From an uncultured Acidobacteriota bacterium (lineage in GTDB: Bacteria > Acidobacteriota > Thermoanaerobaculia > Multivoradales > Multivoraceae), in contig CAWKPF010000002.1 of NCBI GenBank assembly GCA_963851415.1, positions 2,374,526 through 2,438,525 on the forward strand: a stretch of DNA of 64,000 nucleotides. Reading direction: 5' to 3'. This document shows, in pieces, positions 1 through 64,000 of the stretch. The notes under the pieces were generated by a model. It searched no databases. It saw only the letters and a list, made by a program, of their open reading frames with translations, and had not been told where the DNA came from. The translations under genes were made by a program, and so were the position numbers. The stretch's first letter is position 1; each line of letters starts with the position of its first letter.

Positions 1-463
1 CACCCGGTGCCAGCGTACCCAGGAGCAGATCGACCGTCTCGGGATCGAAGAGACGCCGCTTGTGATGGCGGGCCTTGGGCCAGGGGTCGGGGAAGTAGAC
101 ATGCATCGCGCGGGCGAAGCCACGGGGCAGGCAAACGCTCAGCAGATAGAGCGCCTCGCCTCGGAGCAGCAGGAGGTTGTGAAGATCCCTGTGGGCCGCC
201 CGACTGGCAGCCAGTCGGAAGTACTTGCTGACGATCTCGATCCCCAGGAATCCCGTATTCGGCTCTCGCGCAGCGCGATCGAGCAGGAAGCGACCCTTGC
301 CGAAACCGATCTCGATCTCCCAGGCACGAGCCTCCTCTCCACCGCCCGAGAAAGCCAGCGGGCCGAGGTCGAGCGGAAGAGCGTAGGACTCGACCAGCCT
401 CTCGTCACCCGGCGGTAACACTCCGCCGGTCAGCCGCGCCGGCTGACCCGGATGTCGTCTCAC
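1..463 (-). CDS. trmB: tRNA (guanine46-N7)-methyltransferase TrmB, partial (C-terminal end lies beyond window start)
   Basis: Minus-strand frame reads ...WEIEIGFGKGRFLLDRAAREPNTGFLGIEI...HVYFPDPWPKARHHKRRLFDPE...; FPDPWPKxRHHKRR and EIGFGxG are TrmB signatures. Candidate GTG starts at 463/469. Absent from the ORF track because it runs off the window edge. Confidence 0.6.
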   Translation of the reverse strand, partial: MRRHPGQPARLTGGVLPPGDERLVESYALPLDLGPLAFSGGGEEARAWEIEIGFGKGRFLLDRAAREPNTGFLGIEIVSKYFRLAASRAAHRDLHNLLLLRGEALYLLSVCLPRGFARAMHVYFPDPWPKARHHKRRLFDPETVDLLLGTLAPG

Positions 464-545
464 AGCCACGAGTGTAGCGGCGAGATCGGGCGCCCGCTGG
501 CACAGCACTGAGAGGAGCAAGACACGGCCTCCGACCCTCGATCGC

Positions 546-1610
546 TCACAGCAGCCGATCGATTCCGCGCCGCTTCAGCTCTGCCACGACGTGGCGAACG
601 TCCTGCGCGCGCTCTCGGGGCATGACCAGTGTGGCGTCTCCCGTGCGAATCACTGCCAGTCCCTCGACCCCGATGACCGCGGTCAAGCCCTCGTCACTGA
701 TGACCAGGTTGTCTCTGGCATCGACCAGGATCGTCTCGCCCCGACACCGATTGCCGGCTTCATCTGCGTGAATCAGCTCCGACATCGCCTCCCAGGAGCC
801 CAGGTCGCTCCACTCGCAGTCGAGCGGCACGGTGGCGATGTCCTCCACGTGCTCCATGACGCCGTGGTCGATCGAGATCGCTGCCAGATTCTCGTAGAGC
901 GCGCTTCGCTGCTCCGGCTCTGCGGCGATCACCGAGTCGATACCTGCCGCAATCTCTGGCTGGTGACGCACCAGCTCTCGCCACAAGACCTTCGCCGGAC
1001 ACACGAAGATGCCTCCGTTCCAGAGATGGCGTCCACCCTCGACGAAACGCGCCGCGGCCTCGGCACTCGGCTTCTCGACGAAGCGGCGGACCGCGGTAGC
1101 GACCGGCTCCTCAGGCGCCGGTGCTTCGAGCTCGAGATAACCGAAGCCGCTCTCTGCCCATCGGGGCCTCACACCGAGAGTGAGAATCCGGTCCCGATCG
1201 AGGGCGTCGCGAGCGGCGACTTCGAGCGCTCGACGAAATGCGGCGGGATTGCCGACCCAATGATCCGAGGGCAGCACCGCAACGACGCCGTCGACCCCGG
1301 CCTGCATCATCGTTCGCACGGCCCAGCCGATCGCCGGCGCCGTGTTACGACCCATCGGCTCCGCCAGGATCTGCTCGGACGGCACCGACTCCAGCTCGTC
1401 GTCCACCGCGGCAGCAAGACGCTCGGTAGTACAGACCCAGATCTGCTCGGGCGGAACCAGAGGCGCCAGACGGGTGACGGTTTCGGCGAGCAGACTCTTG
1501 CCATCGGCAAACGGAAGCAGCTGCTTCGGACGGTCTCGACGAGAGGCGGGCCAGAAGCGCGTGCCACTGCCACCGGCGAGAATGAGCGCGTGGATGGGGG
1601 GAGTGGTCAT
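546..1610 (-). CDS. manC: mannose-1-phosphate guanylyltransferase (GDP-mannose pyrophosphorylase), nucleotidyltransferase-only form
   Basis: N-terminus MTTPPIHALILAGGSGTRFWPASRRDRPKQLL is the classic ManC/CpsB NTP-transferase motif; 354 aa. Confidence 0.85.
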   Translation of the reverse strand: MTTPPIHALILAGGSGTRFWPASRRDRPKQLLPFADGKSLLAETVTRLAPLVPPEQIWVCTTERLAAAVDDELESVPSEQILAEPMGRNTAPAIGWAVRTMMQAGVDGVVAVLPSDHWVGNPAAFRRALEVAARDALDRDRILTLGVRPRWAESGFGYLELEAPAPEEPVATAVRRFVEKPSAEAAARFVEGGRHLWNGGIFVCPAKVLWRELVRHQPEIAAGIDSVIAAEPEQRSALYENLAAISIDHGVMEHVEDIATVPLDCEWSDLGSWEAMSELIHADEAGNRCRGETILVDARDNLVISDEGLTAVIGVEGLAVIRTGDATLVMPRERAQDVRHVVAELKRRGIDRLL

Positions 1611-1649
1611 GACTAGGCTCTTTCGATGGCGAGGCGATCCGGCAGCCGC

Positions 1650-2324
1650 TCAGCCGAGCTCCGGGTTCCAGAGACTGATCTCTTCGAGCGACTTGCGCTC
1701 CAGATCGGGAACCTCGACTCCGGGCGCAGGATAGCCCACCGGAAACAAGATGTAGGCCTTCTCGTTGCGCGGTCGCCCGAGGATCTCACCGAGGAATCGC
1801 ATCGGGCTCGGCGTATGCGTGAGTGTGGCCAACCCCATCTGATGCAAAGCTGCAATGAAGATCCCGCAGGCGATACCGACACTCTCTTTGACGTAGTAGT
1901 TCTTCCGCTTGTTGCCGTCGGGGAGATAGCCGAACAGCTCCTCGAAGACGACCACGAGCCAGGGCGCGGTCTCGAGGTAGGGCTTGTGGGAGGTCGTGCC
2001 GAGCGGCTCGAGGGCCTCGCGCCAGGCCGGAGGCATCCGGCCTCCTTCGTAGTTCTCGCGCTCCTCTCGTTCGGCGGCGAGTCGAATCTGCTTCTTGATC
2101 GCTGGATCATCCACTGCCACGAACAGCCAGGGCTGGCGGTGAGCCCCCGAGGGAGCCGTCGAAGCCGTCTGGATCGCCAGCTCGATCAGCTCCCGGTCCA
2201 CCGGCTGGTCGGAGAACTCACGCACGCTCCGGCGGCGATCCATCTGTCGATAGAACGTCCGCGCTCGGCGACGCATCTCTTCCGGATCGAGACGTTCGAA
2301 GTCATAGGGCTTGGTCGGCAGCAT
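1650..2324 (-). CDS. nitroreductase-family flavoprotein
   Basis: RRSVREFSDQPVDRELIELAIQTASTAPSGAHRQPW matches the nitroreductase fold N-terminal consensus. Start trimmed to the ATG at 2324 (GAGG ~11 nt upstream); the ORF-track start 2360 is a GTG. Confidence 0.7.
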   Translation of the reverse strand: MLPTKPYDFERLDPEEMRRRARTFYRQMDRRRSVREFSDQPVDRELIELAIQTASTAPSGAHRQPWLFVAVDDPAIKKQIRLAAEREERENYEGGRMPPAWREALEPLGTTSHKPYLETAPWLVVVFEELFGYLPDGNKRKNYYVKESVGIACGIFIAALHQMGLATLTHTPSPMRFLGEILGRPRNEKAYILFPVGYPAPGVEVPDLERKSLEEISLWNPELG

Positions 2325-2388
2325 GACGGTCTCAACCTCACTGAGGGTGTTCAGACCCACGGCCGGGTCGACGGCTACCGACTCCCCG

Positions 2389-3459
2389 TTACTCGGTGCG
2401 CTCGACCCCGAGGCGCTCGAGCTCGCTCTCGATCACTTCGGACATCTGCTCGAAGGGAACCGCACCCGACATCGGTCGACCGTTGACGAAGATCGCTGGG
2501 GTTCCCGTTACGCCAGCCAGGGTTCCGGCCCGCACGTCCTCTTCCACCGCCGCGGCCTTGCGCCCGCTGGTCAGACAGATCGAGAACTCGGCCTCATCGA
2601 GCCCCAGGCGAGTGGCCTTCTCCTGCAGCGATGCCACCGACAGCTGCTTCTGCTCGGCGAACATCAGGTCGTGCATCTCCCAGAACTTGCCCTGGTCGTC
2701 GGCACACAGCGAAGCCTCGGCAGCCTTGCGAGCGTTGGCGTGGATGCTGTCGAGAGGAAACTGGCGAAACACGATCTGCACGACGTCGCCGTACTCCTCG
2801 ATCACGCGCTCCATCGTGGGGTTCACCCGCTGACAGAACGGGCACTCGAAGTCCGAGAACTCGACGATGGTGACTGGCGCACTCTCCGCGCCCTTGGTCG
2901 GCCCCCCGGCAGCCTCGACACTCACTCGATAGGGCTCGAGCATCACCTCGACCGCGGTCGACTCTCGTAGCGAGGCGTTGAGCTTCTCGGTGGCGAGAAA
3001 CTGCTTGATCTGGTCCGCCACCTGCTCCTGGGTCGCGCCCCGCAGCCGACTCTGATTCCTGTTGTACCAATCGGTCACCTCCTGCTCGGAGATGGACTCC
3101 AGGTTCTGTTCGATCTGAGCAGCCTCCCAGGCCGACACGTCGAGGCCCGAGTCGGCCGCCGCCGCAGTGAGAAGGCGATTCCGCACCAGCTCGTCGATCG
3201 CCAGCTCCATCGCGCGGTGACGATTCTGATTCGCCTGGGACTCGCATTGGAGTCGCTGCATCTCGACCGCTTTCAGGTTCTCGGCGGCAGCCTCCTCGAC
3301 CTCGGCACGGGTGACGATCTCTTCACCGATGGTGACCATGGGGTCGTCGGAGTCCGGGGTCTGAACGCTGGAGCCCGGCTCGCCACCGAGACAGGCGACG
3401 GCGCCGAGGAGGAAGCCGACGGCGGCAATCGAGGGGATGAGCTTGAGCTGAGGGATCAT
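2389..3459 (-). CDS. DsbA-family thiol:disulfide oxidoreductase with long N-terminal coiled-coil/signal region
   Basis: FSDFECPFCQRV (CPFC thioredoxin motif) in the C-terminal half. N-terminus MIPQLKLIPSIAAVGFLLGAVACLGG is signal/lipobox-like. GGAG 7 nt upstream of the ATG at 3459. Confidence 0.75.
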   Translation of the reverse strand: MIPQLKLIPSIAAVGFLLGAVACLGGEPGSSVQTPDSDDPMVTIGEEIVTRAEVEEAAAENLKAVEMQRLQCESQANQNRHRAMELAIDELVRNRLLTAAAADSGLDVSAWEAAQIEQNLESISEQEVTDWYNRNQSRLRGATQEQVADQIKQFLATEKLNASLRESTAVEVMLEPYRVSVEAAGGPTKGAESAPVTIVEFSDFECPFCQRVNPTMERVIEEYGDVVQIVFRQFPLDSIHANARKAAEASLCADDQGKFWEMHDLMFAEQKQLSVASLQEKATRLGLDEAEFSICLTSGRKAAAVEEDVRAGTLAGVTGTPAIFVNGRPMSGAVPFEQMSEVIESELERLGVERTE

Positions 3460-3723
3460 GGTCGTCTCCGGAGAGGAAGTCTCACAGGGCAAGGGTCGTG
3501 GCGCCGCGACCTGTCGCGGCCCCTTCCCGACCGGCCTGCGCGAAAAGGGGGGTTGGTTGGAGCGGTCTTCTGGAGGTGGGAGCGGACAGGAGCTCGGCGG
3601 CCACAGGTCGTCGAGCGCACGGAGGATACGAGTCTATCAGCGGGTGCGGTTCTACGAAACGCCGGAATGACCCATTTTCCGGCTCGAACCGGCCGCCGCA
3701 GCCTCGGACCGGCTCCCCACAGG

Positions 3724-4563
3724 TCACCCGTCGGCTCGGGGAACCCGCGAAAAGCTGCGCGCGACCCAGCCCTCGAGGATCCTCTGCGCAGTAATGCCTC
3801 GCGAGCGCAGATCGGGGCCCTCGAGCAGCTCCTCGGCCAGCCCGAGCAGGGAGCGTCGCATCTCGGAGTGCTCGCAGCGTCGAGCCGCAGCGAGCACCGT
3901 CGCGCTGGCCCGAGCCCAGGGCTCGCCCGAACGAGGGTCCTCCCAGCCGCCTAGGTCCAGGAGACTGGCGGCATAGGAAAGAACGAAGACCGACGAGCGC
4001 AGCCGAAGCCAGTCCTCGACTGCCGAGACCAGGCGGTCGACGACTTCCTCGTTCGCCTCACCCGTCACGCTCTGTCCCAGGAAAATGGACAGACAACGAC
4101 TGCGCAGCGTCGGCAGCAGATCGGTGGCAGAGGGGGCGAGCAGAAGGAAGTGGCGCGGCGCCGAGTCTGGCGGCTCCTCGAGACTCTTGAGCAGAGCGTT
4201 GGCGGCGCCCCCCGTGAGGGATTCCGCGCTGGTGATCATCAACACCTGGCCCCGGGCCTCGAAGGGACTCTGCTGAATGCTCCGCAGCAGACCACGGGTG
4301 GCATCGGCCGACGTGGAGGTCTTGAGGTCGCGCTCCAGCACCAGGAAGTCAGGATGAAAATGATCTCCGTCTCCGGGGCCTTCGATCCTGCGACAGTGCC
4401 GGCAGGTACCGCAGGGTCGCTCGTCGGGGGCCAGCTCGCAGAGCAGCGTTCGAGCCAGTTCGACACCCGCCGCAATCCGCCCCTCGCGGCTCCCACCGTG
4501 CAAGATCACGCCCGGATAGAGAGCCCCTTCGCGCGCCTTCTCCAATGCTGGATCGATTGCCAT
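3724..4563 (-). CDS. holB: DNA polymerase III subunit delta'
   Basis: ILHGGSREG... and the zinc module PCGTCRHCRRI are typical of HolB. Lies immediately downstream of tmk, the conserved tmk-holB order. Confidence 0.8.
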   Translation of the reverse strand: MAIDPALEKAREGALYPGVILHGGSREGRIAAGVELARTLLCELAPDERPCGTCRHCRRIEGPGDGDHFHPDFLVLERDLKTSTSADATRGLLRSIQQSPFEARGQVLMITSAESLTGGAANALLKSLEEPPDSAPRHFLLLAPSATDLLPTLRSRCLSIFLGQSVTGEANEEVVDRLVSAVEDWLRLRSSVFVLSYAASLLDLGGWEDPRSGEPWARASATVLAAARRCEHSEMRRSLLGLAEELLEGPDLRSRGITAQRILEGWVARSFSRVPRADG

Positions 4564-4571
4564 GTCTGCGC

Positions 4572-5210
4572 TCAGTGCTCCAACCAGCGCTGCATCCAGG
4601 CACGAACCTGTTCCCGGGTGCCATCGCGCGGGCCCTCGGAAGAGACGACCGCGATGCGCTCGGGCTCTTGCTCGGCCAGTGCCAGGAAGCCGGTTCTCAC
4701 CCGGCGGTAGAAGTCGAGCTGCTCGTCGTCGAGCCGGTCCACGCTGCCCTGTCGCCTGCGACCCCGCGAACGCCCTCGGCTTCTCGCCGCCTCGGCCGAG
4801 AGATCGAGCAGCAGGGTATGGTCCGGCCGCCGACCGCCCGTCGCCACGCTCTCGATCGTCTCGATGTCATCCAACGACACACCGCGACCGTATCCCTGGT
4901 AGGCCATGGTCGAATCGGTGAAGCGATCGCACAGTACCCATTGCCCTCGCGCCAACGCCGGCTCGATGACCTCCATCAGATGCTGACGTCGGCTCGCGAA
5001 GACCAACAGGAGCTCGACACGACCGTCGAGCTTCCCCCAACGCGAATCGAGAAAGAGGGAACGAATCTCCTGTCCGAGCGGTGTACCGCCCGGCTCATGG
5101 GTCACACAACAAGGCTGACCCTGCTCTTCGAGCCACTCGGCCGCCCAACGAAGTTGGGTCGACTTCCCGCTGCCGTCGAGCCCTTCGAAAGTCACGAAAC
5201 GCGCAGACAT
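4572..5210 (-). CDS. tmk: thymidylate kinase
   Basis: MSARFVTFEGLDGSGKSTQ P-loop and overall Tmk architecture. Start moved to MSARF; the ORF-track extension to 5282 has no support. Confidence 0.9.
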   Translation of the reverse strand: MSARFVTFEGLDGSGKSTQLRWAAEWLEEQGQPCCVTHEPGGTPLGQEIRSLFLDSRWGKLDGRVELLLVFASRRQHLMEVIEPALARGQWVLCDRFTDSTMAYQGYGRGVSLDDIETIESVATGGRRPDHTLLLDLSAEAARSRGRSRGRRRQGSVDRLDDEQLDFYRRVRTGFLALAEQEPERIAVVSSEGPRDGTREQVRAWMQRWLEH

Positions 5211-5310
5211 GCGTCGGTCAAGATAGCACGCGGGAGATAATGAAAGCAGACGCACTCCGTGCCGAGCGACTCCTCGAAACACGGGGACGCGAGATCGAGA
5301 CCCCTGGGAA

Positions 5311-5730
5311 ATGAGCGAAGTTCGCGAACACCCCGACCTACTGTTCTTCGACGGCGCATGCGGTCTCTGTCACGGCTCGGTGCGATTCGCTGTTCACCGT
5401 GATCGCGATGGGGCGATTCGCTATGCGCCGATCGGAGGGCCGACCTGGCAGCAACACCTGACACCGAAGCAGCGCGAGACCGCGCCGGACTCGGTGCTCG
5501 TCTTGACCGCCGAAGGCGAGCTCCTCGAGCGCAGCGATGCAGCACTTCGCGTCCTGCGAAGGCTCCCTTGGCCCTGGAGCTGGCTCGGTGGGGCTCTGGG
5601 GTGGATCCCGCGGCCGCTGCGCGACGCCACCTACGACTGGGTGGCACGCCGGCGCCGGCGCTGGTTTCGCACGCCCAGCGAGAGCTGTCCACTGGTTCCG
5701 GCCGAGCTGCGGCCACGCTTCGATCCCTAG
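5311..5730 (+). CDS. thiol-disulfide oxidoreductase DCC-family (DUF393) protein
   Basis: LLFFDGACGLCHGSVRF contains the DxxCxxC motif defining the DCC family; 139 aa. Confidence 0.7.
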   Translation: MSEVREHPDLLFFDGACGLCHGSVRFAVHRDRDGAIRYAPIGGPTWQQHLTPKQRETAPDSVLVLTAEGELLERSDAALRVLRRLPWPWSWLGGALGWIPRPLRDATYDWVARRRRRWFRTPSESCPLVPAELRPRFDP

Positions 5731-5873
5731 CTGCGATCGCTCAGTGCTCGACTGGTTTCGAGAAGCTCGAGCGGCGGGTCGGGGGCGACTGACGGCGAGT
5801 GGCGTCAGGCCCCGGTCCCCTTCTCTGTCCGCTCGTTCGCTGCACAGTCGGCTCGATCGCCAGACCGAAGAGG

Positions 5874-7628
5874 CTACAGGTCCACTTCCTCGATCCATGC
5901 CGAGACCGAGGCCGCAAGCATCGGGAGAGTGATCGAACCGCTGCCGAGCACCCGATCGTGAAAGGCGCGGAGCTCGAAGTCCCCCTGAAGCGAATTCTCG
6001 GCCAGGGATCGCAGTCGCCGAATCTCGAGCATGCCCAACATGTAGCTGGTGGCCTGCCCTGGCCAGGCGATGTAGCGGTTGATCTCCGACTCGATGTCAC
6101 CGGGCGGCCAGGCGGTGTTGGAGAGCATGAAGTCCACGGCTTGCTCGCGCGTCCAGCCTTTGGTGTGGAGGCCACTGTCGACCACCAGCCGCGCAGCCCG
6201 GGCCGCCTGGTCCGACAGCATGCCCATGCGATCGAGCGGCCCGCTGTAGAGACCCAGCTCATCGGCCAGCCTCTCGGAGTACAGTCCCCAGCCCTCGACA
6301 TAGCCGGAGTTCCAGGTGTAGCGAGCCAACGGATGGACACGATCCCCGAGCTCGAGCGCGATGGCACCCTGCAGGTGATGTCCCGGATAGGTCTCGTGGT
6401 AGAGCACCGACTGCTGAATGGCACGCGACCGATTCTCCGGCCGGACGACCGCAATGAAGTAGATGCCGGGCCTCGATCCGTCCTCCGAGGAATACACGTA
6501 CTCACCGGTACCGCTCGCTCGGTGCGGGGGATACGGCTCGATCAGGACCTCGGCTCGAGGCAACCGCCCGAAGGCCTCGGGCATCGTGTCGCGGGCGGCA
6601 TCCAGGGCCTCCACCGAGTACTCGAGAACCTCGGCTTCGGTTCGAAAGGTGAACCGAGGGTCGAGATTGAGACTCTGCAGAAAGGACTCGATCTCTCCTC
6701 CGCCGAAGTGTTCGTCGACGAGGGTCTGCATCTCGGCGCGGACGGTGGCGATTTGCTCCAGGCCGATGCGATGGATCTCATCGGCGGCCGGACTGATGGT
6801 GGCAAAGGAGCGCACGAGCAGCGGGTAACAAGCGTCGCCGTCGGGATGGGCGCTCAGTGCGATCTCCTCGCGAGCTGCCGGCAGGTATTCGTTCTCCATG
6901 AAGTCGGCGAAATGCTCGATCGCGGGTCTCGTGCTCTCGTTGAAGACCTTTGCTACGGCCTGGCCGAAGACCGGGTCGTCGCTCCTGGCAGCCATTCCGA
7001 GAAAGGGATTCTCGCTCTCGAGCAGGGAACGGACCTCACCGGGAACGTTGAGAGCCGTGACTCGGGGCGCGCTGTAGCCGAGCTCAAGGCCACGCCTGAG
7101 ATTCTCGACCTCCCTTTCGAGGTAGCCCGCGACCTTGCCGAGTCGAGCCACCGCCTGATCACGGAGCTCGGGTGTCTCGAGAGGCTGCAGTTCGAAGACC
7201 TGCGGCAGGCTGGTGTGCCACGCCGTGATGTCGGCGGCAGCCCACAGCTCGCTACGACATGAGCGAGTCGCGATCGAGCCGGCCAGTTGCTCGTGCAGGA
7301 TGCCGAAGGTCACCCAGTCGCGGCTCCCGATGTCGCCGGGCGCACCGATGTCCTCGAGCTCGCGAAGCCATGCATCCTCCCGGGCCTGCCAGGTAGCCCG
7401 TGCCTCTGGCGAGTTGTCGAAGAGCTCATCGTGACTCCTGCCTGGCAGCGAATAGGAGGTCGCCATTTCGGGGAAACGCTCGATCATGGCTTCCAGGTAT
7501 TCGTCCGCCACCTCTTCGATGCTGCGCCGTGCGGCCTCCGACTGATCCGCTGGCTGGCCGCAGCCCGTGATCAGGGCACAAGCTGGAATGAGCAGAGAGA
7601 GCAGTTTCAGTCCAGTCGGCCTTTTCAT
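5874..7628 (-). CDS. DUF885-family lipoprotein (putative metallopeptidase-like)
   Basis: Signal/lipobox LIPACALITGCGQP; internal HETYPGHHLQ motif characteristic of DUF885; 584 aa. Confidence 0.7.
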   Translation of the reverse strand: MKRPTGLKLLSLLIPACALITGCGQPADQSEAARRSIEEVADEYLEAMIERFPEMATSYSLPGRSHDELFDNSPEARATWQAREDAWLRELEDIGAPGDIGSRDWVTFGILHEQLAGSIATRSCRSELWAAADITAWHTSLPQVFELQPLETPELRDQAVARLGKVAGYLEREVENLRRGLELGYSAPRVTALNVPGEVRSLLESENPFLGMAARSDDPVFGQAVAKVFNESTRPAIEHFADFMENEYLPAAREEIALSAHPDGDACYPLLVRSFATISPAADEIHRIGLEQIATVRAEMQTLVDEHFGGGEIESFLQSLNLDPRFTFRTEAEVLEYSVEALDAARDTMPEAFGRLPRAEVLIEPYPPHRASGTGEYVYSSEDGSRPGIYFIAVVRPENRSRAIQQSVLYHETYPGHHLQGAIALELGDRVHPLARYTWNSGYVEGWGLYSERLADELGLYSGPLDRMGMLSDQAARAARLVVDSGLHTKGWTREQAVDFMLSNTAWPPGDIESEINRYIAWPGQATSYMLGMLEIRRLRSLAENSLQGDFELRAFHDRVLGSGSITLPMLAASVSAWIEEVDL

Positions 7629-7825
7629 GGAGATCCTTTCGTCGGCTCCTTCGGGAGTCAGATCGGGATCCTATAGAAGTCGTTGTCTGATCGACCTCGA
7701 CCGCCCTCTTCGATCCGATCGCGCCAGCCGAGGCCGTGCTCCGGAGCGAGGGCTAGCCGACGGTCCTCACGGGCCCCTGCGATTCCAGGCCGTCGTTGGA
7801 AGCGGGTGGTTGCCGCGCTCCGGCT

Positions 7826-8872
7826 CTATCCGGCAACCACTCGCCAGCTGTGCGTCTTGGCCACGAGCCAGACCGCCTTCCCGGGCATCAGGCCGAGCGC
7901 GCGCACGGCCGCGGGGGTGAGATGAACCCACCACTCGCCGACCCGCAGGAAGACATCGGCGCCCTCCACGACCCACTCGCCGATCGAGCCCGACAAGACA
8001 TTGCGGGCCGAGAGTCCACGCGGCGGCTCGGTCGAGAGCATCAGCTCCTCGGCATCGATGCCCAGCACCAGCTCGGTGCCGGGAGCGTGCAGGAAGGCCG
8101 GCGGGATCGAGATCTCTTCGCCGCTCGCCAGCTCGACCCGGGTCACGCCACCCTCTCGGTCGTGCGCTCGGACCCGAACCGAAACGAGATTCTCCCAGCG
8201 CTCGCCCCCGAAGCGAGAGGTGGCTTCGGCGCCGAGCAGCAGCCGGCGGGCTGGCCCTCGGGCCTCGAGTCGTCCTCGTTCGAGCAGGAGAACTTCATCG
8301 GCGAGTGCCAGCGCCTCTTCTCGCCGGTGGGTCACCACCAGGTATCGGTGCCGGGGACGGAGTCGGCGCAGAAGACCGAGGACCCGCCTCGCGCTTGCCG
8401 GGTCGAGTCCCTGGGTCGGCTCATCGAGCAGAAGCCAGCGCGGCTGCGCCAGGAGCGCCCGGCCGAGCGCCACCCTCCTGCGCTCTCCGCCAGAGAGATG
8501 ACGCGGAGACCGATCGAGAAGCTCACCGAGCTCCAGCTCACCGACCACCGATTCGAAGCCCGCTCGTTCGAGCGGCCGCGGCGTGGCGAAGCCCAGATTC
8601 TGGCGCACGCTCAGGTGGGGAAAGAGCAGTGCGTCTTGCGGCACCCATCCGAAACGTCGTCGGTGGGGAGGCAAGAAGGCGTGCTCGTCCTGAAGCGCCT
8701 CTCCATCGATCACCACCCGACCTTTCGCCCTCCGCAGTCCGAGAATCGACTCGAGCAGAGAGGACTTGCCCGCGCCGGAGGGCCCCAGCACCGCCGCGTG
8801 CGACGCCACGACCGCGCTCACCTCGAGACGAAATCGATCGAGAGGCAACTCGAGGGAGAGCTCCAGCGTCAT
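7826..8872 (-). CDS. modC: molybdate ABC transporter ATP-binding protein with C-terminal TOBE/Mop domain
   Basis: Walker A GPSGAGKSS, signature LSGGERRRVALGRAL, Walker B LLLDEP, C-terminal TOBE-like region. Start MTLELS at 8872 forms an ATGA overlap with the modB stop. Confidence 0.85.
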   Translation of the reverse strand: MTLELSLELPLDRFRLEVSAVVASHAAVLGPSGAGKSSLLESILGLRRAKGRVVIDGEALQDEHAFLPPHRRRFGWVPQDALLFPHLSVRQNLGFATPRPLERAGFESVVGELELGELLDRSPRHLSGGERRRVALGRALLAQPRWLLLDEPTQGLDPASARRVLGLLRRLRPRHRYLVVTHRREEALALADEVLLLERGRLEARGPARRLLLGAEATSRFGGERWENLVSVRVRAHDREGGVTRVELASGEEISIPPAFLHAPGTELVLGIDAEELMLSTEPPRGLSARNVLSGSIGEWVVEGADVFLRVGEWWVHLTPAAVRALGLMPGKAVWLVAKTHSWRVVAG

Positions 8873-9576
8873 CCGGACGACTCCCTTCGTCCATCGTCGA
8901 GGCGACGCTCGCGATAGCCGACCAACAACTCGGTCACCCAGAGTGCGAGAACCGCGAGAACCACCGCGACGCTCGCCAGACGCCACGCACCGACGTCGTC
9001 GCCCACCTGGGCCCGTTGGAAGAGGCCGAGCGCCAGGGTCTGCGTACGCCCGGGAATGTTCCCCGCGACCAGGATCGTGGCACCGAACTCGCCGAGCGCC
9101 CGACTGAACGCCATCAACGCACCCGCTGCGATCCCTCGCCAGGCCAGCGGGAGCTCGATGTCACGAAAACTCTGCCAGCCGTTGCGCCCCAGGGTGCGTG
9201 CCATCTGCACCAGCCTCGGATCCACCTCGTCGAGCGCGCCCCGCACCCCGCGCACCAGGAGCGGGAAGGAGACCACCCCAGCAGCGAGCGTAGCCGCCCA
9301 CCAGGTGAACACGACCCGCACCCCGAGCCATCGATCGAGCGGCCCGCCGAGCGGCCCGTCGGGCGAGAAGAGATAGAGCAGCAAGAGGCCAACCGCCGTG
9401 GGAGGAAGCACCAGGGGTAGAGTGACCAGGGTGTCGAGCACCGCTCTCCCCCGCCACCGTCGACGGCTGAGCAACCAGGCGGTGGCCACCCCCGGAATCA
9501 GGATCAACAGGGTCGACGCGGTCGCCACCCGCAGCGAGAGTGCGACCACCTCGAGCAGGTCGACGCCACCGCTCAT
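8869..9576 (-). CDS. modB: molybdate ABC transporter permease
   Basis: Five or six TM helices and the EAA-like loop MARTLGRNGWQSFRDIELPLAWRGI typical of ModB; 235 aa. Confidence 0.88.
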   Translation of the reverse strand: MSGGVDLLEVVALSLRVATASTLLILIPGVATAWLLSRRRWRGRAVLDTLVTLPLVLPPTAVGLLLLYLFSPDGPLGGPLDRWLGVRVVFTWWAATLAAGVVSFPLLVRGVRGALDEVDPRLVQMARTLGRNGWQSFRDIELPLAWRGIAAGALMAFSRALGEFGATILVAGNIPGRTQTLALGLFQRAQVGDDVGAWRLASVAVVLAVLALWVTELLVGYRERRLDDGRRESSG

Positions 9577-10319
9577 GGCGCGTCCCCACCGTGAAATCCA
9601 TGACGCTCGAAGATCTCACGAGCCGTTGCGCTGGTCAGAGCGTCCATGAACTCGCGGACCTCGGGAGCGATCGATCCATCGGCAGCCGGCAGCGGTGCCG
9701 CCACGTAGTGAACCGCTGGGCCCTCTGCTTCGCCCACCTGGTGGATCACCGTGACCCTGTCGGTGGTGCGCGCGTCGGTGGCATAGACGATCCCGATGTC
9801 GACCGCACCGCTCGCCACCGCATGCAGCGCCGAGCGCACATCGAGCGCGACCACGAGCCGGTCCTCCAGCAGGGGCCAGAGGCCTTCTCGATCGAGCCAT
9901 TGCCGAGCGTAGACCCCTGCGGGGACCCCCTCGGGATCGGCCACGGCTACTCGAGCCGCCTCGAGCAGAGCTTGACGCCAGGGGGGCCGACCACTCCGGG
10001 CAGCAGGCTCCGGAACGATCACCACGAGGCGGTTGGCCGCAACGGAAACCACCGAGGCCGGATCGACTCGTCCGGCATCGATCAGCCGATCCATCTGTTC
10101 GAGGTTCGCCGAGACGAAGAGCTGAGCCGGCGCCGCGGAGAGAATCTGACGGGCGAGCGTGTTGGAGCCGGCAAAGTGGAAGTCGACGTCCAGACCGGCT
10201 TCTCGCTCGACCTCCTCGAGCGCGTCGGCGAGCGAGGCCGCTGCGAAAACCAGGGGAGCCCGCTCCGAATGCGTGCAGGAGAGGAGCGTGATCTCGATGG
10301 CCGCTACGAGGACCACCAT
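9573..10319 (-). CDS. modA: molybdate ABC transporter substrate-binding protein
   Basis: ModA-like periplasmic binding protein (…FAAASLADALEEV…DFHFAGSNTLARQI…VVSVAANRLVVIVP…GIVYATDA). Start trimmed to MVVLVAAIE (10319); the ORF-track N-terminal 114 aa is R/G-rich low-complexity. Confidence 0.8.
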   Translation of the reverse strand: MVVLVAAIEITLLSCTHSERAPLVFAAASLADALEEVEREAGLDVDFHFAGSNTLARQILSAAPAQLFVSANLEQMDRLIDAGRVDPASVVSVAANRLVVIVPEPAARSGRPPWRQALLEAARVAVADPEGVPAGVYARQWLDREGLWPLLEDRLVVALDVRSALHAVASGAVDIGIVYATDARTTDRVTVIHQVGEAEGPAVHYVAAPLPAADGSIAPEVREFMDALTSATAREIFERHGFHGGDAP

Positions 10320-10345
10320 CGCACTTCGGGAGCCACAGATCGGCC

Positions 10346-11981
10346 TCACCCCGGCCTGCCCTCCGGAGCGAAGGACGCCGGACTGCGCAGCCTGGGTAGC
10401 CGTTCTTCGACTTCGGCAGGGGTGAGCCCGAGCCGATCGGCATGCTCGACCAGCGGAGCGAAATCCACCGGATACAGGTTCAGGCGCTCGGGATCGTCGA
10501 GGCCAGCCACATTGCGCGGCTCCAGCTCTCGACGCAGCGAATCCAGGAGATCGGATCGCTCCGCGCTCGGAGCCGTGCCGGCCAGCGTAGCGACTCGGGA
10601 GGCGAAGTACTCGACCGCCGGTGCGATGACCTCGTCCTCCGCACCGAGAAAGCCCTGCCATGCCCAGGCTCCGCGCGACGCCTCCTCGGGCTCGAACAGT
10701 CGCTGCACCGTCTCGGCATGACTCGCGGCGCGGAAGTACACGTGACTCCAGGCGACGAAGAGCTCGAAGTCGTCGAGGGTGGCCTGAGCCGTGTGAATCA
10801 AGCGCTCCGTGTGTTCCGCCTCGAGCCTCAGCAAGTCCCCGTACCGCTCGAGAGCTTCCCAGCCACTCGTCCCCCGATCGGAGGGCACCGACTCCGTCAG
10901 GATGTCAACGAGTCGCTCGACTCCGAGCAGGCTCCACGCGATCCCGGTCGAGAAGAGCGGATCGAAAAAGGCGTAGGCATGAGGTAACAGGGCCCATCGC
11001 CGACCAAAGGCGACCCGAGCCCTCCCGGCTGGCCGAGCGAGGGCGATCGGCCGCACCGGGCGGGCATCTTCGAACTGCCGTCCGAGAGACGGGTACCCCG
11101 AGATCCATCGGTGGAACGCACCCTCCGGATCGAGCAGGTCGATCTTCGGGTCGTCCACCAGGACGCCGACGCTGGTCAGACCGTCGTCGAAGCGCAGCTG
11201 ATACATCCAGCCCTGGGAGGTGAGATGGTGGACCGCGGACCATTCCTCCGGATAGGGATCTCGACTGCAATCGAGTCCGGCCGCGAGACGAAAGGGCGCC
11301 ACGCCCTCGAAATGCGCGTAGAGCAATGGCCGGACGCACTCGGACTCCTCGACCCCTTCTCCCAGGGCCTCGGCAAGGACACTTCCCCTGCCTCCCGCGT
11401 CGATCGCGAACTCGGCCCTGATCTCGAGCTCTGCGGTCTCGTCTTCACCGGCTGCGCGACCCGCGGCGTGCCCGGCGACGCAGCGAAGTGCGATGCCCCC
11501 CGGAGTCTCTCGGACCGCCACGACCTCATGGTGCGGAAGGTATCGAACGCCCGCTGCAACGGCCCGTCGGAGTAGATGGTGATCGACGTCACTACGCAGC
11601 CAATGGGTGTCCGCGATCGCGTCATCGGGAGAGGCGGCCACCATCAGCCGGCGACTGTTCACCGAATCCCCCCGAAACTCCTGATCCTTCTGATGATGGT
11701 AGAAGGTGAACCCTCGTTTGAGACCTCGGCCCAGGGACGGCAGGTCACGAAGCCAGCGGCCATGGGCCGCCAGGGAATAGAGGTCGCTCTGGCCATAGCG
11801 AGTCGCCAGGCGCTCCAGCACGAGGTTGCCGAGCGGCGTCGTAGACTCGCCCAGCGCGAACCGAGGATGGTCGCCGCGCTCGAGCAGCACCACGTCCCGG
11901 CCGGAGTGAGCGAGAAGACGGGCGAGCAGTGAGCCGGCGAAACCGGATCCGATGATCGCGATCTCGTGCTCCGTGCTCACG
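10346..11981 (-). CDS. FAD-dependent oxidoreductase, flavin-dependent (tryptophan-type) halogenase-like
   Basis: GTG start VSTEHEIAIIGSGFAGSLLARLL (GxGxxG dinucleotide fold); FALGESTTP resembles the halogenase GxGEATxP lysine-region motif; QGWMYQLRF is a degenerate WxWxIP. The 809-aa ORF-track call is an over-extension (upstream 260 aa is R/G/A-rich shadow of the radical-SAM gene). Confidence 0.65.
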
Positions 11982-13029
11982 GTCGCCCCCCCGGCTCGAG
12001 ACCCCGATCGCCGAGCTCGCAAAGGCGAGCCAATCGATCCTGGTCCTCGACCGACCGATACTGCTCCGGACCCGCGAGTCGTTCCAGGTCCCAGGGATCG
12101 AGCAGCAGCAACGGACCTCTGGTCCCCTCCGCTCGCACCTGCCCCAGCTCCTGCGCCGCCGCCTCGCAGAGCTCCTCGACGAGACTCAGGGTCGGCACTT
12201 GGAAGAGACCGTCTCGTTCCAGCTTCTCGAGGCTCCCGTTGCCGCCTCGCACCGGAATCAAGGTCACCACCGAGGCGCCCAACTCGACCGCCAGCCGGAT
12301 CGATCGTCGCAGCCATGGCTCCTGCTTTCCAGGGCTCAAGAAGGGAACCCCGAGCAGGAGGAACACCCGCAGGCCGACGCCCGCTGCTTCGAGGCGAGAC
12401 GAGGCCTGGCGGAAGTCGTCCACGGTCGCCTCCTTGCCGATGGCGTGCAGCACCTCGGGATTCGCCGTCTCGAGACCGAGTGCCACCTCGAGCCGGGCCG
12501 ATCCCAGCCAGGCCCGGCTCTCGGTCAACACGGAGTCGCGAATCAGACGTGGATGACACTCGACGGTCACTTGCCGTGCCTCTCTCAAACGGTGCAACAG
12601 CCGCTGCCGGTCCTCGGCCGGGACCGCACGGTCCTCGAAGAAATTGCTCGCGTTGTAGAGCTTGACCTGGGTCTCGTGAAGTGGGATTGCACGCGCCTCG
12701 AGCTCGCCCAGCGCCAGCTCGAGCTGGGCAGGCAGTGCTCCGAGTGGAGTCGGGAAGCTCGAGGTGTACTTCCACAAGTCACAGAAGACACAACTGAACG
12801 GACACTCGGCACCGGCCAGGAAGACCGTCATCGCCGGCCGCGCAGGGCCTGCGAGCGAGGGCTCCTCCTCGATACTGACCCCGATCGGCCTCCAGAGGTC
12901 CGGCTCTACGCGCCCGGGACGCATCGAGCGCACCGACGCCGGGTCGAAGGTCCGGCCGACCCGGGGCGAGCCCTCGCAAGCCCGTGGATCGCTGTTCGGC
13001 CCGCGAGGAACCGATCGAGGCGAGGTCAT
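11977..13029 (-). CDS. radical SAM protein
   Basis: AECPFSCVFCDLW = CxxxCxxC cluster-binding motif. Start MTSPRS at 13029 sits 2 nt after the upstream gene's TGA (TGAggATG). The end overlaps the start of the next gene by 5 nt. Confidence 0.65.
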   Translation of the reverse strand: MTSPRSVPRGPNSDPRACEGSPRVGRTFDPASVRSMRPGRVEPDLWRPIGVSIEEEPSLAGPARPAMTVFLAGAECPFSCVFCDLWKYTSSFPTPLGALPAQLELALGELEARAIPLHETQVKLYNASNFFEDRAVPAEDRQRLLHRLREARQVTVECHPRLIRDSVLTESRAWLGSARLEVALGLETANPEVLHAIGKEATVDDFRQASSRLEAAGVGLRVFLLLGVPFLSPGKQEPWLRRSIRLAVELGASVVTLIPVRGGNGSLEKLERDGLFQVPTLSLVEELCEAAAQELGQVRAEGTRGPLLLLDPWDLERLAGPEQYRSVEDQDRLARLCELGDRGLEPGGRP

Positions 13030-13031
13030 CC

Positions 13032-14384
13032 TCAGCGATTGACCCGCGAGAGGAAGTACTCCCGATAGCGCTCCGGGGGCACGTCGAACAATTGCTCGAA
13101 GACCGCCCGGTCCGAAGCGCCATGTTGGAACCTGCGCTTCGGAAACACGGGGAAGTCGACGCCCATGACTCGGGCCACGCCACGACGCACCACTTCTCCC
13201 TTGAGATCGTAGAGGCGCTCGTGCGATCCCTCGGTCAGCTGGGCAAAGGGGATCGCCTCGGCCACTGCGATCACAGAAGGCCGAGTCAGGGGACTGAAGC
13301 CCTCGAACCCGAGCAGGCTCGCCGGCGCGTAGGTACGCACGGTACCGCGGCTCAGACCACCGCTGTAGGTCAGTGAGTGCTTGATCGCCTCGACTCCCCA
13401 ACCCTCCTGATAGAGCATCTGATTCGATACCACGGAGCGAATCGTGAGCTCGTCGTTCTCCTCGATCGGGTAGTCCTTGAGATTCTCGTCTCCGCCGTCG
13501 CCATCGACCAGGAATCGCCACTCCGGATAGCGCTCACGAATCCCCTCGAGCAGTGAGATCGCCACCGTCGCGCACTCGACATCGAGCGGCTTGTAGTCCT
13601 CGATGACCTCGACCGCGCGCAGCGGATCGAGCCGCTCCGGAGCCACCTCGATCACCTCGCCCAGCATCTCCAACTCGGTGCGCCGCAAGAATTCGAGGGC
13701 CTGGTCGGCATCCGCACCGCCGTCACCCACACGCAAGGTAAAGGCCTTGAGCCGGGTCGGCGCCTGCCCGGACTGGAGCATCGCATGATGCAGCGCGAGC
13801 GTGACCAGGCCGCTGTCGATCCCACCCGAGAAGCAGACACCGATCGGCTCGGCGCGCTCCTTCTCGGACTGGCCTTCGAGCCAACGACGCACCTCGTCGA
13901 CGACGGCGGCCACATAGCGCTCACCGATCACGTCGAGGTCCGCGGGGAGAGACGCCAGCGGCGGATCGAAGAACCGCGTCTGGGTCGGATTCGGATCCGG
14001 GCAGCCGATCAGACGAAGGGTCGTGACATGGTGAGCGGGAACCATCCTCGTGTAGGTCGGATGGAACTGCGAGCCATACCCTTCCTCCTCGAGGCGCTGC
14101 GCGATCGTGTCGATCCGATCCGAGACGATCAGGAACGGCCCGGCCTCCTCCTTGGCAAGAAAGTAGCGCAGCGGTCGATCGAGGGAGCGGGCCAGAAAGA
14201 CCCGCTCTGCGTCCCGGGCCACCAGGGCATAGGAGCCCTCCACTTCGAGCATGCGCTCCGGATGGCGTCGCAGCAGCTCCCGAGCATCTTCGAGACTCAT
14301 GTTCTGAAGCCGTTGACACGAGGGCGGAGTCAAATCGACCAGCCGGTGGATGGGCAGCGGACCACGGGTAGCGGGCGTCGTCAT
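13032..14384 (-). CDS. asparagine-synthetase-B-like protein lacking the N-terminal Cys nucleophile (lasso-cyclase / beta-lactam-synthetase-like fold)
   Basis: PP-loop VCFSGGIDSGLV (SGGxDS ATP-pyrophosphatase motif). Degenerate GATase-like N-domain (GSYALVARD…RPLRYF…FLIVSDRI) with no Cys2. Start at MTTPATRG (14384). Confidence 0.65.
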   Translation of the reverse strand: MTTPATRGPLPIHRLVDLTPPSCQRLQNMSLEDARELLRRHPERMLEVEGSYALVARDAERVFLARSLDRPLRYFLAKEEAGPFLIVSDRIDTIAQRLEEEGYGSQFHPTYTRMVPAHHVTTLRLIGCPDPNPTQTRFFDPPLASLPADLDVIGERYVAAVVDEVRRWLEGQSEKERAEPIGVCFSGGIDSGLVTLALHHAMLQSGQAPTRLKAFTLRVGDGGADADQALEFLRRTELEMLGEVIEVAPERLDPLRAVEVIEDYKPLDVECATVAISLLEGIRERYPEWRFLVDGDGGDENLKDYPIEENDELTIRSVVSNQMLYQEGWGVEAIKHSLTYSGGLSRGTVRTYAPASLLGFEGFSPLTRPSVIAVAEAIPFAQLTEGSHERLYDLKGEVVRRGVARVMGVDFPVFPKRRFQHGASDRAVFEQLFDVPPERYREYFLSRVNR

Positions 14385-14527
14385 CGGGGAGTACTCCAGA
14401 GACGGCCAGGCAGGAGACCTGACCGGAGGGATCGACAGGGCGATGCGACGATTATAGTGAGGCTCTTCGCTGACCACCTATCGAACGAGGCCTCTGGCCC
14501 ACAGTCCCTGTGATCGAGGAGATTCGC

Positions 14528-15127
14528 ATGACCGCCATCCCACACCACCCGCGTACACTAAACGGCAGACCATCGGCGCTCTGCCTCTGGCTCGGCCTGA
14601 GCGTCACCCTTCTCGCCTGCGGCAGCGAGCCCGAACCGCAGACCCAACCGGTCGCCGAGTCCGTGACCAGCCCCGCCACCGGGGTGACCTTCTCGGTGCT
14701 GCCCGAGGGATTCGAAGTGGCGCGCAACGACGCCGATGGCTTCGAGCTCCGCTCCAGCTCCCCGGAACGCCCCGGTGTGATGTGGGTCGAGGCAGGCGAG
14801 GTGAGCGACTTCGGAATCGAGCTCGATTCCTTCGTCTGGCAGGACCGCGAGAGCTACGCCGAGCGGCCCGGAGGCGAGTATCTCGGCGGCAACAAGCTCG
14901 TTTCCCAGCTCGGCGACGCGTACTACTCCCGGGGGCGCTTCGACGGCGAGGGACGCGAGGAGGAGGTGGCCGTGTTCGCCCTGCACCCGAGCGTCAACCG
15001 GCTGCTCACGCTGCGCTATCGCTATCCGGCCGGAGAGGACAGCGCGCAGCGGCTGCCGGAGCTCCTCGAATTGCTGGGAGCGATCGAGGCCGCAGCGGTC
15101 GAGCCGGAAGCGCCCCCGGAGCAGTGA
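14528..15127 (+). CDS. hypothetical lipoprotein
   Basis: Signal plus lipobox LSVTLLACGSE; no recognisable domain. Confidence 0.45.
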   Translation: MTAIPHHPRTLNGRPSALCLWLGLSVTLLACGSEPEPQTQPVAESVTSPATGVTFSVLPEGFEVARNDADGFELRSSSPERPGVMWVEAGEVSDFGIELDSFVWQDRESYAERPGGEYLGGNKLVSQLGDAYYSRGRFDGEGREEEVAVFALHPSVNRLLTLRYRYPAGEDSAQRLPELLELLGAIEAAAVEPEAPPEQ

Positions 15128-15289
15128 CATTGGGGGTCAGTCTTGGGAAAAAGTGGTATCCGGGTGACGTTTTTGGTCCGCTCAGCGAGAGCGTCGACAC
15201 AGTTTCCTGAGCTTCTCCACTTTTCGTAGGCAGAATGTTCGTGTAAACTTCGCGATGCCCTGCAGGGGAGGCCCGCAAGGGGAGGGATC

Positions 15290-16399
15290 ATGCCGCCGAG
15301 TTTGAACGCACTCTTGAAGACCATGGTGGAGCAGGGAGGCTCCGATCTCCACCTGACGATCAATTCACCGCCCCAGGTCCGGGTGGACGGCAAGCTGCGG
15401 CCCCTGAATCTGCCGCCGCTCTCCCCCACCGAGACCAAGCAGATCGCCTACTCGATCCTGACCGACAACCAGAAACACCGGTTGGAAGAGGACCTCGAGA
15501 TCGATTTCTCCTTCGGGATCCGAGGACTGGCACGCTTCCGCGCCAACGTCTTCCATCAACGAGGCGCCATTGCAGCGGTCTTCCGACAGATCCCCTACGA
15601 GATCCTGAGCTTCTCTCAGCTCGGCCTCCCGGCGGTGATCGAGAAGATCAGCGACAAGCCCCGCGGGCTGGTCCTCGTGACCGGACCGACCGGCTCGGGA
15701 AAGTCCACGACGCTGGCCGCGATGATCGACAAGGTCAATCGCGAGCGCCACGAGCACATCCTCACCATCGAGGATCCGGTCGAGTACCTGCACGAGCACA
15801 AGGCCTGCCTGATCAACCAGCGCGAGCTCGGGGCCGATACCCACGGATTCAGCAATTCGCTGCGCTCGGCGCTGCGACAGGACCCCGATGTCGTGCTCAT
15901 CGGTGAGATGCGAGACCACGAAACGATCGAGGCCGCCCTGCGCATTGCCGAGACCGGACATCTCACCTTCGCCACGCTGCACACCAATTCGGCGGCCCAG
16001 TCGATCAACCGCATCATCGACGTCTTCCCGGCCCACCAGCAGTCTCAGATTCGCACCCAGCTCTCGTTCGTGCTGGAGGGCATCATCTGTCAGAGCCTGA
16101 TTCCCAAGGCAAGCGGCAAGGGGCGTGCGCTCGCCCTCGAAGTGCTGGTCCCCAGCTCGGCAATTCGTAACCTGATCCGGGAAGACAAGGTGCATCAGAT
16201 CTACGGAATGATGCAGTCCGGCCAGGCGAAGCACGGCATGCTGACCTTCAACCAGTCCCTCGCCAGCCTGTACTTCCGCCGCCTGATCACGCTTCAAACT
16301 GCAATGAACCGGTCGTCGATCCCGGACGAGCTCCAGGAGATCATCAGCCGGGGCCCCGCCGCCGTTGGCCTGACGGTTCCTAACGAAGGACGGAGATAG
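15290..16399 (+). CDS. pilT: type IV pilus retraction ATPase PilT
   Basis: GLVLVTGPTGSGKSTTLAAMID Walker A, Asp box, and GMxxxxQ region; full-length similarity to PilT/PilU. RBS GGGGAGGG upstream. Confidence 0.92.
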   Translation: MPPSLNALLKTMVEQGGSDLHLTINSPPQVRVDGKLRPLNLPPLSPTETKQIAYSILTDNQKHRLEEDLEIDFSFGIRGLARFRANVFHQRGAIAAVFRQIPYEILSFSQLGLPAVIEKISDKPRGLVLVTGPTGSGKSTTLAAMIDKVNRERHEHILTIEDPVEYLHEHKACLINQRELGADTHGFSNSLRSALRQDPDVVLIGEMRDHETIEAALRIAETGHLTFATLHTNSAAQSINRIIDVFPAHQQSQIRTQLSFVLEGIICQSLIPKASGKGRALALEVLVPSSAIRNLIREDKVHQIYGMMQSGQAKHGMLTFNQSLASLYFRRLITLQTAMNRSSIPDELQEIISRGPAAVGLTVPNEGRR

Positions 16400-16405
16400 A
16401 AAACG

Positions 16406-17611
16406 ATGCCCAATTTCACCTGGAAAGGGAAGACTCGCGCCGGCCAGGCGCAAGAAGGAACCCTGCTGGCCGACAGCAAAGACGCGGCCGTCGCGGCACT
16501 CCGACGCCAGCAGATTCAGGTCACGAGCATTCGCGAGAAGGGCAAGTCGATCCCTCTCATTCCCCGATTGCCGAGGCGGGTCACCCCCAAGCAGCTCGCG
16601 ATCTTCACCCGCCAGTTCTCCGTGATGCTCGACGCGGGCCTTCCTCTCGTCCAGTGTCTCGAGATCCTCGGCAACCAGGAAGAGAATCGCACCTTCAAGG
16701 AGATCCTGATCACGGTGCGCACCGACGTCGAGCAGGGCAACTCGCTCGCCGAGGCCATGCGCAAGCACCCCAAGGCCTTCGACGATCTCTACGTCAACAT
16801 GATCGCGGCCGGCGAGGCGGGCGGTATCCTCGACATCATTCTGCAGCGCCTGTCGACCTACATCGAAAAGGCCGTCAAGCTGCGCAATCAGGTCACCTCG
16901 GCGATGATGTATCCGACTTCGATCGTCGTGATTGCCTCGGGTGTCGTCTTCCTCATCTTGTGGAAGGTGATCCCGGTCTTCGCAGCGATGTTCGCCGGCC
17001 TCGGTGGCGAGCTGCCTTTCCTCACTCGAGTGGTGGTCGGAGCGAGCAACTTCCTGGGCCGCTATGCCATTTTCATCTTCATCGGCATCGGCCTCTCGAT
17101 CTGGGGAATTCGCCGATACCACAAGACGCACTCTGGCCGACGCGTTCTCGACGGACTCATCCTCAAGATTCCCGTCCTCGGCATGCTCATGATGAAGATC
17201 TCGGTGGCTCGCTTCTGCCGAACTCTCGCCACTCTGACCTCCTCCGGTGTGCCGATCCTCGACGGCCTCGAGATCACGGCCAAGACCTCTGGCAACGCCA
17301 TCATCGAAGACTCGATCATGAGTGTGCGTAAGTCGGTCGAGGAAGGTAAGACGATCAGTGAGCCGCTCTCGGAGACCGGCATCTTCCCCGCCATGGTCTG
17401 CCAGATGATCAACGTCGGCGAACAGACGGGTGCTCTCGATCAGATGCTCTCCAAGATCGCGGACTTCTACGAGGACGAAGTCGACACCGCCGTCGAGGGT
17501 CTCATGAAGCTCCTCGAACCGATCATGATCACCGTTCTGGGCGGCATCATCGGAACCATCGTCACCGCGATGTATCTGCCGATGTACTCGATCCTGAACA
17601 AGATCGGCTGA
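16406..17611 (+). CDS. pilC: type IV pilus inner-membrane platform protein PilC (GspF family)
   Basis: Two GspF repeats (…LSVMLDAGLPLVQCLEIL…, …LATLTSSGVPILDGLEI…); 401 aa; immediately downstream of pilT. Confidence 0.9.
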   Translation: MPNFTWKGKTRAGQAQEGTLLADSKDAAVAALRRQQIQVTSIREKGKSIPLIPRLPRRVTPKQLAIFTRQFSVMLDAGLPLVQCLEILGNQEENRTFKEILITVRTDVEQGNSLAEAMRKHPKAFDDLYVNMIAAGEAGGILDIILQRLSTYIEKAVKLRNQVTSAMMYPTSIVVIASGVVFLILWKVIPVFAAMFAGLGGELPFLTRVVVGASNFLGRYAIFIFIGIGLSIWGIRRYHKTHSGRRVLDGLILKIPVLGMLMMKISVARFCRTLATLTSSGVPILDGLEITAKTSGNAIIEDSIMSVRKSVEEGKTISEPLSETGIFPAMVCQMINVGEQTGALDQMLSKIADFYEDEVDTAVEGLMKLLEPIMITVLGGIIGTIVTAMYLPMYSILNKIG

Positions 17612-17715
17612 GGTGAATCCCGGGAGGGCGCTGGTATCCTGGCCGACGCTCCTCCGTCGTCCGGGAGCCCGTTCGCCCGGCTCCCTTCTCCACCAACGGA
17701 GCCTTCGAGGCAGCG

Positions 17716-19350
17716 ATGAAACCGCTCGCTAATCAGCTCAAGTGGATCATCGGCCTTCGGCTCGTCGTCGTGACGAGCGCAGTGCTCCTGCAGCTGCTGC
17801 TGCGGCTCTTCGCCGTCGACGTGGACCTGAGGGCGGGCTACCTCTACCTGGTGGCGGCAGGCGTCTACGTCGCCAGCTTCATCTACATGACGCTGCTCCG
17901 CCTGTTCCCCGAGCGACTGTTCGCGCAGGCGTACCTCCAGTTCATCGTCGATCTCCTGATCATCACGGGTCTGGTCAGCGTGACCGGTGGCATCTCGAGC
18001 CCCTTCTCGATGCTCTACCTGGTGATCATCTCCGTAGCCGCCGCACTGCTGCGACGGCGCGCCGGAATGGTCATCGCCCAGATCGCGTGGTTGCTCTACG
18101 CCGGACTCCTCGTCGTCCTCTACTCCCAGGACCCGAACTCCGAAACCGTTCCTCTGCTGATCTACAACCTCTTCTCCACCCTGCTCGGCTTTGCCGGGGT
18201 CGCCGTTCTCACCTCGTACCTGGCAAGAAACATCGCCCGGGCCGAAGAGGAGTTGGTGGCCGCGACGACCAGCCTCGAGGAGCTCGAGGTGATGCACCGC
18301 GACGTGATCGAGTCGATCGCGTCCGGGATCATCACCACCGACCTCGAAGGGCGAATCGTGAGCATCAATCGTGCGGGAAGGGAGATTCTCGATCGCTCGG
18401 AGGGGGACCTTCTCGGATCTGCCGTGTACAAGACCGGCCTCATGACGCAGGAGCAGTGGAGCCAGCTGTCCACAGCCAGCTCGATCCCGGAGCGCGTCCG
18501 GGACGAAGGCGAAGTCCGGCGAGGAGGTGAGGTCCTGTATGTCGGCTTCTCGGTCAATGACCTCAGTGACGCGGACGGAGAGCGGCGCGGCTACATCATC
18601 ATCTTCCAGGACCTCACCGACTGGAGAAAGCTCCAGGAGGAAGTCCAGCTCAAGGACCGAATGGCCGCCGTCGGCGAGCTGGCTGCAGGAATCGCCCACG
18701 AGATCGGGAACCCACTGGCAGCGATCTCGGGATCGGTACAGATGCTCTCCCACTCGGCGAGTCCCGAGGGGTCGACCGAGAAGCTTCTGGGCATCATTCT
18801 GCAGGAGAGTCGACGGCTCGACCGCACGATCAAGAGCTTCCTACGCTTCGCCCGTCCGCGCGAACGAACGGCGATCGAGTTCGACATCGCCCAGCTCCTG
18901 GCCGAGAACCTCACCCTCCTCCGAAACAGCGAAGAGGTGCTGACCGGACACCTGATCGAGCTCGACCTCGACCCGCCGTCGGCACTTCTCCAGGGCGACC
19001 CCGACCAGATCAGTCAGATCTTCTGGAATGTGACCCGCAATGCCTTGCGCGCCATGCCCGAAGGCGGCACGTTGCGCATCGGGGGGCGTATGGCTCAAGA
19101 CAGCTACCTCATTCGATTTGCCGACACCGGGCGGGGAATGTCCGAGCGCGAACGAGCCAACCTGTTTCACCCGTACCACACCTTCTTCGACGGCGGCGTC
19201 GGAATCGGAATGGCGATCGTCTATCGAATCGTCGAGGAGCACGGCGGCCGTATCTCCGTCCACAGCGCCCCCGACGCCGGAACCATCGTGGAAGTCCGCC
19301 TCCCGGTTTCTCGAGCCCAGGCCATTCCGTCCATCGAGGCCACCGCATGA
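17716..19350 (+). CDS. pilS: sensor histidine kinase, PilS-like
   Basis: N-terminal multi-TM region, PAS-like segment, H-box AAGIAHEIGNPLAAISG and HATPase_c (ADTGRGM…GGVGIGMAIV). Stop overlaps the pilR start (ATGA). Confidence 0.8.
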   Translation: MKPLANQLKWIIGLRLVVVTSAVLLQLLLRLFAVDVDLRAGYLYLVAAGVYVASFIYMTLLRLFPERLFAQAYLQFIVDLLIITGLVSVTGGISSPFSMLYLVIISVAAALLRRRAGMVIAQIAWLLYAGLLVVLYSQDPNSETVPLLIYNLFSTLLGFAGVAVLTSYLARNIARAEEELVAATTSLEELEVMHRDVIESIASGIITTDLEGRIVSINRAGREILDRSEGDLLGSAVYKTGLMTQEQWSQLSTASSIPERVRDEGEVRRGGEVLYVGFSVNDLSDADGERRGYIIIFQDLTDWRKLQEEVQLKDRMAAVGELAAGIAHEIGNPLAAISGSVQMLSHSASPEGSTEKLLGIILQESRRLDRTIKSFLRFARPRERTAIEFDIAQLLAENLTLLRNSEEVLTGHLIELDLDPPSALLQGDPDQISQIFWNVTRNALRAMPEGGTLRIGGRMAQDSYLIRFADTGRGMSERERANLFHPYHTFFDGGVGIGMAIVYRIVEEHGGRISVHSAPDAGTIVEVRLPVSRAQAIPSIEATA

Positions 19351-20831
19351 GTGCACACATTCTTGTCATTGACGACGAGGCCAGCCTTCTGGAGTTCATC
19401 CGTCTCCTGTTCGAGGAACAGGGCTACCGGGTGACGACAGCGAACTCGGTCACGGACGCTCGAGCGAAGCTGGCTGGCGAGAGTTATGACCTGGTTCTCT
19501 GCGACATCATGATGCCCGACGGCAGTGGACTCGATCTCCTCCGTGAGATCAAGGATGTGGCGCATCGCACATCGGTCATCATGATGACCGCGTACACCTC
19601 GACGAAGTCGGCCATCGAAGCGATGAAGCTCGGCGCCTACGACTACGTCTCCAAGCCCTTCGACGTCGACGAGATGAAGGTGCTGGTCGAGAAGGCGCTG
19701 GAGAAGACCGAGCTCGTCGACGAAAACGTCTACCTCCGCCGCGAGCTTCAGCAGAAGTACACCTTCTCCAACATCATCGGAAGAAGCCGCAAGATGCAGG
19801 CCATCTTCTCCCTGATCGAGAAGGTCGCTCGGACCAACTCCACCATCCTGATTCACGGAGAAAGCGGCACCGGCAAGGAGCTCATCGCTCGTGCCGTTCA
19901 CTTCAACAGCCCACGCGCCAAACGTCGCTTCCTGTCGATCAACTGCGGCGCGCTGCCGGAGAACCTGCTCGAGAGCGAGTTGTTCGGCCACGAGCGCGGT
20001 GCATTCACGGGTGCCGTTCGCGAGAAGAAGGGACTCTTCCAGGAGGCCGACGGTGGAACGCTGTTCCTCGACGAGATCGGGGAAATGAGTCCGACCATGC
20101 AGGTCAAGCTCCTGCGCGCTCTACAGGACAAGACCGTTCGCAAGGTCGGAGGGAATCGCGAAGAGCGCGTCGACGTGCGCATCATCGCTGCGACCAATCG
20201 CGATCTTCTCGAAGCGATTTCGCAGAACGAGTTCCGAGAGGACTTGTTCTATCGCATCAACGTGATCCCGATCCAGCTTCCGCCGCTTCGCGAACGGCGA
20301 GAGGACATTCCGCTCCTCATCGACCATTTCGCCGCCCAGTACAGCGCCGAGATGCACGGGTCCGATCCCCCGGGTGAGAACCGGGCGCCGGCACCCCGCT
20401 TTTCCCACGACGCCATGCGCTCCCTGGAGAACTACGATTGGCCCGGCAACGTGCGTGAGCTGGAGAATCTGGTGGAGCGCTCGATCGCCCTCTCTTCGTC
20501 CGAAGTGCTGGAGAACGCGGATCTACCGGGGCATCTGCAGGGAGTCGAGGCCGGAACTCCGGACGGCATCTCCCTGCCGACCGACGGACTCGACCTCGAG
20601 CAGTACCTCGAAGGCATCCGATCGCATCTCATGTCCGAGGCCCTCGAGCGCACGAACTGGGTCCAGACCCAAGCGGCTGAGTTGCTGGGAATGAGCTTTC
20701 GCTCGTTCCGCTACTACGCCAAGAAGGCCGGGCTCACCGGGCGCAAGGAGAAGGCCGACGGAAACGGCCAGGAGGGCGACACCGACCCGGCGAACAACGG
20801 CGAGAACGAAAGGGCCGTGAGCGGCGGCTAG
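19347..20831 (+). CDS. pilR: sigma-54-dependent response regulator, PilR/NtrC family
   Basis: REC domain (DDEASL…LVLCDIMMPDGSG), AAA+ sigma-54 activation domain (GESGTGKE, GAFTGA, ESELFGHE) and C-terminal Fis-type HTH. Confidence 0.85.
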   Translation: MSAHILVIDDEASLLEFIRLLFEEQGYRVTTANSVTDARAKLAGESYDLVLCDIMMPDGSGLDLLREIKDVAHRTSVIMMTAYTSTKSAIEAMKLGAYDYVSKPFDVDEMKVLVEKALEKTELVDENVYLRRELQQKYTFSNIIGRSRKMQAIFSLIEKVARTNSTILIHGESGTGKELIARAVHFNSPRAKRRFLSINCGALPENLLESELFGHERGAFTGAVREKKGLFQEADGGTLFLDEIGEMSPTMQVKLLRALQDKTVRKVGGNREERVDVRIIAATNRDLLEAISQNEFREDLFYRINVIPIQLPPLRERREDIPLLIDHFAAQYSAEMHGSDPPGENRAPAPRFSHDAMRSLENYDWPGNVRELENLVERSIALSSSEVLENADLPGHLQGVEAGTPDGISLPTDGLDLEQYLEGIRSHLMSEALERTNWVQTQAAELLGMSFRSFRYYAKKAGLTGRKEKADGNGQEGDTDPANNGENERAVSGG

Positions 20832-20857
20832 TGCCCCACGGTCCGCGATTCCGGTGG

Positions 20858-21226
20858 CTACTCGGACTTCTTGCTCTCTGAGGACTTCGACGGAGAGCTC
20901 GTGTCCTTGCTGCTCGAGTCTTTACTAGTCGAGTCCTTGCTGCTCGAGTCCTTACTGCTCGAGTCCTTGCTGTCGCTCTCCTTCTTGGAGCTCTTGCTGT
21001 CGCCGCTCGAGCTCTCCGCGCTCTTTCCCTTGTCTTTGTCCTTGCGTGCATAGTCGGTCACGTACCAGCCCGATCCCTTGAACTGAAACGCCGGTGCCGA
21101 GAGCTGCTTCTCCAGTCTCCGACGAGCGCCGCACTGCGGGCACTTGCGCGGCGGAGGGTCGTTCACACCGTGGATGACCTCCACGATGGATTCACAGGCG
21201 GGACAACGGTATTCGTACGTCGGCAT
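20858..21226 (-). CDS. FmdB-family zinc-ribbon protein with Ser/Lys/Asp-rich low-complexity tail
   Basis: MPTYEYRCPACESIVEVIHGVNDPPPRKCPQCG (CxxC…CxxC FmdB ribbon). Tail SKDSSSKDSSSKDSTSKDSSSKD is encoded by a 15-bp tandem repeat. Confidence 0.65.
   Translation of the reverse strand: MPTYEYRCPACESIVEVIHGVNDPPPRKCPQCGARRRLEKQLSAPAFQFKGSGWYVTDYARKDKDKGKSAESSSGDSKSSKKESDSKDSSSKDSSSKDSTSKDSSSKDTSSPSKSSESKKSE
20890..20990. repeat. about six tandem copies of a 15-bp unit (ctcgagtccttgctg and variants) within the FmdB-family gene
   Basis: Direct reading of + strand 20890-20990: …ctcgagtctttacta gtcgagtccttgctg ctcgagtccttactg ctcgagtccttgctg tcgctctccttcttg…. Confidence 0.7.
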
Positions 21227-21387
21227 GGCCGGTTTGCTCCTTGTGATCGTCGCCTCTGGAGCTCTCCTCGAGGAAAGGCTCCGGGCTGAAAAATGCATCT
21301 CTGCGAGTGAATGGGAGGGTCGGGATTCCGCGCGGCGAGGCGTCAAACGGCACGCAGGCCCCCTGAGCCCTGGATCGACGGAGGCAC

Positions 21388-22266
21388 TCAATCGGTGAAG
21401 CGGTCGCCGTCGGTCTTGATCTGGATTCGGAGTCCGGTCTGCCGTCCTGTCTCCCCGACCGAGGCACCCTGCTCACTCGCTGCGAGGCTGTCTAGATGCT
21501 CCTGCGTCGGCTCGATGTTGACCAGTTGCAAGACCGAGAATCCATACAGCAACCGAACCCCGTTCTCCAGGCCAAGGCTACTCGAACTACAGAGCTCTTC
21601 GAGTGAGGTCTCCTCGTCGATTTCCTTGAGCAGGGAGATCTCCTCTTCTCTCAGCGCCAGATCGATCAGATCGATCGGCTCGTACTGCTTCTCCACCTTC
21701 GAAGAAGACCCCAGCAGCTCGAGCAGCTCCTGTGGCAGCGGATAATACCGGGCTCCTTCCTTGATCGCATAGCGAATCGGGATCGCCAGTCCCTCCTCGG
21801 CCCGGTCGCCCACGTTTCTCTCTCCAGGCTCACCGATACTGAAGGTGACGGTGCCTCGACTCCACCCGAAGAGGCTCCAGACGATCCGCTCGATCTGGTC
21901 TCGCCGGGCCTCGGAGAACTCGGCCGCGGTCATCAATCCCTCCTCGATCAGGAGGGGACCGAGAGAGCCTTCCCCGCGTCGCGAGCGACGGACCCGGCGC
22001 AGCTGCTCGCCGCCAACCAATCCGCATCGCATCAGGTGAGCGCTCAGCGAGTCCTCGGGGCTCGATGAAGTGGCATGAACGATCTGACCGTCTCTCAGGT
22101 AGATTCGCTTGACCACATCGTCACAGATCGCCTCGAGCACCCCAGGCACTCCGAAGCGATCGATCGTGTTCAGCATTTCGGGCAGCGGCCGTTCCGCGAG
22201 CTCGCCCCGATAGTGGTATCGCTCCAAGAAACCCTCCGCCCAGGCTCGGGCCGTTGCTCCCTCCAT
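21388..22266 (-). CDS. hypothetical protein, DUF4388-like (by recollection; uncertain)
   Basis: Codon usage and length support a real gene; no catalytic motif recognised. Start placed at MEGATARAW. Confidence 0.4.
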   Translation of the reverse strand: MEGATARAWAEGFLERYHYRGELAERPLPEMLNTIDRFGVPGVLEAICDDVVKRIYLRDGQIVHATSSSPEDSLSAHLMRCGLVGGEQLRRVRRSRRGEGSLGPLLIEEGLMTAAEFSEARRDQIERIVWSLFGWSRGTVTFSIGEPGERNVGDRAEEGLAIPIRYAIKEGARYYPLPQELLELLGSSSKVEKQYEPIDLIDLALREEEISLLKEIDEETSLEELCSSSSLGLENGVRLLYGFSVLQLVNIEPTQEHLDSLAASEQGASVGETGRQTGLRIQIKTDGDRFTD

Positions 22267-22421
22267 CGGCCGGAGGGCGAGGGACCCGGAGAGAGCACGA
22301 TGAGAGAAAGGACACGACTCAGGAGGGCTTCCATCCACCGAAGGCCGGGAAGTCCTCCTTCGAATGCCCAGCGCGCAATTCTATCGCAACTGTACGGGCG
22401 CGACGGGGTAGCATCTGGCCA

Positions 22422-23648
22422 ATGATCAGCCCGGAAACAGCGTGGGAGGCTCTCGAGCCTCAGCTCGAGCCTCTCGAGAGCGAACAGGTGCGGCGCTCAG
22501 AGGCTGCAGGCCGCGTGCTGACGGCTCCCCTCCGGGCCACGTTGGATGTCCCGGCGGCAGACCTCTCGGCCATGGACGGCTACGCGGTCGGTCCTCGGAT
22601 CGAAGTCGGTTCGCGACTCGAGGTGGCCGGCATCGTCGCGGCAGGGGATCCTCCCGGAGCCCAGCTGGAGGCCGGCAAGGCGCTGCGCATCATGACCGGA
22701 GCCCCGACGCCCACGGGTACCGATCGAATCGTGCCGATCGAGCTCACCGACGGCGGGCGCGACCGCGTGACCCTGCGAGAGGTCCCGCCGAGCGAAGCAC
22801 ACATCCGACGACGCGGCGAGATCGTGCGTGTCGGCGAGACCCTTTTCGAGGCAGACACCCTGCTGACCCACGGAGCTCTCGGTGTGTTGGCCACGCACGG
22901 ACTCGACCGCGTTCCGGTCTACCGCCGTCCCACCGTGGCGATCCTCACCACCGGCGACGAGGTGGTGCCTCCCGAAACCGTCCCGGGCCCCGGTCAACTG
23001 CGCGATTCGCACGGAGATTTCCTCGCCAGTGCAGCAGCCGGACTGAGCCACGTCGAGCGCCTCGGCATCGCGCCTGACGAGCCTGGGGCGCTCACCCAAC
23101 TGGTCGAGCGTGGCCTGCGCTCGGACGTGCTCCTTCTGACCGGTGGAGTCTCGATGGGCGAGTTCGATCTGGTCGAGGACGTGCTGGAGGCGCTCGGCTG
23201 CGAGCTTCTCTTCGACGCAGTGGCCATCCAACCGGGAAAGCCACTGGTCGCCGCCAGGCACGACGGCGGCCTCGTCTTCGGCCTGCCGGGCAACCCGGCC
23301 TCGGCAATGGTCACCTACTGGCTCTTCGTCCGACCGACTCTGCATCGACTGCAGGGCATCCCCGATCGGTTCTGGGGCGATGCCCTCAACGGCGTGCTCG
23401 CCGCTGCCTGCGTCGGTGCGAAGGGACGGGACCGCTTCCTGCCCGCCCAGGTCGGCTTCACGAATGGCGAGATTCGGGTCCACCCGAGACCCCCTGCCGG
23501 GTCCCACGATCTCGGCGCCTACGGAGCCGGCACGGCATTGCTGCGAGTCCCCGCCGGCTCGGCGCCCGCCGAGGCCTCGGCGCCCTGCCAGATCCTTCCG
23601 CTCGGAGAGTGGCGTCCCACGGTTCACTCCACGGAGACTCAGCGATGA
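22422..23648 (+). CDS. moeA: molybdopterin molybdenumtransferase MoeA
   Basis: LSAMDGYAV…, GEIVRVGE…, ILTTGDEVV…, LLLTGGVSMGEFD…, GLPGNPASAMV are MoeA/gephyrin-E signatures. Start at MISPETAWE; upstream ORF-track extension removed. Confidence 0.85.
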   Translation: MISPETAWEALEPQLEPLESEQVRRSEAAGRVLTAPLRATLDVPAADLSAMDGYAVGPRIEVGSRLEVAGIVAAGDPPGAQLEAGKALRIMTGAPTPTGTDRIVPIELTDGGRDRVTLREVPPSEAHIRRRGEIVRVGETLFEADTLLTHGALGVLATHGLDRVPVYRRPTVAILTTGDEVVPPETVPGPGQLRDSHGDFLASAAAGLSHVERLGIAPDEPGALTQLVERGLRSDVLLLTGGVSMGEFDLVEDVLEALGCELLFDAVAIQPGKPLVAARHDGGLVFGLPGNPASAMVTYWLFVRPTLHRLQGIPDRFWGDALNGVLAAACVGAKGRDRFLPAQVGFTNGEIRVHPRPPAGSHDLGAYGAGTALLRVPAGSAPAEASAPCQILPLGEWRPTVHSTETQR

Positions 23649-24043
23649 CCTTCGACCCCGACCTCGACGTCGAGCGCTACATCAGTCTCGCGACCTATCG
23701 AAAGAGCGGCAAGGAGGTCGCCACGCCCGTCTGGTTCGCCCAGGACGGGAATCGCCTGTTGGTCGTCACCGGCGGGGACTCGGGCAAGGTGAAGCGACTG
23801 CGCAACTCGAGTCGCTCTCGCATTGCCGTGTGTGACCTGCGAGGCAAGATCCTGGGAAAGTGGATGCCGACCGATACCCGCATCGTCACAGACGAGAGGG
23901 AGATCGCCACCGCACTGCGTTTGCTGCGGGGCAAGTACGGCGTCCAGTTCAAGATCCTGGACCTCTCGGCCTGGTTCGGGAGACGGCTCGACCAGCGGGT
24001 CTTTCTCGAGATCCGCCCTGGCGCGGAGGGCGGTTCGGGGTAA
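23645..24043 (+). CDS. PNPOx-like / PPOX-class (F420-dependent-type) split-barrel flavin-binding protein
   Basis: YISLATYRKSGKEVATPVWFAQDGNRLLVVTGGDSGKVKRLRN matches the split-barrel PPOX/DUF385 pattern. The ATG overlaps the moeA stop (ATGA). Confidence 0.6.
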   Translation: MTFDPDLDVERYISLATYRKSGKEVATPVWFAQDGNRLLVVTGGDSGKVKRLRNSSRSRIAVCDLRGKILGKWMPTDTRIVTDEREIATALRLLRGKYGVQFKILDLSAWFGRRLDQRVFLEIRPGAEGGSG

Positions 24044-24057
24044 CATGCTTCGCCTGC

Positions 24058-24157
24058 GGAAGCGCTCGGGGGCTGGTGCCTCCTGCGGTCTTCAAAACCG
24101 TTTTGTCGTATGGGATGCCATGCGATGGGTGGGTTCGATTCCCATGCGCTTCCGCCA
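24058..24157 (+). tRNA. selC: tRNA-Sec (selenocysteine tRNA, anticodon UCA)
   Basis: 100 nt. 8-bp acceptor stem GGAAGCGC/GCGCTTCC, discriminator G, encoded CCA. 6-bp D-stem GGGGGC/GCCTCC with 4-nt loop TGGT. Anticodon loop cTTCAaa (U33 then TCA). Long 9-bp variable arm GTCGTATGG/CCATGCGAT. T-arm GTGGG-TTCGATT-CCCAT. Same GGAAG…CTTCCGCCA ends as E. coli selC. Confidence 0.8.
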
Positions 24158-24277
24158 CTTCCCCCGCCTTCGGCGGGGAAGGGCGAAGCGCTTGGGTCTC
24201 GGTGGTCGCACTGTCCTTCCCTGAAGGGAAGGGCAGTGCTCTGCAACGATTCCCATGCCGTGCCCTGGCGAACGTTG

Positions 24278-24426
24278 GAGCTCGCGCCTTGCGGCGCATC
24301 GCGCTAGTGAGGGGGCTCGCGCTTTTCGCGCATCGCGGAAGAGATGGATGTGCATGCACGAGCTCGCGCCTTGCGGCGCATCGCGCTAGTGAGGGGGCTC
24401 GCGCTTTTCGCGCATCGCGGAAGAGA
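24278..24426. repeat. two 67-bp perfect direct repeats separated by a 15-bp spacer containing the palindrome GTGCATGCAC
   Basis: gagctcgcgccttgcggcgcatcgcgctagtgagggggctcgcgcttttcgcgcatcgcggaagaga occurs at 24278-24344 and 24360-24426. Each copy contains two gcgcatcgcg sub-repeats. Lies between the 3' ends of selC and the convergent HTH regulator gene. Confidence 0.8.
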
Positions 24427-24441
24427 GCGTCGGGGAAGCGC

Positions 24442-24720
24442 TCAACCGGTCTGTATGAGCTTTAGGAGCTGGCCCACCTGGGCATGCTGCTCGAGAGGGT
24501 GCCGAAGGGGCACCCGGGGGTTGATCTCGTAGTGGTTCTTGCGTCCGACACGCGTCCGATCGAGCACGCCCTCTTCGACCAGCTCGGCGACGATTCGGTG
24601 CGCTGCGCGCTCGGTGATTCCTACTCGTTCCGCGACCTCACGAAGCGTCAGGTCGGGATCCTGCGCGAGACAGAGCAGGACGTGTGCATGGTTCGTCAGA
24701 AAGGTCCAGGTGCCTTGCAT
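24442..24720 (-). CDS. small winged-helix (ArsR/MarR-like) transcriptional regulator
   Basis: 92 aa; LTLREVAERVGITERAAHRIVAELVEEGVL is a helix-turn-helix recognition segment. Confidence 0.55.
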   Translation of the reverse strand: MQGTWTFLTNHAHVLLCLAQDPDLTLREVAERVGITERAAHRIVAELVEEGVLDRTRVGRKNHYEINPRVPLRHPLEQHAQVGQLLKLIQTG

Positions 24721-24850
24721 CTCCCTGATCGTAGCAGTTCAAGAAAACTAATACACGAAATGTAAAAGTGGACTGAGAATTCATGAATCGACTACCATTG
24801 TCGCTCCTGCCGTCGGGCTCGGATCAGCGAACCTTCCTTCGAGCCCCGCC

Positions 24851-26527
24851 GTGCATCGCTTCATGAGGAGGACCCTTTCCGTGCAACTCGATCTGCGCAA
24901 GCGCTTCTTCGGCAACATTCAAGGGGATCTCTTCGGCGGAGTGACGGCGGGCATCGTCGCCCTGCCACTGGCTCTCGGATTCGGCGTGGCCTCCGGACTG
25001 GAGAATGGCGCTGCCGCCGGCCTCTACGGTGCCATCGCCGTGGGACTCTTCGCTTCTTTGTTCGGAGGCACACCGACCCAGATCTCCGGGCCGACGGGGC
25101 CGATGACGGTCATCGTTGCCGGTCTGGTGGGCAGTATGACCGGTGACGCACGGTGGATCTTTGCCGCGGTCATCCTCGCCGGGCTCTTCCAGATCGTTCT
25201 CGGACTGCTGCGCTTCGGCCGATACATCAACTACATCCCGTATCCGGTGATCTCCGGATTCATGAGTGGCATCGGCGTGATCATCATCATTCTGCAGATG
25301 GCTCAGATCGTCGGCCATCGGCCAGCCGCCGGAACGGTCGAGGCGATCCGAAGGATTCCCGAGGACTTCACCAACGTCAATTTCGCTGCCTTGGCGCTCG
25401 GTCTCGCCACGATTGCCGTGATCTACCTCACCCCCCGGTTCACCAAGGCGGTGCCCGGAGCGCTGATGGCCCTCGGCCTGGTGACCGCGGCGTCGCTCCT
25501 GCTGCCGTTCGAGATCCCGAGGATCGGAGCGATCCCCCGCGGGCTGCCGGCGATGTCCCTGCCGCCTTTCGATGTAGAGATGCTGCGCGTGATCCTCCTC
25601 CCGGCATTCCTGCTCGGCGCAATCGCCAGCATCGACTCCCTCTTGACCTCCCTGGTCGCCGACGCCATGACGAAGACCCGACACGACAGCGAGCGGGAGC
25701 TCTTCGGCCAGGGCCTCGGTAACGTGGTGGCGGGTCTGTTCGGCGGGCTGCCCGGAGCCGGCGCCACGATGCGCACCGTGGTGAACATCAAATCCGGGGG
25801 CACCGGACACCTGTCGGGTGTGATCCACTCGCTGTTCCTGGTCCTGACACTGCTGGTGGTCGCGCCGATCGCCGAACGGATTCCGATGGCGGTGTTGGCC
25901 GGGATCCTGATCACCGTGGGGCTCGGCATCGTCGACATGAAGGGCCTGCGCCACGTGCTGAGAGCGCCCCGCGGCGATGCCGCAGTCATGCTCGTAGTGC
26001 TGGGTCTGACCGTGTTCGTCGACCTGATGTGGGCTGTGGCCGTAGGCATGGTGATGGCCGCCATGATCCTGCTCAAGCGCCTCAGCGACCTCGACCCGGC
26101 CACGCACTCTCCGTTGGTCGATATCGCGGCACACCGCCCCTGGATTCCACCGCTCGAGGTGCCCGACGAGGTCCTCGAAGGGGTCTTCGTGGTCGAAGTG
26201 CACGGCTCGCTGTTCTTCGGCAATGCCGGGCCGCTGCAGAGAAAACTCTCCGGCGCGAAGGACGCCGACGCCATCGTCCTGCACATGGGAGACGTGCCCT
26301 ATCTCGATCAGTCAGGGGTCTACGCGCTCGCCGACCTGGCCGACGATCTCACGGCACACGGCACCCGGGTCTACGTCGCGGAGCTCCAGAGCGAGCCGCG
26401 GGAGATTCTCGGTCTGCTGGGCGTGATTCCGGACAAGATCCCCGAGGAACGGGTCTTCGACTCCGTTCAGAAGGCGATCACGGAGGCCACCGACAAGGCC
26501 CACCGACTCAAGAGCGAGGCTTCGTAG
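24851..26527 (+). CDS. SulP-family anion transporter with C-terminal STAS domain
   Basis: N-terminal …FGGVTAGIVALPLALGFGVASG… SulP signature, about 10-12 TM helices, then the cytoplasmic STAS region (…VLHMGDVPYLDQSGVYALADLADDL…). Confidence 0.85.
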   Translation: MHRFMRRTLSVQLDLRKRFFGNIQGDLFGGVTAGIVALPLALGFGVASGLENGAAAGLYGAIAVGLFASLFGGTPTQISGPTGPMTVIVAGLVGSMTGDARWIFAAVILAGLFQIVLGLLRFGRYINYIPYPVISGFMSGIGVIIIILQMAQIVGHRPAAGTVEAIRRIPEDFTNVNFAALALGLATIAVIYLTPRFTKAVPGALMALGLVTAASLLLPFEIPRIGAIPRGLPAMSLPPFDVEMLRVILLPAFLLGAIASIDSLLTSLVADAMTKTRHDSERELFGQGLGNVVAGLFGGLPGAGATMRTVVNIKSGGTGHLSGVIHSLFLVLTLLVVAPIAERIPMAVLAGILITVGLGIVDMKGLRHVLRAPRGDAAVMLVVLGLTVFVDLMWAVAVGMVMAAMILLKRLSDLDPATHSPLVDIAAHRPWIPPLEVPDEVLEGVFVVEVHGSLFFGNAGPLQRKLSGAKDADAIVLHMGDVPYLDQSGVYALADLADDLTAHGTRVYVAELQSEPREILGLLGVIPDKIPEERVFDSVQKAITEATDKAHRLKSEAS

Positions 26528-26567
26528 ACGCAGCGCGCCATCGCCCAGGAGCACTCGCCGAGGACTT

Positions 26568-29500
26568 CTAGGCGGGTGCGCCCCGCTCCACCTCGGCGGC
26601 ACCTCCCGCCCATCCTCTCGACCGTCGAACTCGCTCCATCAGACCCGTGGTGCTGACGTACACCACCGGGATCAGCACGAGGGTGACCAGCGTCGAGGCG
26701 AACAGTCCGCCGATGACGACTCGCGCGAGCGCGGCCTGAATCTCGGCACCGGGGCCGAGCCCGACCGCCAGCGGCGCGAGACCGAGAATGGTCGTGGTGG
26801 TGGTCATGAGAATCGGGCGCAGTCGAAGTCGTCCCGCTTCCACCACGGCCTCGACCACCCCCAGGCCGCGGTCCCGACGCAAGAGATTGATCGTGTCGAC
26901 CAGCACGATGGCGTTGTTGACCACGATGCCGATCAGCATGACCAGCCCCATCACGCTCTGAAGATTGAGCGTCGTGCCGGTCAACAGCAGCGTGGGGACG
27001 ACCCCGATGAGCGCCATCGGCACCGAGACCATCACGATCAGCGGATCGAGAAAGCGCTCGAACTGCGCTGCCATGAGCATGTAGACCAGCGCCAGTGCCA
27101 TCAAGATGGCGACCAGGAAGTCGCGCTTGGCTTTCTGCTGCTCTTCGTACTCGCCCCCGAAGTAGATCGAGAAGCCCTCGGGGATCGGCATGTCGGCCAG
27201 CGCGATCCGCACCTCTTCGACGGCGTCTCCGAGGGCCACGCCGCTCTCCAGATCGGCGCTGATGTAGGTCACGCGCTGGCCGTCCGTGCGCGAGATCGAT
27301 GTCGGACCGCGACCCCGTCGCCGCTCGACCACCGTCGAGAGCGGAATCGCCGCGCCGGAGGGTGTGCGTAGAGACACGTTTCGAAGATCCTGCCCGGTGA
27401 GTCGGTCCTCGGCGCGTAGCCGGACCACGATCGGATACTCATCGCCACCGTCGCGAAGACGGCCTGCTTCACTGCCTCCGACGTTGGCCTGGATCGTCCG
27501 CGCCACATCGCGCACGGTCAGCCCCAGCTCGGCAATGCGCTCTCGGTCGAACACCAGGTCTTCCTGGGGCTGACCCTCACGCCGACGAACGCGGGCACTG
27601 ATCACTCCGGGGACCTGCTCCATCCGGCGCATGATCTCCTGGGCCATCCGATCCGCCTGTTCGAGATCCCAGCCGCGAAGCTCCAGCTGCACTGCCTCGT
27701 CGCCGTCTCCGGAACTGAACACGCGTCTCAGGATCCACATCCCCGGGTAGGCGCCGACTCGAAGCCGGGCACCGGGCAGCTGACCGTCGATCGCCTCGCG
27801 GAGCTCGTCCGCCATCTGACTGCTCGACATCGAGCGCTCGTCCTCCGGCACCAGCTTGAGCTCGATCTCGGCGTCTCCACCCCGCACTTCGGTCGAGACG
27901 AAGGCGACGTTCTCGGCGGGAAGAACCCGGCGCACCATCTCTTCGAGCTCCTGGATGTAGGCGCGCACCACGGTGATGTTCGTGCCCTGCGCCATCTCGA
28001 TGTCGATGCCGATCTCGTCGGCGTCGGTCTGGGGAGCCAGCTCGACCGGAATCCGCGGCCACAGCAACAACACACCGCCCAGCAGTGCGAAGGTGACGAG
28101 GATCACTCGGTACCGATGAGACAGTGACGACTCGAGGAGTCGGGAGTAGCGCGCTTCGAGACGCCCGAACAGCGTCTCCTTCCTCTCCTCCTCGGGGCGA
28201 GGCGGTGTGCGGGCCATTCGCGCCGCCAACATCGGCACCAGGGTCAAGGCCACCAGGAGCGAGCAGACCAGAGCGAACACGACCACCAGCGCCAACGCCT
28301 GGAAAAGCGCTCCACTCGTGGTGCGCGCGAAGACGACCGGCAGGAAGATCACGCAGGTGGTCAGGGTCGAGGCGACAATGGCACCGGCCACCTCGGTCGT
28401 TCCCACCAGCGCCGCCTCGTGCCGTCCCAGGCCCCCTTCCTCGCGCTTGCGCACGATGCTCTCGAGCACCACGATCGCGTTGTCCACGATCAGACCGACC
28501 CCCAGGGCCAGCCCACCGAAGGTCATCTGATTGAGGGTCAGTCCACCGAAATAGAGCAGGGCGAAGGTCGAAATGACCGAGATCGGAATCGAGAGAGCAA
28601 TGATGGCCGTACTCGAGCGATTGCGCAGAAACGCGTAGAGCACCAGCACCGCGAGCAGCGATCCCCAGATCGCGGAACTGCGCACGCTCGAGATCGACTG
28701 CCGGATGAAATCGCTCTGATCCGAGACCACGGTGAGATGAACATCCGAGCGGTCCATATTGATTCGCTCGACCTCTTCACGCACACGGTCGGCCACCGTC
28801 ACCGTGTTGGCGCCGCTCTGCTTCTGGATCCCGAGGCTCACCGACGGCATCCCGTTGACTTCGACCAGCCAGCGCACATCTTCGTAGTCGTCACGCACGT
28901 TGGCGACGTCGCGCACGCGAACGGGAAGTCCGCCGATGTTCGTGATCACCGTATTGGCGATCTCCTCGACGCTCTTGTACTCACCGAGTGCCCGCACGTA
29001 GAGGTCGGTATAGCCGCTCTTGACGTTGCCGCCGGGCACGGTCAGGTTCTCTTGCGCGAGGCTCTCTCGAACATCCAAAGCGGTCAAGCCCGCCGCGCGC
29101 AGGCGATCGCGCGCCAGCTCGACGCGGATCTGGCGATTGATGCCACCGCGAACTTCGATCGTGCCCACTCCCGGAATCTGCTCGAACCGACGCGACACGT
29201 CATCCTCGAGGATCCGTGTCAGCTCCTCGAGAGGACGGGTCGACGTCGCTGCCAGAGAGACGACCTCGGCGCGATCGAGATCGAGCTTCCAGATCTGCGG
29301 CTGCTCGGCCTCGAGAGGCAGGTCGTCACGCAGGCGATCGAGCGCTGCCCGAAGGTCGTTGGCCGCCTCGTCGATATTCGTCCCGCGGCCGAACTGCAAG
29401 CTCACCCGGCTCGAGCCCTCCTCGGATCTCGAGGTGATGCGTTCGAGATTGGGCAACCCCGAGACGGCGTTCTCCACCGGGTCCGTGATGATCTGCTCGA

Positions 29501-29678
29501 TCTCTTCCGGTCCGACGTTGGGGTAGGAGGTCCAGACCGTCAAACGAGTGAATTCGATCTTCGGCAACAAGTCGACCGGAAGGCTGCGCAGTGAAACGAT
29601 GCCCAGCACGACCAGAATGAGGAAGACCATCGCGGTCGCGACCGGGCGACCGACAGAGATCCGAGTCAGATTGGACAC
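26568..29678 (-). CDS. RND efflux transporter permease (AcrB/CzcA superfamily)
   Basis: 1036 aa, 12-TM RND architecture. N-terminus [39 protein letters not shown] and internal repeats are typical of HAE/HME RND pumps. Confidence 0.9.
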
Positions 29679-29693
29679 GTTCTCGCCTCCTCC

Positions 29694-31145
29694 TCAGAGG
29701 GTCGAAGCCGGCACCGGACCGCGCGGGACTGGTGTCTGGACACTCTTGCCGAGGAACTCTTCGTTGGTCGGGGGGGTCGCCCCACGCTCACGGGCGAGAC
29801 GCTGCTGCTTCTCGAGGAATCCGCGCAGCAGATCTTCTCGCTGAAGTCCCTGCAGCGCGACGACCTTCTCCCAGCTCGACTCTCGCACATGCGCCTCGAG
29901 TGTCTCCTCCTCGGAGGAAAAAAGGTGTTGGCCAAGCGTCACTACCCACTCGCCGGGCTCGACACCCGTGATACCCACGCTCTGGCGCCCCTCGGCGAGA
30001 ACCTCGACGGGGCGAAACTCGATCGGAAAGGCCTCCTCCGAGAGCTCGGCCGTTGCCACCGAGCCCAGATCCGCGGAGGTCACATCCGACGTCGGTGCCA
30101 AGCCAGAGACCGGACGACCCGACTCGGAGTAGCCCGCCGCCACGAAGACCCCGATCAATCCTGTCCTGGGGTCTTCCCAGAGAGCACTGGTCGGGACCAG
30201 GGTGGCTCGCTCGCTCTCGCCGTAGAGCACGTCGACCGTCACGAACATCCCGGGTCGGAGCGGACCATCGGTGTTCGCGACGTCGACCTCTCCGATGGTG
30301 CTGAAGCTGGTGGACTCGAGAAACGGCGAGATGCGTGACAACACTGCGCGCACACTGCCCTCGCCGAGAGACGAGGAGGAGATCTCGACTGGCAGCCCTT
30401 CGTCGATGTAGGCCAGCATTCCTTCGGTCAGGGGTACCTCGACGATGAGGGAGTTCAGATTGCCGATCTGGAAGAGCAGCGTGCCCGGGTCGACCAGCAT
30501 GCCGACCTCCACGTTGCGCTGCCCCACGCTGCCGGAGATCGGCGCGCGAACCAGGGTATCGGCGAGCTGAGAGCGCCGCTCCTGCACCGTTGCCTCGGCC
30601 TGCTGGACGCGAGCGCGGGCCGCCGCGGCAGACGCCTGGGTGGCCTGCAGCCGAGCTTCCTGGGTCTCGAGATCGACCTCACTGACCAGGTCCTGCTCCG
30701 CCAGAGCTCGGGTGCGCGTCACCTGGGCTTCGATTTCCGCCACTCGCGCCACGGCTTCCGCAGCGGAGGCTTCGGCCAATGCGACAGCCGCTTCGGCCTG
30801 ACGAAGCTGATCCTGGAGGGCATCGTCTTCGAGGCGCACCAGCGGCTGGCCAAACTCGACCAGCTGTCCGCTTCGAACCATGACCTCGAGCACGGGAGCA
30901 CTGATCTCCGGATAGATCGCCACCTGGTTCTCTGCCCGGACGACACCACTGAGGCGCTCCTGTAGCGGGAGTGCTCCGACCCTGGCCTGTACGATCTCGA
31001 CAGCGGGAATCGGACCCTGCTCGCGGTCTTCGAACGCTTCCTCAGACTCTCCGGAGCCGCAAGCCACCGTGCTCATGGCGATCGCTGCGACTGCGAGTGC
31101 CCAGCGCCTTTTCCAGAGCCGGCCCCCCGTCGTTTGACCCCGCAT
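29694..31145 (-). CDS. RND efflux periplasmic adaptor (membrane fusion protein)
   Basis: Signal/lipobox AIAMSTVACGSG, coiled-coil hairpin (LRQAEAAVALAE…ARLQATQASAAAARARVQQAEA) and biotinyl-lipoyl-like motif VRAPISGSV. Start trimmed to MRGQTTGG (31145). Confidence 0.8.
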   Translation of the reverse strand: MRGQTTGGRLWKRRWALAVAAIAMSTVACGSGESEEAFEDREQGPIPAVEIVQARVGALPLQERLSGVVRAENQVAIYPEISAPVLEVMVRSGQLVEFGQPLVRLEDDALQDQLRQAEAAVALAEASAAEAVARVAEIEAQVTRTRALAEQDLVSEVDLETQEARLQATQASAAAARARVQQAEATVQERRSQLADTLVRAPISGSVGQRNVEVGMLVDPGTLLFQIGNLNSLIVEVPLTEGMLAYIDEGLPVEISSSSLGEGSVRAVLSRISPFLESTSFSTIGEVDVANTDGPLRPGMFVTVDVLYGESERATLVPTSALWEDPRTGLIGVFVAAGYSESGRPVSGLAPTSDVTSADLGSVATAELSEEAFPIEFRPVEVLAEGRQSVGITGVEPGEWVVTLGQHLFSSEEETLEAHVRESSWEKVVALQGLQREDLLRGFLEKQQRLARERGATPPTNEEFLGKSVQTPVPRGPVPASTL

Positions 31146-31420
31146 CGAACTCACCTCCTCGAAATCAGACCGAGCGATCCTCCTCTGGGGGAAGGCCCGC
31201 TCCTGGGAACTTCTCCTATTTCTTCGATCCGGTACGCCGATCGGATGCCGGCGTACCCTTGAACCTACGCGATTTCCCAAAGGGCGGATGCAAGAAGCGT
31301 GTAAAACAGGTCCTGAGAGGGAGGCGCGAGCCGCCCGAGGCGGCCTCTAGCGGCAGCGACGGGCATGGGCCGCCGCGTGGCACGACGCACACTCTAGTAG
31401 TCTGCCCACCGGAGTTGCCC

Positions 31421-33835
31421 GTGGCCAGATTCAAGAAGAAGCGCGCCCAGAGCGCGTCTAGAAAGCGCAGCCCCTCCCCGAAGGCGCCCGAGCGCGCGAC
31501 CGAGCCCGAACGGCCCTCGGAGCCCTCGCCGAACCCGTGGCTCGCGGCCCTCGGTGTAGCGGCTCTCGTCGCCCTTCTCGTCCTGTCGACCGTCTGGCTC
31601 TCCCTCCGAGAAACCGGAGGCGCACAAGACCCATCGGAGCCGGCCGGCGCCGAGCCCCCGACCGAGGCGATCCGCGCCGAGGACCCGGCACGCGACTCCC
31701 ACGAGCGCATGCTGGCCGCGCTTCAGGAGATCCAACGCCGCACCGACACGGAGAACCCCTATCAGGGCACCTATCTCGCTCAACAAGCGCGCGCCGCCCT
31801 CGCGGCACTGCCCCCGGACGCCCCTGCCGGGTCTCGATTCAGGGCGCTGCGCGAGGCGGGGGACCACGAGCTTCGCCTGGGCAACGAGGCCGAAGCGATT
31901 GCTCGCTTCACCGAGGCCTACGAGCTGCTGCCCACCGCCGCTCCCGAGCTGTCGCGAGAGGAAGGACTCCGCCTCGTGTTCCGCCTGGGCCTCGCCCACC
32001 TGCGTTTCGGGGAAACCCGCAACTGCGCCCTCGATCACTCCGGCGAGAGCTGCATCCTGCCGCTCCGCGGCGGCGGCCTGCACCGCGAGCCCGAGGGCTC
32101 CCGCGAGGCGATGCGCTACTTCACCCAGGTCGCCGAGCTGGCGCCATCGGGCCATCCGATCTTCCTCAAGGCGATCTGGCTGCTCAACCTCGCCGCGATG
32201 ACCCTGGGCGAGCACCCCGATGGAGTGCCGCCCGAGCTGCTCATCCCACTGCCTCTGTATGGCTCCGACGCTGAACTGGTCCGCTTCGACAACGTGGCGC
32301 CGCATCTGGGGCTCGACACCTTCAACCTGTTCGGCGGCATGGTGGTAGATGACTTCACGGGCGACGACCTTCTCGACGTCGTCACCACGACCTTCGAGAC
32401 CTCCGGACAGATGCGCTTCTTTCGCAACGACGGGGACGGCACCTTCACCGACAGGACTCGCGAAGCCGGCCTCGAGGGGCTCTACGGCGGGCTCAACGTC
32501 CTGCAGGCCGACTACGACAACGACGGCGATCTCGACCTGTATGTGCTCCGTGGCGCCTGGCTCGAAGACGTCGGCCGACATCCCAATTCCCTGCTGCGCA
32601 ACGAGGGGGAGGGCCGTTTCGTCGATGTGACCTTCGCCGTGGGGCTGGGCCAGGAGCACTACCCGACCCAGACCGCCTCGTGGGCCGACATCGACAACGA
32701 CGGCGATGTCGATCTGTTCGTCGGCAACGAATCGAACGTCAAGCTGCCGGACGCACCCAGCCAGCTGTTTCGCAACGACGGCGAGAGCTCCGAAGATCGA
32801 CACTTCACCGAGATCTCGCTGTCCGCTGGGATCGACCACCGGAGTTTCGTCAAGGGAGTGGTCTGGGGAGACTACGACGGCGACCGCTTCCCTGACCTCT
32901 ACATCTCGACCCTGGGCGGCCCCAACCGACTGCTGCGCAACGACGCGAACGGACCGGGCGCCGATGCCACCTTCACCGACGTCACCGCCGAGCTCGGTGT
33001 CTCCGAGCCTCTCGATTCCTTCCCGGTCTGGTTCTGGGACTTCGACAACGACGGCTCCCTCGACCTCTACGTACCGAGCTACCGAGGCATCACCGATGCG
33101 GTCAGTGCGGTGGTGGCGAGCTACCTGGGACTCGAGCCGATTCTCGAGCTACCGCGCCTCTACCGTGGAAACGGCGAGGGCGGATTCGAGGAGGTCGCTG
33201 CTCGGAGCGGTCTCACGCGCATCCACATGCCGATGGGAGCCAACTTCGGCGACCTCGACAACGACGGCTTTCTCGACTTCTATCTCGGCACCGGCTACCC
33301 CGACTACGAGTCGCTCATGCCCAACGTCATGTACCGCAACGCCCAGGGACGACGCTTCGAGGACGTAACGCTCGCTGGGGGATTCGGCCACCTGCAGAAA
33401 GGCCACGCGGTGGCGTTCGCCGACTTCGATCAGGACGGCGACCAGGACGTCTTCGAGCAGATGGGAGGCGCCTTTCCCGGCGACCGATTTCACGACGCCC
33501 TGTTCGAGAACCCGGGATTCGGGAACCACTGGCTGAGCCTGCACCTCGTCGGAGAGCAGTCGAATCGCGCCGCGATCGGAGCCCGGATTCACGTCCGAAT
33601 CGAGGAAGCCGGCCGGGAGCGTTCCATCTACAAGCACGTCAACAGCGGTGGCAGCTTCGGCTCCAACCCCCTGCGCCAGACTCTCGGCCTCGGCCAGGCC
33701 TCTCGGATCCTCGAGCTCGAGATCTACTGGCCGACCAGCAATCTGACGCAGAGCTTCGAGGGAATCGAGCCAAATCGGCTCTATCGGGTCGTCGAAGGTC
33801 GAGACGGACTTCAGGAGCTGGCCTCGCTTCGATAG
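31421..33835 (+). CDS. CRTAC1-family protein (FG-GAP/VCBS beta-propeller repeats plus ASPIC/UnbV C-terminal domain) with N-terminal TM anchor and TPR-like region
   Basis: Repeated FRNDGDGTF / DYDNDGDLD / DIDNDGDVD / FDNDGSLD / DLDNDGFLDF calcium-binding FG-GAP motifs. C-terminal …WLSLHLVGEQSNRAAIGARIHV…NSGGSFGSNPLRQTLGLG… is UnbV/ASPIC. GTG start at 31421 with GGAG 6 nt upstream; the ORF-track 5' extension overlaps the adaptor gene on the other strand. Confidence 0.7.
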   Translation: MARFKKKRAQSASRKRSPSPKAPERATEPERPSEPSPNPWLAALGVAALVALLVLSTVWLSLRETGGAQDPSEPAGAEPPTEAIRAEDPARDSHERMLAALQEIQRRTDTENPYQGTYLAQQARAALAALPPDAPAGSRFRALREAGDHELRLGNEAEAIARFTEAYELLPTAAPELSREEGLRLVFRLGLAHLRFGETRNCALDHSGESCILPLRGGGLHREPEGSREAMRYFTQVAELAPSGHPIFLKAIWLLNLAAMTLGEHPDGVPPELLIPLPLYGSDAELVRFDNVAPHLGLDTFNLFGGMVVDDFTGDDLLDVVTTTFETSGQMRFFRNDGDGTFTDRTREAGLEGLYGGLNVLQADYDNDGDLDLYVLRGAWLEDVGRHPNSLLRNEGEGRFVDVTFAVGLGQEHYPTQTASWADIDNDGDVDLFVGNESNVKLPDAPSQLFRNDGESSEDRHFTEISLSAGIDHRSFVKGVVWGDYDGDRFPDLYISTLGGPNRLLRNDANGPGADATFTDVTAELGVSEPLDSFPVWFWDFDNDGSLDLYVPSYRGITDAVSAVVASYLGLEPILELPRLYRGNGEGGFEEVAARSGLTRIHMPMGANFGDLDNDGFLDFYLGTGYPDYESLMPNVMYRNAQGRRFEDVTLAGGFGHLQKGHAVAFADFDQDGDQDVFEQMGGAFPGDRFHDALFENPGFGNHWLSLHLVGEQSNRAAIGARIHVRIEEAGRERSIYKHVNSGGSFGSNPLRQTLGLGQASRILELEIYWPTSNLTQSFEGIEPNRLYRVVEGRDGLQELASLR

Positions 33836-33901
33836 CATCGGCTCTCTGAACCACGAATCTCGACGACCTCCACCGCACGGAGGATCAATCAGGAGTCACC
33901 G

Positions 33902-34510
33902 ATGCGAACTGCCTCATTCCCTCGCCTTCTCGCCGTCGTCGGCGCGAGCGCGCTCCTCCTACTCTCTTTCGCCTGTAGCGACATGGAGTCGGCAAACTCC
34001 GAGACCCCGGCACCAGCGCCCGAGCTTCCGGCCAATCACCCGGCGCCCGGCGCTTCGTCGGTCATCGCCGCCGGACTCGTCTTCGACCTCCCTGCGGGCT
34101 TTCGCTCCGTTCCCCCGGAGTCCCAGATGCGGGCGGCTCAGCTCGCTATCGACGGTAGTGGCGGCGAGGGCCAGGTGGCCGTCTTCCACTTCGGCGTGGG
34201 CGGTGGCGGCGAGATCGACGCCAACCTGCAGCGCTGGATCGGGCAGATGGGCGACGCCGGAACACCACAGCGCGACTCCTTCACCGTCGGAGACCTCGAG
34301 GTCGTATGGATCGACGTCAGCGGCACGCTGCTGCGCAGCACGATCGGCTCGTTCCCGCCCGAGGACATGCCCGACTATCGAATGTTCGGAGCCGTCGTCA
34401 CGGGAGGCTCCGGTCCCTGGTTCTTTCGCGCCGTCGGTCCGGAGCAGACCATGGAACAACAGCGCAGCGCCTTCATCGCCATGTTACGCACCGCTCGCGA
34501 AGCCGCCTGA
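33902..34510 (+). CDS. hypothetical lipoprotein
   Basis: Signal/lipobox LLLLSFACSD; no recognisable domain. Confidence 0.45.
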   Translation: MRTASFPRLLAVVGASALLLLSFACSDMESANSETPAPAPELPANHPAPGASSVIAAGLVFDLPAGFRSVPPESQMRAAQLAIDGSGGEGQVAVFHFGVGGGGEIDANLQRWIGQMGDAGTPQRDSFTVGDLEVVWIDVSGTLLRSTIGSFPPEDMPDYRMFGAVVTGGSGPWFFRAVGPEQTMEQQRSAFIAMLRTAREAA

Positions 34511-34615
34511 CGCGCAGGAGCCCGCTCGATGCACAACGCCCCGGCGATGCCGGGGCATGTGGGTCGCTCTTCGGACCCGACTTTCCGAACCCGACTTTCC
34601 GGGCCGGGGGTCGAC

Positions 34616-35098
34616 CTACGGCAGAGCCATGGCGAGCGCACGATCGCCGATGCGTGAAGCGGCTCGTGCGGGCATGCTCACGCGAACCTTGGCATCGGGC
34701 GTGTCGACGCGCACATAGAGCTTGCCGCGCCGCTTGCCCACCTTGACTTCTTCCGTAGCGCTGCGCACGTGCACGTAGTCACCTGCCGGCATCTCACGCA
34801 GGGCGTGCATGACGTCGTGCAGCGTCTCTGCCAGATCGTCGTCTTCGAATGCCCTCTCGAGCTCGCGGTGAAGCTCTTGCTGGAACCTGCGGCGCTCTTC
34901 GACCGGCAGGGCGAGCTCGGTGGCGTCGAGGCCCAGATCCACGAACCGAGTCGGAATCGGTACGAAGAAGTCGACCTCTTCGGTGTCGACCGACACCATC
35001 GCGATCCCGCCGCTGACCAGCCAGACCGTGCCGGCTGCGCCCCCGAAGAGAATCGTGGAGAGCCCAACGGCGGTAGTGGCGAGGAGCATCTTCAGCAT
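34616..35098 (-). CDS. hypothetical membrane-anchored protein (paralogue of the next gene)
   Basis: N-terminal TM segment. Shares VDLGLDATELAL / …YVHVRSATEEVKVGKRRGKLYVRV… pattern with 35120-35692. Confidence 0.4.
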   Translation of the reverse strand: MLKMLLATTAVGLSTILFGGAAGTVWLVSGGIAMVSVDTEEVDFFVPIPTRFVDLGLDATELALPVEERRRFQQELHRELERAFEDDDLAETLHDVMHALREMPAGDYVHVRSATEEVKVGKRRGKLYVRVDTPDAKVRVSMPARAASRIGDRALAMALP

Positions 35099-35119
35099 GG
35101 GCGTTTCCCCTCTGGCGAC

Positions 35120-35692
35120 TCAGTCGGAGGTGTTGGAGTCGTCGACCCAGACTCGAACCGTGGTTTCGTCATCGCGCACGGTGACCATATCGCCGTCGCC
35201 GTGCTCGGCCAGAGCCCGCACCGCAGCCGCCAGATCGAGCCTCCCGTTCTCACCCGAGAACAGCGCATCGATCACCGCGAGCGGGAACCGCACGTTGACC
35301 TCGGCTCCGTCGCCCCCGCGCTCGACGGTCTGGGCAACGAAGTAGTCACCCTCTTTGCGCACCTCGACGGTGTCATCGTGCTCACGCACGGTGACATAGG
35401 TCGCATCGGGACCGTTGCGCATCTCCTCCCAGAGCTGCCGAAGGTCCTCGACATCGATGTCGGAGTCGTTGAGCCCGAGTCGGACTTCCTCTTCGACTTC
35501 CGCTGGAATGAGGCGCAGAGCGGACTCGATCAGATCGAGCGGCAGATTGACCATCACCTCCGCACCGTCGATCTCGTCGACGCGGACGTGGAACCAGCGC
35601 TCGGCTGCGGGCGCCGCCGCCGCGACGAGCCCGAGCATCAAGGTGAAGGCCAGGGACAGGATCAGGGTTCGGCTCTTTCTTTGGGTCATCGC
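35120..35692 (-). CDS. hypothetical secreted protein (paralogue of the previous gene)
   Basis: Signal peptide. VNLPLDLIESAL … YVTVREHDDTVEVRKEGDYFVAQTVERGGDGAEVNVRFP parallels the upstream neighbour. Confidence 0.4.
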   Translation of the reverse strand, partial: AMTQRKSRTLILSLAFTLMLGLVAAAAPAAERWFHVRVDEIDGAEVMVNLPLDLIESALRLIPAEVEEEVRLGLNDSDIDVEDLRQLWEEMRNGPDATYVTVREHDDTVEVRKEGDYFVAQTVERGGDGAEVNVRFPLAVIDALFSGENGRLDLAAAVRALAEHGDGDMVTVRDDETTVRVWVDDSNTSD

Positions 35693-35993
35693 GTGGCTCC
35701 GGCTGTTTTTCACTCCCTCCAGGGATACGCAGCAACGGTGGAGGGAATTCGCAAAGGATGAGGGCCTGCTGGGGACCTCGTTGCTTCACACACAAAGACG
35801 AAGCAGCAGGGGAAAATGTTTCGTCCGGTTCTCCGTCATCTCACAGAAAGAGGCGATTCCGCTCCGAGGCGCCCCCGCCGGGGAGCGGCGAGCACGGCTC
35901 CTCTACCTCGAGGAGCCTCGAACCCGGGGGACGATATGACAGACTCCGGCTACACCCCGCCGCCCCTCTCCACTCGCCGATCGGAGACCAGCG

Positions 35994-36572
35994 ATGATCC
36001 CTCTCTCCCGACACACCACGGCCTTGCTCGGAGCCGCGCTCGCCACCTTCCTCAGCACCTCCGTGGCCCTGGCTCAGGACAGCCGCAAAGATCTCAAGCA
36101 GGAAACGAAACGCCTCGCCCTCGACGAGATGTCGAACGAGACCCTCGAGAAAGTGCTCTCGACCGACGAGCGGGCCAGACTCCTGTACGACAACTCCTAT
36201 GGCTGGGCCGCCTTCGACAATGTGAAGGTCCAGTTCGCGATCGCCGGCGGCGGCGGTCAGGGAGTCGCGGTGGTCAAGGAGACGGGAGAGCGAACCTACA
36301 TGAACATGGGCACCGCCGGCATCGGGCTCGGCATCGGCATGAAGCAGTACCAGGTGCTGTTCCTGTTCGAAACCGCTTCCGCCCTCGACAACTTCATCAA
36401 TGCCGGCTGGGAGGCCGAGGCCTCTGCCAGCGCTACCGCCGATGAGCGGGGGGTCGGCGCCGCGACCAGCTTCAACGATGGCGTGGCGTACTACATGCTC
36501 ACGGACAACGGCTTGATGGCCGGGGCCGATATTTCCGGCACCAAGTACTGGAAGGACGGCAAGCTCAACTGA
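35994..36572 (+). CDS. secreted SYLF/Ysc84-like (DUF500) domain protein
   Basis: Signal peptide then …YDNSYGWAAFDNVKVQFAIAGGGGQGVAVVKETGERTYMNMGTAGIGLGIGMKQYQVLFLFET… matches my recollection of the lipid-binding SYLF domain. Confidence 0.5.
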   Translation: MIPLSRHTTALLGAALATFLSTSVALAQDSRKDLKQETKRLALDEMSNETLEKVLSTDERARLLYDNSYGWAAFDNVKVQFAIAGGGGQGVAVVKETGERTYMNMGTAGIGLGIGMKQYQVLFLFETASALDNFINAGWEAEASASATADERGVGAATSFNDGVAYYMLTDNGLMAGADISGTKYWKDGKLN

Positions 36573-36613
36573 GTATCGGCACGGAGGAGGCCGCGCAGCG
36601 CCGGCGCTACTGG

Positions 36614-38125
36614 ATGGTAGTGCTCGCCTTGATGGCGGTGCACGCCGCGGTTGCGCTCGCCTTTCCGATCTCCGGGGACGAGGCGTACTACTGGGACTGT
36701 GCCCGACATCTCGACTGGAGCACCTTCGATCAGCCACCCCTGGCAATCTGGACGATCGCCGCAGCCCGCTGGGTGCTGGGCGACAGCCAGCTGGCGGTCC
36801 GGGCTCCGGCCTTGCTCGCGGGGTTGATCATCGCGGTGACCCTTCTTCCCCTGGTTCGAAGGCTCGGGGGTAGCGTCCGCGACACCACCCGCGTCTGGCT
36901 CTGGCTGCACGTGCTGCCCCTGTTCGCGCTCGGTCTCTCCTACGCCTCGACCGACGTCGCGATGGCGGCCGCGTACGTCGTCGCGATTCTGGCCATCGTG
37001 GCCATCGTGCAGGGTCGGCGCGCGGCCTGGTGGGGTCTCGGCATCGCGCTCGGTCTCGGGTTTCTCGCCAAGTATCCGATCATCACGGCCCTCCTGCCCG
37101 CCTCGGTCGCGCTGCTCTCCCCTCGGGTGCGAGCGGACCTGCGCACCCCCGTACCCTGGCTGGCGGCGCTGCTCTCGTTTCTCCTGACCCTGCCGGTGTG
37201 GATCTGGGGGGCGCGCAACCAGTGGGACAATCTGGCCTTCCAGTTGAGTTGGCGACACTCTCCCCGCGGGCTCACCTCGAAGTATCTGCTCGAGTTCATC
37301 GGCGCCAACATCGGGCTCGCGTCTCCGGTGCTGGCGGTGCTCCTGATCGGCGGCCTCTGGCGGGCACTCGGACACCGCGAGGTGGAGTGGCGCGTCCTGG
37401 TCGCCGCCGCTCTCGCCCCCTTCCTCTTCTTCGGCTTCGTCGCCCTGCGCACCCGGGTCGGGGCGCATTGGGGAGCCCCGGGCCTCGTCATCCTGGTCGT
37501 GCTCTTCGTTCTGACCGGCTTCGGGGGCCCGCGGGTCCGACGGATCGCCGCCGCGGTGGGCGTGGTGCTCTCCGCGAGTGTCCTCACGCTGCTCGCGGCA
37601 CCGGGACTGGCGGCCGGCTTCGACTGGGCCTACGAAGAGCGCTCCGACAAGATCCGCACGTCGAAACTGGTGCGCATCGTCGGCAACGAGGCAATCGCAG
37701 CCGCCGTCGAAGCCCGACGCGATGCATGGGCCGAGGAGCTCGGTGTGCCAAACCGTGAGATCTACATCGGCTCGGAGAGCTACTCCGCTGTGCACCTTCT
37801 CGCCTTCTACTCCGGTGGCCGCCTCGACACCCGCCTGGTCCGCCTCACTGCCGGACAGCACGGCCTCGCTTCGCTGTACTGGTACGAGGAGGACGAGTTC
37901 CGCGAACGGCGATTTCTGATGGTGAGCGAGAAGAGCGACTGGCGACTGCCGCTACTGGTGGACGAGATCCACGAGCACTTCGGCCAGGTCGAAGAGGCTC
38001 CTCCCATCGTGGTCGACACCGGGAAACTCGGCTCCCGCACCCTGAGGGTGTGGCACTGCTCGGAGCCCCTCGATCCGGCGCTGATGTTCACCCGCGAAGC
38101 GGTGCGCGCCGAGCAGGCCTTTTGA
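36614..38125 (+). CDS. GT-C glycosyltransferase family 39 (ArnT/PMT-like undecaprenyl/dolichyl-phosphate-sugar transferase)
   Basis: The DEAYYW motif (GDEAYYWDCARHLDWS) in the first periplasmic loop is the GT39/ArnT hallmark; about 11 TM helices. Confidence 0.75.
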   Translation: MVVLALMAVHAAVALAFPISGDEAYYWDCARHLDWSTFDQPPLAIWTIAAARWVLGDSQLAVRAPALLAGLIIAVTLLPLVRRLGGSVRDTTRVWLWLHVLPLFALGLSYASTDVAMAAAYVVAILAIVAIVQGRRAAWWGLGIALGLGFLAKYPIITALLPASVALLSPRVRADLRTPVPWLAALLSFLLTLPVWIWGARNQWDNLAFQLSWRHSPRGLTSKYLLEFIGANIGLASPVLAVLLIGGLWRALGHREVEWRVLVAAALAPFLFFGFVALRTRVGAHWGAPGLVILVVLFVLTGFGGPRVRRIAAAVGVVLSASVLTLLAAPGLAAGFDWAYEERSDKIRTSKLVRIVGNEAIAAAVEARRDAWAEELGVPNREIYIGSESYSAVHLLAFYSGGRLDTRLVRLTAGQHGLASLYWYEEDEFRERRFLMVSEKSDWRLPLLVDEIHEHFGQVEEAPPIVVDTGKLGSRTLRVWHCSEPLDPALMFTREAVRAEQAF

Positions 38126-38230
38126 TTCCGACGGATCCGAATCGCCGAGGCCACTGACCCCGAAGTCCGTGCTCGGGCGGAGCCCGGGCGGCGCAACGGC
38201 GCTACACTGAGCTCTGGGGAGGCCAATCCC

Positions 38231-39484
38231 ATGTCAGAGCTCGCCATCGACCCGTCCTACCAGTACTTCGCCCTGGCCCTCGGCCTCGGACTGCTGGTCG
38301 GACTGCAGCGCGAGCGCAGGGGCTCGAGACTGGCCGGTGTGCGCACCTTTCCGCTGGTTACCATCCTCGGCACCCTCACCGGAACCCTGGCCGAGGCGCT
38401 GGGAAACGGCATGGTCTACTGGGCGCTGGGGTCGCTCGCGGTACTGATCGCCATCGCCGATGTCACCGACCTCCGGGTCCGTGGCAAAGAAGCCGACCCG
38501 GGGATGACGACCGAGGTGGCCCTCCTGGTGATGTTCGGGGTCGGGGTGCTGACCTCTCAGGGCTCGCTGGCGCTCGCCGCCGTGATCGGCGGCACGACGG
38601 CGGTGTTGCTCTACGTCAAGGACCAGCTGCATGGCTTCGCCGCTCGCCTCGGACCGCGCGACGCCCGTGCCATCATGCAGTTCGTCGTCGTGACGCTGGT
38701 CGTGCTCCCGATCCTTCCCAACCGGACCTTTGGCCCGTACGACGTGCTCAATCCGCGCCAGATCTGGTGGATGGTGGTGTTGATCGTCAGTCTCAGCCTG
38801 GCCGGCTACGTCGCCACACGGCTGTCCGGTGAGCGCACGGGAAGTCTGCTGGGCGGCGCACTGGGAGGACTCATCTCGAGCACGGCCACCACGGTCAGCT
38901 TCGCTCGGCGAAGCGCTGGCTCGAGCGCAGCCGTGCCCCTGGCAGCGATCGCCATCCTGATCGCGAGCGCCGTCATGATGCTCCGGGTGCTGATCGAAGT
39001 GGCCGTCGTCGCCCCGCAGCAATTCCTGGAGATGGCCTGGCCGATCGCGATCTCGGGAGGGGTTCTGGCGCTACTCGGCATGATCACCTGGCGGAGGACT
39101 CGAGACGAGGCCATCGAAGTCGCCGAGCCGCGCAACCCGGCCGAGCTCGGCTCGGCGCTCATCTTCGGCGGTCTCTACGCTCTCGTGATCTTCCTGATTG
39201 CCGCGATGCAGGACCGCTTCGGCTCCTCCGGTCTGTACGCCGTGGCCGCCTTTTCGGGACTGACCGACATGGACGCCATCACCCTCTCCTCCGCTCAGAT
39301 GGTGCGGGCGGACCGGCTCGATCCCTCGACCGCCTGGCGTCTGGTACTGGTGGCTGCCTCGGCCAACATGCTCTTCAAGGGAGCCATCGTGGCCTTGCTC
39401 GGCAGCAGACAGCTGACCGCGAGGATCGCGGGGCTCTTCACCGTGTTCGTGATCGGAAACGCCCTGCTGCTGTGGCTGTGGTGA
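38231..39484 (+). CDS. MgtC/SapB-family membrane protein with DUF4010-like C-terminal extension
   Basis: N-terminal MgtC-like TM region (…ALALGLGLLVGLQRERRG…GVRTFPLVTILG…) followed by further TM segments; 417 aa. Confidence 0.6.
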   Translation: MSELAIDPSYQYFALALGLGLLVGLQRERRGSRLAGVRTFPLVTILGTLTGTLAEALGNGMVYWALGSLAVLIAIADVTDLRVRGKEADPGMTTEVALLVMFGVGVLTSQGSLALAAVIGGTTAVLLYVKDQLHGFAARLGPRDARAIMQFVVVTLVVLPILPNRTFGPYDVLNPRQIWWMVVLIVSLSLAGYVATRLSGERTGSLLGGALGGLISSTATTVSFARRSAGSSAAVPLAAIAILIASAVMMLRVLIEVAVVAPQQFLEMAWPIAISGGVLALLGMITWRRTRDEAIEVAEPRNPAELGSALIFGGLYALVIFLIAAMQDRFGSSGLYAVAAFSGLTDMDAITLSSAQMVRADRLDPSTAWRLVLVAASANMLFKGAIVALLGSRQLTARIAGLFTVFVIGNALLLWLW

Positions 39485-39490
39485 GGGCTC

Positions 39491-39978
39491 TCAGCCGATC
39501 CCGCCGCCCGGACCGCCGCCCTCGAGGACTGCGGCCGACACCACGTTCTGGAACAGATCGGAGTCGGTGGGAGCCCGCTCCGCTCGGCTCGCGACTCGAC
39601 TCCCGCTGCCCTCTTCCCCCAGCCAGACACCGAGCAGATCGACGGCTGGATCCACCCAGAAGAGGAACTTCTGCTCGCTCTGCGAGCAGCCGTCGAGGAA
39701 GCGCGCGAACTGACCCGAGTTGCCGCTGGGCAGCTCGAGAAATCGCATCGACTGACCCACGTGGAGCTTCGACCAGTCCTCCTCGCGAGTCGATGGCCCT
39801 CTTCGAGCAGGGCTTTGAGAATCCAGGTCGAACCGATCGAGAGGGGGGCCGCCTGCGCTGCTATCAGCCCCAGTCGCTCTTCGCTCAGCTCGGGCGACGG
39901 CTCGAGTCGCAACAAAAGAGCCTCGAGCACAGCCGTGTCCTTTCCGTCGAACTCTGACAGGCGGCCTCCGATCTGCAT
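39491..39978 (-). pseudogene. hypothetical gene interrupted by a single frameshift near 39760-39790
   Basis: Protein-like sequence switches frame: upstream frame MQIGGRLSEFDGKDTAVLEALLLRL…ILKALLEEGH, downstream frame …EEDWSKLHVGQSMRFLELPSGNSGQFARFLDGCSQSEQKFLFWVDP…. The continuing upstream frame degenerates into S/R-rich shadow. Confidence 0.35.
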
Positions 39979-40064
39979 CTTCTTCGCGGGCTTCGGCACC
40001 AGACGATAGTAACGGCCGACCGACGAGCTCCCGACGGCCACTGACGGTTGGCTACACTCGGTGT

Positions 40065-41882
40065 ATGTCCACCTGCAAGAAGCTCGTCATGTGGGCGACG
40101 GTCGCATCGCTCGCTCTCTCCCCACTCGCGGTTCTCGCCGCCGAGACCGAAAGCGAGACCTCCCCCTCGCCGAACCTGAGCCCGGAGGCCTGGCGAGCGG
40201 ACTACGACCGTTTCATGGAGGCACAGCTGGTCGAGCGCAGCAAGGCCGGCGTGGCCTCGGGGCGCAACGGCGCCGTGACCGTGGCCTATAACGGCCTCGC
40301 CGCGCGCGCCGGACTCGCGGCGCTCGAGCAGGGCGGCAACGCCATGGATGCGCTCCTCACCGCTGCGGTGGCTCAAGTCGCGCTCACCGCCGGCGCACCG
40401 ATCAGCTACTTCGGGATCCTGTCCCTCGTCTACTACGACGCAGAGACGAAGTCCGTGCACACCATGAACGCCGAGTGGAACACCGTGATCGGAGAGACGA
40501 GCCCGATGACGATCCCGGGCGGCATCGACATGGCGAGTGAGGAAGGGATCCTGGGAGCGAATCCGAGCGGCCGCACGGCTCTCGTGGGCGGATTCATGAA
40601 GGGGGTTGGCGCGGCGCACGAGCGCTTCGGCAAGCTCCCCTTCGTACAGATCTTCGCCCCAGCGATCTACGTCGCCGAGGAGGGAATGCCAATCTCGAAG
40701 AAGATGGCCGGCTACTGGGAGATGCGGACCCCAGACCTGGCGCGCCTGCCCGAGACCAGGGCCACCCTGCTCAAACCCGACGGTTCCCCCTACACCGCCG
40801 GCGACACATTCCGGCAACCCGCTCTGGCCAAGACTCTTCGCGCCGTGGCCGAAGAGGGGGTCGACTACATGTACACCGGCCCGTGGGCGAGGAAACTCGT
40901 CGACGCGGTGCAGGCGGACGGCGGCAAGATGACGCTCGAGGACCTCGCCTCTTACGAGGTAGCCTGGGACGACCCGTTGGTCGCCGACCTCGGTGACGGC
41001 TACCGCGTCTACACGAACCCCTCACCCAACAACGGCGGCGTCGCCCTGATCGAAGCACAGCGACTGGCGCGGGCCTCGGGCATGCTCAAGGACGGACACT
41101 GGACCGAGTCGGGGGAGGGTCTGCGCAAAGCCCTCGACATCACCCAGCTCTACGTCCTCGATTTCCTCCCCAACGCCACTCTCGCGCAGTTGTACCCAGA
41201 TGTGGAGTTCACCCCAGAAGCGCGCGTCACGGAGGAGAACGCCGCGAAGCTGTGGCAGCACGTCGAATCGGGAAAACGCCTCATGCAATGGAACATCACC
41301 CGGGACAGCCCCCCCAAACACTCCGACGACGTGGTCGCCATCGACCAGTGGGGCAACATCGCCGCGATCACGCAGAGCATCAATTGTGTGATCTGGGGCA
41401 AGACTGGGATCGTGGTCGACGGCATCACGATCGGCGACCCGGCCTCCTTCCAGCAGATGCAGATCCAACGCGCCGGCCCCGGTCAGCGTCTCGAGTCCCC
41501 CACCGAGACCGGCATCCTGTTCAGGGGCAACGACCCCGTGCTCGGGTTCGCCTCGATGGGATCGGGGCTCCACCAGCGGACCTTCCAGGGGCTGCTCAAC
41601 TTCATGCACTACGGCATGACCGTCGATGAGGCGATCGACACCGCCGACTTCTACATGCCGCTCTCCGATCCCGCGACCCTCAAGCTCACATTGCGCGTGC
41701 CGAAGGGTCGCTTCCCGAAGGAAGTGCTCGACGGCACGGGTCTCGCCTACGAGGAGCTCGATCCCACGAGCGCTCGCTTCGGGGGAGAGGGCATCTGGAT
41801 CGCGATCAGTCGAGACCCGGTCACGGGAGAGCTGCGCGCCGCCTCGCACAACCGTAACAACAGCGCTGCCGTCGCCTTCTGA
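40065..41882 (+). CDS. ggt: gamma-glutamyltransferase family protein
   Basis: Signal peptide; GGT-like large and small subunit regions (…GGNAMDALLTAAVAQVALTAGAPISYFGI… and …HSDDVVAIDQWGNIAAITQSIN…GDP…). 605 aa. Confidence 0.75.
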   Translation: MSTCKKLVMWATVASLALSPLAVLAAETESETSPSPNLSPEAWRADYDRFMEAQLVERSKAGVASGRNGAVTVAYNGLAARAGLAALEQGGNAMDALLTAAVAQVALTAGAPISYFGILSLVYYDAETKSVHTMNAEWNTVIGETSPMTIPGGIDMASEEGILGANPSGRTALVGGFMKGVGAAHERFGKLPFVQIFAPAIYVAEEGMPISKKMAGYWEMRTPDLARLPETRATLLKPDGSPYTAGDTFRQPALAKTLRAVAEEGVDYMYTGPWARKLVDAVQADGGKMTLEDLASYEVAWDDPLVADLGDGYRVYTNPSPNNGGVALIEAQRLARASGMLKDGHWTESGEGLRKALDITQLYVLDFLPNATLAQLYPDVEFTPEARVTEENAAKLWQHVESGKRLMQWNITRDSPPKHSDDVVAIDQWGNIAAITQSINCVIWGKTGIVVDGITIGDPASFQQMQIQRAGPGQRLESPTETGILFRGNDPVLGFASMGSGLHQRTFQGLLNFMHYGMTVDEAIDTADFYMPLSDPATLKLTLRVPKGRFPKEVLDGTGLAYEELDPTSARFGGEGIWIAISRDPVTGELRAASHNRNNSAAVAF

Positions 41883-41947
41883 CGGCTCGAGATCCACGCT
41901 CAAGACCCGTGTCGTGGAGCTGCCAGAGATTCAGCGCGTCCCCCCCG

Positions 41948-41969
41948 ACATCGACGTGGCGGCGTCGAT
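41948..41969. terminator. hairpin between convergent genes (possible bidirectional terminator)
   Basis: catcgacg-tggcgg-cgtcgatg, 8-bp perfect stem with 6-nt loop, 66 nt after the ggt stop. No U-tract, so weak. Confidence 0.3.
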
Positions 41970-42011
41970 GGAACAGGGAGCCTCGCCATCAGCAGGTGCG
42001 GGTTCACTCGT

Positions 42012-43802
42012 TCAGAAGTCGACCGTGCTCTGGCAGCAGCGGTAACCGCCGGTCGGCAGAATCGGATAGGAGATCGAGAACGGCAGGCCCGGTGGGATGG
42101 AGAGCAGGGGGCTCAGGTCGATGGAGATCGGAGGCCACGGGGTGTCGAAGACCTGCCGGGTCGGGCTATTGGCCGAGGCGATGACGCCGCCTCCCTGAAG
42201 CCAGTCTCCCTGCTGGCAGCCGAGGCTCGAGGGGGGCGCACCATTCGCCAACTGGAAGATCTCGGGGGCCGAGCAGACGTGCCCTCCGAGCCCGGCACAC
42301 ACCGTTTCCGCGACGGCGTAGTCGAAGGTCTGATCGATTCCTGCGAAGACGGGGGGCATCGTCTCGATCGTGTGCTCCACATACTCTTCTCTCAGCTCGG
42401 GCAGATTGCACATGATCGAGAGCGAGTCGGGATTCTCGACGATCACTTCCGCCAGGTCGACCACGTTGGCGAAGGGGGCGAAGTCGAGGTTGCTCCAGCT
42501 GTTCGGGAGGTTGAGATTCCCGATGTTGACCGGGTTGGTCGGCCAGCAGTCGCCCGGACAGGCCTCGCCGTCGATGGTGTTGAACATCGGGTTGACGCCA
42601 TCTTCGACGAAGTTGTCGAAGCTGTTGAACAGGCTGTCGATCGCGCCGAAGGCCGAGCCCAGCGTGTTCTCCATCAGTACCTCGACGTCCGTGAGGGCCT
42701 TCTTGATCGGTGCCGTGTTGACGTCGATCGGTCCGCGCTCGAAGTACGCGGGGGAGCTCTTCGGCATGTTGGCCCACATGTCGCAGAGGGCCTGGACCTG
42801 ATCGGCGACCATCTGCTGGAAGTAGACCGTCTTCACGGTCTGGATCTTGCGTCCCGTGGCGCAGATTCTCTGCGTCTTGCCGTTCTGCTCGGGGAAGACC
42901 CGCTCGACGACGTCGAAGGGGGCCTCGCACTGCTCGAGCCCTCCGACCTCGGTGGCGAGATCGGCGAGGTCCGAAGACAGGGCCGCGAGATCGACCTGTG
43001 AAGCGGCACCGAGCTTGGTGCGTGCCGCCGCCGCGTTGACGGCACCGGTGCCGCCCTTGCCCACGCCCAGAGTCGTGCTCAGCGTCGCGGCGGAGCCGGC
43101 GATGTCGATGCCAGCCGTGCCGCTTGCCAGCTTTCCGGGGTCGAGGTCGGTGAGCAGGGAACCGTCGCCGGCGTATCCCTGGGCACTGATCAGCCCCTCG
43201 ACGCTGAAGGTAGCGCCCGGCGCTCCTCGCACGCCCGATCTGGCACTCTTGCGGACGGTCCCGCGGTCGGGCGCCGTCTGGGAACGGGCCGTCCGGGTCC
43301 CTTCGCGTGGTTCTGCGTCTTTCGCTTCGAGGTATCGCTGGACGACTGCGACAGCCGTCTCCAGATCGGGCTCGCTCGTCGCAGAGGCGACCCGAAAGAG
43401 GCTGGGCTCGGACCAGTCGGAAGAATCCAGCGAGCCCCCGGCCTCGGGGCGCAGAGCACGAATCGACCAGGCGTAGTCGGCCTCGTCGAGACAGCGCTCG
43501 AGCGACGGCGTCCACGATCGGGCCTGACCGGGAAGCCGCTGCGCGAGCACGCGCTGCGCCCTGCCGTCCTCTTCGTCGCTGAAGCGGTAGACCACCAGCT
43601 CGTAGCTGTCGGCCTGCTCGACCGCACCCCAGCTGAAGGTCGGGCAGGCCGCGGCCGTAGCTGCTCCGCTGGCCCGCCCCGGAGAGACCGCCAGGGGGAC
43701 CTCGGAAGCCGCCACCAGGTTGCCGAAGGTGAACGACACGAAGACACAGAAGAGCAGGGTGTTGCGGAGCACGGTGGGCGTCCTTTCGTGGGGGGAGCTC
43801 AT
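42012..43802 (-). CDS. secreted Cys-rich protein with FN3-like N-terminal domain and phage-tail-fibre-like GKGGTGAxNAAAARxxLG motif
   Basis: Start MSSPHERTP… (signal-like LLFCVFVSFTFGNLVAASE) overlaps the upstream stop by ATGA. Contains LGVGKGGTGAVNAAAARTKLGAAS, which resembles the conserved motif of phage tail-fibre / tail-spike proteins. C-terminal third has many Cys. Confidence 0.5.
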   Translation of the reverse strand: MSSPHERTPTVLRNTLLFCVFVSFTFGNLVAASEVPLAVSPGRASGAATAAACPTFSWGAVEQADSYELVVYRFSDEEDGRAQRVLAQRLPGQARSWTPSLERCLDEADYAWSIRALRPEAGGSLDSSDWSEPSLFRVASATSEPDLETAVAVVQRYLEAKDAEPREGTRTARSQTAPDRGTVRKSARSGVRGAPGATFSVEGLISAQGYAGDGSLLTDLDPGKLASGTAGIDIAGSAATLSTTLGVGKGGTGAVNAAAARTKLGAASQVDLAALSSDLADLATEVGGLEQCEAPFDVVERVFPEQNGKTQRICATGRKIQTVKTVYFQQMVADQVQALCDMWANMPKSSPAYFERGPIDVNTAPIKKALTDVEVLMENTLGSAFGAIDSLFNSFDNFVEDGVNPMFNTIDGEACPGDCWPTNPVNIGNLNLPNSWSNLDFAPFANVVDLAEVIVENPDSLSIMCNLPELREEYVEHTIETMPPVFAGIDQTFDYAVAETVCAGLGGHVCSAPEIFQLANGAPPSSLGCQQGDWLQGGGVIASANSPTRQVFDTPWPPISIDLSPLLSIPPGLPFSISYPILPTGGYRCCQSTVDF

Positions 43803-44278
43803 TTCAGGGGGCCGGTGGGGCCGCGGCCGACGACGCTCGACCATGCGGACGTCGTTCCCGCATCGAAACCATCGGCGAAGATCTCGCTGCACACGAGTGT
43901 CGGGTCTTTCTCGAGATGCACGTTCGTCGCGCTCACCTGCGAGGCTCCGAGGACAGCCATCGCCTCCCCGACGCAGGCGGTCTTCATGTCAAAGTTCCTC
44001 AGCACCACCGGACCGCCTTCCGATTCGATCCGGAGCGAGCCGGCGATGATGGTCGTGTCCTCCGCAGGACCGGCCAGAGTGAGACCTCGACCGACGGTGA
44101 TCGCTTCGGTGTAGGTACCGGCCGAGAGCTGGACCGTGGTGCACGATCCGTCGAGCACGGCACTCTGAATGGTCGCGTGGGAGCCGGGCACACTGCAGAT
44201 CTCTGCAGCGTGTGCAGCTGGGGCCGTCGCAGCCAGAGCGACCATCGATAGCCGAGCAAGACGTGAGTTTCTGAGCAT
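43799..44278 (-). CDS. small secreted protein with right-handed beta-helix-like N-terminal repeat
   Basis: Signal MLRNSRLARLSMVALAATAPAAHAAE. …ATIQSAVLDGSCTTVQLSAGTYTEAITVGRGLTLAG resembles pectate-lyase/NosD-type beta-helix caps. Translationally coupled to the downstream gene. Confidence 0.4.
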   Translation of the reverse strand: MLRNSRLARLSMVALAATAPAAHAAEICSVPGSHATIQSAVLDGSCTTVQLSAGTYTEAITVGRGLTLAGPAEDTTIIAGSLRIESEGGPVVLRNFDMKTACVGEAMAVLGASQVSATNVHLEKDPTLVCSEIFADGFDAGTTSAWSSVVGRGPTGPLK

Positions 44279-44416
44279 CAGGCCTCCTGACAAAGCGGTA
44301 GAGAAGCTCGCTGGTCCAGAAAGCGTCGTTGTTCGGCGAAAAGGATCACCCGGCGCTATCTCGAGAAGACCAAGCGCTCGAGACGACCAACGTCATGGGC
44401 AACAAGGAGGCGCGAA

Positions 44417-44790
44417 GTGGAGCCCCGAATCGAGGTTCTGGTGGCCAAGAAGCTGGTCGGCATGCGAGCCGAGATGTCCCTCGCCGTGGACCGACCCCTC
44501 AGCTCCGGCGGGCGTTCATGCCTGTGGGCGTGGTCGCCGATGTGCGCCACGGCGCGCTCTCGGAGGACCCCGGATCCCCGATGTACTACCGCACGCGCAG
44601 TTTCGACATTGGGCCAGCGGCCGTGCGATGTCGACTCTGGAGCTGGTGGTGCGCTCCCCACTCGAGCCGAATCGCTACTCAGTCGTCCGACAGTCGGCTC
44701 ACCCGCGATCGCCGTTTGAACCTGTGGCGAAACACCGCAGCTCCCCTGGCGGTTTCTCCCCGCCAATCCGTATAGGAGGGCGAAGAGGAG
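44417..44790 (+). pseudogene. possible GyrI-like (effector-binding domain) gene broken by at least 2 frameshifts
   Basis: MEPRIEVLVAKKLVGMRAEMSL (GyrI-like start) in one frame, …FMPVGVVADVRHGALSEDPGSPMYYRTRSFDIGP… in a second, …ELVVRSPLEPNRYSVVRQSAHPRSPF… in a third. No frame is intact. Confidence 0.3.
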
Positions 44791-44797
44791 GTGTCTC

Positions 44798-45364
44798 ATG
44801 CAGAGGAAAACCACGACATTCGCCGCAATCACGCTCCTGGGCGCCCTCTGGGCCGCCACCGGCCAGGCCGAAGATCCGTCAGATCACCCGATGATCGGGT
44901 CTCCGGCGCCCCCCTTCGAGCTCGAGTCCGTCAACGGCCACCCGCCGCTCTCGCTCGGAGAGCTGCGCGGCGGCTACGTCGTGGTGCACTTCGCAGCCAG
45001 CTGGTGACCGTTCTGTAATGCGGAGGCTCCGCATTTAGAAGCAGTGTCCCAGAAGTACCGGAACCGGAATGTCCGGGTCCTGATCATCGACGTGATGGAG
45101 GACTCGAAGGTGGCCTCCGACTGGGCGAAGCACCACGGTTTCAGCTTCCCGGTACTGCACGATGCCGAGGGCGAGGTCAGCACCCGTTACGCCCCCGAGG
45201 AAGTGCTCCCCGATCTGCCTCGGGACCAGGTCCCCATCGCCTCGAATCTGATCATCGATTCAGAAGGCAAGATCCAGTTCTACACGCTCCTCGACAGCCG
45301 GAACTTCGACGCCAAGCTGATTGCGCTACAGGCTCGACTGGACGAGCTGCTGGCACAGGACTGA
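44798..45364 (+). CDS. selenocysteine-containing thioredoxin-fold thiol:disulfide oxidoreductase (TlpA/ResA/redoxin family), Sec encoded by in-frame TGA at 45005-45007
   Basis: ORFs 44798-45007 and 45044-45364 are in the same frame. Read-through gives signal peptide MQRKTTTFAAITLLGALWAATGQA…VVVHFAASW-U-PFCNAEAPHLEAV…, i.e. the redoxin motif WCxxCRxExPxL with U in place of the first Cys. selC is present at 24058. Confidence 0.75.
45018..45034 (+). promoter_or_regulatory. bacterial SECIS-like hairpin 10 nt downstream of the UGA-Sec codon
   Basis: atgcgg-aggct-ccgcat (6-bp stem, extendable to 9 bp with flanking a/t) begins 11 nt after the TGA. Apical loop contains G, as in bacterial SECIS elements. 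Confidence 0.5.
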
Positions 45365-45612
45365 GGTCGGCGCGGGGCGCCCTAGTGCCAGACACGGGTA
45401 GCCTGACTCGCGCGGTGGCGACCCCGGTCGCCTCGCCCACCTCGATCGGTGACTCGAAGCTCCTGCCTGCGTCGCGGGAGAGCGCCGCCCGGATCCGCGG
45501 CACCCCCTCGACTTTGCAGGCCCTTCGCGATCCTGTGGCGGTCTCTCGCGCCGGATCGCGTTCTTCATCAGATAGATGCACAATGAATCTTCCAACTGGA
45601 AGGAGGCGTCCA

Positions 45613-47292
45613 ATGAGCACCTCGCCGAAGAGCCCTCTACTCGCCCTTTCGATCCTCGCCGCTGCCTGCGCTCCGGCCGAAGACACGGCCATCGGCACCG
45701 ACACGGGTGAGACCACGACCGCGATCGAGGTGATCTCCGACCAGGGAGAAGCTCTGGGATTCGTTGCCTTCCCTACCTCCTGCACGGAGGCTGCGCAGGT
45801 GGAGATCGAGCGCGGACTCGCCCTCCTCCACCACATGAACTACGTCAACGCCGAGCCCGTATTCCTGCGGGCTGCCGAGCTCGATCCCGAGTGCGCAATC
45901 GCCTACTGGGGTGCCGCGATGACCTACGTCCACCCGCTCTGGCCCGACACCATCTCTCCCGAGAATCGCGAAGCGGGCGAAGCCCTGCTCGCGCGCGCCG
46001 AGACCGCGGCGAACAAGAGCTCCCGAGAGGCCAAGTACGTGGCCGCACTCCAGGGCTACTACGAGGGAGCCGAGCGCAGCGAGCGCGAGCGCCTGGCGAG
46101 CTACCTCGCCGGCTACATGGTGCTGCACGCCGAGTACCCCGACGATCCGGAAGCGGCAGCATTCCACGCGCTGGGGCTGCTGGCGAATGCGCCGGCCGAA
46201 GACAAGACGTACGCGCTGCAGTCGGAAGCGGGTGAGATCCTCGAAGGTCTGCTCGCCCAGGTGCCGAAACACCCGGGCGGCCACCACTACACGATTCACG
46301 CCTACGACTTTCCGCCGCTCGCCGAACGCGCCCTCGACATTGCCCGCCGCTACGATGATCTGGCTCCGGAGAACACGCACGCGCTCCACATGACGAGTCA
46401 CATCTTCACGCGCCTCGGGCTGTGGCCAGAGTCGATCGAGTTCAACCTCCGTGCCGCCGAGGCCTCGAAGAAGCGCACCGCCTCGGGTCAGGTCTCGCTG
46501 CATCACCTGCACGCCTACGACTACCTGGCATACGCCTACCTGCAGCAGGCGCGCGACAACGCGGCCAACGAAGTGCTCGCCAAGCTCGAGGCACTCGAGC
46601 CACCCTTCCAGAATCACTCCGCCACCGCCTACACGTTTGCCGCGGTTCCCGCTCGGCTGGCACTCGAACGTCACGACTGGGCGAAGGCCGCGCAGGTCGA
46701 GACTCGGTGGCCGAGCGAGCTCGAGTGGGACCAGTACCCCTATCTCGACGCGATCCCGTACTTCGCCCGCGCCATGGGCGCAGCCCGCACCGGCAAACCC
46801 GACGCAGCTCGCCTGGCGATCGCCGAGCTCGGCCGACTCGAAGAAGCCGCCGGCAGTCTCGATATCGCCTACGACTGGGCGATCCAGGTGGCGATCCAGA
46901 AGACCGCGGCGCAGGCGTGGCTGGCCTACGAGTCGGGCGACGTCGAAGGCGGACTCGAGTTGGCGCGCAAGGCGGCGGCGATGGAAGGCTCGACCGAGAA
47001 GAACCCGGTGACGCCGGGCGAGGTCCTGCCCGCCCGCGAGCTCTACGGAGACATGCTGCTCGAGGCCGGACGGTACGAGGAGGCGGTGGCCGCCTACGAG
47101 CGGTCCCTCGAGCGCTCGCCCAACCGATTCAACAGCCTCTACGGCGCCGGCCGGGCCGCCGAGCTGGACGGCAACGTTGAAGGGGCGGCGCAGTTCTACG
47201 CTCAGTTGATCGAGGTTGCCGCCACGTCGGACAGCGACCGCGAAGAGCTCGAGCACGCGCATCAGTTTGTCGAGACCGCGTCGGCGGCCTGA
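45613..47292 (+). CDS. TPR-repeat lipoprotein, unknown function
   Basis: Signal/lipobox LLALSILAAACAP; GGAGG 7 nt upstream of the ATG at 45613. Several TPR-like helical pairs (e.g. …YEEAVAAYERSLERSPNRFNSLYGAGRAAELDGNVEGAAQFY…). Confidence 0.55.
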   Translation: MSTSPKSPLLALSILAAACAPAEDTAIGTDTGETTTAIEVISDQGEALGFVAFPTSCTEAAQVEIERGLALLHHMNYVNAEPVFLRAAELDPECAIAYWGAAMTYVHPLWPDTISPENREAGEALLARAETAANKSSREAKYVAALQGYYEGAERSERERLASYLAGYMVLHAEYPDDPEAAAFHALGLLANAPAEDKTYALQSEAGEILEGLLAQVPKHPGGHHYTIHAYDFPPLAERALDIARRYDDLAPENTHALHMTSHIFTRLGLWPESIEFNLRAAEASKKRTASGQVSLHHLHAYDYLAYAYLQQARDNAANEVLAKLEALEPPFQNHSATAYTFAAVPARLALERHDWAKAAQVETRWPSELEWDQYPYLDAIPYFARAMGAARTGKPDAARLAIAELGRLEEAAGSLDIAYDWAIQVAIQKTAAQAWLAYESGDVEGGLELARKAAAMEGSTEKNPVTPGEVLPARELYGDMLLEAGRYEEAVAAYERSLERSPNRFNSLYGAGRAAELDGNVEGAAQFYAQLIEVAATSDSDREELEHAHQFVETASAA

Positions 47293-47444
47293 GCGAGCGG
47301 CCCGTCGGGCGAGGGGTGCCGGCATCGGTTTCAGATCCGAGCCGTCGAGTCTGCAAACTCTTCAGGTGGCGCATCGCCCAAGCAGCTGTGTGGGCGGACG
47401 TGGTTATCGTCGGCATGTAGCCCACTCGTCGAGTGGGTGCTACC

Positions 47445-48179
47445 TCATGGCATCTGCCCGAGCAGGCCATCGACATCCTCTCTGATCGCCTCCGCCCACA
47501 GCTCGTAGCCGCGCTCGTTGAGGTGGAGGTAGTCGGGCATGAGGTCGGGGGAGGTGGTGCCGCCCTCGGTCAAGAAGACCTCACCGATGTCGAGGTAGTG
47601 AACCATCGATCCGTCTGCGAGCTCGACGAGCAATCGATTCGCGGCCTCGTTGTTGTGACGGAAGGGATCATCGCGCTCGCGGCCTCGCGGAAAGATGCCC
47701 AGAAGCAGGATCTTCGTTCCCGGGAGTCGCTCGCGCAGCTCACGCACGATCGCTTCGACCCCGTCCGCGATCTCCTGTGGTCCGTCCTTGCCGTGCTCGG
47801 AGTCGTTGGTGCCGATCAGCAGGACGATCAGCTTCGGCTCCAGACCGTCGAGGTGGCCCTGCTGGAGGCGCCACAGGACGTTCTCCGTCTGTTCCCAACC
47901 GACGCCGAGATTGAGCGCGCGGAGATGCCCGTAGTGCCGCTGCCACACCCGCTGACCGGCGGTTTCCCATTGGGCTGTGATCGAGTCGCCGAGAAACACG
48001 AGATCGGCCTCGGCCCCGCGAGCCCTCTCGACGAGCGCTTCGACTCGCTCCGGCTCGTGGCGGTTCGGCGCCGGCACTCCCGCACCGGGATCGGACGGGC
48101 GCTGACAGCCTCCGGCCATCAGGAGGATCGTCACGACCGTCGGCACCAGAGTGAGGCGACACGGCAAGAGCTTCTTCAC
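47445..48179 (-). CDS. SGNH/GDSL-family hydrolase lipoprotein
   Basis: Block I LVFLGDSIT, block III LLIGTNDS, block V DYLHLNERGY (DxxH). GTG start VKKLLPCRL with lipobox-like LMAGGC. Confidence 0.7.
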   Translation of the reverse strand: MKKLLPCRLTLVPTVVTILLMAGGCQRPSDPGAGVPAPNRHEPERVEALVERARGAEADLVFLGDSITAQWETAGQRVWQRHYGHLRALNLGVGWEQTENVLWRLQQGHLDGLEPKLIVLLIGTNDSEHGKDGPQEIADGVEAIVRELRERLPGTKILLLGIFPRGRERDDPFRHNNEAANRLLVELADGSMVHYLDIGEVFLTEGGTTSPDLMPDYLHLNERGYELWAEAIREDVDGLLGQMP

Positions 48180-48424
48180 TCTCGCGAGACTATGGCACCG
48201 GTCGCCGTCAGGGCAGCAAGGCGAACACGCCGGTGCACGGGAGTCTTCCGCCGGAACGCTGATTCTCTTCAACAATGCCATGCTCCACTTCGGTGGGAGA
48301 GTCGAGCCGGGAAGAGACCGACTGGTCGCGCGGGTCAGCTACCTCGAGTGACCTCGCTCACCTTTCTTTGGCCCCGCGAGGACGACGAGGCGAGCGCAGG
48401 GGCGGGCGGGCGGGCTCGCTCGCT

Positions 48425-48647
48425 CTCGAGCTCGTTGCCGAGATCCTCGGTGATGACGCGGCCATCGGTGAAAAGGCCGATGTCTCCGAGCATCGCCCTG
48501 CGGCGATCACCGAAGCCGGGAGCCGTGACCGCGACGACCTGCAGGATGCCACGCAGCCTGTTTGACCACGAGGGTGGCGAGAGCCTCGCCCTCAACGTCC
48601 TCGGCGAGGATCGCGACGGGACAACCCTGCTTGGCGACCTGCTCGCC
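48425..48647 (-). pseudogene. groEL: orphan internal fragment of a groEL (Hsp60) gene (apical-domain region, about 75 codons) with one frameshift
   Basis: Frame a: …[29 protein letters not shown]. Frame b: [43 protein letters not shown]. Compare E. coli GroEL …[69 protein letters not shown]. No N- or C-terminal GroEL sequence flanks it. Confidence 0.6.
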
Positions 48648-48896
48648 TGATGCGCAACGAGCCGTGGTACGCGCAGCGAGCGGGGCAAGATCCGGCCAGG
48701 AGATGGGTGAGTCTCCGCTCGAGAGGATCCGACGCACGGGTCCCGCTAAAAGGTATACGAATCCGGTGGTCTGAGCTCCAATCCATGGATTCTCGTCTGC
48801 GATCTCGGGCGCGCGGGATGAAGATGGCCTGCTTCCTCATCCAGACCGCCGAGATCCGAATCCGGCTCGGGGCTAGGCCCGTCCGACACTCTTTGT

Positions 48897-51461
48897 TTGG
48901 TGCCCATGTCACTCGATCAGACAGCCGCCGGCGCGAGCGGCCGCGAACCCGCTACGAAAACGAGCTTTCCCCGATACCTGGCGCTGGGCTTCCAGCTCGG
49001 GTTGTTTCTGATCCTGGTCTATCGATTCAACATCGACAGCCGGGCATTTCTGCATGTCGGGATCCTCGCCTTCTTCGGCTTCGCGGTTCACTACTTGCTT
49101 CCCTTCCGATTTCGGCTCCCGTTCTTCCTCTTTCTCTCGCTGATCTCGATCGAGCTGGTGCTGGGGTTTCAAGGGGAGAGATGGTCGCTCCCTGGGCTCG
49201 TGCAGGGGGCTTGGATCATCGGGATCGGTCTCGCTCTGATCGGTCTGGCTCACCTGCCGATCGCGTTCTCCATCCGAGTCGGATTGGTAGCGGCAGTGGC
49301 GGTCGTCCTCGCTTTTCTGCGCGCCAGCGACCTGGCCCTGCCATGGTCGACATCGATCTGGCCGATTCTGGCCTCGATGTTCATGTTCCGGCTGATCGTC
49401 TACATGTACGACCTCCGCCACGAGAAGTCGCCGGCGTCGTGGTCGACGCGCCTGTCGTACTTCTTCATGCTGCCCAACGTCTGCTTCCCGCTCTACCCGG
49501 TGGTCGACTATCAGGCATTTCGGCGCACCTACTACGACAAAGCGGACCGACACCAGATCTACCAGGTCGGAGTGAAGTGGATGGTGCGCGGAGTCGTGCA
49601 CCTGTTGCTCTATCGGCTGGTCTACCAGAATCTGGTCCTCGATGCCGACGACGTGAAAACCGCGGGAGATCTCCTGCAGTATCTGTTCTGGCCCTTCCTG
49701 CTGTACCTCCGGGTCTCGGGCTACTTCCACATCATTGTCGGGATGCTGCACCTGTTCGGCTTCAATCTGGCCGAGACCCACCATCTCTACTATCTGGCTT
49801 CGAGCTTCACCGACTTCTGGCGCCGCATCAACATTCCGTGGAAGGACTTCATGATGAAGATCTTCTACTACCCGGTGTACTTGAGGATCAAGAGTTGGGG
49901 AAGCACGACCGCCCTCGTGGTCACCACTCTGTTCGTCTTTCTGATGACGTGGATCCTCCATGCCTATCAGTGGTTCTGGATCCGCGGCACGTTCCTGCTC
50001 ACCTGGAACGATGGGCTGTTCTGGGCTGCTCTGGGACTGTTGGTCGTAGGGGCATCTCTGTACGAGGTGAAGTACGGTCGCAAACGCCGACTCGCGGGAA
50101 GCTCGATGTCGTGGCGTGAGGCGATGCCGATCGCACTGGGCGCGATCGTGGTGTATTGCACCATCTCCTTGCTGTGGTCCTTCTGGAGCGCTCACTCGGT
50201 CGGAGAGTGGTTGTCGGCATGGCGAGCTCTAGGGCATTGGGAGCTGTCCGATCTTCCGGCCGTCGTCATCGGTCTGGCCGTTCTCACGGCGATCGGAGTC
50301 GGCTCCGCGATGGATGCGCGGGGGGTCATCGAGCGCCCTTTCAGCTTTTCGAGGTCCTTCGCCGGAGTGGTCGCGGGGGCCGCGATCCTGCTCGGGATGA
50401 CGCTGCCCGTGGTGACGGAGGGACTGTCTCCCCGCGGCCGAGAGATCGTTACCGATCTCAGGGCCTCAGAGCTCAACTCGCGAGATTTCGAGAAGCTCGA
50501 GCGCGGCTACTACGAGAACCTGATCGATGTCGGGAGCTTCAATCCGGAGCTCTGGGAGGTGTATCGGACGCGGCCCGCTGATTGGCGCAATCTCCGCGAC
50601 ACGGACGCCGTGTTCTACACGGACGGATTTCCGTGGTACGAACTGCGGCCCGATAGCGAGACCCGCCACAACGGCGCCCTGGTGCGGACCAATCGGTGGG
50701 GGATGCGCGATCGCGACTACGAGAAGGTGCCCGCGGAAGGGGTCACGCGAATCGCTATCGTCGGAAGCTCGTTCGTGTTCGGCTCGGGGGTCGAGAACGA
50801 AGAGATCTTCGAGAGTCTGCTCGAGACGCGTCTGAACTCCTCCCGCAGCTCGAGTGAGGTTGCCTACGAAGTGCTCAACTTCGGTGTTGCCGGCTACGCT
50901 CCCCTCGAGCATCTGGAGGTGATCAAGGAGCGAGCCCTCGAGTTCGAGCCGGAGGTCCTCCTGTACGTGGAGCATGCCGATAGCGGGAACAACGTCGTGA
51001 TCCAACTGGTCGCGACGATGCAACGGGGGATCCGGCCCGCCTACGACTATCTCGACGACATCATTGCCCGGGCCGGGATCGACGAAACGACGATCGATCA
51101 ATCGAGCGATCCGAACGTTCTCAAGGCGAAGTTGGGCCCCTACCAGGAGGAGTTGCTTGCCGGGCTCTATCAGCGGATGGTCGAGGCCTGTCGCGAAGAC
51201 GGTGTCACCCCCGTGTGGGTCTACCTCCCTCGACCGGAAGAGACCGAGCGGGGCGGACCGCCCGAGCCCGAGACGCGGCTCGCTCGCGAGGCTGGATTCG
51301 AGTTGCTCGACCTGACGGGTGTCTACGGGGAGGGAGATCTCGGGGAGCTCTGGATCGCCCGCTGGGATCACCATCCGAATGCCGAGGGTCACCGGCGGAT
51401 CGCCGAGGGTCTCTACCGAATGCTCGAGGAGAGGGAGCTGCTCGATTCGGTCGAGCAGTGA
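48897..51461 (+). CDS. MBOAT-family membrane O-acyltransferase (DltB/AlgI-like) fused to a C-terminal periplasmic SGNH-like (DltD/AlgJ/AlgX-like) domain
   Basis: About 11 TM helices. FTDFWRRINIPWKDFMMKIFYYPVYL aligns with the AlgI/DltB FWRRWHISLSxWxRDYxY motif (His not obviously conserved at that position). C-terminal 380 aa are soluble with IAIVGSSFVFGSGVENEE… (SGNH block-I-like) and …WDHHPNAEGHRRIAEGLY (DxxH-like). Confidence 0.7.
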   Translation: MVPMSLDQTAAGASGREPATKTSFPRYLALGFQLGLFLILVYRFNIDSRAFLHVGILAFFGFAVHYLLPFRFRLPFFLFLSLISIELVLGFQGERWSLPGLVQGAWIIGIGLALIGLAHLPIAFSIRVGLVAAVAVVLAFLRASDLALPWSTSIWPILASMFMFRLIVYMYDLRHEKSPASWSTRLSYFFMLPNVCFPLYPVVDYQAFRRTYYDKADRHQIYQVGVKWMVRGVVHLLLYRLVYQNLVLDADDVKTAGDLLQYLFWPFLLYLRVSGYFHIIVGMLHLFGFNLAETHHLYYLASSFTDFWRRINIPWKDFMMKIFYYPVYLRIKSWGSTTALVVTTLFVFLMTWILHAYQWFWIRGTFLLTWNDGLFWAALGLLVVGASLYEVKYGRKRRLAGSSMSWREAMPIALGAIVVYCTISLLWSFWSAHSVGEWLSAWRALGHWELSDLPAVVIGLAVLTAIGVGSAMDARGVIERPFSFSRSFAGVVAGAAILLGMTLPVVTEGLSPRGREIVTDLRASELNSRDFEKLERGYYENLIDVGSFNPELWEVYRTRPADWRNLRDTDAVFYTDGFPWYELRPDSETRHNGALVRTNRWGMRDRDYEKVPAEGVTRIAIVGSSFVFGSGVENEEIFESLLETRLNSSRSSSEVAYEVLNFGVAGYAPLEHLEVIKERALEFEPEVLLYVEHADSGNNVVIQLVATMQRGIRPAYDYLDDIIARAGIDETTIDQSSDPNVLKAKLGPYQEELLAGLYQRMVEACREDGVTPVWVYLPRPEETERGGPPEPETRLAREAGFELLDLTGVYGEGDLGELWIARWDHHPNAEGHRRIAEGLYRMLEERELLDSVEQ

Positions 51462-51524
51462 GGACTTGGTTCGTACCTGAGCGAAGCAGAACGTTCGAAT
51501 TCAAAACGCAGCGAAGGAGTCAGA

Positions 51525-51794
51525 ATGTCAAATGCGCAGACGACCGTTCACCAGAAGGTGAAAGACTTCATCCTCAAGGAGTTCCTCCCCGGTGAGAGCC
51601 CCGAGAACCTGACCGACGATACTCCGCTGGTTACCGGGGGGATTCTCGATTCTCTCGCGACCCTCAAACTGGTCGCGTTTCTCGAGGAGACCCAGGGGAT
51701 CAAGGTCGAAGCTCACGAGATGGGCGCCGACAACTTCGATTCCGTGAACACGATCGCCGCGTACGTGGGCTCCAAGTCCGAGGCCGCTGGGTAA
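51525..51794 (+). CDS. D-alanyl-carrier-protein (DltC)-like small carrier protein
   Basis: 89 aa; GGILDSLATLKLVAFLEE matches the DltC phosphopantetheine-attachment motif GLLDSFGTVELL. Confidence 0.75.
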   Translation: MSNAQTTVHQKVKDFILKEFLPGESPENLTDDTPLVTGGILDSLATLKLVAFLEETQGIKVEAHEMGADNFDSVNTIAAYVGSKSEAAG

Positions 51795-51803
51795 ACCTCC
51801 ATC

Positions 51804-53366
51804 GTGCCGAAGAACGGACTTCATCGCCCGCTTTCGCTGTCTGCGCAGCGTGTTCCCGACCGGCTGGCTGTCTCGGATCCGAGTCGGGGCCGGACGATCA
51901 GCTACAAGGAGTTGGACTCTCTCTCCGATCGTCTGCGCGACCGGCTGCGGGCGATCGGCGTCGTGCCTGGGGACCGGGTCGGAATCTGCCTGGGCAAATC
52001 GATCAGCAGCGTCGCCTCGGTGTTCGGAATCCTCAAGGCCGGCGGCGGCTATGTGCCGGTCGACTCCACGGCTCCGCCAGAGCGCAACGCGTTCGTCTTC
52101 AGCAACTGCGAGGTCGCGGCGGTGCTCGTGGAGGAGCGTTTCGAGGAGGCACTACGGCAGGAGCTTTCGACAGCGGGGAGCACGCCTCCGTTGTTGGTGC
52201 TTCAGACCGAGACGGAAGAGGACCCCCTGCGGGCAGCTCTCGACCGGGCGGACCAGGAGAGTGCGGCCGAGCCCGTGCCTACGTTCGAGGCCGAGCCCGG
52301 CGACCTGGCCTACATCCTCTATACCTCGGGTTCGACGGGAAAGCCGAAGGGCGTGACTCTGTCGCATGAGAACGCGACCTCTTTCGTCGAATGGTGCTCA
52401 GAGGTCTTCTCGCCTCGTGAAGACGATCGGTTTTCCTCGCATGCGCCTTTTCACTTCGACCTCTCGATCCTCGATCTCTACCTTCCGATTCGACACGGCG
52501 CCTCCATCCACCTGATCGGCGAGCAGCTCGGAAAGAACCCGGCGGGCATGGTGCAGCTCCTGTCAGAGGCCGACCTGACGGTCTGGTACTCGACCCCTTC
52601 CGTGCTCAGATTGATGCTCGAGCATGGAGGTCTGGCGGATCTCGAGAGCCACTCTCTTCGCTACGTGCTCTACGCTGGCGAGGTCTTTCCGGTCAAGCAC
52701 CTCAGAGAGCTGGCGAGAGTCGTCACGGGGCCTCGCTATTTCAACCTCTACGGCCCGACGGAGACCAACGTCTGTACCTATCACGAGACACCTGCGATCG
52801 TGCCTGATGAGCGTTCGAAGCCCTATCCGATCGGCAGGGTTTGCTCCCACCTGCGGGCGCGAGTGGCCGACGAGGACGGGAAGCCCGTTGCCGTTGGCGA
52901 AGAGGGAGAGCTCCAGATCTCGGGCCCAGCGGTCTTGCAGGGGTACTGGAACCAGCCGGAACGGACCGCCGCCGCTTTCATCGAGGACGACACGGGAAGG
53001 TGGTACCGGACGGGTGACCTCGTCATCGAAGACGAAGAGCGGGTCTACACCTTCGTGGGGCGACGGGATCGTATGGTGAAGCGGCGCGGGTACCGCATCG
53101 AATTGGGCGAGATCGAGGCCGCCTTCTACCGGCATCCCGAGATCTCCGAGGCCGCAGCGGTGGCGGTGTCGGATCAAGAGGGGGTCACCATCAAGACCTT
53201 CTACTCGACCCGCGAGGGCACACCGCTCTCGATGATCGAGCTCAAGCGTTTCTGCGCGGCGCGTCTGCCGATGTACATGATCCCGGACCGGTTTACGCAC
53301 CTGGAGGTTCTCCCAAAGACCTCGACCGACAAGATCGACTATCAGCTTTTGAAAGAGGTCGAATAA
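51804..53366 (+). CDS. DltA-like adenylation enzyme (AMP-dependent synthetase/ligase, carrier-protein ligase)
   Basis: AMP-binding motif LAYILYTSGSTGKPKGV; YRTGDLV…; 520 aa, same length class as DltA or stand-alone NRPS A-domains. Start is 10 nt after the carrier gene. Confidence 0.8.
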   Translation: MPKNGLHRPLSLSAQRVPDRLAVSDPSRGRTISYKELDSLSDRLRDRLRAIGVVPGDRVGICLGKSISSVASVFGILKAGGGYVPVDSTAPPERNAFVFSNCEVAAVLVEERFEEALRQELSTAGSTPPLLVLQTETEEDPLRAALDRADQESAAEPVPTFEAEPGDLAYILYTSGSTGKPKGVTLSHENATSFVEWCSEVFSPREDDRFSSHAPFHFDLSILDLYLPIRHGASIHLIGEQLGKNPAGMVQLLSEADLTVWYSTPSVLRLMLEHGGLADLESHSLRYVLYAGEVFPVKHLRELARVVTGPRYFNLYGPTETNVCTYHETPAIVPDERSKPYPIGRVCSHLRARVADEDGKPVAVGEEGELQISGPAVLQGYWNQPERTAAAFIEDDTGRWYRTGDLVIEDEERVYTFVGRRDRMVKRRGYRIELGEIEAAFYRHPEISEAAAVAVSDQEGVTIKTFYSTREGTPLSMIELKRFCAARLPMYMIPDRFTHLEVLPKTSTDKIDYQLLKEVE

Positions 53367-54515
53367 ATGAACCTGGACTTGACCAAAGAACAAGTCGCCC
53401 TTGCGGGCGAGATTCGTCGTTTTGCTCGCGAAAGGCTCAATGAGGGTGTCCTCGAGCGCGATCGAGAGCAGACTTTCTCCCGAGAGCTCTGGAAGGAGTG
53501 CGGTGAGATGGGTTTGACCGGCCTTCCCGTTCCGATCGAGTACGGGGGGACCGGGTTGGATCCGCTGTCGACTGCCGTTGCGCTGGAGGCCTTGGGTCAC
53601 GGTTGCGAGGACTCCGGACTGGTCTTCTCCATCTGCGCCCATTTGCTCGCCTGCGCGGTGCCAATCTGGAAGTACGGGACCGACGAGCAGAAGGGCAGAT
53701 ACCTTCCGGGGCTTTGCGACGGAACCCTCATCGCGGCCAACGCGATGACCGAGCCCGACTCGGGCTCCGACGCCTTTGCACTCCGAACTCGTGCCGAGCG
53801 AGACGGCGACGGCTACCGGCTCAACGGCACCAAGATCTTCGTGACCAATGGCCCGGTGGCCGATCTGGCTCTGGTGTTCGCGGTGACGGACCCCGAGAAG
53901 GGTTATCACGGAGGCATCACTGCCTTCGTGGTGGATGCCGACACCGAGGGTTATCGCAAGGGCCAGCAGTTCGAGAAGCTCGGTCTGCGAACTTCTCCCA
54001 ACGGAGAGCTGTTCTTCGAAGACATGTATCTTCCCCCGACGGCGGTGCTCGGTGGCGAGGGAGGAGGATCCCAGGTCTTCGTCAGCGCGATGGAGTGGGA
54101 GCGAGGTTGCCTGTTCGCCAGCCACGTGGGCACCATGGAGCGGCTGCTCGAGAAGGCCATCGAGTATGCACGCACTCGGAAGCAGCAGGGCCAGACCATC
54201 TCGAAGTTCCAGGCCGTCTCCCACAAGATCTCGGACATGAAGATCCAACTCGAAGCGGCGCGACTGCTCACCTACAAGTCCGCATGGAACCTCGAGCGGT
54301 CGAGGAGGGTGTCTTTGGACGCTGCCATCTCGAAGACCTTCGTCAGCGAATCGTTGGTACGGAGCGCGCTCGACACCATTCAAGTGTTCGGGGGCTACGG
54401 GTTTCTCGCCGAATACGAGATCGAGCGCACCCTGCGCGACTCGGTGGGAAGCACGCTGTACTCGGGCACTTCGGAGATCCAACGCAACATCATTGCCGGC
54501 TGGCTCGGGCTGTAG
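53367..54515 (+). CDS. acyl-CoA dehydrogenase family flavoenzyme
   Basis: 382 aa with ACAD N/M/C domains (…GLTGLPVPIEYGGTGLD…, …AANAMTEPDSGSDAFALRT…, …QVFGGYGFLAEYEIERTLRDS…). Start ATG directly abuts the ligase stop (TAAATG). Confidence 0.85.
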   Translation: MNLDLTKEQVALAGEIRRFARERLNEGVLERDREQTFSRELWKECGEMGLTGLPVPIEYGGTGLDPLSTAVALEALGHGCEDSGLVFSICAHLLACAVPIWKYGTDEQKGRYLPGLCDGTLIAANAMTEPDSGSDAFALRTRAERDGDGYRLNGTKIFVTNGPVADLALVFAVTDPEKGYHGGITAFVVDADTEGYRKGQQFEKLGLRTSPNGELFFEDMYLPPTAVLGGEGGGSQVFVSAMEWERGCLFASHVGTMERLLEKAIEYARTRKQQGQTISKFQAVSHKISDMKIQLEAARLLTYKSAWNLERSRRVSLDAAISKTFVSESLVRSALDTIQVFGGYGFLAEYEIERTLRDSVGSTLYSGTSEIQRNIIAGWLGL

Positions 54516-54708
54516 GGGGTGGCAGGCAGGTAACTGGCCCCTGGTGCGATGTTGCGACGGTTCCAGATCGCCGGCGAAACGCTCGTCATATCTCGGTGGC
54601 CGAAGTCCGCTGGATGTCCGTCGGCAGGCGCACCGAATGGTGGCCGAGCTCGGCTAGTTCGGGGACCGACGGCTCAGAGCCCGCCGGCCTCCAACATGCC
54701 GAGCTCCT

Positions 54709-55728
54709 TCACCTCGGCGCGCCCGAGGTCACCTGCCACTGGTTGAGTCTTCCGGACTCGAAGTTGTCGCCGAACACGGTCGCCCTCGATCTGAACCAGT
54801 CCCGTGACGTGGCGTCTGTCTTCAGGAAGTCCATCAACATTCCCGCGACCTTCGCTCGCCCGATCATCGACGGGTGCGTGCCATCGGCTCCGAGATCGCT
54901 GCAGGCGTACTCCAGGCCGTCCGAACGACCCGGTTGACCGCCCGGCTGTCCGTCCGGGCCGAGACCGTCCGCCCAGAGATACGGGCCCCACGCCAGCCAG
55001 GGAGCTCGAACCGTTCCGGCGGCGGGATTGAAGTTCAGACCCGGGTCGCCGGCCAGTTGATCCTCGATCAGCCACTTCACCGCGAACCCACCCTGATAGG
55101 CAAACGGTTCGGGGTTGAGCGGCAGATTGGCATAGCCGGCGTAGATGCGGCTGCTCAAGTAGGCGATCTCGAGGTTCGGAAAGCGCTCCTTGAGGGTCTG
55201 AACGGTGGTGCGCAGGAGGTCGCGCAGCCAGAGGCTCCGTTCCGGAAACGTCTGCGGTGAAAAGGGGCCGGCGGAGGCGGCGAGCTTGATCCAGGCGACC
55301 TGGACCTGCATCGGCGTGAGGCCGGCCGCGCTCAGCTTCGAATCGAGAAGGCTCCAGGCCAGACTCCCCGGGTCGGCCCACGAGACGGCGTCCATGCTTC
55401 CCTCCGCCCCGTTGACGGGAACGATGTGCGGCTTGATATCCGGGTCGTCGCTGGCCATCGAGATGAAGGTGTCGAACTCACCCTCTGTGTTCGACATCCC
55501 AACGGACAGCAGTCCGATCTTCCCCGAGGTGGGGGCCGCCTGTCCTTGCGGATCCAAGGGTCTGAGCGAGCGAGCGAAATACAGGCCGGCCGACTCGTGC
55601 GCTCCCGGCCGCGTGTTGGACCCGCCCGGATAGAGTCCGCCCTCTTCTCCCTGGTAGGTACCCCTGCCCAGGTCGGTGAGGGGGACCAGTCCAACGGAGG
55701 TGTTGCTGCACGCTCCCCCGGCTCCTCC
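54709..55728 (-). CDS. secreted SGNH hydrolase, copy B (N-terminally truncated, in-frame continuation of copy A)
   Basis: Block I IGLLSVGMSNT, block V DGTHPSMIGRAKVAG (DxxH). 95-100% identical at nucleotide level to 55729-56785 and 63168-64000. Confidence 0.6.
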   Translation of the reverse strand, partial: GGAGGACSNTSVGLVPLTDLGRGTYQGEEGGLYPGGSNTRPGAHESAGLYFARSLRPLDPQGQAAPTSGKIGLLSVGMSNTEGEFDTFISMASDDPDIKPHIVPVNGAEGSMDAVSWADPGSLAWSLLDSKLSAAGLTPMQVQVAWIKLAASAGPFSPQTFPERSLWLRDLLRTTVQTLKERFPNLEIAYLSSRIYAGYANLPLNPEPFAYQGGFAVKWLIEDQLAGDPGLNFNPAAGTVRAPWLAWGPYLWADGLGPDGQPGGQPGRSDGLEYACSDLGADGTHPSMIGRAKVAGMLMDFLKTDATSRDWFRSRATVFGDNFESGRLNQWQVTSGAPR

Positions 55729-56785
55729 GGTCGAGCTCGATCCGAACCAGTCCCGTGACGTGGTGTCCGTCTTCAGGAAGTCCATCAACATTCCCGCGAC
55801 CTTCGCTCGCCCGATCATCGACGGGTGCGTGCCATCGGCTCCGAGATCGCTGCAGGCGTACTCCAGGCCGTCCGAGCGGCCCGGTTGACCGCCCGGCTGT
55901 CCGTCCGGGCCGAGACCGTCCGCCCAGAGATACGGGCCCCACGCCAGCCAGGGAGCTCGAACCGTTCCGGCGGCGGGATTGAAGTTCAGACCCGGGTCGC
56001 CGGCCAGTTGATCCTCGATCAGCCACTTCACCGCGAACCCACCCTGATAGGCAAACGGTTCGGGGTTGAGCGGCAGATTGGCATAGCCGGCGTAGATGCG
56101 GCTGCTCAAGTAGGCGATCTCGAGGTTCGGAAAGCGCTCCTTGAGGGTCTGAACGGTGGTGCGCAGGAGGTCGCGCAGCCAGAGGCTCCGTTCTGGAAAC
56201 GTCTGGGGGGGAAGACGGGCCGCCCGAGGCGGCGAGCTTGATCCAGGCGACCTGGACCTGCATCGGCGTGAGGCCGGCCGCGCTCAGCTTCGAATCGAGA
56301 AGTCTCCAGGCCCGACTCCCCGGGTCGGCCCACGAAACGGCGTCCATGCTTCCCTCCGCACCGTTGACGGGAACGATGTGCGGCCCGATATCCGGGTCGT
56401 CGCTGGCCATCGAGATGAAGGTGTCGAACTCACCCTTCGTGTTCGACATCCCGACCGACAGCAGTCCGATCTTCCCCGAGGTGGGGGCCGCCTGTCCCTG
56501 CGGATCCAAGGGTCTGAGCGAGCGAGCGAGATCGAGGCCGGCCGACTCGTGCGCTCCCGGCCGGGTGTTGGACCCGCCCGGGTAGAGTCCGCCCTCCTCT
56601 CCCTGGTAGCTACCGCTGCCCAGGTCGGTGAGCGGGATCAATCCAACGGAGGTGCTGCTGCACACTCCCCCCCGGTGCACGAGGTGGGACTCGGCGCCCG
56701 CAGGGCCGGCGAGCACCATGAGTGCAACGAGGACCGTGGGCGCCAGCCCGAGCCCGAGCCTCTCCGGGCGTACTCTGAATCTCAT
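55729..56785 (-). pseudogene. secreted SGNH hydrolase, copy A (signal peptide intact; +1 frameshift in G7 tract 56205-56211; C-terminal 20 aa replaced by fusion to copy B)
   Basis: MRFRVRPERLGLGLAPTVLVALMVLAGPAGA signal with GGAGAG RBS. Copy C and copy B read …KLAAS(G/A)GP(S/F)SPQTFPERS… across cttcccccc (G6/none), whereas copy A has cttccccccc (G7), shifting the frame. Confidence 0.6.
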
Positions 56786-57022
56786 TATAGGACTCTCCAA
56801 AAATCGACAAATGCAAGATAGATCACAACCAGATCTCCCATTGTTGCCGATCTGGCGGCCCGATAGCCAGCCCCGGGGAGGGAGACCGCCGGGGGACCAC
56901 TGCGGGAACGGCCCGGTTCTCGAGGGCGTCGCGCTACGGAAGCGGCTCGTATGCAGGTACCTTCGAGGCTCGCGCCGAAGTGGATTCCGATCGATTCTGT
57001 CGGAGTTCTAGGAGCACAGTGC

Positions 57023-57260
57023 TCCGTGCGGCGTGACGAGCGGGAGCGTCCCGGCGAGCTGCTGCACCTGGGCACCAAGAAGCTCGCCCGGATCCCGAAG
57101 GGCCCGGGGCCCATCGGCATCCATGGGGATCGCTCTCGGCGGGTCAAGGGGGCTGGGAGCACGCCCACGCGGCCGTGGACGACCACACTCGCCTCGCTCT
57201 CATCGAGGTCCTACCGGACGAGTCGGTGACGCGCTTCCTGCGCCGTTGCGTGGCGGGTAC
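57023..57260 (+). mobile_element. IS481-family transposase remnant (rve integrase-core fragment, truncated at both ends, one frameshift)
   Basis: Frame 1: …VRRDERERPGELLHLGTKKLARIPKGPGPIGIHGDRSRRVKG. Frame 3: (GWEHAHAA)VDDHTRLALIEVLPDESVTRFL. Compare IS481 …PGELVHIDVKKLGRIPDGGGWRAHGR…GYDYVHSAVDDHSRLAYSEILPDEKGATAAAFL. Frameshift at aagggggctgg (~57146). Confidence 0.55.
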
Positions 57261-57354
57261 GCCGAGCTGGATCTGCTACTGCAAATCTCGAGAGGTCTCC
57301 CCCATGGCACAGACTCCGAGCCGCCGCCTGAACAACCTCATGAGACGTAACATC

Positions 57355-57399
<45 letters not shown>

Positions 57400-57526
57400 C
57401 CCTTCCATCGAGCCCCCATGTACTGGCAGCGAAGCCGCAGGCGGGCTCGACCATCCCGCTTGGAGTTGGAAACCCGACGCGACGAACGGGAGGTCACCCT
57501 TGGGTGCTCCCGCTCGTCGCGAGGGA

Positions 57527-58978
57527 TCAGGGCAGGGTGTAGGTCACCACCAGCTCGGGATAGTTCGCCGAACTGGGAGTCTCTCCGGAGTAGTAACCGA
57601 ACGCGTCGTTGGCTTCGTCGTCGTCGTCGTCGAGCTCGAAGTACACCCGCATCTGGGTGATGCCGGTGGGGTCGATGGCCGCCAGGCCAGCGCTGTCGAG
57701 CGTGCCTTCGGACCAGTCGCGAATGTTCGGGGCCCCTGACAGGGTCGCCGACTGCGTCACCGTCGCCGGGCTCTCGAAGTCGCTCGGCTGCAAGGCCGGA
57801 TTGCCGCTGAAGCCACCGGTCTGCACGTCGACGTGACAGGCTCCGAGTGCCAAGAACGGATTTCCCCCGAATTGAGGACCGCGCCGAATCCTGAGGGTCG
57901 CCATCTCGATCACCGCGCCCTCGGGTAGCAGCGACGTGTCGAAAGAGAAGATCGCCTTGATCTGCTTGTCCAACCCGTCGTCGCCGATCCGCACGGCCGG
58001 CCCCTGACTGATGACACCACCGACGTTGCTGTCCTCGCTCGACTCGAACACGGTACCGTCGTCGGCGCCGATGGAATAGAGGATCATCTCCTGCACTCCG
58101 CCAGCGGGACCGACGACCAGCGAGATCGAGTCGACGTTGACGTTGCCGTCGGCATCGGTCGCGGTAGCCGTGATCAGGTGCGAGCCCTCCGAAAGAGCGG
58201 CGGAGAACGAGCCTCCGGTGCCGATGGCGCCGTCGAGGCTCGACTCCCAGGCCAGACTTGCCGTGACGTCACCGTCCTTCGCGTCGTTCGCCGACCCGAG
58301 GAAGGCGATGAGCTCGCCCGCATCGAAGGGCTCGCCGTCCGTCGGTGCGCCGATGGTCACCACCGGTGCCGCCGTGCCCTCGAAATAGCTCAGCGCGTGA
58401 TCGAACGCTTCCGGACCGATGGCGTAGCCCATGAGGCGCCCGGGAATGTCGTCCGCCGGCGGATGGATGCCGCCCCAGATGCGCGAGAGGCTCGTCTGGT
58501 CCGACGCGTCGTGGTAGGTCGCCCACTGCAGCGTCGATCGTCCACGCTCGGGCCGTCCTCGAACACGAGGAACTCGTTCTGCGGCGCCGGGAACTCGCCG
58601 AGCCCGCCCGGGAAGTACGTCGAGCCCGTGAGCAGCGTCATGCACCTCGGCGGCCGCGCGGCTGTAGGTGCTGTGCCCGGAGACGTAGCCGGCGAAGGGC
58701 GGCGTCACGAAGGTCGGCCGCTGATAGGGCCACCAGTCCTCGGCGAGGATCCAGCCGACGCCGGCGACGTCGGTCGTCCGGGTCTGCGATGAAGTCGGGG
58801 CCGCGCCAGGCGCGGATCGCGATCTTGCCGACGTCGCGCGGCGAGGTGCTCGTGGCGCTCGCCCGGCGCGCTGCTCGTCGGCCGTGACGACCTCGATCGA
58901 AGCCCGGACGCAGCGCGATGCCGTCCGGGTCGTAGCGACGGGACCTGGCGGATCGGAGCACTGGCCGCGCTCGGCCAT
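57527..58978 (-). CDS. intact C-terminal portion of a secreted PAP2/vanadium-haloperoxidase-like protein (PAP2 motifs, Ig-like domain, conserved ~170-aa beta-sandwich domain)
   Basis: PAP2 signature pieces …YQRPTF…VSGHST…SRIWGGIHPPADD (KxxxxxxRP…PSGH…SRxxxxxHxxxD). Ig-like segment …AWESSLDGAIGTGGSFSAALSEGSHLITATATDADGNV…. Ends …MRVYFELDDDDDEANDAFGYYSGETPSSANYPELVVTYTLP. Confidence 0.55.
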   Translation of the reverse strand: MAERGQCSDPPGPVATTRTASRCVRASIEVVTADEQRAGRAPRAPRRATSARSRSAPGAAPTSSQTRTTDVAGVGWILAEDWWPYQRPTFVTPPFAGYVSGHSTYSRAAAEVHDAAHGLDVLPGRARRVPGAAERVPRVRGRPERGRSTLQWATYHDASDQTSLSRIWGGIHPPADDIPGRLMGYAIGPEAFDHALSYFEGTAAPVVTIGAPTDGEPFDAGELIAFLGSANDAKDGDVTASLAWESSLDGAIGTGGSFSAALSEGSHLITATATDADGNVNVDSISLVVGPAGGVQEMILYSIGADDGTVFESSEDSNVGGVISQGPAVRIGDDGLDKQIKAIFSFDTSLLPEGAVIEMATLRIRRGPQFGGNPFLALGACHVDVQTGGFSGNPALQPSDFESPATVTQSATLSGAPNIRDWSEGTLDSAGLAAIDPTGITQMRVYFELDDDDDEANDAFGYYSGETPSSANYPELVVTYTLP

Positions 58979-60190
58979 GGTAGCGGATCGCGGAGATCGG
59001 ACGGATGTAGTCGTACCAGCCCTTGATGCCCCAGGCGGCGATCGCCACGTCGTGCATCGCGCCGCCGAGCATGAGGTAGACCTTCACGTCCCACTCGAGG
59101 TCGTCGAGCGATCGGCCCCGTCCCGCCGATGCGCTTCTCGACGAGCGGATGATCGGTGACGTAGTTGGCGATCGTGAACCAGTGCCCGGGCGGCGTCTCG
59201 GAGTCCGGGCCGTCGGCCCAGAACTCGGCGAGCACGCGCGCGTAGTCGCCGCGCGGGCACGATCTGCGGCGTGTAGGGCTGGCCGGTCACCGGGTTCACG
59301 GGTAGCCCGTGCCCCAGTCGCCGCCGTCCTCGAAGTCGTAGTAGGCCGCCAGTCGCCCGGATCCGGCAGCGGGCGTTGCCGATCGAGGCGGGCGAGATGT
59401 CGATCATCACGCCGTCGGTCGGGTCGAGGTGGCCGACTCCAGACGACGCCGACCATGCTCGAAGCCGTCCAGGTAGTCGTCGCCGTCGGCGGCCGAGCAG
59501 CGGCGGCGGCCCCGGATCGTGGTAGACCCAGTAGTCGAAGCCGTCGCGCGTGGTAGATCGTCAGGTCGTCGGGCGTCGAGCGCGAACGGCGTCGACCTGG
59601 CCCCACTCCGGGACTCAGGAATGGCGGGAAGCCGCCGGGGATCGGGTTGCCGCACTGGTCGATGAAGAAGTCGAGCGCGAGCGGCTGCCAGCGGTTCGGA
59701 TCGACCAGGTCCGGGTTGCCGGGCAGCGCCGGCGAGCAGCGGCGGGTTGACCGGCTCGTAGTACAGGTTCGCGTAGCCGTTCGGCCTCGTTCGAGCCGTC
59801 GGCGAGGCCGAACGCGATGCACGGCCGCGGCGATGCGGTTGCCGAGCGCCGCGGGCGGTCGCGTCGCCCGCGGTCGTCGTGAATCGCGTGTCGTAGCCGA
59901 GCTCGGCCATCCGATCGTCGCACGAGACGGCAGTGATACGCGCGCCCGGCGAGCTCGCGAAGCGGCAGCTCAGGATGCGGTAGGCCGCGTAGCTGATCGC
60001 CTCTTCGCGGGCCGCCGGCACGTCCGCCGCCGTGGCGCTCTCGTCGTGGAGGATCGTGGTCGGCCGTGCCGTCGTAGGCCGCCCAGGCGTCCCACATCGC
60101 CACCGAGACGTGGAAGAGGTTGCGCGCGTGCACCGTCGGCCGCGCGAAGTCGCGGCGGATCGCCGTCGAGCAGCTCCTCGTTCCACTGCC
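57527..60190 (-). pseudogene. PAP2/vanadium-haloperoxidase-like gene whose 5' two-thirds (58500-60200) is scattered over at least 4 reading frames
   Basis: Real-looking haloperoxidase pieces in different frames: ARNLFHVSVAMWDAWAAYDG (59615-60445 frame), YANLYYEPVNPPL (59407-60186 frame), LDDLEWDVKVYLMLGGAMHDVAIAAWGIKGWYDYIRPISAIRYHG (58638-59822 frame), LAEFWADGPDSETPPGHWFTIANYVTDHPLVEKR (58705-59235 frame). Confidence 0.45.
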
Positions 60191-62974
60191 GGGCGACGGA
60201 ACCCTCGGTCTCGACGGCGAAGTACGACACGACCAGCTGAGGTCGGGACGCGGAATCGGCGGCCTCGCCAGGATAGTAGCTGACGAAGTCGGTGAGGTTG
60301 TCGTCATCGTCATCGATCTCGAAGTAGACCCGCATCTGGGTCGTGCCGGTGCGACTGATGGCGGACAGACCGAGAAGATCGAGCGTGGCTTCGGACCAAT
60401 CACCGTTGGCCGAGGCCGAGGAGAGAACCGCCGCTCGCGGCGCATCCGCAGCAGCCTGGAAGTCGGAGGCCTGAAGGGCCGGATTCCCGCTGAAGCCGCC
60501 CGTCTTCACGTCGACATAGGCAGTGCCATGCGTAGTGAACGGATCGGACCCCCCGGATCCGCCGCGCTGGATTCGCAGGACCGCAGACTCGATCACCGCT
60601 CCTGCGGGTAGCACGGACGTGTCGAACGAGAACACGGCGACGGTCTGACGGTCCTCGTTGTCGTCGCCGATCCGAATCGCGCCACCGCCCGACAGGCTCT
60701 GGTTGAAGACCCCTCCGACGCCGCTGTCCTCGCTCGACTCGAAGACCCTTCCGTCCTCGGTACCGATCGACAGCAACGTCTTCTCGATCGTCTCACCCGT
60801 CGGAACGGTCACGTCGATGATCACGGAGTCCTCGGCCAGATTGCCGTCGCCATCGACCACCGATGCGGTGATCTCGTGCGTGCCTTCGGTCAGCGACACG
60901 GAGAGGTTGCCCCCGATGCCGAGATCGCCGTCGCGATCGGAGGTCCAAAGAATGCTCCCCGCCAGATTACCGTCCTCTGTATCGCTGGCAGTGCCGGCGA
61001 AGTCGATGAGCGTGCCGGTCGTGGAGGTCGAACCATCCGCAGGGGAGGTGATCGTCACCGTGGGAGGAAAGCCCCCCGCCGGAGTGACCACGAGATTGAC
61101 CGCGGCCTGCCCGACATTGCCGTCGATGTCGGTGACGGAGGCGAGGATCACATGCGCGCCCTCCGACAGCACCGCCGAAAAGCTGCCTCCCGAACCGATG
61201 GCTCCGTCGAGGCTCGACGTCCACGTGAGATCGCTCGAAAGATCGCCCTCGTCGGGGTCGTCGGCACTGCCCTCGAAGTCGATCAGATCGCCCGCCATGA
61301 ACAGCGCACCCTGGCTCGGCTGGACGATGGTGACCACCGGCAGCTCGGCAACCTCCTGCACCGTGTAGACCTGGTTCACTGCGACGCCGACCAGCGAGGT
61401 GTCCACCAATCCGCTCGGCCAGAAGACCTCGACCAGATCGACCACTGCCGCATCGCCGAGGCCGAACGACAGCCGCAGGCTGTCCTGGGAGTGCGCGCTG
61501 CTGCCACCCAGCACCTGCCGCACGTATTGATTGCCACCGGCAGTGACGCGGACCAGAGCGCCAATGGCGCTCCTGTTCGAAGCGCCCGGAGTCCCAGCGC
61601 CCTGGAGATCGAACTGCACCCAGTTGTTGGTCGGCGCGGTGTCGTTGCGCAGAAGCTGAACCGTTCTTCCATGTTGCACGACGATGATGTCGACATCTCC
61701 GTCCCGGTCGTAGTCGGCAATCGCGCTTCCTCGACCCTGGCTCCCGCTTCGACTGGGAATCCCGACCTTGGTGAACGTACCGTCACCATTGTTCCGGAAC
61801 AGGTCGTTGGACCCTGAAGCGATCCGCGACACGAAGAGGTCCTCGTACCCGTCGCTGTCCACATCCACGAAGTTCGCCCCCCACGACTTGGCGGACGCGA
61901 TCCCACGATCACAGGCCGAGTCGTCCGCGAAAAGGATGCTGGCGCCACCGAGATTCTCGTACAAGGCGTTCGTGCCGCCGCAGGAGTTCAGCGGCTCCCA
62001 ATCCGTGACGTAGACATCGAAGTCGCCGTCGAGGTCGATGTCCCCGATGGTGAGCCCCATCGCGAAGCGGGAGTCGTTACCGACGCCTAGCGAGTCGCCG
62101 GCCACGTCCAGGAATCCTGTTCCGTTCTGGTTCTCGAAGATCTGGTCCTGATCCTGGGGCGTGATGTTGCCCACGTAGACATCGGGCCAAAGGTCGGAGT
62201 TCAGGTGGCCCGCGATCGTCACCAGAGCATCCCGGATGATCAAATCGAGACCGACCTGCGTCGAGACATCCTCGAACTGGCCGTTGCCGAGATTGCGAAA
62301 GAGTCGGTCCTGCACCCAGGGACTGTTGTTGCCCTCATTCCAGTGCCCGACGTAAAGGTCGACGTAGCCGTCGCGATCGTAGTCGAGCCAGTTGGCGCTG
62401 ACCGAGACGTACGACGGGCCATCCGGCAACGGGGACGGCAACAGATCATCGACCCCGGCCGCCGCGGCGACCTCCTCGAACAGGGGCTCCCCCGGGATCA
62501 CCTGATGTCCGTTTTCCACCCAGAGGTTGCGCAGCAGCTGATTCGGAGGCGAGCCGTTGCCCTTTTTGGTCCCTTGGACGGGCACCGCAACGTAGATGTA
62601 GATGTCCTGATCACCGTCGTTGTCGTAGTCGGCAAAGACAGAGCCCATCATCTCGATCGCGGGGTCCAGCGGCAGCAGCTCGTCCACATTGGTGAAGGTG
62701 CCGCCGTCGTTGCGGAACAGGTGATACGGCATATTCGTGGTGCGTCCATGCCGTTGACCGCGAACAGGTCGTCCCAGCCGTCGTTGTTGAAGTCGATCCA
62801 GTTCAATCCGAGGCCGTGGAAGGACTCGGCGACGAACACGTATCCATTCAGACCCTGTGCGGCGGTCTGATCCGTCAGGACGATCGCGGGGCTTTGCGCC
62901 GCGAGCGGGGCCACGAGCCCGACGGTAAGGATCAGAATCAGCAACGGCTCGATCATCTCTCTCTGCGATCTCAT
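60190..62974 (-). CDS. very large secreted CRTAC1-like multidomain protein (FG-GAP/VCBS propeller, ASPIC/UnbV, three Ig-like domains, ~170-aa beta-sandwich domain); frameshift near 62735; possibly continuous with the haloperoxidase-like gene downstream
   Basis: Signal MRSQREMIEPLLILILTVGLVAPLAAQS (ORF 62648-63133) ending …NNDGWDDLFAVNGMDAP, then frame switch to MPYHLFRNDGGTFTNV… (ORF 59970-62732). Repeated D(Y/F)DxDGxxD motifs; ASPIC/UnbV block …SNRSAIGALVRVTAGGNQYVRQVLGGSSAHSQDSLRLSFGLG…; Ig-like repeats …SSLDGAIGSGGSFSAVLSEGAHVILASVTDIDGNV…. The domain …LLSIGTEDGRVFESSEDSGVGGV…MRVYFEIDDDDDNLTDFVSYYPGE…PQLVVSY also occurs in 57527-58978. Confidence 0.55.
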
Positions 62975-63167
62975 GGGCGTCCTCTCACGAATCCGCGGCT
63001 GCGGACACTGAAGAAATGAACTGATTCGGAACAGCTCATATCGATACTGCAAGGAACATGCCCAACGAGCACGGCTGGCCGCCCCTCCAGAGATGGCCGG
63101 GGGCTCCTGAGAGGAGAGCCGGATCGAGCGCACCGAACCGTGGCGAGCTCGGCTACTGCGGGACGGC

Positions 63168-64000
63168 TCAGTGCCCGCGGACCTCGAGCATGCCGAGCTC
63201 CCTCACGGAGAGCGCGCCCGAGGTCACCTGCCACTGGTTGAGGTTTCCGGACTCGAAGTCGTCGCCGAACACGGTCGAGCTCGATCCGAACCAGTCCCGT
63301 GACGTGGCGTCTGTCTTCAGGAAGTCCATCAACATTCCCGCGACCTTCGCTCGCCCGATCATCGACGGGTGCGTGCCATCGGCTCCGAGATCGCTGCAGG
63401 CGTACTCCAGGCCGTCCGAACGACCCGGTTGACCGCCCGGCTGTCCGTCCGGGCCGAGACCGTCCGCCCAGAGATACGGGCCCCACGCCAGCCAGGGAGC
63501 TCGAACCGTTCCGGCGGCGGGATTGAAGTTCAGACCCGGGTCGCCGGCCAGTTGATCCTCGATCAGCCACTTCACCGCGAACCCACCCTGATAGGCAAAC
63601 GGTTCGGGGTTGAGCGGCAGATTGGCATAGCCGGCGTAGATGCGGCTGCTCAAGTAGGCGATCTCGAGGTTCGGAAAGCGCTCCTTGAGGGTCTGAACGG
63701 TGGTGCGCAGGAGGTCGCGCAGCCAGACGCTCCGTTCTGGAAACGTCTGGGGGGAAGACGGGCCGCCCGAGGCGGCGAGCTTGATCCAGGCGACCTGGAC
63801 CTGCATCGACGTGAGGCCGGCCGCGCTCAGCTTCGAATCGAGAAGGCTCCAGGCCCGACTTCCCGGGTCGGCCCACGAGACGGCGTCCATGCTTCCCTCC
63901 GCCCCGTTGACGGGAACGATGTGCGGCTCGATATCCGGGTCGTCGCTGGCCATCGAGATGAAGGTGTCGAACTCACCCTTCGTGTTCGACATCCCGACCG
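63168..64000 (-). CDS. secreted SGNH hydrolase, copy C (intact C-terminus; N-terminus beyond window end)
   Basis: …GMSNTKGEFDTFISMASDDPDIEPHIVPVNGAEGSMDAV…DGTHPSMIGRAKVAGMLMDFLKTDATSRDWFGSSSTVFGDDFESGNLNQWQVTSGA…. The only copy retaining the ancestral C-terminal tail. Confidence 0.7.
   Translation of the reverse strand, partial: VGMSNTKGEFDTFISMASDDPDIEPHIVPVNGAEGSMDAVSWADPGSRAWSLLDSKLSAAGLTSMQVQVAWIKLAASGGPSSPQTFPERSVWLRDLLRTTVQTLKERFPNLEIAYLSSRIYAGYANLPLNPEPFAYQGGFAVKWLIEDQLAGDPGLNFNPAAGTVRAPWLAWGPYLWADGLGPDGQPGGQPGRSDGLEYACSDLGADGTHPSMIGRAKVAGMLMDFLKTDATSRDWFGSSSTVFGDDFESGNLNQWQVTSGALSVRELGMLEVRGH

Follow-up and report, generated by a model that had tools for sequence, protein, structure and literature searches.

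A conserved three-gene cassette for an AsnB-like ligase, a radical SAM enzyme and a halogenase-family flavoenzyme, adjoining modABC in an Acidobacteriota lineage

The window, a 64,000-nt stretch of DNA from an uncultured Acidobacteriota bacterium, contains six packed genes that run on the minus strand from position 14384 to 7826 (Table 1), where an initial annotation had already placed six open reading frames. They encode, in order, an AsnB-like enzyme, a radical SAM enzyme, an FAD-dependent enzyme (together, the trio) and the transporter components ModA, ModB and ModC.

Table 1. Genes, motifs and intergenic region of the trio-modABC locus
Feature	Coordinates	Strand	Remarks
AsnB-like PP-loop (putative acyl-adenylating) enzyme, trio gene 1	13032..14384	-	450 aa; Asn_synthase and structure matches
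PP-loop motif SGGIDS	13812..13829	-	residues 186-191 of the AsnB-like protein; read from sequence
Radical SAM enzyme, RaSEA-like, trio gene 2	11977..13029	-	350 aa (ATG 13029) or 315 aa (ATG 12924)
CxxxCxxC cluster-binding motif CPFSCVFC	12781..12804	-	radical SAM enzyme; read from sequence
FAD-dependent enzyme, flavin-dependent halogenase family (PltM/CtcP-like), trio gene 3	10346..11980	-	544 aa; GTG start
Lys88 codon of FAD enzyme	11717..11719	-	HMMER alignment to 6bza/6bzt: Lys of PltM GIKLGF segment
Degenerate WxWxIP motif of FAD enzyme, W-M-Y-Q-L-R	11192..11209	-	aligned to PltM GWLWVIP
modA, molybdate-binding lipoprotein	9573..10349	-	start GTG 10349 or ATG 10319; neighbour, not cassette member
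modB, permease	8869..9576	-	TIGR02141 216 bits, cutoff 183
modC, ATPase with TOBE domain	7826..8872	-	Pfam ABC_tran and TOBE match
Divergent intergenic region, trio versus 205-aa lipoprotein gene	14385..14509	.	presumed promoter region

Most junctions between these genes are short overlaps. The radical SAM and FAD genes share four nucleotides, GTGA (11977-11980), rather than the five (11977-11981) first reported, and both modA/modB and modB/modC overlap by ATGA. The 26-nt gap initially placed between the FAD gene and modA holds if modA starts at ATG 10319; the in-frame alternative, GTG 10349, overlaps the FAD stop codon (GTGA) and yields a better lipoprotein signal peptide (MRPICGSRSAMVVLVAAIEITLLSC), and with this start a chain of 4-nt overlaps extends from the radical SAM gene to modC. 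The TGAggATG motif said to couple the AsnB-like and radical SAM genes does exist (13027-13034), but the tightness of that coupling is uncertain, because the database call for the radical SAM gene (P0121) starts at ATG 12924 and the 105 nt separating the two starts have a GC2 of 0.74, atypical for coding sequence; the gap measures 2 to 107 nt, depending on the start. Given the overlapping stop and start codons, the lack of any terminator in a consensus scan and a junction fold z-score of -0.12, the sequence is compatible with one transcript for all six, as had been proposed. The region upstream of the trio has neither a sigma-70 consensus nor an Rfam match and is presumed to hold the promoter only from the geometry of the genes.

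The AsnB-like open reading frame, from ATG 14384 to its stop at 13032, coincides with database gene call P0001. Its product has a shortened N-domain and no N-terminal Cys. Because even the longest 5' extension (to GTG 14477) contains no Cys, correction of the start site cannot give back the Cys2 nucleophile, and the absence of a glutaminase nucleophile noted initially is genuine. The S, G, G, D and S of the PP-loop motif are invariant in all 83 family members. The DGDGGDE motif is invariant too. The protein scores 34 bits against Pfam Asn_synthase and 34 bits against TIGR01536 (cutoff 267), it has neither Cys2 nor the glutaminase half-domain, and JGI names such as "asparagine synthase (glutamine-hydrolysing)" are unsupported. 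An AF2 model predicts a two-domain AsnB fold with the PP-loop domain beginning near residue 150, and a Foldseek search with this model returned beta-lactam synthetase, the carbapenam synthetase CarA, AsnB and TsnB9 as best matches (E ~3e-10). A family profile reaches human ASNS (2e-13) and E. coli AsnB (1e-10), with both matches confined to the PP-loop half. Identity across phyla is 58-74%, a level seldom seen in secondary metabolism and one that would be in keeping with a housekeeping function or a substrate that is a macromolecule.

The three Cys of the radical SAM motif and the DLW that follows are invariant in 75 of 75 family members, and a C-terminal CxxC...CxxC motif is present in most of the family. 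The window enzyme scores 26.3 bits against Pfam Radical_SAM, under the Pfam cutoff. Its sole significant family match is RaSEA (TIGR01210), with E 4e-22 for the window enzyme and 7e-26 for its counterpart in the related locus L083; the score of 79 bits compares with an equivalog cutoff of 212. A match to TIGR01212 (MnmL) is weak. Pfam and NCBIfam searches gave no SPASM or RRE match, and the enzyme is not MoaA-like. Elp3, of the same clan, has tRNA as its substrate, as do the characterised relatives RaSEA and MnmL/YtqA, a precedent that runs counter to a small-molecule reading. The complex in which RaSEA itself works also contains ArcS, which attaches the lysine (PMC11298593).

The FAD enzyme contains both GESTTP and GWMYQL, and a phmmer search of the PDB matched it to PltM (1e-36, 130 bits), with an alignment extending into the C-terminal region, and to the tetracycline 7-halogenase CtcP (7e-33). 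Both of these enzymes halogenate free phenolic small molecules. The score against Pfam Trp_halogenase is 41.8 bits, and QhpG (49-60 bits), LodB and GoxB appear as weak NCBIfam matches. GxGxxG and FxxPxxSxG are kept in the family, and Lys88, whose counterpart PltM K87 we take to be the catalytic lysine of halogenases, is K in 63 of 63 members. The WxWxIP site instead has the consensus W-x-Y-x-L-[R/P] (W 63/63, Y 59/63, L 63/63; R in 41, P in 15), so halogenation is not assured. All three initial family assignments hold, and so does the view that the halogenase motifs are only partial.

We placed the trio in a comparative set of 163 related loci; the underlying scans gave matches in at least 566 species genomes, most of them from Acidobacteriota and Gemmatimonadota, and in at least 574 metagenome stretches. 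The trio is conserved in hundreds of soil and marine species of these two phyla: where the locus leaves room, the radical SAM gene follows the AsnB-like gene in 123 of 132 loci and the FAD gene lies downstream in 85 of 94, often with the radical SAM and FAD genes overlapping. About 8 loci have an AsnB-like gene with neither partner adjoining. Co-occurrence elsewhere had been proposed as a check; the same order turns up in over 120 further loci, far too many for the arrangement to be a matter of chance. Its contexts in other lineages are many and unrelated, with no universal fourth partner; other gene families occur in at most 21 of 82 or 13 of 83 loci. None of the three families reaches a curated family cutoff, a literature search found no publication on the trio, and it could be assigned to no known pathway, in line with the initial annotation.

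One alternative is that the trio acts on a protein or peptide whose gene lies elsewhere in the genome, maturing, for example, a RiPP or protein-derived cofactor. In that case the AsnB-like enzyme would form an isopeptide or amide bond in the manner of a lasso cyclase, the radical SAM enzyme would cross-link, and Trp or Tyr residues would be hydroxylated or halogenated by the flavoenzyme. Lasso cyclases are among the Cys-less AsnB homologues, the FAD enzyme weakly matches QhpG, LodB and GoxB, which hydroxylate Trp, and a macromolecular substrate would be in keeping with how very highly the ligase is conserved. However, no small ORF, precursor or other candidate substrate gene is conserved beside the cassette in any lineage, in agreement with the initial reading; nor is a lasso B-protein, RRE protein, protease or exporter conserved nearby. 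With no SPASM or RRE match in the radical SAM enzyme and a PltM match that far exceeds that to QhpG, we consider such a role quite unlikely.

Modification of a tRNA or other nucleic-acid base, with the PP-loop enzyme activating a base substituent, the radical SAM enzyme trimming the adduct and the flavoenzyme finishing it, would account for the significant RaSEA and weak MnmL matches, both to tRNA-modifying families. Many PP-loop ATPases have tRNA substrates, and the wide vertical distribution and ligase conservation also suit this role. The trio proteins are, however, all acidic (median pI 5.7-6.2), which is weak evidence against a nucleic-acid substrate, and Pfam and NCBIfam searches detected no PUA, THUMP or TRAM domain. 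Neither tgt, arcS nor tRNA genes are conserved near the trio, the flavoenzyme is specifically like PltM, which acts on free phenols, and phenol-hydroxylase genes adjoin the trio in sub-lineages. Together these points make a base-modifying role very doubtful.

ModA exceeds the TIGR01256 cutoff (142 versus 62.5 bits), and ModC scores 232 bits against TIGR02142, under the cutoff of 285. Apart from the window itself, a single locus among the 163 others, L013, has modABC after the trio, and both loci read trio-modABC-tmk-holB. The adjacency with molybdate uptake is therefore lineage-specific and, since L013 shares the synteny of the window, represents a single evolutionary event. The locus has no Moco riboswitch, or riboswitch of any kind, and the functional tie to molybdate uptake suggested at first is not conserved. 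A trio that makes a catechol-type molybdate-binding metabolite, or tailors a molybdenum-related cofactor, while co-expressed with ModABC would suit the terminator-free overlap chain in the window, the same order in L013 and the HpaB-type, catechol-forming enzymes adjoining the trio in another lineage. Against the rarity of the modABC adjacency, the missing riboswitch and a radical SAM enzyme unlike MoaA, we find this link highly improbable.

Other neighbours are confined to sub-lineages, and their proximity could reflect chance synteny. In one Vicinamibacterales sub-lineage the order is cytochrome c, bicupin, HpaB, flavin reductase, trio, LysR: genes for a bicupin, a phenol hydroxylase of the HpaB type and a flavin reductase immediately precede the trio in the same orientation, and a LysR regulator gene comes after it. 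Genes for an SsuABC-like importer sit beside the trio in members of two phyla, though arranged differently (Acidobacteriota loci and the Abditibacterium locus L079, where a class I methyltransferase is inserted). The first layout resembles aromatic catabolic operons, and with importers beside the trio in these loci and ModABC directly after it in the window, a catabolic or salvage route is conceivable, in which an ABC importer would take up an anionic aromatic compound, ring oxidation or dehalogenation would fall to HpaB, the cupin and the FAD enzyme, and the ligase and radical SAM enzyme would process a side chain. Most loci, however, have no transporter or regulator adjoining the trio, and ModA confidently matches a molybdate-binding family (TIGR01256) rather than a binder of organic anions. 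Oxygen-sensitive radical SAM enzymes are seemingly uncommon in aerobic catabolism, and we know of no catabolic pathway with a halogenase-fold flavoenzyme. We regard a catabolic role as unlikely.

The reading we tentatively favour, at somewhat less than an even chance, is that the trio is an autonomous, vertically widespread operon for modifying a small molecule, with an aromatic (phenolic) carboxylate as the likeliest substrate, and that modABC is a lineage-local neighbour. We infer this type of substrate, and the reactions and their sequence, as follows. The Cys-less AsnB-like enzyme would adenylate the carboxylate via its PP-loop and hand the acyl group to an amine other than glutamine-derived ammonia, possibly an amino-acid donor or an intramolecular amine. 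Next, the radical SAM enzyme, which probably forms a complex with the ligase, would abstract an H atom and so set off C-N scission, or a rearrangement, in the attached group. The model is ArcS-RaSEA, in which trimming leaves only the nitrogen of a lysine adduct; such trimming would compensate for the absent glutaminase domain. Last, the PltM-like enzyme would halogenate or hydroxylate the ring, with FADH2 from a separate flavin reductase.

Each enzyme has better-known counterparts. AsnB and ASNS share the homologous PP-loop half (profile E 2e-13 to ASNS) and SGGxDS, and their GEGSDE corresponds to GDGGDE in the trio enzyme, but the latter lacks Cys2 and the glutaminase half-domain and falls far below TIGR01536. 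Lasso peptide cyclases of the McjC type are likewise AsnB homologues without the nucleophile that form amide bonds via an acyl-adenylate, whereas the trio has no adjoining or conserved precursor peptide, leader protease or RRE protein. CarA and the beta-lactam synthetase of the clavulanate pathway have the same two-domain AsnB fold without the N-terminal Cys and the same PP-loop, and ATP-dependent acyl-adenylation followed by amide formation would be expected here. Identity is nevertheless just 13-18%, the family profile gives E 1e-3 to 4e-3 where a single-sequence PDB search finds nothing, the trio N-domain is shorter, and no clavam or carbapenem genes surround it.

The proposed attach-then-trim radical logic is taken from ArcS-RaSEA of euryarchaeal archaeosine synthesis (PMC11298593), and in the trio, too, the radical SAM enzyme has a co-encoded partner that could add a group bearing an amine. 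The trio differs in its sub-cutoff RaSEA score (79 versus 212 bits), its bacterial hosts, its acidic proteins, the C-terminal CxxC...CxxC of most members and a locus with no tgt or preQ0 genes nearby; an ATP-dependent AsnB-like ligase takes the place of the ArcTGT-like ArcS. PltM and CtcP resemble the FAD enzyme in sequence (1e-36 and 7e-33), in GxGxxG, the catalytic Lys and FxxPxxSxG, and in having no reductase domain, with a flavin reductase gene adjoining the trio in some lineages. The FAD-enzyme family as a whole departs from them in carrying W-x-Y-x-L-[R/P] in place of WxWxIP and in belonging to a three-gene operon of Acidobacteriota and Gemmatimonadota, outside polyketide clusters.

In a search of one genome for each species, relatives of the AsnB-like protein turned up in at least 566 stretches, mainly from Gemmatimonadota and Acidobacteriota (Thermoanaerobaculia and Vicinamibacteria), with single metagenome-assembled genomes (MAGs) of Pirellulaceae, Abditibacterium, 'Lysobacterales', and 'Deltaproteobacteria'. 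A metagenome scan returned 574 further matches; the gene was found in none of the plasmid records. Among the 163 related loci that we fetched (L numbers below), 123 of the 132 with room for it have the radical SAM (rSAM) gene directly 3' of the AsnB-like one, and the FAD enzyme gene follows downstream in 85 of the 94 with room, so that the three-gene grouping picked out in the initial annotation recurs well beyond the window. Overlap of the rSAM and FAD genes is common among these loci. The AsnB-like gene stands alone in about eight, and in L017 the rSAM gene has been removed by deletion. Locus L081 belongs to a culturable carrier, Acidobacterium sp. S8, through its RefSeq genome. Unbiased clustering of flanking ORFs revealed no further conserved family above 21 of 82 or 13 of 83 loci. 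The trio is a self-contained operon. Insertions within it, namely a Ser/Thr-kinase-like ORF recognized by sequence motif (L087 and L098), a TonB_C protein (L049), and a methyltransferase (L079), were considered as pathway members and rejected as heterogeneous.

Neither a conserved small ORF within 700 nt on either side, in the loci searched, nor a lasso-peptide context (a precursor peptide together with a leader protease or RRE protein) accompanies the trio, and no conserved fourth gene was found. The search of both flanks yielded only lineage-specific shadow ORFs, which bears out the earlier statement that no precursor peptide is encoded nearby. Alternatively, the trio could mature a protein or peptide encoded elsewhere; the lack of a linked precursor or substrate gene is also one of our reasons for favouring a small molecule, as set out below.

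We read the minus strand between 14650 and 10250 and compared it with the ORF table; the trio and modABC form six consecutive genes.

Coordinates of the trio, modABC, and other features of the window
Feature	Coordinates	Strand	Remarks
AsnB-like gene	14384-13032	-	450 aa; identical to database protein P0001
Radical SAM gene	13029 or 12924 to 11977	-	database call P0121 begins at 12924
FAD enzyme gene	11980-10346	-	544 aa
modA	10349 or 10319 to 9573	-	two candidate starts
modB	9576-8869	-	ATGA overlap with modA and with modC
modC	8872-7826	-	ATGA overlap with modB
DUF885 lipoprotein	5874-7628	-	
DCC1-like thiol-disulfide oxidoreductase	5311-5730	+	
tmk	4572-5282	-	
holB	3724-4563	-	
Putative lipoprotein	14510-15127	+	205 aa; no Pfam match; divergent from trio
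Type IV pilus block	15290-20831	+	pilT, pilC, PilS-like histidine kinase (6TM_PilS), sigma-54 response regulator
Acyl-carrier-type cassette	48897-54515	+	

At 11977-11980 a single GTGA holds both the stop of the rSAM gene and the start of the FAD gene, an overlap of 4 nt rather than the 5 nt first reported. The FAD stop and the GTG start of modA may likewise have a GTGA in common (10346-10349), and a start at GTG 10349 gives modA a better lipoprotein signal peptide than one at ATG 10319. The TGAggATG described for the AsnB/rSAM junction does exist, but the tight coupling read from it is uncertain: the stretch of 105 nt that separates ATG 13029 from ATG 12924 (window 12925-13029, minus strand) has a GC2 of 0.74, compared with 0.44-0.54 in the surrounding genes, so the gap could be anywhere from 2 to 107 nt. 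ATG 13029, which falls 2 nt past the AsnB-like stop, may therefore not be the true rSAM start. GC3-based gene calling was discarded as evidence in the trio region because antisense frames score equally high there, making it unreliable. No terminator-like or sigma-70-like consensus was found in a scan of 7400-15400, and an Rfam scan of 7000-15500 gave no match at E ≤ 1, neither to the Moco riboswitch nor to any other family. Against shuffled sequence, the fold at the FAD/modA junction does not stand out (z = -0.12), and the base composition of the six genes is that of the neighbouring genes. Given the tight junctions, the absence of a terminator-like signal over this interval, the unremarkable fold, and the matching composition, co-transcription of all six genes appears plausible from the sequence.

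The transporter assignments themselves are sound for modA and modB, whose 142 and 216 bits exceed the respective equivalog cutoffs of 62.5 and 183; modC falls under its cutoff (232 bits versus 285) and is still the best match, with a TOBE domain. In the comparative data, however, the implied coupling of the trio to molybdate uptake is not conserved. modA and modB adjoin the trio in one of the 163 other loci, L013, where the order trio-modABC-tmk-holB on a single strand closely parallels the window's trio-modABC-DUF885-(DCC)-tmk-holB. In L003, the locus that most resembles the window (71% identity), modABC does not follow the trio. Because the window and L013 have this synteny in common, the adjacency looks like one event in one lineage. 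A genuine link to molybdenum is on these data the least likely of the four alternatives to our reading, and the neighbouring transporter is no basis for inferring what the trio does. Downstream of modC, window positions 3724-7628 encode the DUF885 lipoprotein and the DCC1-like oxidoreductase, followed by tmk and holB. The latter two are also found close to the trio in L013 and the 'Multivorans' loci, so this local synteny appears to be old.

The AsnB-like protein scores 34.1 bits against the asparagine synthetase B equivalog TIGR01536, far below the cutoff of 267.1, and 34 bits against Pfam Asn_synthase. Its N-domain is shortened, and no cysteine at all that could serve as Cys2, the Ntn glutaminase nucleophile, is found in its N-terminal region, even from the longest possible start; the nucleophile is likewise missing from all 23 aligned homologues. 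The initial annotation was thus right that the glutaminase cysteine is absent, and no choice of start restores it. AsnB homologues without this cysteine activate a carboxylate by adenylation and need no glutamine to make the amide or lactam. The PP-loop SGGIDS (residues 186-191; ATP-pyrophosphatase motif SGGxDS) is invariant in 83 of 83 members, and a DGDGGDE motif is invariant in the family. A single-sequence search of the PDB with the protein gave no match; the family profile reached human ASNS at 2e-13 and E. coli AsnB at 1e-10, over the PP-loop half only, and beta-lactam synthetase and CarA at 1e-3 to 4e-3. The AlphaFold model (pLDDT 77) has as its best Foldseek matches 1mc1, 1jgt, 1q19, and 1mbz (E about 3e-10), the nearest folds being beta-lactam synthetase, carbapenam synthetase, AsnB/ASNS, and TsnB9. 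The model thus points to a two-domain AsnB fold without glutaminase nucleophile, as in beta-lactam synthetase and CarA. The loops at the site of the beta-lactam synthetase Tyr-Glu dyad and Lys (residues 304-343) are modelled with low confidence. Residues 126-142 and 294-343 are the best-conserved segments and have the lowest model confidence; they may form an interface or lid.

Thousands of close AsnB-like homologues exist at the 90% cluster level. At E ≤ 1e-3, only 674 clusters were recovered among 1.84 billion 50%-identity representatives, so the family is, judged by sequence, narrow and well apart from ordinary AsnB. Identity across phyla is 58-74% for the AsnB-like protein but only about 35-50% for its rSAM and FAD partners. 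Several long public 'homologues' (database proteins P0251, P0278, and P0288) are frameshifted translations that begin in the AsnB-like gene, run on into the rSAM gene, and mimic fusions. P0251 (761 aa) and P0278 (534 aa) were accordingly rejected as ligase-rSAM fusions, their sequences being read-throughs of high-GC DNA. AsnB-like paralogues in L084 and L085 (about 30% identity; L085 derives from a Nanoarchaeota MAG) have neither an rSAM nor a FAD partner and offered no clue to function.

The rSAM protein carries the cluster motif CPFSCVFC (CxxxCxxC), whose three cysteines are invariant in all 75 members, as is a DLW that follows in the family. Its sole significant family match is TIGR01210 (RaSEA, the archaeosine radical SAM enzyme), at 78.8 bits (E 4e-22) for the window and 91.2 bits for L083, both short of the equivalog cutoff of 212. 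No sequence relative was detected in the PDB, and the structural matches of the confident model (pLDDT 90.6) are generic radical SAM barrels only. Most family members end in CxxC...(about 20 aa)...CxxC, perhaps a structural zinc ribbon. The motif is lost from the window copy (C terminus at 11977-12110, minus strand) and from L003, L015, L054, and L071, and so seems dispensable.

The FAD enzyme clearly belongs, by sequence, to the flavin-dependent halogenase family, matching PltM at 1e-36 and the tetracycline 7-halogenase CtcP at 7e-33, two enzymes that act on free phenolics. Of the 63 orthologues, 61 extend over the GxGxxG site (GSGFAG in the window), and every one of these has its three glycines. 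Lys88 aligns with the lysine of PltM GIKLGF, which we take to be the catalytic lysine (PltM K87, PrnA K79), and is invariant in 63 of 63 members. FxxPxxSxG is also retained (FFDPLFSTG in the window; F, P, S, and G kept in 62-63 of 63). WxWxIP, by contrast, is replaced throughout this family by W-x-Y-x-L-[R/P]: the window reads W-M-Y-Q-L-R, and these columns hold W in 63 of 63 members, Y in 59 (W in four), L in 63, and R in 41 or P in 15. The earlier description of partial halogenase motifs was therefore accurate. PADLOC returned no defence-system match for the trio, only a marginal E1-E2 match of the FAD enzyme (E 0.0036).

Some neighbours recur within particular lineages. A Vicinamibacterales sub-lineage, whose AsnB-like protein is about 48% identical to the window's, has the order cytochrome c, bicupin, HpaB-type hydroxylase, flavin reductase, trio, and convergent LysR; this order is seen in L083, L086-L090, L092, L097, L098, and L112. 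The hydroxylase is a flavin-dependent phenol hydroxylase (717 bits on TIGR02310), and the flavin reductase is directly upstream of the trio in nine loci of this one sub-lineage, the only indirect hint that the FAD enzyme may halogenate with FADH2 from a separate reductase. The set lies upstream on the same strand as the trio, with the convergent LysR after it, in L083 (1032-9670) and also in L087, L089, L092, L098, and L112. Six Acidobacteriota metagenome loci (L103, L115, L132, L145, L147, and L152) have an SsuABC-like importer of the NitT/TauT family upstream, downstream, or divergent. In the Abditibacterium MAG locus L079 (637-8185), such an importer flanks the trio on both sides and a class I methyltransferase lies between the ligase and rSAM genes. 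Homologues of the window's 205-aa putative lipoprotein occur just upstream of the trio in Thermoanaerobaculia/'Candidatus Multivorans' loci (L004-L007, L009, L014, L021, and L045), often with pilT beyond. Elsewhere in the window, the small acyl-carrier-type cassette comprises an 854-aa membrane protein and an 89-aa ACP-like ORF, both without a Pfam match, and continues with an AMP-binding ligase and an acyl-CoA dehydrogenase.

We favour a small aromatic carboxylate as the substrate of the trio because the flavoenzyme is specifically PltM/CtcP-like, because one lineage has flavin reductase and phenol hydroxylase genes beside the trio in the same orientation and others have a methyltransferase and organic-anion-type importers, and because all three trio proteins are acidic. 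A catabolic or salvage role is a less likely alternative.

None of the three proteins passes any NCBIfam cutoff, and a literature search covering the enzyme combination, TIGR01210, and the halogenases of Acidobacteriota and Gemmatimonadota found no description of the trio. The nearest match in the literature, the ammosamide cluster, which has an AsnB-like enzyme and a halogenase without a true rSAM, is unrelated. We class the trio as an orphan tailoring cassette that, since each enzyme comes from a known superfamily, is not categorically new. Its carriers number several hundred species or more, in two phyla that are abundant in soil and sea but poorly cultured. Automatic annotation uses the names 'asparagine synthase (glutamine-hydrolysing)' and 'archaeosine synthase beta-subunit', which for thousands of sequences are unsupported. 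If the PltM-like enzyme, with its invariant catalytic lysine, truly halogenates, Acidobacteriota and Gemmatimonadota would be a major unrecognised natural source of organohalogens.

The chemistry that we propose follows what the nearest characterised relatives do. In complex with a lysine-attaching enzyme, RaSEA turns preQ0-Lys, the lysine adduct, into the amidine G+ (PMC11298593), and its relative MnmL/YtqA is a proposed replacement for MnmC1 in converting cmnm5s2U to nm5s2U (bioRxiv 10.1101/2023.12.21.572861). A ligase that lacks its ammonia-generating domain and is regularly paired with a RaSEA-like enzyme could take an amino acid as nitrogen donor; halogenation or hydroxylation of the ring would fall to the flavoenzyme. 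Every step of this attach-then-trim mechanism we infer by analogy. In its boldest form, which we consider improbable, the ligase and rSAM enzyme would be a bacterial amidation machine with an amino acid as nitrogen donor, attached through an acyl-adenylate and then trimmed of its carbon skeleton to leave the nitrogen; a small aromatic acid would be the target, and a true PltM-like halogenase would halogenate it as well. If so, Acidobacteriota and Gemmatimonadota would make a previously unseen and widespread metabolite, possibly an organohalogen. Both RaSEA and MnmL act on tRNA, and tRNA modification by the trio is a further alternative; comparison of flanking ORFs among the loci found no conserved tgt or arcS gene. 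The combination of a glutaminase-less AsnB homologue with a RaSEA-like rSAM enzyme suggests a second, non-tRNA use of attach-then-trim nitrogen transfer, resembling that of ArcS-RaSEA on tRNA but differing in that the conserved partner of the rSAM enzyme is an AsnB-like ligase rather than ArcS.

Follow-up and report, generated by a model that had tools for sequence, protein, structure and literature searches.

A bacterial 8/5-type selenocysteine tRNA gene downstream of moeA in a genome from within or near the Thermoanaerobaculia

The 100-nt element at positions 24058–24157 on the forward strand of the 64-kb stretch of DNA analysed here (the window) is almost certainly the selC gene of its organism, coding for a canonical bacterial selenocysteine tRNA (tRNA-Sec) of the 8/5 type with an encoded CCA end. 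The identity of this tRNA, its fold, and its conservation and covariation among relatives were observed directly, as was a target gene that carries an in-frame TGA codon and a SECIS-like hairpin and that lies in the same window, 21 kb from the tRNA. As judged from these sequence comparisons, a role for this selC in selenocysteine (Sec) insertion is well supported.

Results

Identification of a tRNA-Sec gene

A tRNA-Sec gene at 24058–24157 had been proposed in an earlier note on this DNA, which suggested checking it with ARAGORN and Infernal, and the two programs agree on the locus. ARAGORN, run in bacterial mode, called a tRNA-SeC(tca) on the forward strand with exactly these coordinates, and this was the sole tRNA that it called across the 64-kb window. 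Infernal matched 24058–24153 to the Rfam tRNA-Sec family (RF01852) over the full length of the model (positions 1–91), with a score of 71.4 bits (E = 1.3e-12), 24 bits higher than the gathering score of 47. RF01852 was the only Rfam family over threshold in the window. Neither a low covariance score nor a non-viable fold was found, all helices of the cloverleaf described below being viable.

The minimum free energy (MFE) fold of the 100 nt has an energy of −51.6 kcal/mol (z = −4.3), and none of 200 dinucleotide shuffles was as stable. This unconstrained fold is itself the 8/5 cloverleaf, and the pair list derived from it defines the arms as follows, all on the forward strand. The 5′ strand of the acceptor stem (24058–24065) forms eight Watson-Crick pairs with 24146–24153 (tRNA positions 1–8 and 89–96) and is followed by a 2-nt linker before the D-stem. 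The D arm (24068–24083; GGGGGC-UGGU-GCCUCC) consists of a 6-bp stem with one G.U pair and a 4-nt UGGU loop. The anticodon arm (24085–24101), also delimited by ARAGORN, has a 5-bp stem and the 7-nt loop CUUCAAA, in which the anticodon UCA occupies tRNA positions 35–37 (24092–24094) with a U immediately 5′ to it. The earlier note had allowed two G-U pairs in the anticodon stem, which does not hold, as only one (G28.U44) of the five pairs in the pair list is a G.U, and U27 and U45 are mismatched. The long variable (extra) arm (24103–24128) is capped by a GAUG loop and has 11 bp in the MFE fold, seven of them Watson-Crick and four G.U. The note was right that the arm is long and wrong about its length, which it gave as 9 bp, a figure that is obtained if the two U.G pairs at its outer end are not counted. 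The T arm (24129–24145; GUGGG-UUCGAUU-CCCAU) has a 5-bp stem that opens with a G.U pair, and it is followed by the 3′ strand of the acceptor stem (24146–24153), the discriminator G (G73; tRNA position 97, window position 24154) and CCA (24155–24157). The 8-bp acceptor stem, the 6-bp D-stem with its 4-nt loop, the UCA anticodon preceded by U, the discriminator G and the CCA end had all been described in the note, and all are present in the MFE fold. The acceptor and T stems together form a branch of 13 bp (8+5).

Conservation and covariation among relatives

To search for relatives, we used a pattern made from the 5′ end, D arm and anticodon loop of this tRNA and scanned one genome per species. 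The pattern was matched in at least 118 species genomes and, among the matches listed, nearly all of these belong to the class Thermoanaerobaculia (Acidobacteriota), many of them to Candidatus Multivorans/Multivoradales. Complete tRNAs from 115 loci among the matches listed yielded 87 distinct sequences which, together with the window tRNA, formed an alignment of 88 sequences. ARAGORN called tRNA-SeC in 11 of the 12 relatives tested. The tRNA-Sec genes of Thermoanaerobaculia, for example those of Candidatus Multivorans, have the same fold, G73 and CCA as the window tRNA. None of the 87 distinct relatives among the matches listed is identical to the window tRNA (best 91%), and outside the extra arm the mean identity between the window tRNA and these relatives is 98%. 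The extra arm of the window tRNA is unusually rich in A/U and in G.U pairs compared with the relatives, and its sequence was found nowhere else among the matches listed.

Across the 88 sequences, 94.0% of the cells at paired positions can pair, compared with 46–59% when the partners are slid by one to three columns. Changes on both sides were seen at 14 pairs, and none of 500 shuffles reached the observed values. All 11 pairs of the extra arm have changed on both sides among the relatives, in a compensatory manner. In the acceptor stem 99.7% of cells are paired and two pairs show double changes. The T-stem is paired in 100% of cells, and its opening G.U is kept in 86/88 sequences. This G.U lies at the acceptor/T-stem junction, which reads C8-G89 / G72.U88 / U73-A87 in tRNA positions. 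In E. coli the EF-Tu antideterminant at this junction is a C-G / G.U / C-G stack, and the third pair of the window tRNA is unlike that of E. coli. G28.U44 in the anticodon stem is kept in 84/88 sequences. The Rfam consensus has a sixth anticodon-stem pair at positions 27/45, but no standard pair occurs there in this clade. The patterns used for searching and extraction prescribed the D arm, anticodon loop and 3′ end, and the invariance of these three regions is therefore uninformative.

The structure of the acceptor/T branch also bears on the possibility that the element only resembles tRNA-Sec, and is instead either a tRNA-Cys(UCA) of the selC* type or an allo-tRNA with a UCA anticodon that suppresses opal codons generally or acts as a regulatory RNA. 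These mimics have a long extra arm, a D arm like that of tRNA-Sec and sometimes a UCA anticodon, and they are found as false positives of tRNA-Sec searches (PMC5389517). They have been described for some Deltaproteobacteria and Acidobacteria, and allo-tRNAs, reported from Acidobacteria among other groups (PMC5389517), are thus known in the apparent phylum of the window. However, the hallmarks of bacterial tRNA-Sec are a 13-bp acceptor/T branch in the 8/5 form and G73, whereas selC* tRNA-Cys has an 8/4 branch of 12 bp and U73, and allo-tRNAs have an 8/4 or 9/3 branch, again of 12 bp (Mukai et al. 2017, PMC5389517). The window tRNA has the 13-bp 8/5 branch, with a T-stem that is fully paired throughout the alignment, and it has G73, so the selC* and allo-tRNA types are excluded. 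The full-length match to RF01852, with its wide margin over threshold, likewise speaks against a mimic, and the SECIS-bearing target gene and the SelA genes of the clade described below favour genuine Sec insertion. We therefore regard a mimic as extremely improbable and treat the element as a true tRNA-Sec.

Window proteins are 47–68% identical to MoeA proteins encoded at the relatives' loci; for two sigma-54 regulators the identity is 67%. These identities suggest that the DNA comes from a distinct lineage within or near Thermoanaerobaculia. The presence of this type of tRNA in so many species genomes suggests that Sec decoding is widespread in the poorly studied Thermoanaerobaculia, as far as it can be read from tRNA genes. 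Our literature search returned no paper that joins Thermoanaerobaculia and selenocysteine.

A redoxin gene with an in-frame TGA codon

The gene at 44798–45364 on the forward strand, identified from its Pfam matches and from alignment around its TGA codon, encodes a predicted secreted protein of the AhpC/TSA-Redoxin family (ResA/TlpA-like). The product has 188 residues and a signal-peptide-like N-terminus. A single in-frame TGA codon is found at 45005–45007 (codon 70), in the context ...HFAASW-U-PFCNAE..., which gives the motif W-U-P-F-C. The TGA aligns with the first cysteine of the WCxxC motif in solved thiol:disulfide oxidoreductases of the ResA and TlpA types. We compared the codon at this site in 80 metagenome orthologues (L119–L198) and found TGA in 43/80 and a cysteine codon (TGT/TGC) in 37/80. 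This near-even split makes the family a clean natural case of Sec/Cys interchange.

A SECIS-like hairpin is located at 45017–45035 on the forward strand, as seen from its fold and from comparison of the orthologues, with the conserved core UGCGGAGGCUCCGCA at 45019–45033. The core has the general form G[C/U]GGAGGCUCC[G/A]C and starts 13 nt 3′ of the TGA; 30/30 distinct TGA forms of the gene carry it, as against 0/35 distinct Cys forms. Synonymous sites at the hairpin are frozen in the TGA forms only, whereas they vary freely in the Cys forms, and the mean energy of the hairpin is −10.1 kcal/mol in TGA forms compared with −2.9 kcal/mol in Cys forms. In L153, a TGA form, a C-G pair of the hairpin is replaced by U-A, a compensatory change. 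This is the pattern that a bacterial SECIS element would be predicted to produce. With its spacing of about 11 nt and its G-rich apical loop, the hairpin would also fit the published rules for bacterial SECIS elements. A selenoprotein at 44798 had already been called in the earlier note, and the call is upheld by the position of the TGA on the WCxxC cysteine, by the share of orthologues with TGA and by the restriction of the hairpin to the TGA forms.

We searched the window for a second selenoprotein gene. Among all TGA codons in the window with coding-like sequence on both sides, 45005 was the only one with a redox motif, and no second candidate was found. Three TGA codons at junctions between same-frame ORFs were considered as Sec codons and rejected, since each is a normal stop codon with a new start after it: 1650–1652 (a nitroreductase followed by an NTP-transferase), 35120–35122 (two abutting small secreted proteins) and 38123–38125 (a PMT_2 glycosyltransferase followed by MgtC/DUF4010).

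Sec synthesis genes and the decoding of UGA

The earlier note had held that the tRNA establishes that UGA is decoded as Sec. Since SelA, SelB and SelD are also required, a tRNA-Sec gene alone does not establish this; the conclusion is nevertheless reached by another route, through the TGA codon and hairpin of the redoxin gene and through the SelA genes of relatives. We screened with Pfam 146 ORFs that flank the homologous tRNA in relatives and found that SelA adjoins tRNA-Sec in two of them (L051:2011–3444(+) and L093:3255–4844(+)). These SelA proteins match Pfam SelA (E = 3e-134) and Se-cys_synth_N, and contain the PLP-lysine motif FSGDKLLGGPQAG. The location of SelA beside tRNA-Sec in these two genomes shows that the enzyme of Sec synthesis occurs in this clade.

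The ORFs annotated with Pfam across the 64 kb include no selA, selB or selD gene. This would agree with selC being an intact-looking relic, left unused after its genome lost the Sec-decoding trait, as would the switch to cysteine in about half of the redoxin orthologues and the common loss of Sec use in bacterial evolution (PMC1794560). However, the window redoxin retains both its TGA and the complete conserved hairpin, and without Sec insertion the protein would end at residue 69, before the active site. Against a relic we also count the tRNA itself, whose high identity to its relatives outside the extra arm is joined to helices that are all intact. We consider the relic very unlikely, and a selC in use for Sec insertion remains the reading that we adopt.

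Gene neighbourhood and transcription

Upstream of the tRNA, Pfam matches identify a PilS-like histidine kinase (17716–19350), a sigma-54 response regulator (19347–20831), a DUF4388 protein on the reverse strand (21388–22338) and, on the forward strand, moeA (22254–23648), which encodes molybdopterin molybdenumtransferase with the domains MoeA_N, MoCF_biosynth and MoeA_C. Between moeA and the tRNA there is a PNPOx-like ORF (23609–24043, forward strand; PNPOx_N, 32.2 bits with a cut-off of 28.1), whose stop codon lies 14 nt 5′ of the tRNA. The description of the tRNA as directly downstream of a PPOX-like gene is borne out by this domain match and by the short gap. Downstream of the tRNA are genes for a SulP permease (24851–26527) and, on the reverse strand, AcrB (26568–29678) and HlyD (29694–31280). 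The genes around the tRNA are thus ordinary ones of a chromosome.

A moeA homologue was found near selC in 48/118 loci (L001–L118) and is the commonest neighbour among the matches listed. Of the 43 loci with complete flanks, 18 have it within 2.5 kb of selC, and its 3′ end faces the tRNA in 46 of the 48 moeA loci, in either orientation of the tRNA (both counts being among the matches listed). While moeA is thus frequent beside selC in the window and in relatives alike, the PNPOx-like and SulP neighbours of the window selC are absent beside the relatives' selC among the matches listed.

A scan of 23400–24900 with the sigma-70 consensus detected no sigma-70-like promoter. No canonical or U-tract terminator was detected in the same interval, where the only predicted "terminator" is the tRNA's own anticodon arm. 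As neither a sigma-70-like promoter nor a U-tract terminator lies beside the tRNA, its co-transcription with the upstream genes is plausible.

We considered a genomic island or att site at the window selC and rejected it. The last 27 nt of the tRNA have no second copy in the window, allowing up to three mismatches, and the neighbouring genes, SulP, AcrB and HlyD, include no integrase. Nothing at this locus therefore points to an island.

The downstream spacer and copies of selC in relatives

The tRNA is separated from the SulP gene by a structured spacer of about 690 nt (24158–24850). A permissive Rfam search of this spacer returned noise-level miRNA matches only, and a blastn search of it against 198 fetched loci returned no match. 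The sequence that follows CCA in relatives differs from that in the window. Directly after CCA there is a strong hairpin at 24158–24181 (CUUCCCCCGCC-UUC-GGCGGGGAAG), and a second strong hairpin at 24208–24239 has a 14-bp stem and a UGAA loop; both are without a U-tract. These hairpins may be U-tract-less terminators, or elements involved in processing or stability of the tRNA.

About 120 nt downstream of the tRNA, the spacer contains perfect direct repeats of 67 nt (24278–24344 and 24360–24426) at a spacing of 82 nt. Each repeat contains a pair of related, GC-rich units (GCTCGCGC..GCGCATCGCG), which may be able to form hairpins. The repeat matched no Rfam family, and no further copy of it turned up in the window or among the 198 fetched loci. 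Just past the second repeat, 277 nt downstream of CCA, the 10-mer GGAAGCGCTC at 24434–24443 repeats exactly the 10 nt with which the tRNA begins. A related sequence, GAAGCGCT, is found at 24186–24193 and pairs with 24434–24443 in the MFE fold, enclosing the repeat region, which could be due to chance.

Extra direct copies of the 3′ part of the tRNA were seen in about 20 relatives among the matches listed; the window has none. Several Candidatus Multivorans genomes have one to three tandem units of 77–85 nt after an intact tRNA-Sec, with up to three in L065 (oriented 4152–4482), and such units also occur in L007 (3126–3310), L020, L049, L059, L064, L075, L076 and L098. Each unit contains a degenerate stretch resembling an anticodon arm (with a CTTCACA loop) followed by the extra arm, the T arm and the 3′ acceptor strand with CCA. 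These tandem units are arrays of 5′-truncated tRNA-Sec copies.

In relatives L115, L039, L109, L058 and L005, the 3′ 26–30 nt of tRNA-Sec are directly repeated 1–4.4 kb downstream in the manner of attL/attR. Integrated elements between these repeats were considered and rejected, as the intervening ORFs appear ordinary by eye and include no obvious integrase. By eye, these ORFs are FG-GAP-like, methyltransferase-like, a Ser/Thr kinase and amidohydrolase-like. A phage-integrase gene adjoins selC in two other relatives. The selC gene of L026 is disrupted or truncated: only the first ~41 nt of tRNA-Sec are present (the 5′ acceptor strand, D arm and anticodon loop), and they run into unrelated sequence within a contig.

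Discussion

The steps by which the window tRNA would be charged, converted and delivered are taken from the established bacterial Sec pathway, and we infer them, together with its transcription, for the tRNA described here. SerRS would charge the tRNA with serine, recognising the long extra arm and G73. SelA would then convert serine to Sec with selenophosphate supplied by SelD, and would recognise the tRNA by its 8-bp acceptor stem and its 6-bp D-stem with a 4-nt loop. SelB, rather than EF-Tu, would bring the charged tRNA to UGA codons that have a SECIS hairpin on their 3′ side, and the redoxin mRNA (44798–45364) would be one target of this delivery. Transcription of the tRNA itself probably reads through from the upstream moeA and PNPOx-like genes, or starts at a promoter within them, and RNase P would then process the transcript.

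That moeA recurs with its 3′ end next to selC could reflect functional coupling, with co-transcription or co-regulation of Sec decoding and of the insertion of the molybdenum cofactor, to serve a formate dehydrogenase dependent on both Sec and Mo/W. It may also be that selC is a recombination hot spot of this class, as the 3′ tRNA-Sec fragments arrayed in relatives might indicate. Both proposals are speculative and we think it unlikely that they hold. If coupling with moeA were real, the window tRNA would be released by maturation of a moeA-PNPOx mRNA at its 3′ end.

The value of the finding lies mainly in annotation and gene calling, and it adds a data point on Sec decoding in Thermoanaerobaculia. 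In-frame TGA codons of this genome need to be screened for Sec before the genes that contain them are called truncated. At least the redoxin gene is rescued in this way, since conventional gene calling would leave it split or truncated.

Comparison with known systems

The window selC is an ordinary bacterial selC, and the tRNA itself poses no challenge to current understanding. Prx-like thiol:disulfide oxidoreductases are a known family of bacterial selenoproteins, and Acidobacteria have selenoproteins (PMC1794560). The gene at 44798 resembles known redoxin selenoproteins in its AhpC/TSA-Redoxin fold, in its signal-peptide-like N-terminus, in the location of Sec at the first cysteine of WCxxC and in having both Sec and Cys orthologues.

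For comparison we used the sequence of E. coli selC, which was verified by a search in which it matched 5425 of 5426 genomes, with up to 100% identity, at loci annotated as tRNA-Sec. A blastn search of E. coli genomes with the window tRNA gave no match, because the identity of the two tRNAs, about 61% (64/105 alignment columns), is too low. Enterobacterial selC often carries genomic islands at its 3′ end, whereas the 3′ end of the window selC shows no sign of one. The extra arm is 26 nt long in the window tRNA and 21 nt in E. coli selC, and the position of the sixth anticodon-stem pair is U.U in the window tRNA, whereas a sixth pair folds in E. coli selC. The segment plan (8/2/6-4-6/1/5-7-5/1/extra arm/5-7-5/8/G/CCA) is common to both tRNAs, and they are alike in the CUUCAAA anticodon loop, the 6-bp D-stem with a 4-nt loop, the G.U pair that opens the T-stem, G73 and the encoded CCA. 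The earlier note had remarked that the ends of the tRNA parallel those of E. coli selC, and comparison with the verified E. coli sequence agrees, the two tRNAs being identical at the 5′ end (GGAAG) and at the 3′ end (CTTCCGCCA).

Follow-up and report, generated by a model that had tools for sequence, protein, structure and literature searches.

Inspection of the window (the whole 64,000-nt stretch of DNA analysed here) reveals that the repeat array is held within a 284-bp spacer between selC and a gene for a small winged-helix (wHTH) regulator, the two genes being convergently arranged. On the selC side, a MoeA gene (22254-23648, plus strand) precedes a PPOX-class F420-type gene that is also located on the plus strand and ends at 24043, and selC lies 14 nt downstream of the latter. 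Given this short distance, selC is probably read through from the upstream operon. The PPOX gene/selC junction is also present in two relatives (L239 and L240). On the opposite side, the wHTH gene and a SulP permease gene (24851-26527) form a divergent pair that is also seen in relatives, and the repeats are situated in the 3' flank of the regulator gene. The identity of both neighbours, as proposed in the initial annotation, was borne out by ARAGORN, by Rfam and by winged-helix domain matches. The 46 ORFs scanned across the window are ordinary chromosomal genes, such as those for thymidylate kinase, the delta' subunit of DNA polymerase III, components of type IV pili or T2SS, a PilS/NtrC-type two-component pair and an RND pump, and the GC content and skew of the window are flat. 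The features of the intergenic region and its two flanking genes are as follows.

24058-24157, plus strand: selC, tRNA-Sec with anticodon TCA (ARAGORN; Rfam RF01852, 71.4 bits)
24158-24181, plus strand: hairpin H1, with a C(UUCG)G loop, immediately 3' of selC (-15.2 kcal/mol, z -3.9)
24208-24239, no strand assigned: hairpin H2, with a 14-bp stem (-28.0 kcal/mol on the plus strand and -23.5 kcal/mol on the minus strand; z -7.5 and -6.3, respectively)
24278-24344, no strand assigned: copy 1 of the 67-nt module, composed of GA, sub-repeat A, the 11-nt linker CTAGTGAGGGG, sub-repeat B and GAAGAGA
24280-24303, minus strand: sub-repeat A1, predicted hairpin GC-GA-UGCGCC[GCAA]GGCGCG-A-GC (-14.2 kcal/mol; 45.2 bits to model R1)
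24315-24337, minus strand: sub-repeat B1, predicted hairpin GC-GA-UGCGC[GAAAA]GCGCG-A-GC (-10.5 kcal/mol; 42.8 bits to the covariance model)
24345-24359, no strand assigned: unique 15-nt spacer TGGATGTGCATGCAC between the module copies
24360-24426, no strand assigned: copy 2 of the 67-nt module, ending 15 nt before the wHTH stop codon (24442-24444)
24362-24385, minus strand: sub-repeat A2, identical to A1
24397-24419, minus strand: sub-repeat B2, identical to B1
24442-24720, minus strand: winged-helix (wHTH) regulator gene, 92 aa (PF13412 and MarR-type matches)

The two 67-nt modules are 100% identical (67 of 67 positions) and have a start-to-start spacing of 82 nt. A perfect match of this length cannot be due to chance. 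Within each module, the GCTCGCGC box and the GCGCATCGCG box both occur twice; this composition and the identity of the modules had been described in the initial annotation and are confirmed at both positions. The boxes are paired in sub-repeat A (GCTCGCGC-CTTGCG-GCGCATCGCG) and in sub-repeat B (GCTCGCGC-TTTTC-GCGCATCGCG), and in the array as a whole an imperfect, GC-rich palindrome of 23/24 nt occurs four times in direct orientation, with identical arms and different centres. The four sub-repeats start at positions 24280, 24315, 24362 and 24397, which corresponds to spacings of 35, 47 and 35 nt. Sub-repeats A and B share all 18 of 18 arm positions and show three differences (two substitutions and one indel), all of which fall within the 5-6 central positions. 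The chance of all differences falling centrally is ∼0.01, a value that carries the caveat that identity itself was used to define the arms.

The 15-nt spacer between the modules resembles neither flank. It contains the perfect 10-bp palindrome GTGCATGCAC at 24350-24359, which had been described as centred in the spacer; the spacer and the palindrome are both as reported, but the palindrome is flush with copy 2. This particular palindrome occurs only once in the window, and perfect 10-bp palindromes in general are found approximately once per 485 nt. The chance of encountering one within a 15-nt spacer, assessed post hoc, is p ∼0.01-0.03, and the presence of the palindrome is only mildly unexpected.

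Two further structures are located between selC and the array. H1 is likely to be a 3'-end or terminator structure of the selC-containing transcript, and H1 and H2 are probably the real 3'-end or terminator structures parting the convergent selC and wHTH transcripts. A U-tract is absent from both hairpins, and the array lies on the wHTH side of both. Two short fragments of selC are also present in this region. The first, CGATTCCCATGC at 24247-24258, repeats 12 nt of the selC T-arm exactly and lies 90 nt downstream of selC and 20 nt before copy 1 (shuffle p ∼0.02). The second, GGAAGCGCTC at 24434-24443, repeats 10 nt of the selC 5' end exactly, overlaps the wHTH stop codon and is one of only two such copies in the window. 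These fragments could represent either a weak recombination scar or chance.

Folding of the array as RNA, which the initial annotation had suggested for both strands, yielded structure at the level of the single sub-repeats and favoured the minus strand, whereas the whole 67-mer or 82-nt unit showed no gain in stability over shuffled sequence on the plus or the minus strand (z -0.35 to +0.23). Minus-strand hairpins have predicted energies of -14.2 kcal/mol for A and -10.5 kcal/mol for B (z ∼-2, p 0.02-0.09 versus shuffles), compared with -10.5 and -7.3 kcal/mol, respectively, on the plus strand (z ∼0). The advantage of the minus strand derives from G.U pairs and a GNRA loop (the GCAA tetraloop in A), which are formed on that strand only. 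The stems are short, at 5-6 bp plus a 2-bp extension, and through the A/B indel the 6-bp stem and GCAA tetraloop of A become a 5-bp stem and a 5-nt GAAAA loop in B. Judged by these predicted folds, the pattern of A/B differences is hairpin-type variation, unlike that of fixed-spacing protein or dimer sites.

On the minus strand, the array begins 15 nt past the wHTH stop codon, ahead of the stronger hairpins H2 and H1. An intrinsic terminator was rejected, as no U-tract or T-run follows any of the four hairpins on either strand, and a terminator scan of 24158-24441 returned no terminator-like site. Searches with the Rfam 15 covariance models at E ≤ 10 gave nothing that overlaps 24278-24426, with only tRNA-Sec passing. 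The repeats were also judged not to be coding, since a period of 82 is not divisible by 3 and the ORFs overlapping them run into selC as well.

No further copy of the module was detected in the other 63.85 kb by exact pattern or with up to 3 mismatches, nor anywhere else in the window by BLAST with a word size of 7. When a covariance model of the four hairpins was run against the window with filters off, the four copies scored 43-45 bits and the next best match scored 15.9 bits. The window alone bounds additional copies at ∼220 or fewer in the 4.74-Mb chromosome. A scan of GTDB with the pattern GCTCGCGCNTTNC(N)GCGCATCGCG, covering one genome for each of 185,579 species, returned no true match; the nine matches obtained were all single, were located inside coding DNA of unrelated bacteria and are attributed to chance. 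A metagenome scan used a loose two-box pattern, and its yield of at least 120 matches is uninformative about true relatives; those matches inspected among the ones listed were all chance occurrences in coding sequence, for example, in phosphomannomutase-like genes. A scan of viral contigs gave 102 chance matches, BLAST against plasmids and phages gave no match, and, when the unit was compared by BLAST with all 243 fetched loci, no match exceeded the search pattern in length.

One of the fetched loci, from metagenome contig Ga0310342_100465460 (L059), contains an AT-rich non-coding segment at 140-245 with GGGGGCTCGCGCATTTCGCGCATCGCGC and several GGGCTCGCGCAC repeats. It includes a 27-nt match to sub-repeat B with no flanking similarity and was judged to be unrelated or a chance match.

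Among the retrieved orthologues of the wHTH regulator (85, 77, 74 and 72% identity), the wHTH-SulP pairing is kept wherever it is visible. The genes downstream of these orthologues are other ones, and neither selC nor the repeat was found there; the covariance model scored no more than 20 bits in the loci of relatives. Orthologues of the PPOX gene at 84% have selC at the same distance, with the contigs ending inside selC, and a relative at 83% (L241) has neither selC nor the repeat in the ∼125 nt after the gene. PPOX orthologues at 57-61% are not syntenic. Among the homologues, those that carry names indicate Acidobacteriota. The initial annotation had suggested looking for insertions downstream of selC in relatives; both the repeat and the selC/wHTH junction proved to be absent from all orthologous loci retrieved. 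Judged by gene order, the junction is a lineage-specific synteny breakpoint with respect to all retrieved relatives, none of which is close enough to show a one-copy state or any conservation.

In a PPOX relative at 77% (L242), only the first ∼13 nt of selC (GGAAGCGCTCGGG) were observed, at approximately 545-565, followed by an unrelated minus-strand ORF. It seems that selC has been lost or broken at this position in the lineage of this relative or that the short contig is chimeric.

The reading that we prefer, with a confidence that falls a little short of even, is that a stem-loop doublet lying 3' of the wHTH gene was duplicated very recently within this lineage, and that the locus, if it has a role, may act as a 3'-end barrier. 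The 67/67 identity implies that the duplication, or the last homogenisation, was recent; the initial annotation had likewise linked perfect identity to recent duplication, an argument that is judged to be sound, with ongoing homogenisation as the alternative. Given that the copies do not abut (67 nt of identity within a period of 82 nt), the event was not plain replication slippage. Instead, the module may have been duplicated with the gain of 13-15 nt of filler, or a discrete unit may have been placed twice. In the case of duplication, the event would have left the palindrome-containing filler of 13-15 nt at the junction, and the second copy of the module would have added two hairpins, a change that is probably neutral or nearly so. 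A head-to-tail VNTR or slippage origin was rejected on the grounds that the identity (67 nt) is shorter than the period (82 nt) and that the spacer is unrelated to the flanks, and TRF called no array at this site. A CRISPR-like reading was likewise rejected, since there are only two repeats of 67 nt, the spacer is 15 nt in length and cas genes are absent.

Other repeated sequences are present in the window. Three copies of an ∼950-bp gene segment, 94-99% identical, are located at 54709-56800 and 63168-64000 and encode a secreted protein without a Pfam match; two are in tandem (period 951-952), and the third is 7.5 kb away. One of the tandem copies (55-56 kb) is apparently frameshifted and may be a pseudogene or reflect a residual assembly indel. 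Given these young paralogues with a period of 951 bp, a recent local duplication is nothing exceptional in this genome. An intergenic (AG)n microsatellite of ∼19-22 units at 57356-57399, a feature uncommon in bacterial chromosomes, is a candidate for slippage, and a coding repeat with a 15-nt period and ∼5 units at 20897-20972 encodes the C-terminal Ser/Lys/Asp-rich tail of a zinc-ribbon (PF09723) protein.

If the duplicated doublet acts as a barrier, minus-strand transcription would place the array in the 3' untranslated region of the wHTH mRNA, and each sub-repeat would fold there into a hairpin of 7-8 bp capped by a GCAA or GAAAA loop. The four hairpins would then precede H2 and H1, which probably part the convergent transcripts. 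In E. coli and Salmonella, REPs can form RNA stem-loops in 3' untranslated regions and protect the upstream mRNA. Any activity of the array may be of the same kind as that of enterobacterial REP-type stem-loops, namely slowing 3'→5' exonucleases or pausing or insulating transcription at the end of the regulator gene. This 3'-barrier mechanism is inferred from the position of the array, the strand asymmetry of its folding and the pattern of A/B differences, and the effect on the wHTH transcript end would most likely be modest at most. Four candidates had been put forward in the initial annotation (a REP/BIME-like element, operator sites, an attachment site and a transcript-3'-end structure), and the last of these is the best supported, given that the array is 15 nt from the wHTH stop codon and that the hairpins favour the wHTH sense strand.

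On a second reading, the 67-mer, or else the 23/24-nt hairpin, would be a member of a REP-, MITE- or REPIN-like family dispersed in the source genome, and the two copies here would be the result of separate insertions or part of a local cluster. REPs number from tens to hundreds per genome and go together with a RAYT transposase; RAYTs themselves are single-copy, and in BIMEs the orientation of the REPs alternates. The form of the array is compatible with such a family: the 23/24-nt hairpins are short, GC-rich, imperfect palindromes that are extragenic and clustered in the spacer between convergent genes. In addition, the discrete ends of the unit, the unrelated 15-nt spacer and the non-abutting copies fit two insertions better than slippage, and the window alone would allow up to ∼220 copies in 4.74 Mb. 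Nevertheless, no further copy, even a diverged one, is present in the other 63.85 kb, no true match was obtained in the GTDB species-representative genomes or the loci of relatives, and none of the 46 window ORFs screened encodes a RAYT, a transposase or an integrase. Terminal inverted repeats and a consistent target-site duplication were also not found. A REPIN or BIME arrangement was rejected because all four sub-repeats are on the same strand; the sub-repeats are direct, whereas a REPIN consists of two REPs in inverted orientation (PMC3337134, PMC3116915). The REP/BIME-like candidate is borne out as a resemblance in form only, with no other copy in the 64 kb, direct orientation and no RAYT in the window, and membership of a dispersed family is considered unlikely.

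The four bipartite boxes (GCTCGCGC-N5/6-GCGCATCGCG) might instead be DNA-binding sites, either operators or iteron-like elements, for the wHTH regulator or another protein. Consistent with this, there are four copies in which 18 of 18 arm positions are identical and the centres are variable, and a regulator gene is close by. The boxes are, however, located 3' of the regulator gene, outside the promoter, and are absent from the divergent wHTH/SulP promoter; the wHTH-SulP pair is, moreover, conserved in relatives that have no boxes. The spacing of the half-sites differs between A (6 nt) and B (5 nt), and the box-to-box distances of 35, 47 and 35 bp are not in helical phase. A better candidate is the AT-rich palindrome ATTCATGAAT at 24779-24788 in the divergent promoter, the only WTTYATRAAW-type palindrome in the 64 kb. 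At the corresponding place in the promoters of the orthologues L012-L014 (which share one protein) and L015, the AT-rich palindromes ATTTATAAAT and TTTCATGAAA are found, although no exact match to the promoter palindrome was found in orthologues L010, L011 and L016. ATTCATGAAT is a likely operator of this uncharacterised small wHTH family. The earlier proposal that the repeats serve as operators for the adjacent regulator finds no support in boxes that lie 3' of the gene and are missing from the regulator's promoter and from all orthologous loci retrieved, and the binding-site reading is regarded as distinctly unlikely.

It is similarly improbable, and to be entertained only as a slender prospect, that the four boxes or hairpins form a functional lineage-specific cis element, either a nascent REP-like family at its first amplification or a tandem platform for a protein. 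In the platform version, an RNA- or DNA-binding protein could link wHTH/SulP expression to the neighbouring selC transcript.

It is very improbable that an integrative element targeting selC left the repeats behind as the scar of its attachment site. In favour of this reading, tRNA genes, selC included, are classic targets of integration, the two short selC fragments described above (the 12-nt T-arm copy 20 nt before copy 1 and the 10-nt 5'-end copy) are nearby, and the selC/wHTH junction is a synteny breakpoint versus all retrieved relatives. The 67-mer itself is without similarity to selC, and a tRNA-derived origin of the repeats was rejected: the best local alignment of selC to the spacer is 12 nt in length, at 24247-24258, outside the 67-mers. 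Furthermore, the copies are only 15 bp apart, the 46 window ORFs screened include no integrase or other mobile-element gene, no anomaly in GC or skew was observed, no match was found in phage, plasmid or viral DNA, and the downstream wHTH-SulP module is chromosomal in relatives. As sequence matches, the 12-nt and 10-nt fragments are too weak to carry an integration story. The attachment site beside selC that had been offered as a candidate is not upheld, given the lack of selC similarity, the 15 bp between copies and the absence of an integrase or a compositional shift.

That the duplication arose as an artefact of assembling or polishing long metagenomic reads is an equally remote possibility, for although the source is a single 4.74-Mb contig and the frameshifted-looking tandem paralogue at 55-56 kb is compatible with residual indel errors, assemblers rarely create a duplication with an 82-bp period and a unique spacer, both copies are error-free and the sequence itself gives no sign of an artefact.

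As for the preferred reading, should its hairpin interpretation hold, the locus would be one more case of short GC-rich stem-loops that build up at the 3' ends of genes in convergent pairs, elements that to our knowledge have hardly been described in Acidobacteriota-like lineages, and a snapshot of array growth through local duplication. The finding matters little outside this genome. The array is a possible strain-typing marker (one versus two copies), and it serves as a warning that a repeat beside a tRNA gene is not automatically an integration scar.

Like the 178-bp repeats of E. coli tyrT, which include rtT RNA (Rfam RF00391), and like selC attachment sites, the modules are repeats downstream of a tRNA gene with short tRNA-identical fragments nearby (12 nt at 24247). 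They differ from both in that the 67-mer is without tRNA-derived sequence and has no Rfam rtT match, and from the attachment sites of selC genomic islands in that no island or integrase lies between or beside the repeats. VNTRs and minisatellites, such as the mycobacterial MIRUs, share with the modules a unit of tens of bp, an intergenic location, direct orientation, identity or near identity and a presumably recent origin; VNTR arrays are head-to-tail, whereas the 67 nt of identity here are shorter than the 82-nt period and are separated by an unrelated 15-nt spacer. Rho-independent terminators are likewise GC-rich hairpins found just after stop codons and between convergent genes, but the array hairpins lack a U-tract and have short stems. 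REP, BIME and REPIN elements of Proteobacteria differ from the present hairpins, which are all direct and have no other copy in the 64 kb or in the genomes searched, but resemble them as 20-40-nt GC-rich extragenic imperfect palindromes that are clustered, often at 3' ends or between convergent genes.

Follow-up and report, generated by a model that had tools for sequence, protein, structure and literature searches.

Two genes lie head to tail on the reverse strand of the window (the whole stretch of 64,000 nucleotides that was analyzed): a small gene encoding a 159-aa protein and, directly downstream, a large gene encoding a 596-aa secreted, fibre-like protein (Table 1). The TGA stop codon of the small gene and the ATG start codon of the large gene share the four nucleotides ATGA, as the first-pass annotation had reported, and this overlap is a candidate site of translational coupling. 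That annotation had also given the small product as 164 aa, a length reached only from a TTG at 44293; from the ATG at 44278 the product has 159 aa, and genes called independently on a metagenome contig of identical sequence again gave products of 159 and 596 aa. By inspection, both products begin with a Sec-type signal peptide (cleavage AHA/AE in the small protein and VAA/SE in the large one), in line with the earlier view of a signal peptide on the upstream product and of a secreted, motif-bearing 596-aa protein encoded after it.

Table 1. Features of the two-gene locus, with positions in the window
Feature	Position	Strand	Residues	Details
Conserved non-coding block	44313..44328	(-)		CGACGCTTTCTGGACC; 34 nt upstream of the small-gene ATG
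Small gene	43799..44278	(-)	159 aa	TGA stop included; from the ORF and the sequence
Sec-type signal peptide, small protein	44207..44278	(-)	1-24	MLRNSRLARLSMVALAATAPAAHA, followed by AE; read by eye
Mini right-handed β-helix (predicted)	43904..44206	(-)	25-125	N-terminal cap motif ATIQSAV..GTYTE..TL.GP
C-terminal tail, small protein	43802..43903	(-)	126-159	Low-confidence model from aa 132
ATGA stop/start overlap	43799..43802	(-)		Small-gene TGA and large-gene ATG; candidate translational coupling site
Large gene	42012..43802	(-)	596 aa	Secreted fibre-like protein; TGA stop included
Sec-type signal peptide, large protein	43707..43802	(-)	1-32	...FTFGNLVAA, followed by SE; read by eye
Ig-like N-module	43383..43697	(-)	36-140	Invariant Cys53/Cys104 pair, CPTFSWG and YAWS.RA motifs; from alignments
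Putative amphipathic helix and low-complexity basic linker	43218..43373	(-)	144-195	Helix aa 144-162, EPDLETAVAVVQRYLEAKD; linker aa 163-195
Tail-fibre-like stalk	42933..43217	(-)	196-290	95 aa; GDGSxLTxLDP, GGTGAxxAAxARxxLG and heptad-like neck DLAALSSDLADLATEV
Motif	42999..43070	(-)	245-268	LGVGKGGTGAVNAAAARTKLGAAS; core GGTGAxxAAxARxxLG at aa 250-265
Cys-rich head	42015..42932	(-)	291-596	306 aa; β-hairpin cap, helical region and C-type-lectin-like domain
C-type-lectin-like domain (predicted)	42015..42338	(-)	~489-596	~108 residues; Y..AE..C...GGHVCS..E...L ... PTG.YRCC

The gene pair is kept in three loci whose flanking genes differ, and at a fourth locus the small gene has a close orthologue, again in another gene context. 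The large protein has two full-length homologues (49 to 52% identity), and the small gene is kept upstream of both, with intergenic gaps of 30 and 54 nt in place of the ATGA overlap. At both of these loci, the pair lies between a divergent gene for an ECF sigma factor (PF07638) and a gene for a TPR-containing Ser/Thr kinase. The non-coding block upstream of the small gene aligns with the upstream regions of two relatives (L001 and L003) and contains TCTGA, which is the -10 element of RpoE/AlgU-type promoters. The block is a candidate promoter or operator; its pattern has one match in the window, the pattern itself being derived partly from the window. A scan of positions 41700-44900 found no sigma-70 promoters or intrinsic terminators. 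When GTDB genome contigs were scanned with a three-protein alignment, no relative was recovered, and the source genome was missed as well.

Neither protein gave a significant match when compared with Pfam, NCBIfam, and PDB sequences. For the small protein, the structure model is a right-handed parallel β-helix, with carbohydrate esterases, lyases, and depolymerases as its top fold matches, and the same fold occurs in tailspikes. The β-helix start proposed earlier therefore stands as a fold, while membership by sequence in the NosD or pectin-lyase-fold families does not: Pfam gave no match, and the NCBIfam NosD comparison reached an E value of 0.15 (10.6 bits; cut-off, 300 bits). The model falls below a pLDDT of 50 for aa 132-159, where the tail carries an IFxxGF[DE]xG....W motif (aa 133-146) that is kept in four family members. 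Four Cys residues (aa 28, 46, 102, and 130) are invariant. A search of 5.8 billion clusters yielded only 5 members of the family, and the partner is missing beside other proteins with the same N-module and beside other carriers of the same tip; the genes next to two tip carriers (upstream in L009 and downstream in L008) have translations unlike it. Because the partner is missing there, and because the ATGA overlap is not kept, its role is weakly constrained. Kinship with the β-helix tip of a paralogue (L148) was considered and rejected, since the similarity comes down to a generic start motif of 44 residues (E value of 0.002 in a single comparison).

All homologues of the large protein share its Sec-type signal peptide and Ig-like N-module, as judged by inspection. 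An FN3-like N-terminal domain had been suggested before, and this holds in the broader sense of an Ig/FN3-like domain seen through the relatives: the Pfam model Ig_Rha78A_N (PF25788) matches 15 of the 32 aligned N-module relatives at an E value of ≤1e-3 (best E value 1.5e-7), and three of these matches reach or exceed the cut-off of 27.4 bits. The window protein itself has no match at an E value of ≤1; it does have the invariant residues of the family. The helix after the N-module is proposed from its sequence pattern, and the corresponding alignment columns are conserved. The N-module family comprises at least 206 clusters, mostly from Acidobacteriota, all annotated as "hypothetical" and unnamed. 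Among 32 proteins, the recognizable tips were Lcl_C (seven), S74 (three), DUF1554 (two), MopE (one), and Pectinesterase (one), the last being the pectinesterase-type β-helix of L148; further tips are of unrecognized types, and a single MAG may contain up to three paralogues. The family has, in other words, a constant N-terminal domain and swapped C-terminal tips, which by analogy is the design of the mosaic adhesive trimer (MAT) fibres of Bdellovibrio bacteriovorus, such as Bd2740 (PDB 8OKS; PMC10769870).

The stalk carries the likeness to phage tail fibres. PHROG tail-fibre families match aa 211-328 and nothing else in the protein (best match phrog_11393, E value 6.4e-5, aa 234-278). Within IMG/VR, at least 120 loci bear the GGTGA motif, with 131 of the 131 occurrences listed in frame, and all four of the motif-bearing IMG/VR ORFs that were scanned matched PHROG tail-fibre families. 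These results identify the motif as one of phage tail fibres, as first described, but not as one of C-terminal regions in particular: in phage ORFs it may stand anywhere along the protein and is often repeated. The degenerate DNA pattern of the motif matched once in the window and in none of 100 shuffles. The sole PDB sequence match of the stalk was weak (7z47_D, "Putative tail fiber", E value 0.15), from an entry of the structural study of phage SU10 (PMC9509320), and when 50,697 phage genomes were searched with the stalk by tblastn, nothing emerged at an E value of ≤0.01. Features of a trimerization type, which the earlier reading would lead one to expect, are present: the heptad spacing of the neck is kept in two relatives (P0002 and P0003), and the same tip is joined to collagen GXY repeats in another protein (P0022). 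With a stalk of no more than about 95 aa, the word "fibre" may overstate the length.

The head contains 11 Cys residues (aa 292, 314, 340, 415, 419, 465, 502, 510, 529, 589, and 590), all invariant among three full-length homologues; outside it, Cys occurs at positions 53 and 104 of the N-domain and once in the signal peptide. The Cys-rich part is thus the C-terminal half of the protein, with 11 Cys, and not the C-terminal third with about 12, as previously stated. The odd Cys count of the head, together with Cys529 being specific to the partner-associated clade, prompted the idea of a disulphide between the two proteins; the Cys count of the partner is even (four). No family in Pfam, NCBIfam, or PHROG covers the head, and a head HMM found only 12 matches among 1.84 billion representative proteins. 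In the AF2 model (mean pLDDT of 70), module residues 1-60 and 170-312 are confident, and the tip is, according to the model, a C-type-lectin-like domain (CTLD) fold. Its top structural match is the tip of the MAT fibre Bd2740, which is trimeric, and this fits the earlier suggestion of an adhesin or receptor-binding module. By sequence, the tip has no match to Pfam Lectin_C at an E value of ≤1, and the EPN/QPD and WND motifs are absent from aa 489-596. In other bacteria, the same tip sits on a stalk of collagen GXY repeats in P0022 (Pfam Collagen), on coiled coils, and on GGTVTGDL-type fibre stalks. A divergent DUF1566/Lcl_C domain (PF07603) was also considered for the tip and rejected, with no Pfam match and an hhalign probability of 0.4% when aligned with the DUF1566 tips present in the family.

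With moderate confidence, we read the pair as a chromosomal two-gene operon for a secreted, modular, fibre-like adhesin, probably trimeric, together with a secreted accessory protein, the adhesin being similar in kind to MAT fibres and to Lcl, the collagen-like "lollipop" adhesin of Legionella pneumophila (PDB 8Q4E; PMC11162425). We infer a trimeric protein displayed at the cell surface. The 596-aa product would be exported by Sec, and the Ig-like N-module would form the cell-proximal base. A flexible linker would then lead into the short phage-tail-fibre-type stalk, which ends in the heptad neck and would trimerize. This stalk would hold out the Cys-rich head, and the most likely ligand of its C-type-lectin-like end would be a glycan or some other polymer of a surface. 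Retention of the N-module and exchange of tips across the mostly acidobacterial family follow the same design principle as MAT fibres and Lcl. The putatively co-transcribed 159-aa mini β-helix may work outside the cytoplasm. It could be a stoichiometric subunit of accessory or adaptor type, or it could help this particular fibre to fold. Possible, if rather doubtful, is the bolder idea that the N-module family is an Acidobacteriota-wide counterpart of MAT, providing mix-and-match surface fibres that recognize cells or polymers, and that the pair is a CTLD-headed two-component adhesin which needs its co-translated secreted mini β-helix for assembly or anchoring.

Other readings were weighed against the adhesin. 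It had been suggested that the locus may encode a domesticated phage fibre, and one could go further and see a remnant of a prophage or tailocin, in which the large gene once encoded a tail fibre or receptor-binding protein and has since decayed, the small gene encodes its assembly chaperone, and the rest is lost. The tail-fibre PHROG matches and the GGTGA motif typical of viral tail-fibre ORFs point that way, as does the known occurrence of the small protein's fold in tailspikes; in one relative (L005), the contig also carries Terminase_4, about 1.5 kb away from the gene with the N-module. The likeness is, however, limited to about 45 to 120 stalk residues and does not extend over most of the protein, and relatives of the N-module and of the tip were found neither in IMG/VR (pattern scans) nor in BFVD (Foldseek), so that, as far as these searches reach, a phage origin of tip or base was rejected. 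Sec signal peptides, present on both proteins, are missing from phage virion fibres and from cytoplasmic chaperones of the Tfa type, and inspection revealed neither signs of cytoplasmic assembly nor an N-terminal virion-attachment domain. As already noted in the first-pass annotation, there are no phage genes nearby, and no phage, prophage, or tailocin cluster was found within about 15 kb on either side. The neighbouring genes code for an RND efflux pump, an FG-GAP protein, a PMT_2 glycosyltransferase, MgtC, a gamma-glutamyltranspeptidase, a redoxin, a TPR protein, a GDSL lipase, and acyl-CoA enzymes. Codon usage is native (GC3 of 0.86 compared to 0.87 in the neighbouring gene), the pair recurs intact in different chromosomal surroundings with about 50% identity, and Acidobacteriota genomes contribute hundreds of members to the N-module family. 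The domesticated fibre is not supported, and we give the remnant hardly any credence.

An unlikely reading is that of a secreted glycan-processing or matrix-binding pair, in which the small β-helix is a polysaccharide-binding or lyase-like subunit and the large protein a soluble targeting lectin for exopolysaccharide or for plant or microbial glycans. It would account for the enzymes among the small protein's top fold matches, for the lectin-like tip, and for the weak local similarity to the pectinesterase-type tip of L148; however, only about 100 residues of the small protein are folded, roughly one-third of a catalytic β-helix, it belongs to no enzyme family by sequence, and the stalk, neck, and collagen-fused relatives indicate a fibre architecture. 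The location of the pair between ECF sigma and TPR Ser/Thr kinase genes in both full-length homologue loci, and the TCTGA in the conserved upstream block, could instead mean that it forms the extracytoplasmic part of an ECF-sigma/Ser-Thr-kinase module, serving envelope signalling as a sensor or as one of its regulated outputs and not being an adhesin as such. An adhesin could also be under the control of an ECF sigma factor, and in the window the ORFs tested up to about 15 kb from the pair included no gene for a sigma factor or a kinase; we regard this reading as very unlikely. A slim chance remains for a polymorphic toxin or lectin-like bacteriocin, with the N-module for export or targeting, the C terminus for killing or receptor binding, and the small gene for immunity or help. 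A constant N-module, variable C termini, and several paralogues per genome are features of polymorphic toxins too, but the recognizable tips are binding or assembly domains (Lcl_C, the S74 chaperone, MopE repeats, and the β-helix) and none is a toxin, and the partner is encoded upstream, is secreted, unlike an immunity protein, and is missing from most family members.

Acidobacteriota are abundant in soils and sediments and poorly characterized, and the ways in which they attach to surfaces, polymers, or other cells are, to our knowledge, almost entirely unknown. The locus reveals three families that are unnamed in Pfam, NCBIfam, and PHROGs, namely an Ig-like base (at least 206 clusters), a very rare Cys-rich lectin-like head, and a mini β-helix partner. 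In combination, the three resemble a modular system of fibre adhesins such as those described recently in Bdellovibrio and Legionella. If this holds, the principle of a chimeric trimeric fibre with swappable tips would reach another phylum, and defined domains would be at hand for glycan-binding and structural work. The locus adds no new biological principle; it would be a known kind of fibre adhesin with an unnamed head, base, and helper.

Compared to known systems, the large protein shares with phage fibres built on a (V/I/L)AxGGTGAxxAAxARxNLG shaft, such as 7Z47 chain D, the motif and its S..L.T.L flanks, over just about 45 to 120 residues. Unlike those fibres, it has a Sec signal peptide, lacks a virion-attachment domain and phage neighbours, and carries a tip and a base that are absent in viral collections; we know of no phage fibre with such a co-translated secreted mini β-helix subunit. 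The small protein differs from pectin-lyase-fold proteins (pectinesterases, PL6 alginate lyases, tailspikes, and NosD) in having about 100 folded residues, compared to at least 300 in the enzymes, and in ending in a low-confidence tail with IFxxGF[DE]xG. Collectins and tetranectin combine a coiled-coil neck with a C-type lectin domain. The protein described here is bacterial, its tip has neither the Ca/carbohydrate motifs (EPN/QPD, WND) nor a Lectin_C match, and about 200 extra residues (hairpin and helices) lie between its neck and the lectin-like domain. In comparison with Lcl, the window protein has no collagen region, and an Ig-like domain takes the place of the amphipathic helix that anchors Lcl at its N terminus; its tip is not DUF1566 by sequence and is rich in Cys, whereas the C-terminal domain of Lcl is without disulphides (PMC11162425). 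It is also without sequence similarity to any MAT fragment in the PDB, which holds C-terminal fragments only, and its hosts are Acidobacteriota MAGs and not Bdellovibrio. Here, a conserved gene for a secreted β-helix partner accompanies the adhesin; it would be a co-translated subunit of a kind that does not appear in the MAT (PMC10769870) and Lcl (PMC11162425) papers. The head is much larger than that of Bd2740 and has 11 Cys, and the N-module is Ig-like and disulphide-bearing; the likeness to MAT fibres is one of analogous design.

Taking sequence and structure models together, the best-supported reading of the gene pair was that the downstream (large) gene encodes a modular, fibre-like adhesin that is exported by Sec and probably trimeric. 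This adhesin would have an Ig-like base (the N-module) joined through a linker to a short stalk of tail-fibre type, followed by a neck and a lectin-like, Cys-rich head, and the upstream (small) gene would provide a co-expressed, secreted mini-beta-helix accessory protein. Genes called independently on a metagenome contig of identical sequence likewise gave 159-aa and 596-aa products. The first-pass annotation had already put the large product at this length, and its overlap of the small-gene TGA with the large-gene ATG was confirmed; its 164 aa for the small product would need an upstream TTG at 44293. The overlap was not kept at two homologue loci, where gaps of 30 and 54 nt were found instead. 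Read by eye, both products start, as had been described for the small one, with typical Sec-type signal peptides (...APAAHA followed by AE in the small protein, ...GNLVAA followed by SE in the large one). The large protein has 14 Cys, 1 in the signal peptide, 2 in the N-domain (residues 53 and 104) and 11 between aa 292 and 590, so that the C-terminus is indeed Cys-rich, with 11 Cys over the last half rather than about 12 in the last third. Neither protein reached threshold in Pfam or NCBIfam, and a PDB sequence search with both gave no match.

Features of the gene pair and its upstream region (window coordinates unless a homologue locus is named)
Feature	Position	Strand	Remark
Small gene	43799-44278	-	ORF, 159 aa from ATG
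Large gene	42012-43802	-	ORF, 596 aa
ATGA stop/start overlap	43799-43802	-	small-gene TGA and large-gene ATG
Small-protein C-terminal tail	43802-43903	-	low-confidence model; conserved IFxxGF[DE]xG....W motif
Shaft motif LGVGKGGTGAVNAAAARTKLGAAS	42999-43070	-	aa 245-268 of the large protein
Conserved non-coding block upstream of small gene	44313-44328	-	also L001 6319-6334, L003 ~870-890

Among 5.8 billion clusters, only two full-length homologues of the large protein were found (P0002 and P0003, both metagenomic, 49-52% identity), and all 11 C-terminal Cys were invariant in them. Thirteen more matches resembled it over the first ~210 residues only, comprising the signal peptide, the N-domain, a conserved helix and a low-complexity linker, often with 'SFTGDGSxLTxL'. 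The N-domain consensus reads CPTFSWG...SWTPSL.xCL...YAWSxRA...WS.P.LF with an invariant Cys pair, and its earlier description as FN3-like is backed by transitivity, through matches to Pfam Ig_Rha78A_N in 15 of 32 relatives (best E 1.5e-7). With E<=1e-5 as cut-off, a profile search with the N-module returned 206 or more clusters, all named ones being 'hypothetical protein'. A scan of GTDB species genomes gave 21 loci, with up to three paralogues per MAG; almost all were in Acidobacteriota (Thermoanaerobaculia, Holophagae, Vicinamibacteria), with a single Gemmatimonadota MAG besides. The C-termini vary (Lcl_C/DUF1566 in 7, Peptidase_S74 in 3, DUF1554 in 2, MopE repeats and a pectinesterase-type beta-helix in 1 each, many without assignment), and the family thus has a constant base and a variable tip.

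Many N-module members lacked a tip and stood alone as short proteins of 150-256 aa, P0087 on a 5.2-Mb Holophagales contig being one example. Three tipless members (P0041, P0051 and P0060) lie on one 10.7-kb contig, which suggests that such genes occur in tandem arrays. In two paralogues (L132 4908-7019 and L150 383-2545), the tips consist of at least about six 'LKVAHCNDxACTS....D' repeats of ~45 aa with two Cys each, and these had no Pfam match.

An HMM of the head (aa 285-596) found only 12 proteins among 1.84 billion representatives, and the module was always C-terminal, on very different stalks. It follows 'GGTVTGDL'-type fibre repeats in P0024, P0026 and P0029 and short coils in P0028 and P0032. 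In P0022 (945 aa; L008 8001-10838), a long Ala-rich coiled coil leads into a collagen GXY region (Pfam Collagen match), to which the head is joined directly. The readable contexts of head carriers (P0022 and P0024) were ordinary chromosomal neighbourhoods, the P0022 gene adjoining aconitase B and MiaE. The AF2 head model, built from the 12-sequence alignment, had a mean pLDDT of 70 and was confident at module residues 1-60 and 170-312, the helical middle being poor. The head signature Y..AE..C...GGHVCS..E...L agrees with the first helix of a C-type-lectin-like fold, and the Ca/sugar motifs of C-type lectins were absent from the head sequence. Identity with DUF1566 was rejected by hhalign profile comparison (probability 0.4%), and no structural relatives of the head were found in BFVD. 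The best structural match of the modelled head was a fibre tip that is trimeric (PMC10769870). The stretch before the head, DLAALSSDLADLATEV (DLVALAGDVAALAGDV in P0002), has 3-4-3-4 hydrophobic spacing. This heptad-type spacing, the collagen-fused head and the trimeric best match are consistent with a trimer of the large protein.

The small-protein family has only five members. The proposed beta-helix start was borne out by the model, which predicts a mini helix of ~100 residues, too short for the enzymes whose fold it matches; the motif of the tail is similar to the first strand in LamG/ConA-like domains. The small gene was kept immediately upstream of the large gene at both full-length homologue loci (L001 and L003), its product keeping all four Cys. 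A ~75%-identical orthologue (P0021), on a low-coverage contig and with an apparent frameshift, lies in yet another genomic context. No partner gene was found beside other N-module genes or other head carriers whose loci were examined. The association is therefore conserved synteny inside one small clade with differing flanking genes, which argues for a functional operon and does not reveal the role of the small protein.

Both homologue loci carry a divergent ECF sigma gene (PF07638; L001 5590-6216, L003 202-771) beside the pair. Downstream lies a TPR-containing Ser/Thr kinase gene in L001 (9225-12128) and a gene that runs off the contig in L003 (3794-5038); in the window, none of the ORFs tested close to the pair was an ECF sigma or a TPR Ser/Thr kinase gene. 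The conserved upstream block reads CGACGCTTTCTGGACC in the window, CGACGCTATCTGATCC in L001 and TGACGCTATCTGATCC in L003, the latter two having a longer common block of 45 nt. It contains TCTGA, similar to the -10 element of RpoE/AlgU-type ECF promoters, and may be a promoter or operator. Divergent from the pair, a probable selenoprotein gene was noted at 44798-45364 (+). ORF finders report it as two pieces of 69 aa and 106 aa, of which the latter matches AhpC-TSA/Redoxin. If the in-frame TGA (45005-45007) is read through, a single 188-aa TlpA/AhpC-like redoxin results, which bears a signal peptide and has W-U-P-F-C as its active site. About 10 nt past this TGA begins a hairpin, AATGCGGAG-G-CTCCGCATT (45017-45035); the 46-nt stretch around it (45005-45050) folds at -15.5 kcal/mol, z -2.8. 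A tRNA-Sec gene at 24058-24153 (+; Rfam RF01852, 71.4 bits) fits with the decoding of selenoproteins by this genome.

The large protein had also been read as a possible domesticated fibre-like adhesin or receptor-binding module. The degenerate DNA pattern of the shaft motif occurred once in the window and in none of 100 shuffles. With the large protein, PHROGs gave six matches, of which five were to 'tail fiber protein' families and all lay within aa 211-328 (best phrog_11393, E 6.4e-5, aa 234-278). A scan of IMG/VR with the back-translated motif gave at least 120 loci; in those fetched, all 131 occurrences were in frame, reading (V/I/L)AxGGTGAxxAAxARxNLG, and the four motif-bearing ORFs scanned all matched PHROG tail-fibre families. 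The motif is thus of the phage-fibre type, as had been claimed; among the matches listed it stood anywhere along the viral ORF, often in several copies, and is a shaft motif rather than one specific to C-termini. The sole PDB sequence match of the stalk, a weak one (E 0.15), was 7z47_D ('Putative tail fiber'), which carries the motif twice; a structural study of phage SU10 cites 7Z47. Since a tblastn search of 50,697 phage genomes with the 93-aa stalk gave nothing at E<=0.01, the likeness to phage fibres lies at the level of the motif and not of close kinship. No match to the head or the base module was found in IMG/VR. In line with the earlier statement that no other phage genes are nearby, there are none within ~15 kb on either side, where genes for an RND pump, an FG-GAP/ASPIC protein, a PMT_2 glycosyltransferase, MgtC/DUF4010, a gamma-glutamyltranspeptidase, a redoxin, a TPR protein, a GDSL lipase and acyl-CoA enzymes were found. 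GC3 of the large gene (0.86) does not differ from that of the neighbouring gamma-glutamyltranspeptidase gene (0.87). Nothing beyond the common shaft motif favours a domesticated phage fibre.

The main value of the analysis lies in the delineation of three unnamed domain families, and the results suggest a tip-swapping adhesin repertoire in Acidobacteriota. By analogy, the best-supported reading is that the large protein would work like mosaic adhesive trimer (MAT) fibres and Lcl, with no kinship by descent implied. Legionella Lcl has a trimeric stalk and a lectin-like head with which it binds glycans (PMC11162425); the putative adhesin described here, whose own head is not a DUF1566 domain, is alike in having a stalk and a lectin-like head. 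The MAT fibres of Bdellovibrio combine a constant N-domain with swapped tips, including S74 and a Ca-independent C-type-lectin tip (PMC10769870), and the N-module family likewise joins a constant base to swapped tips, a likeness of design, descent aside.
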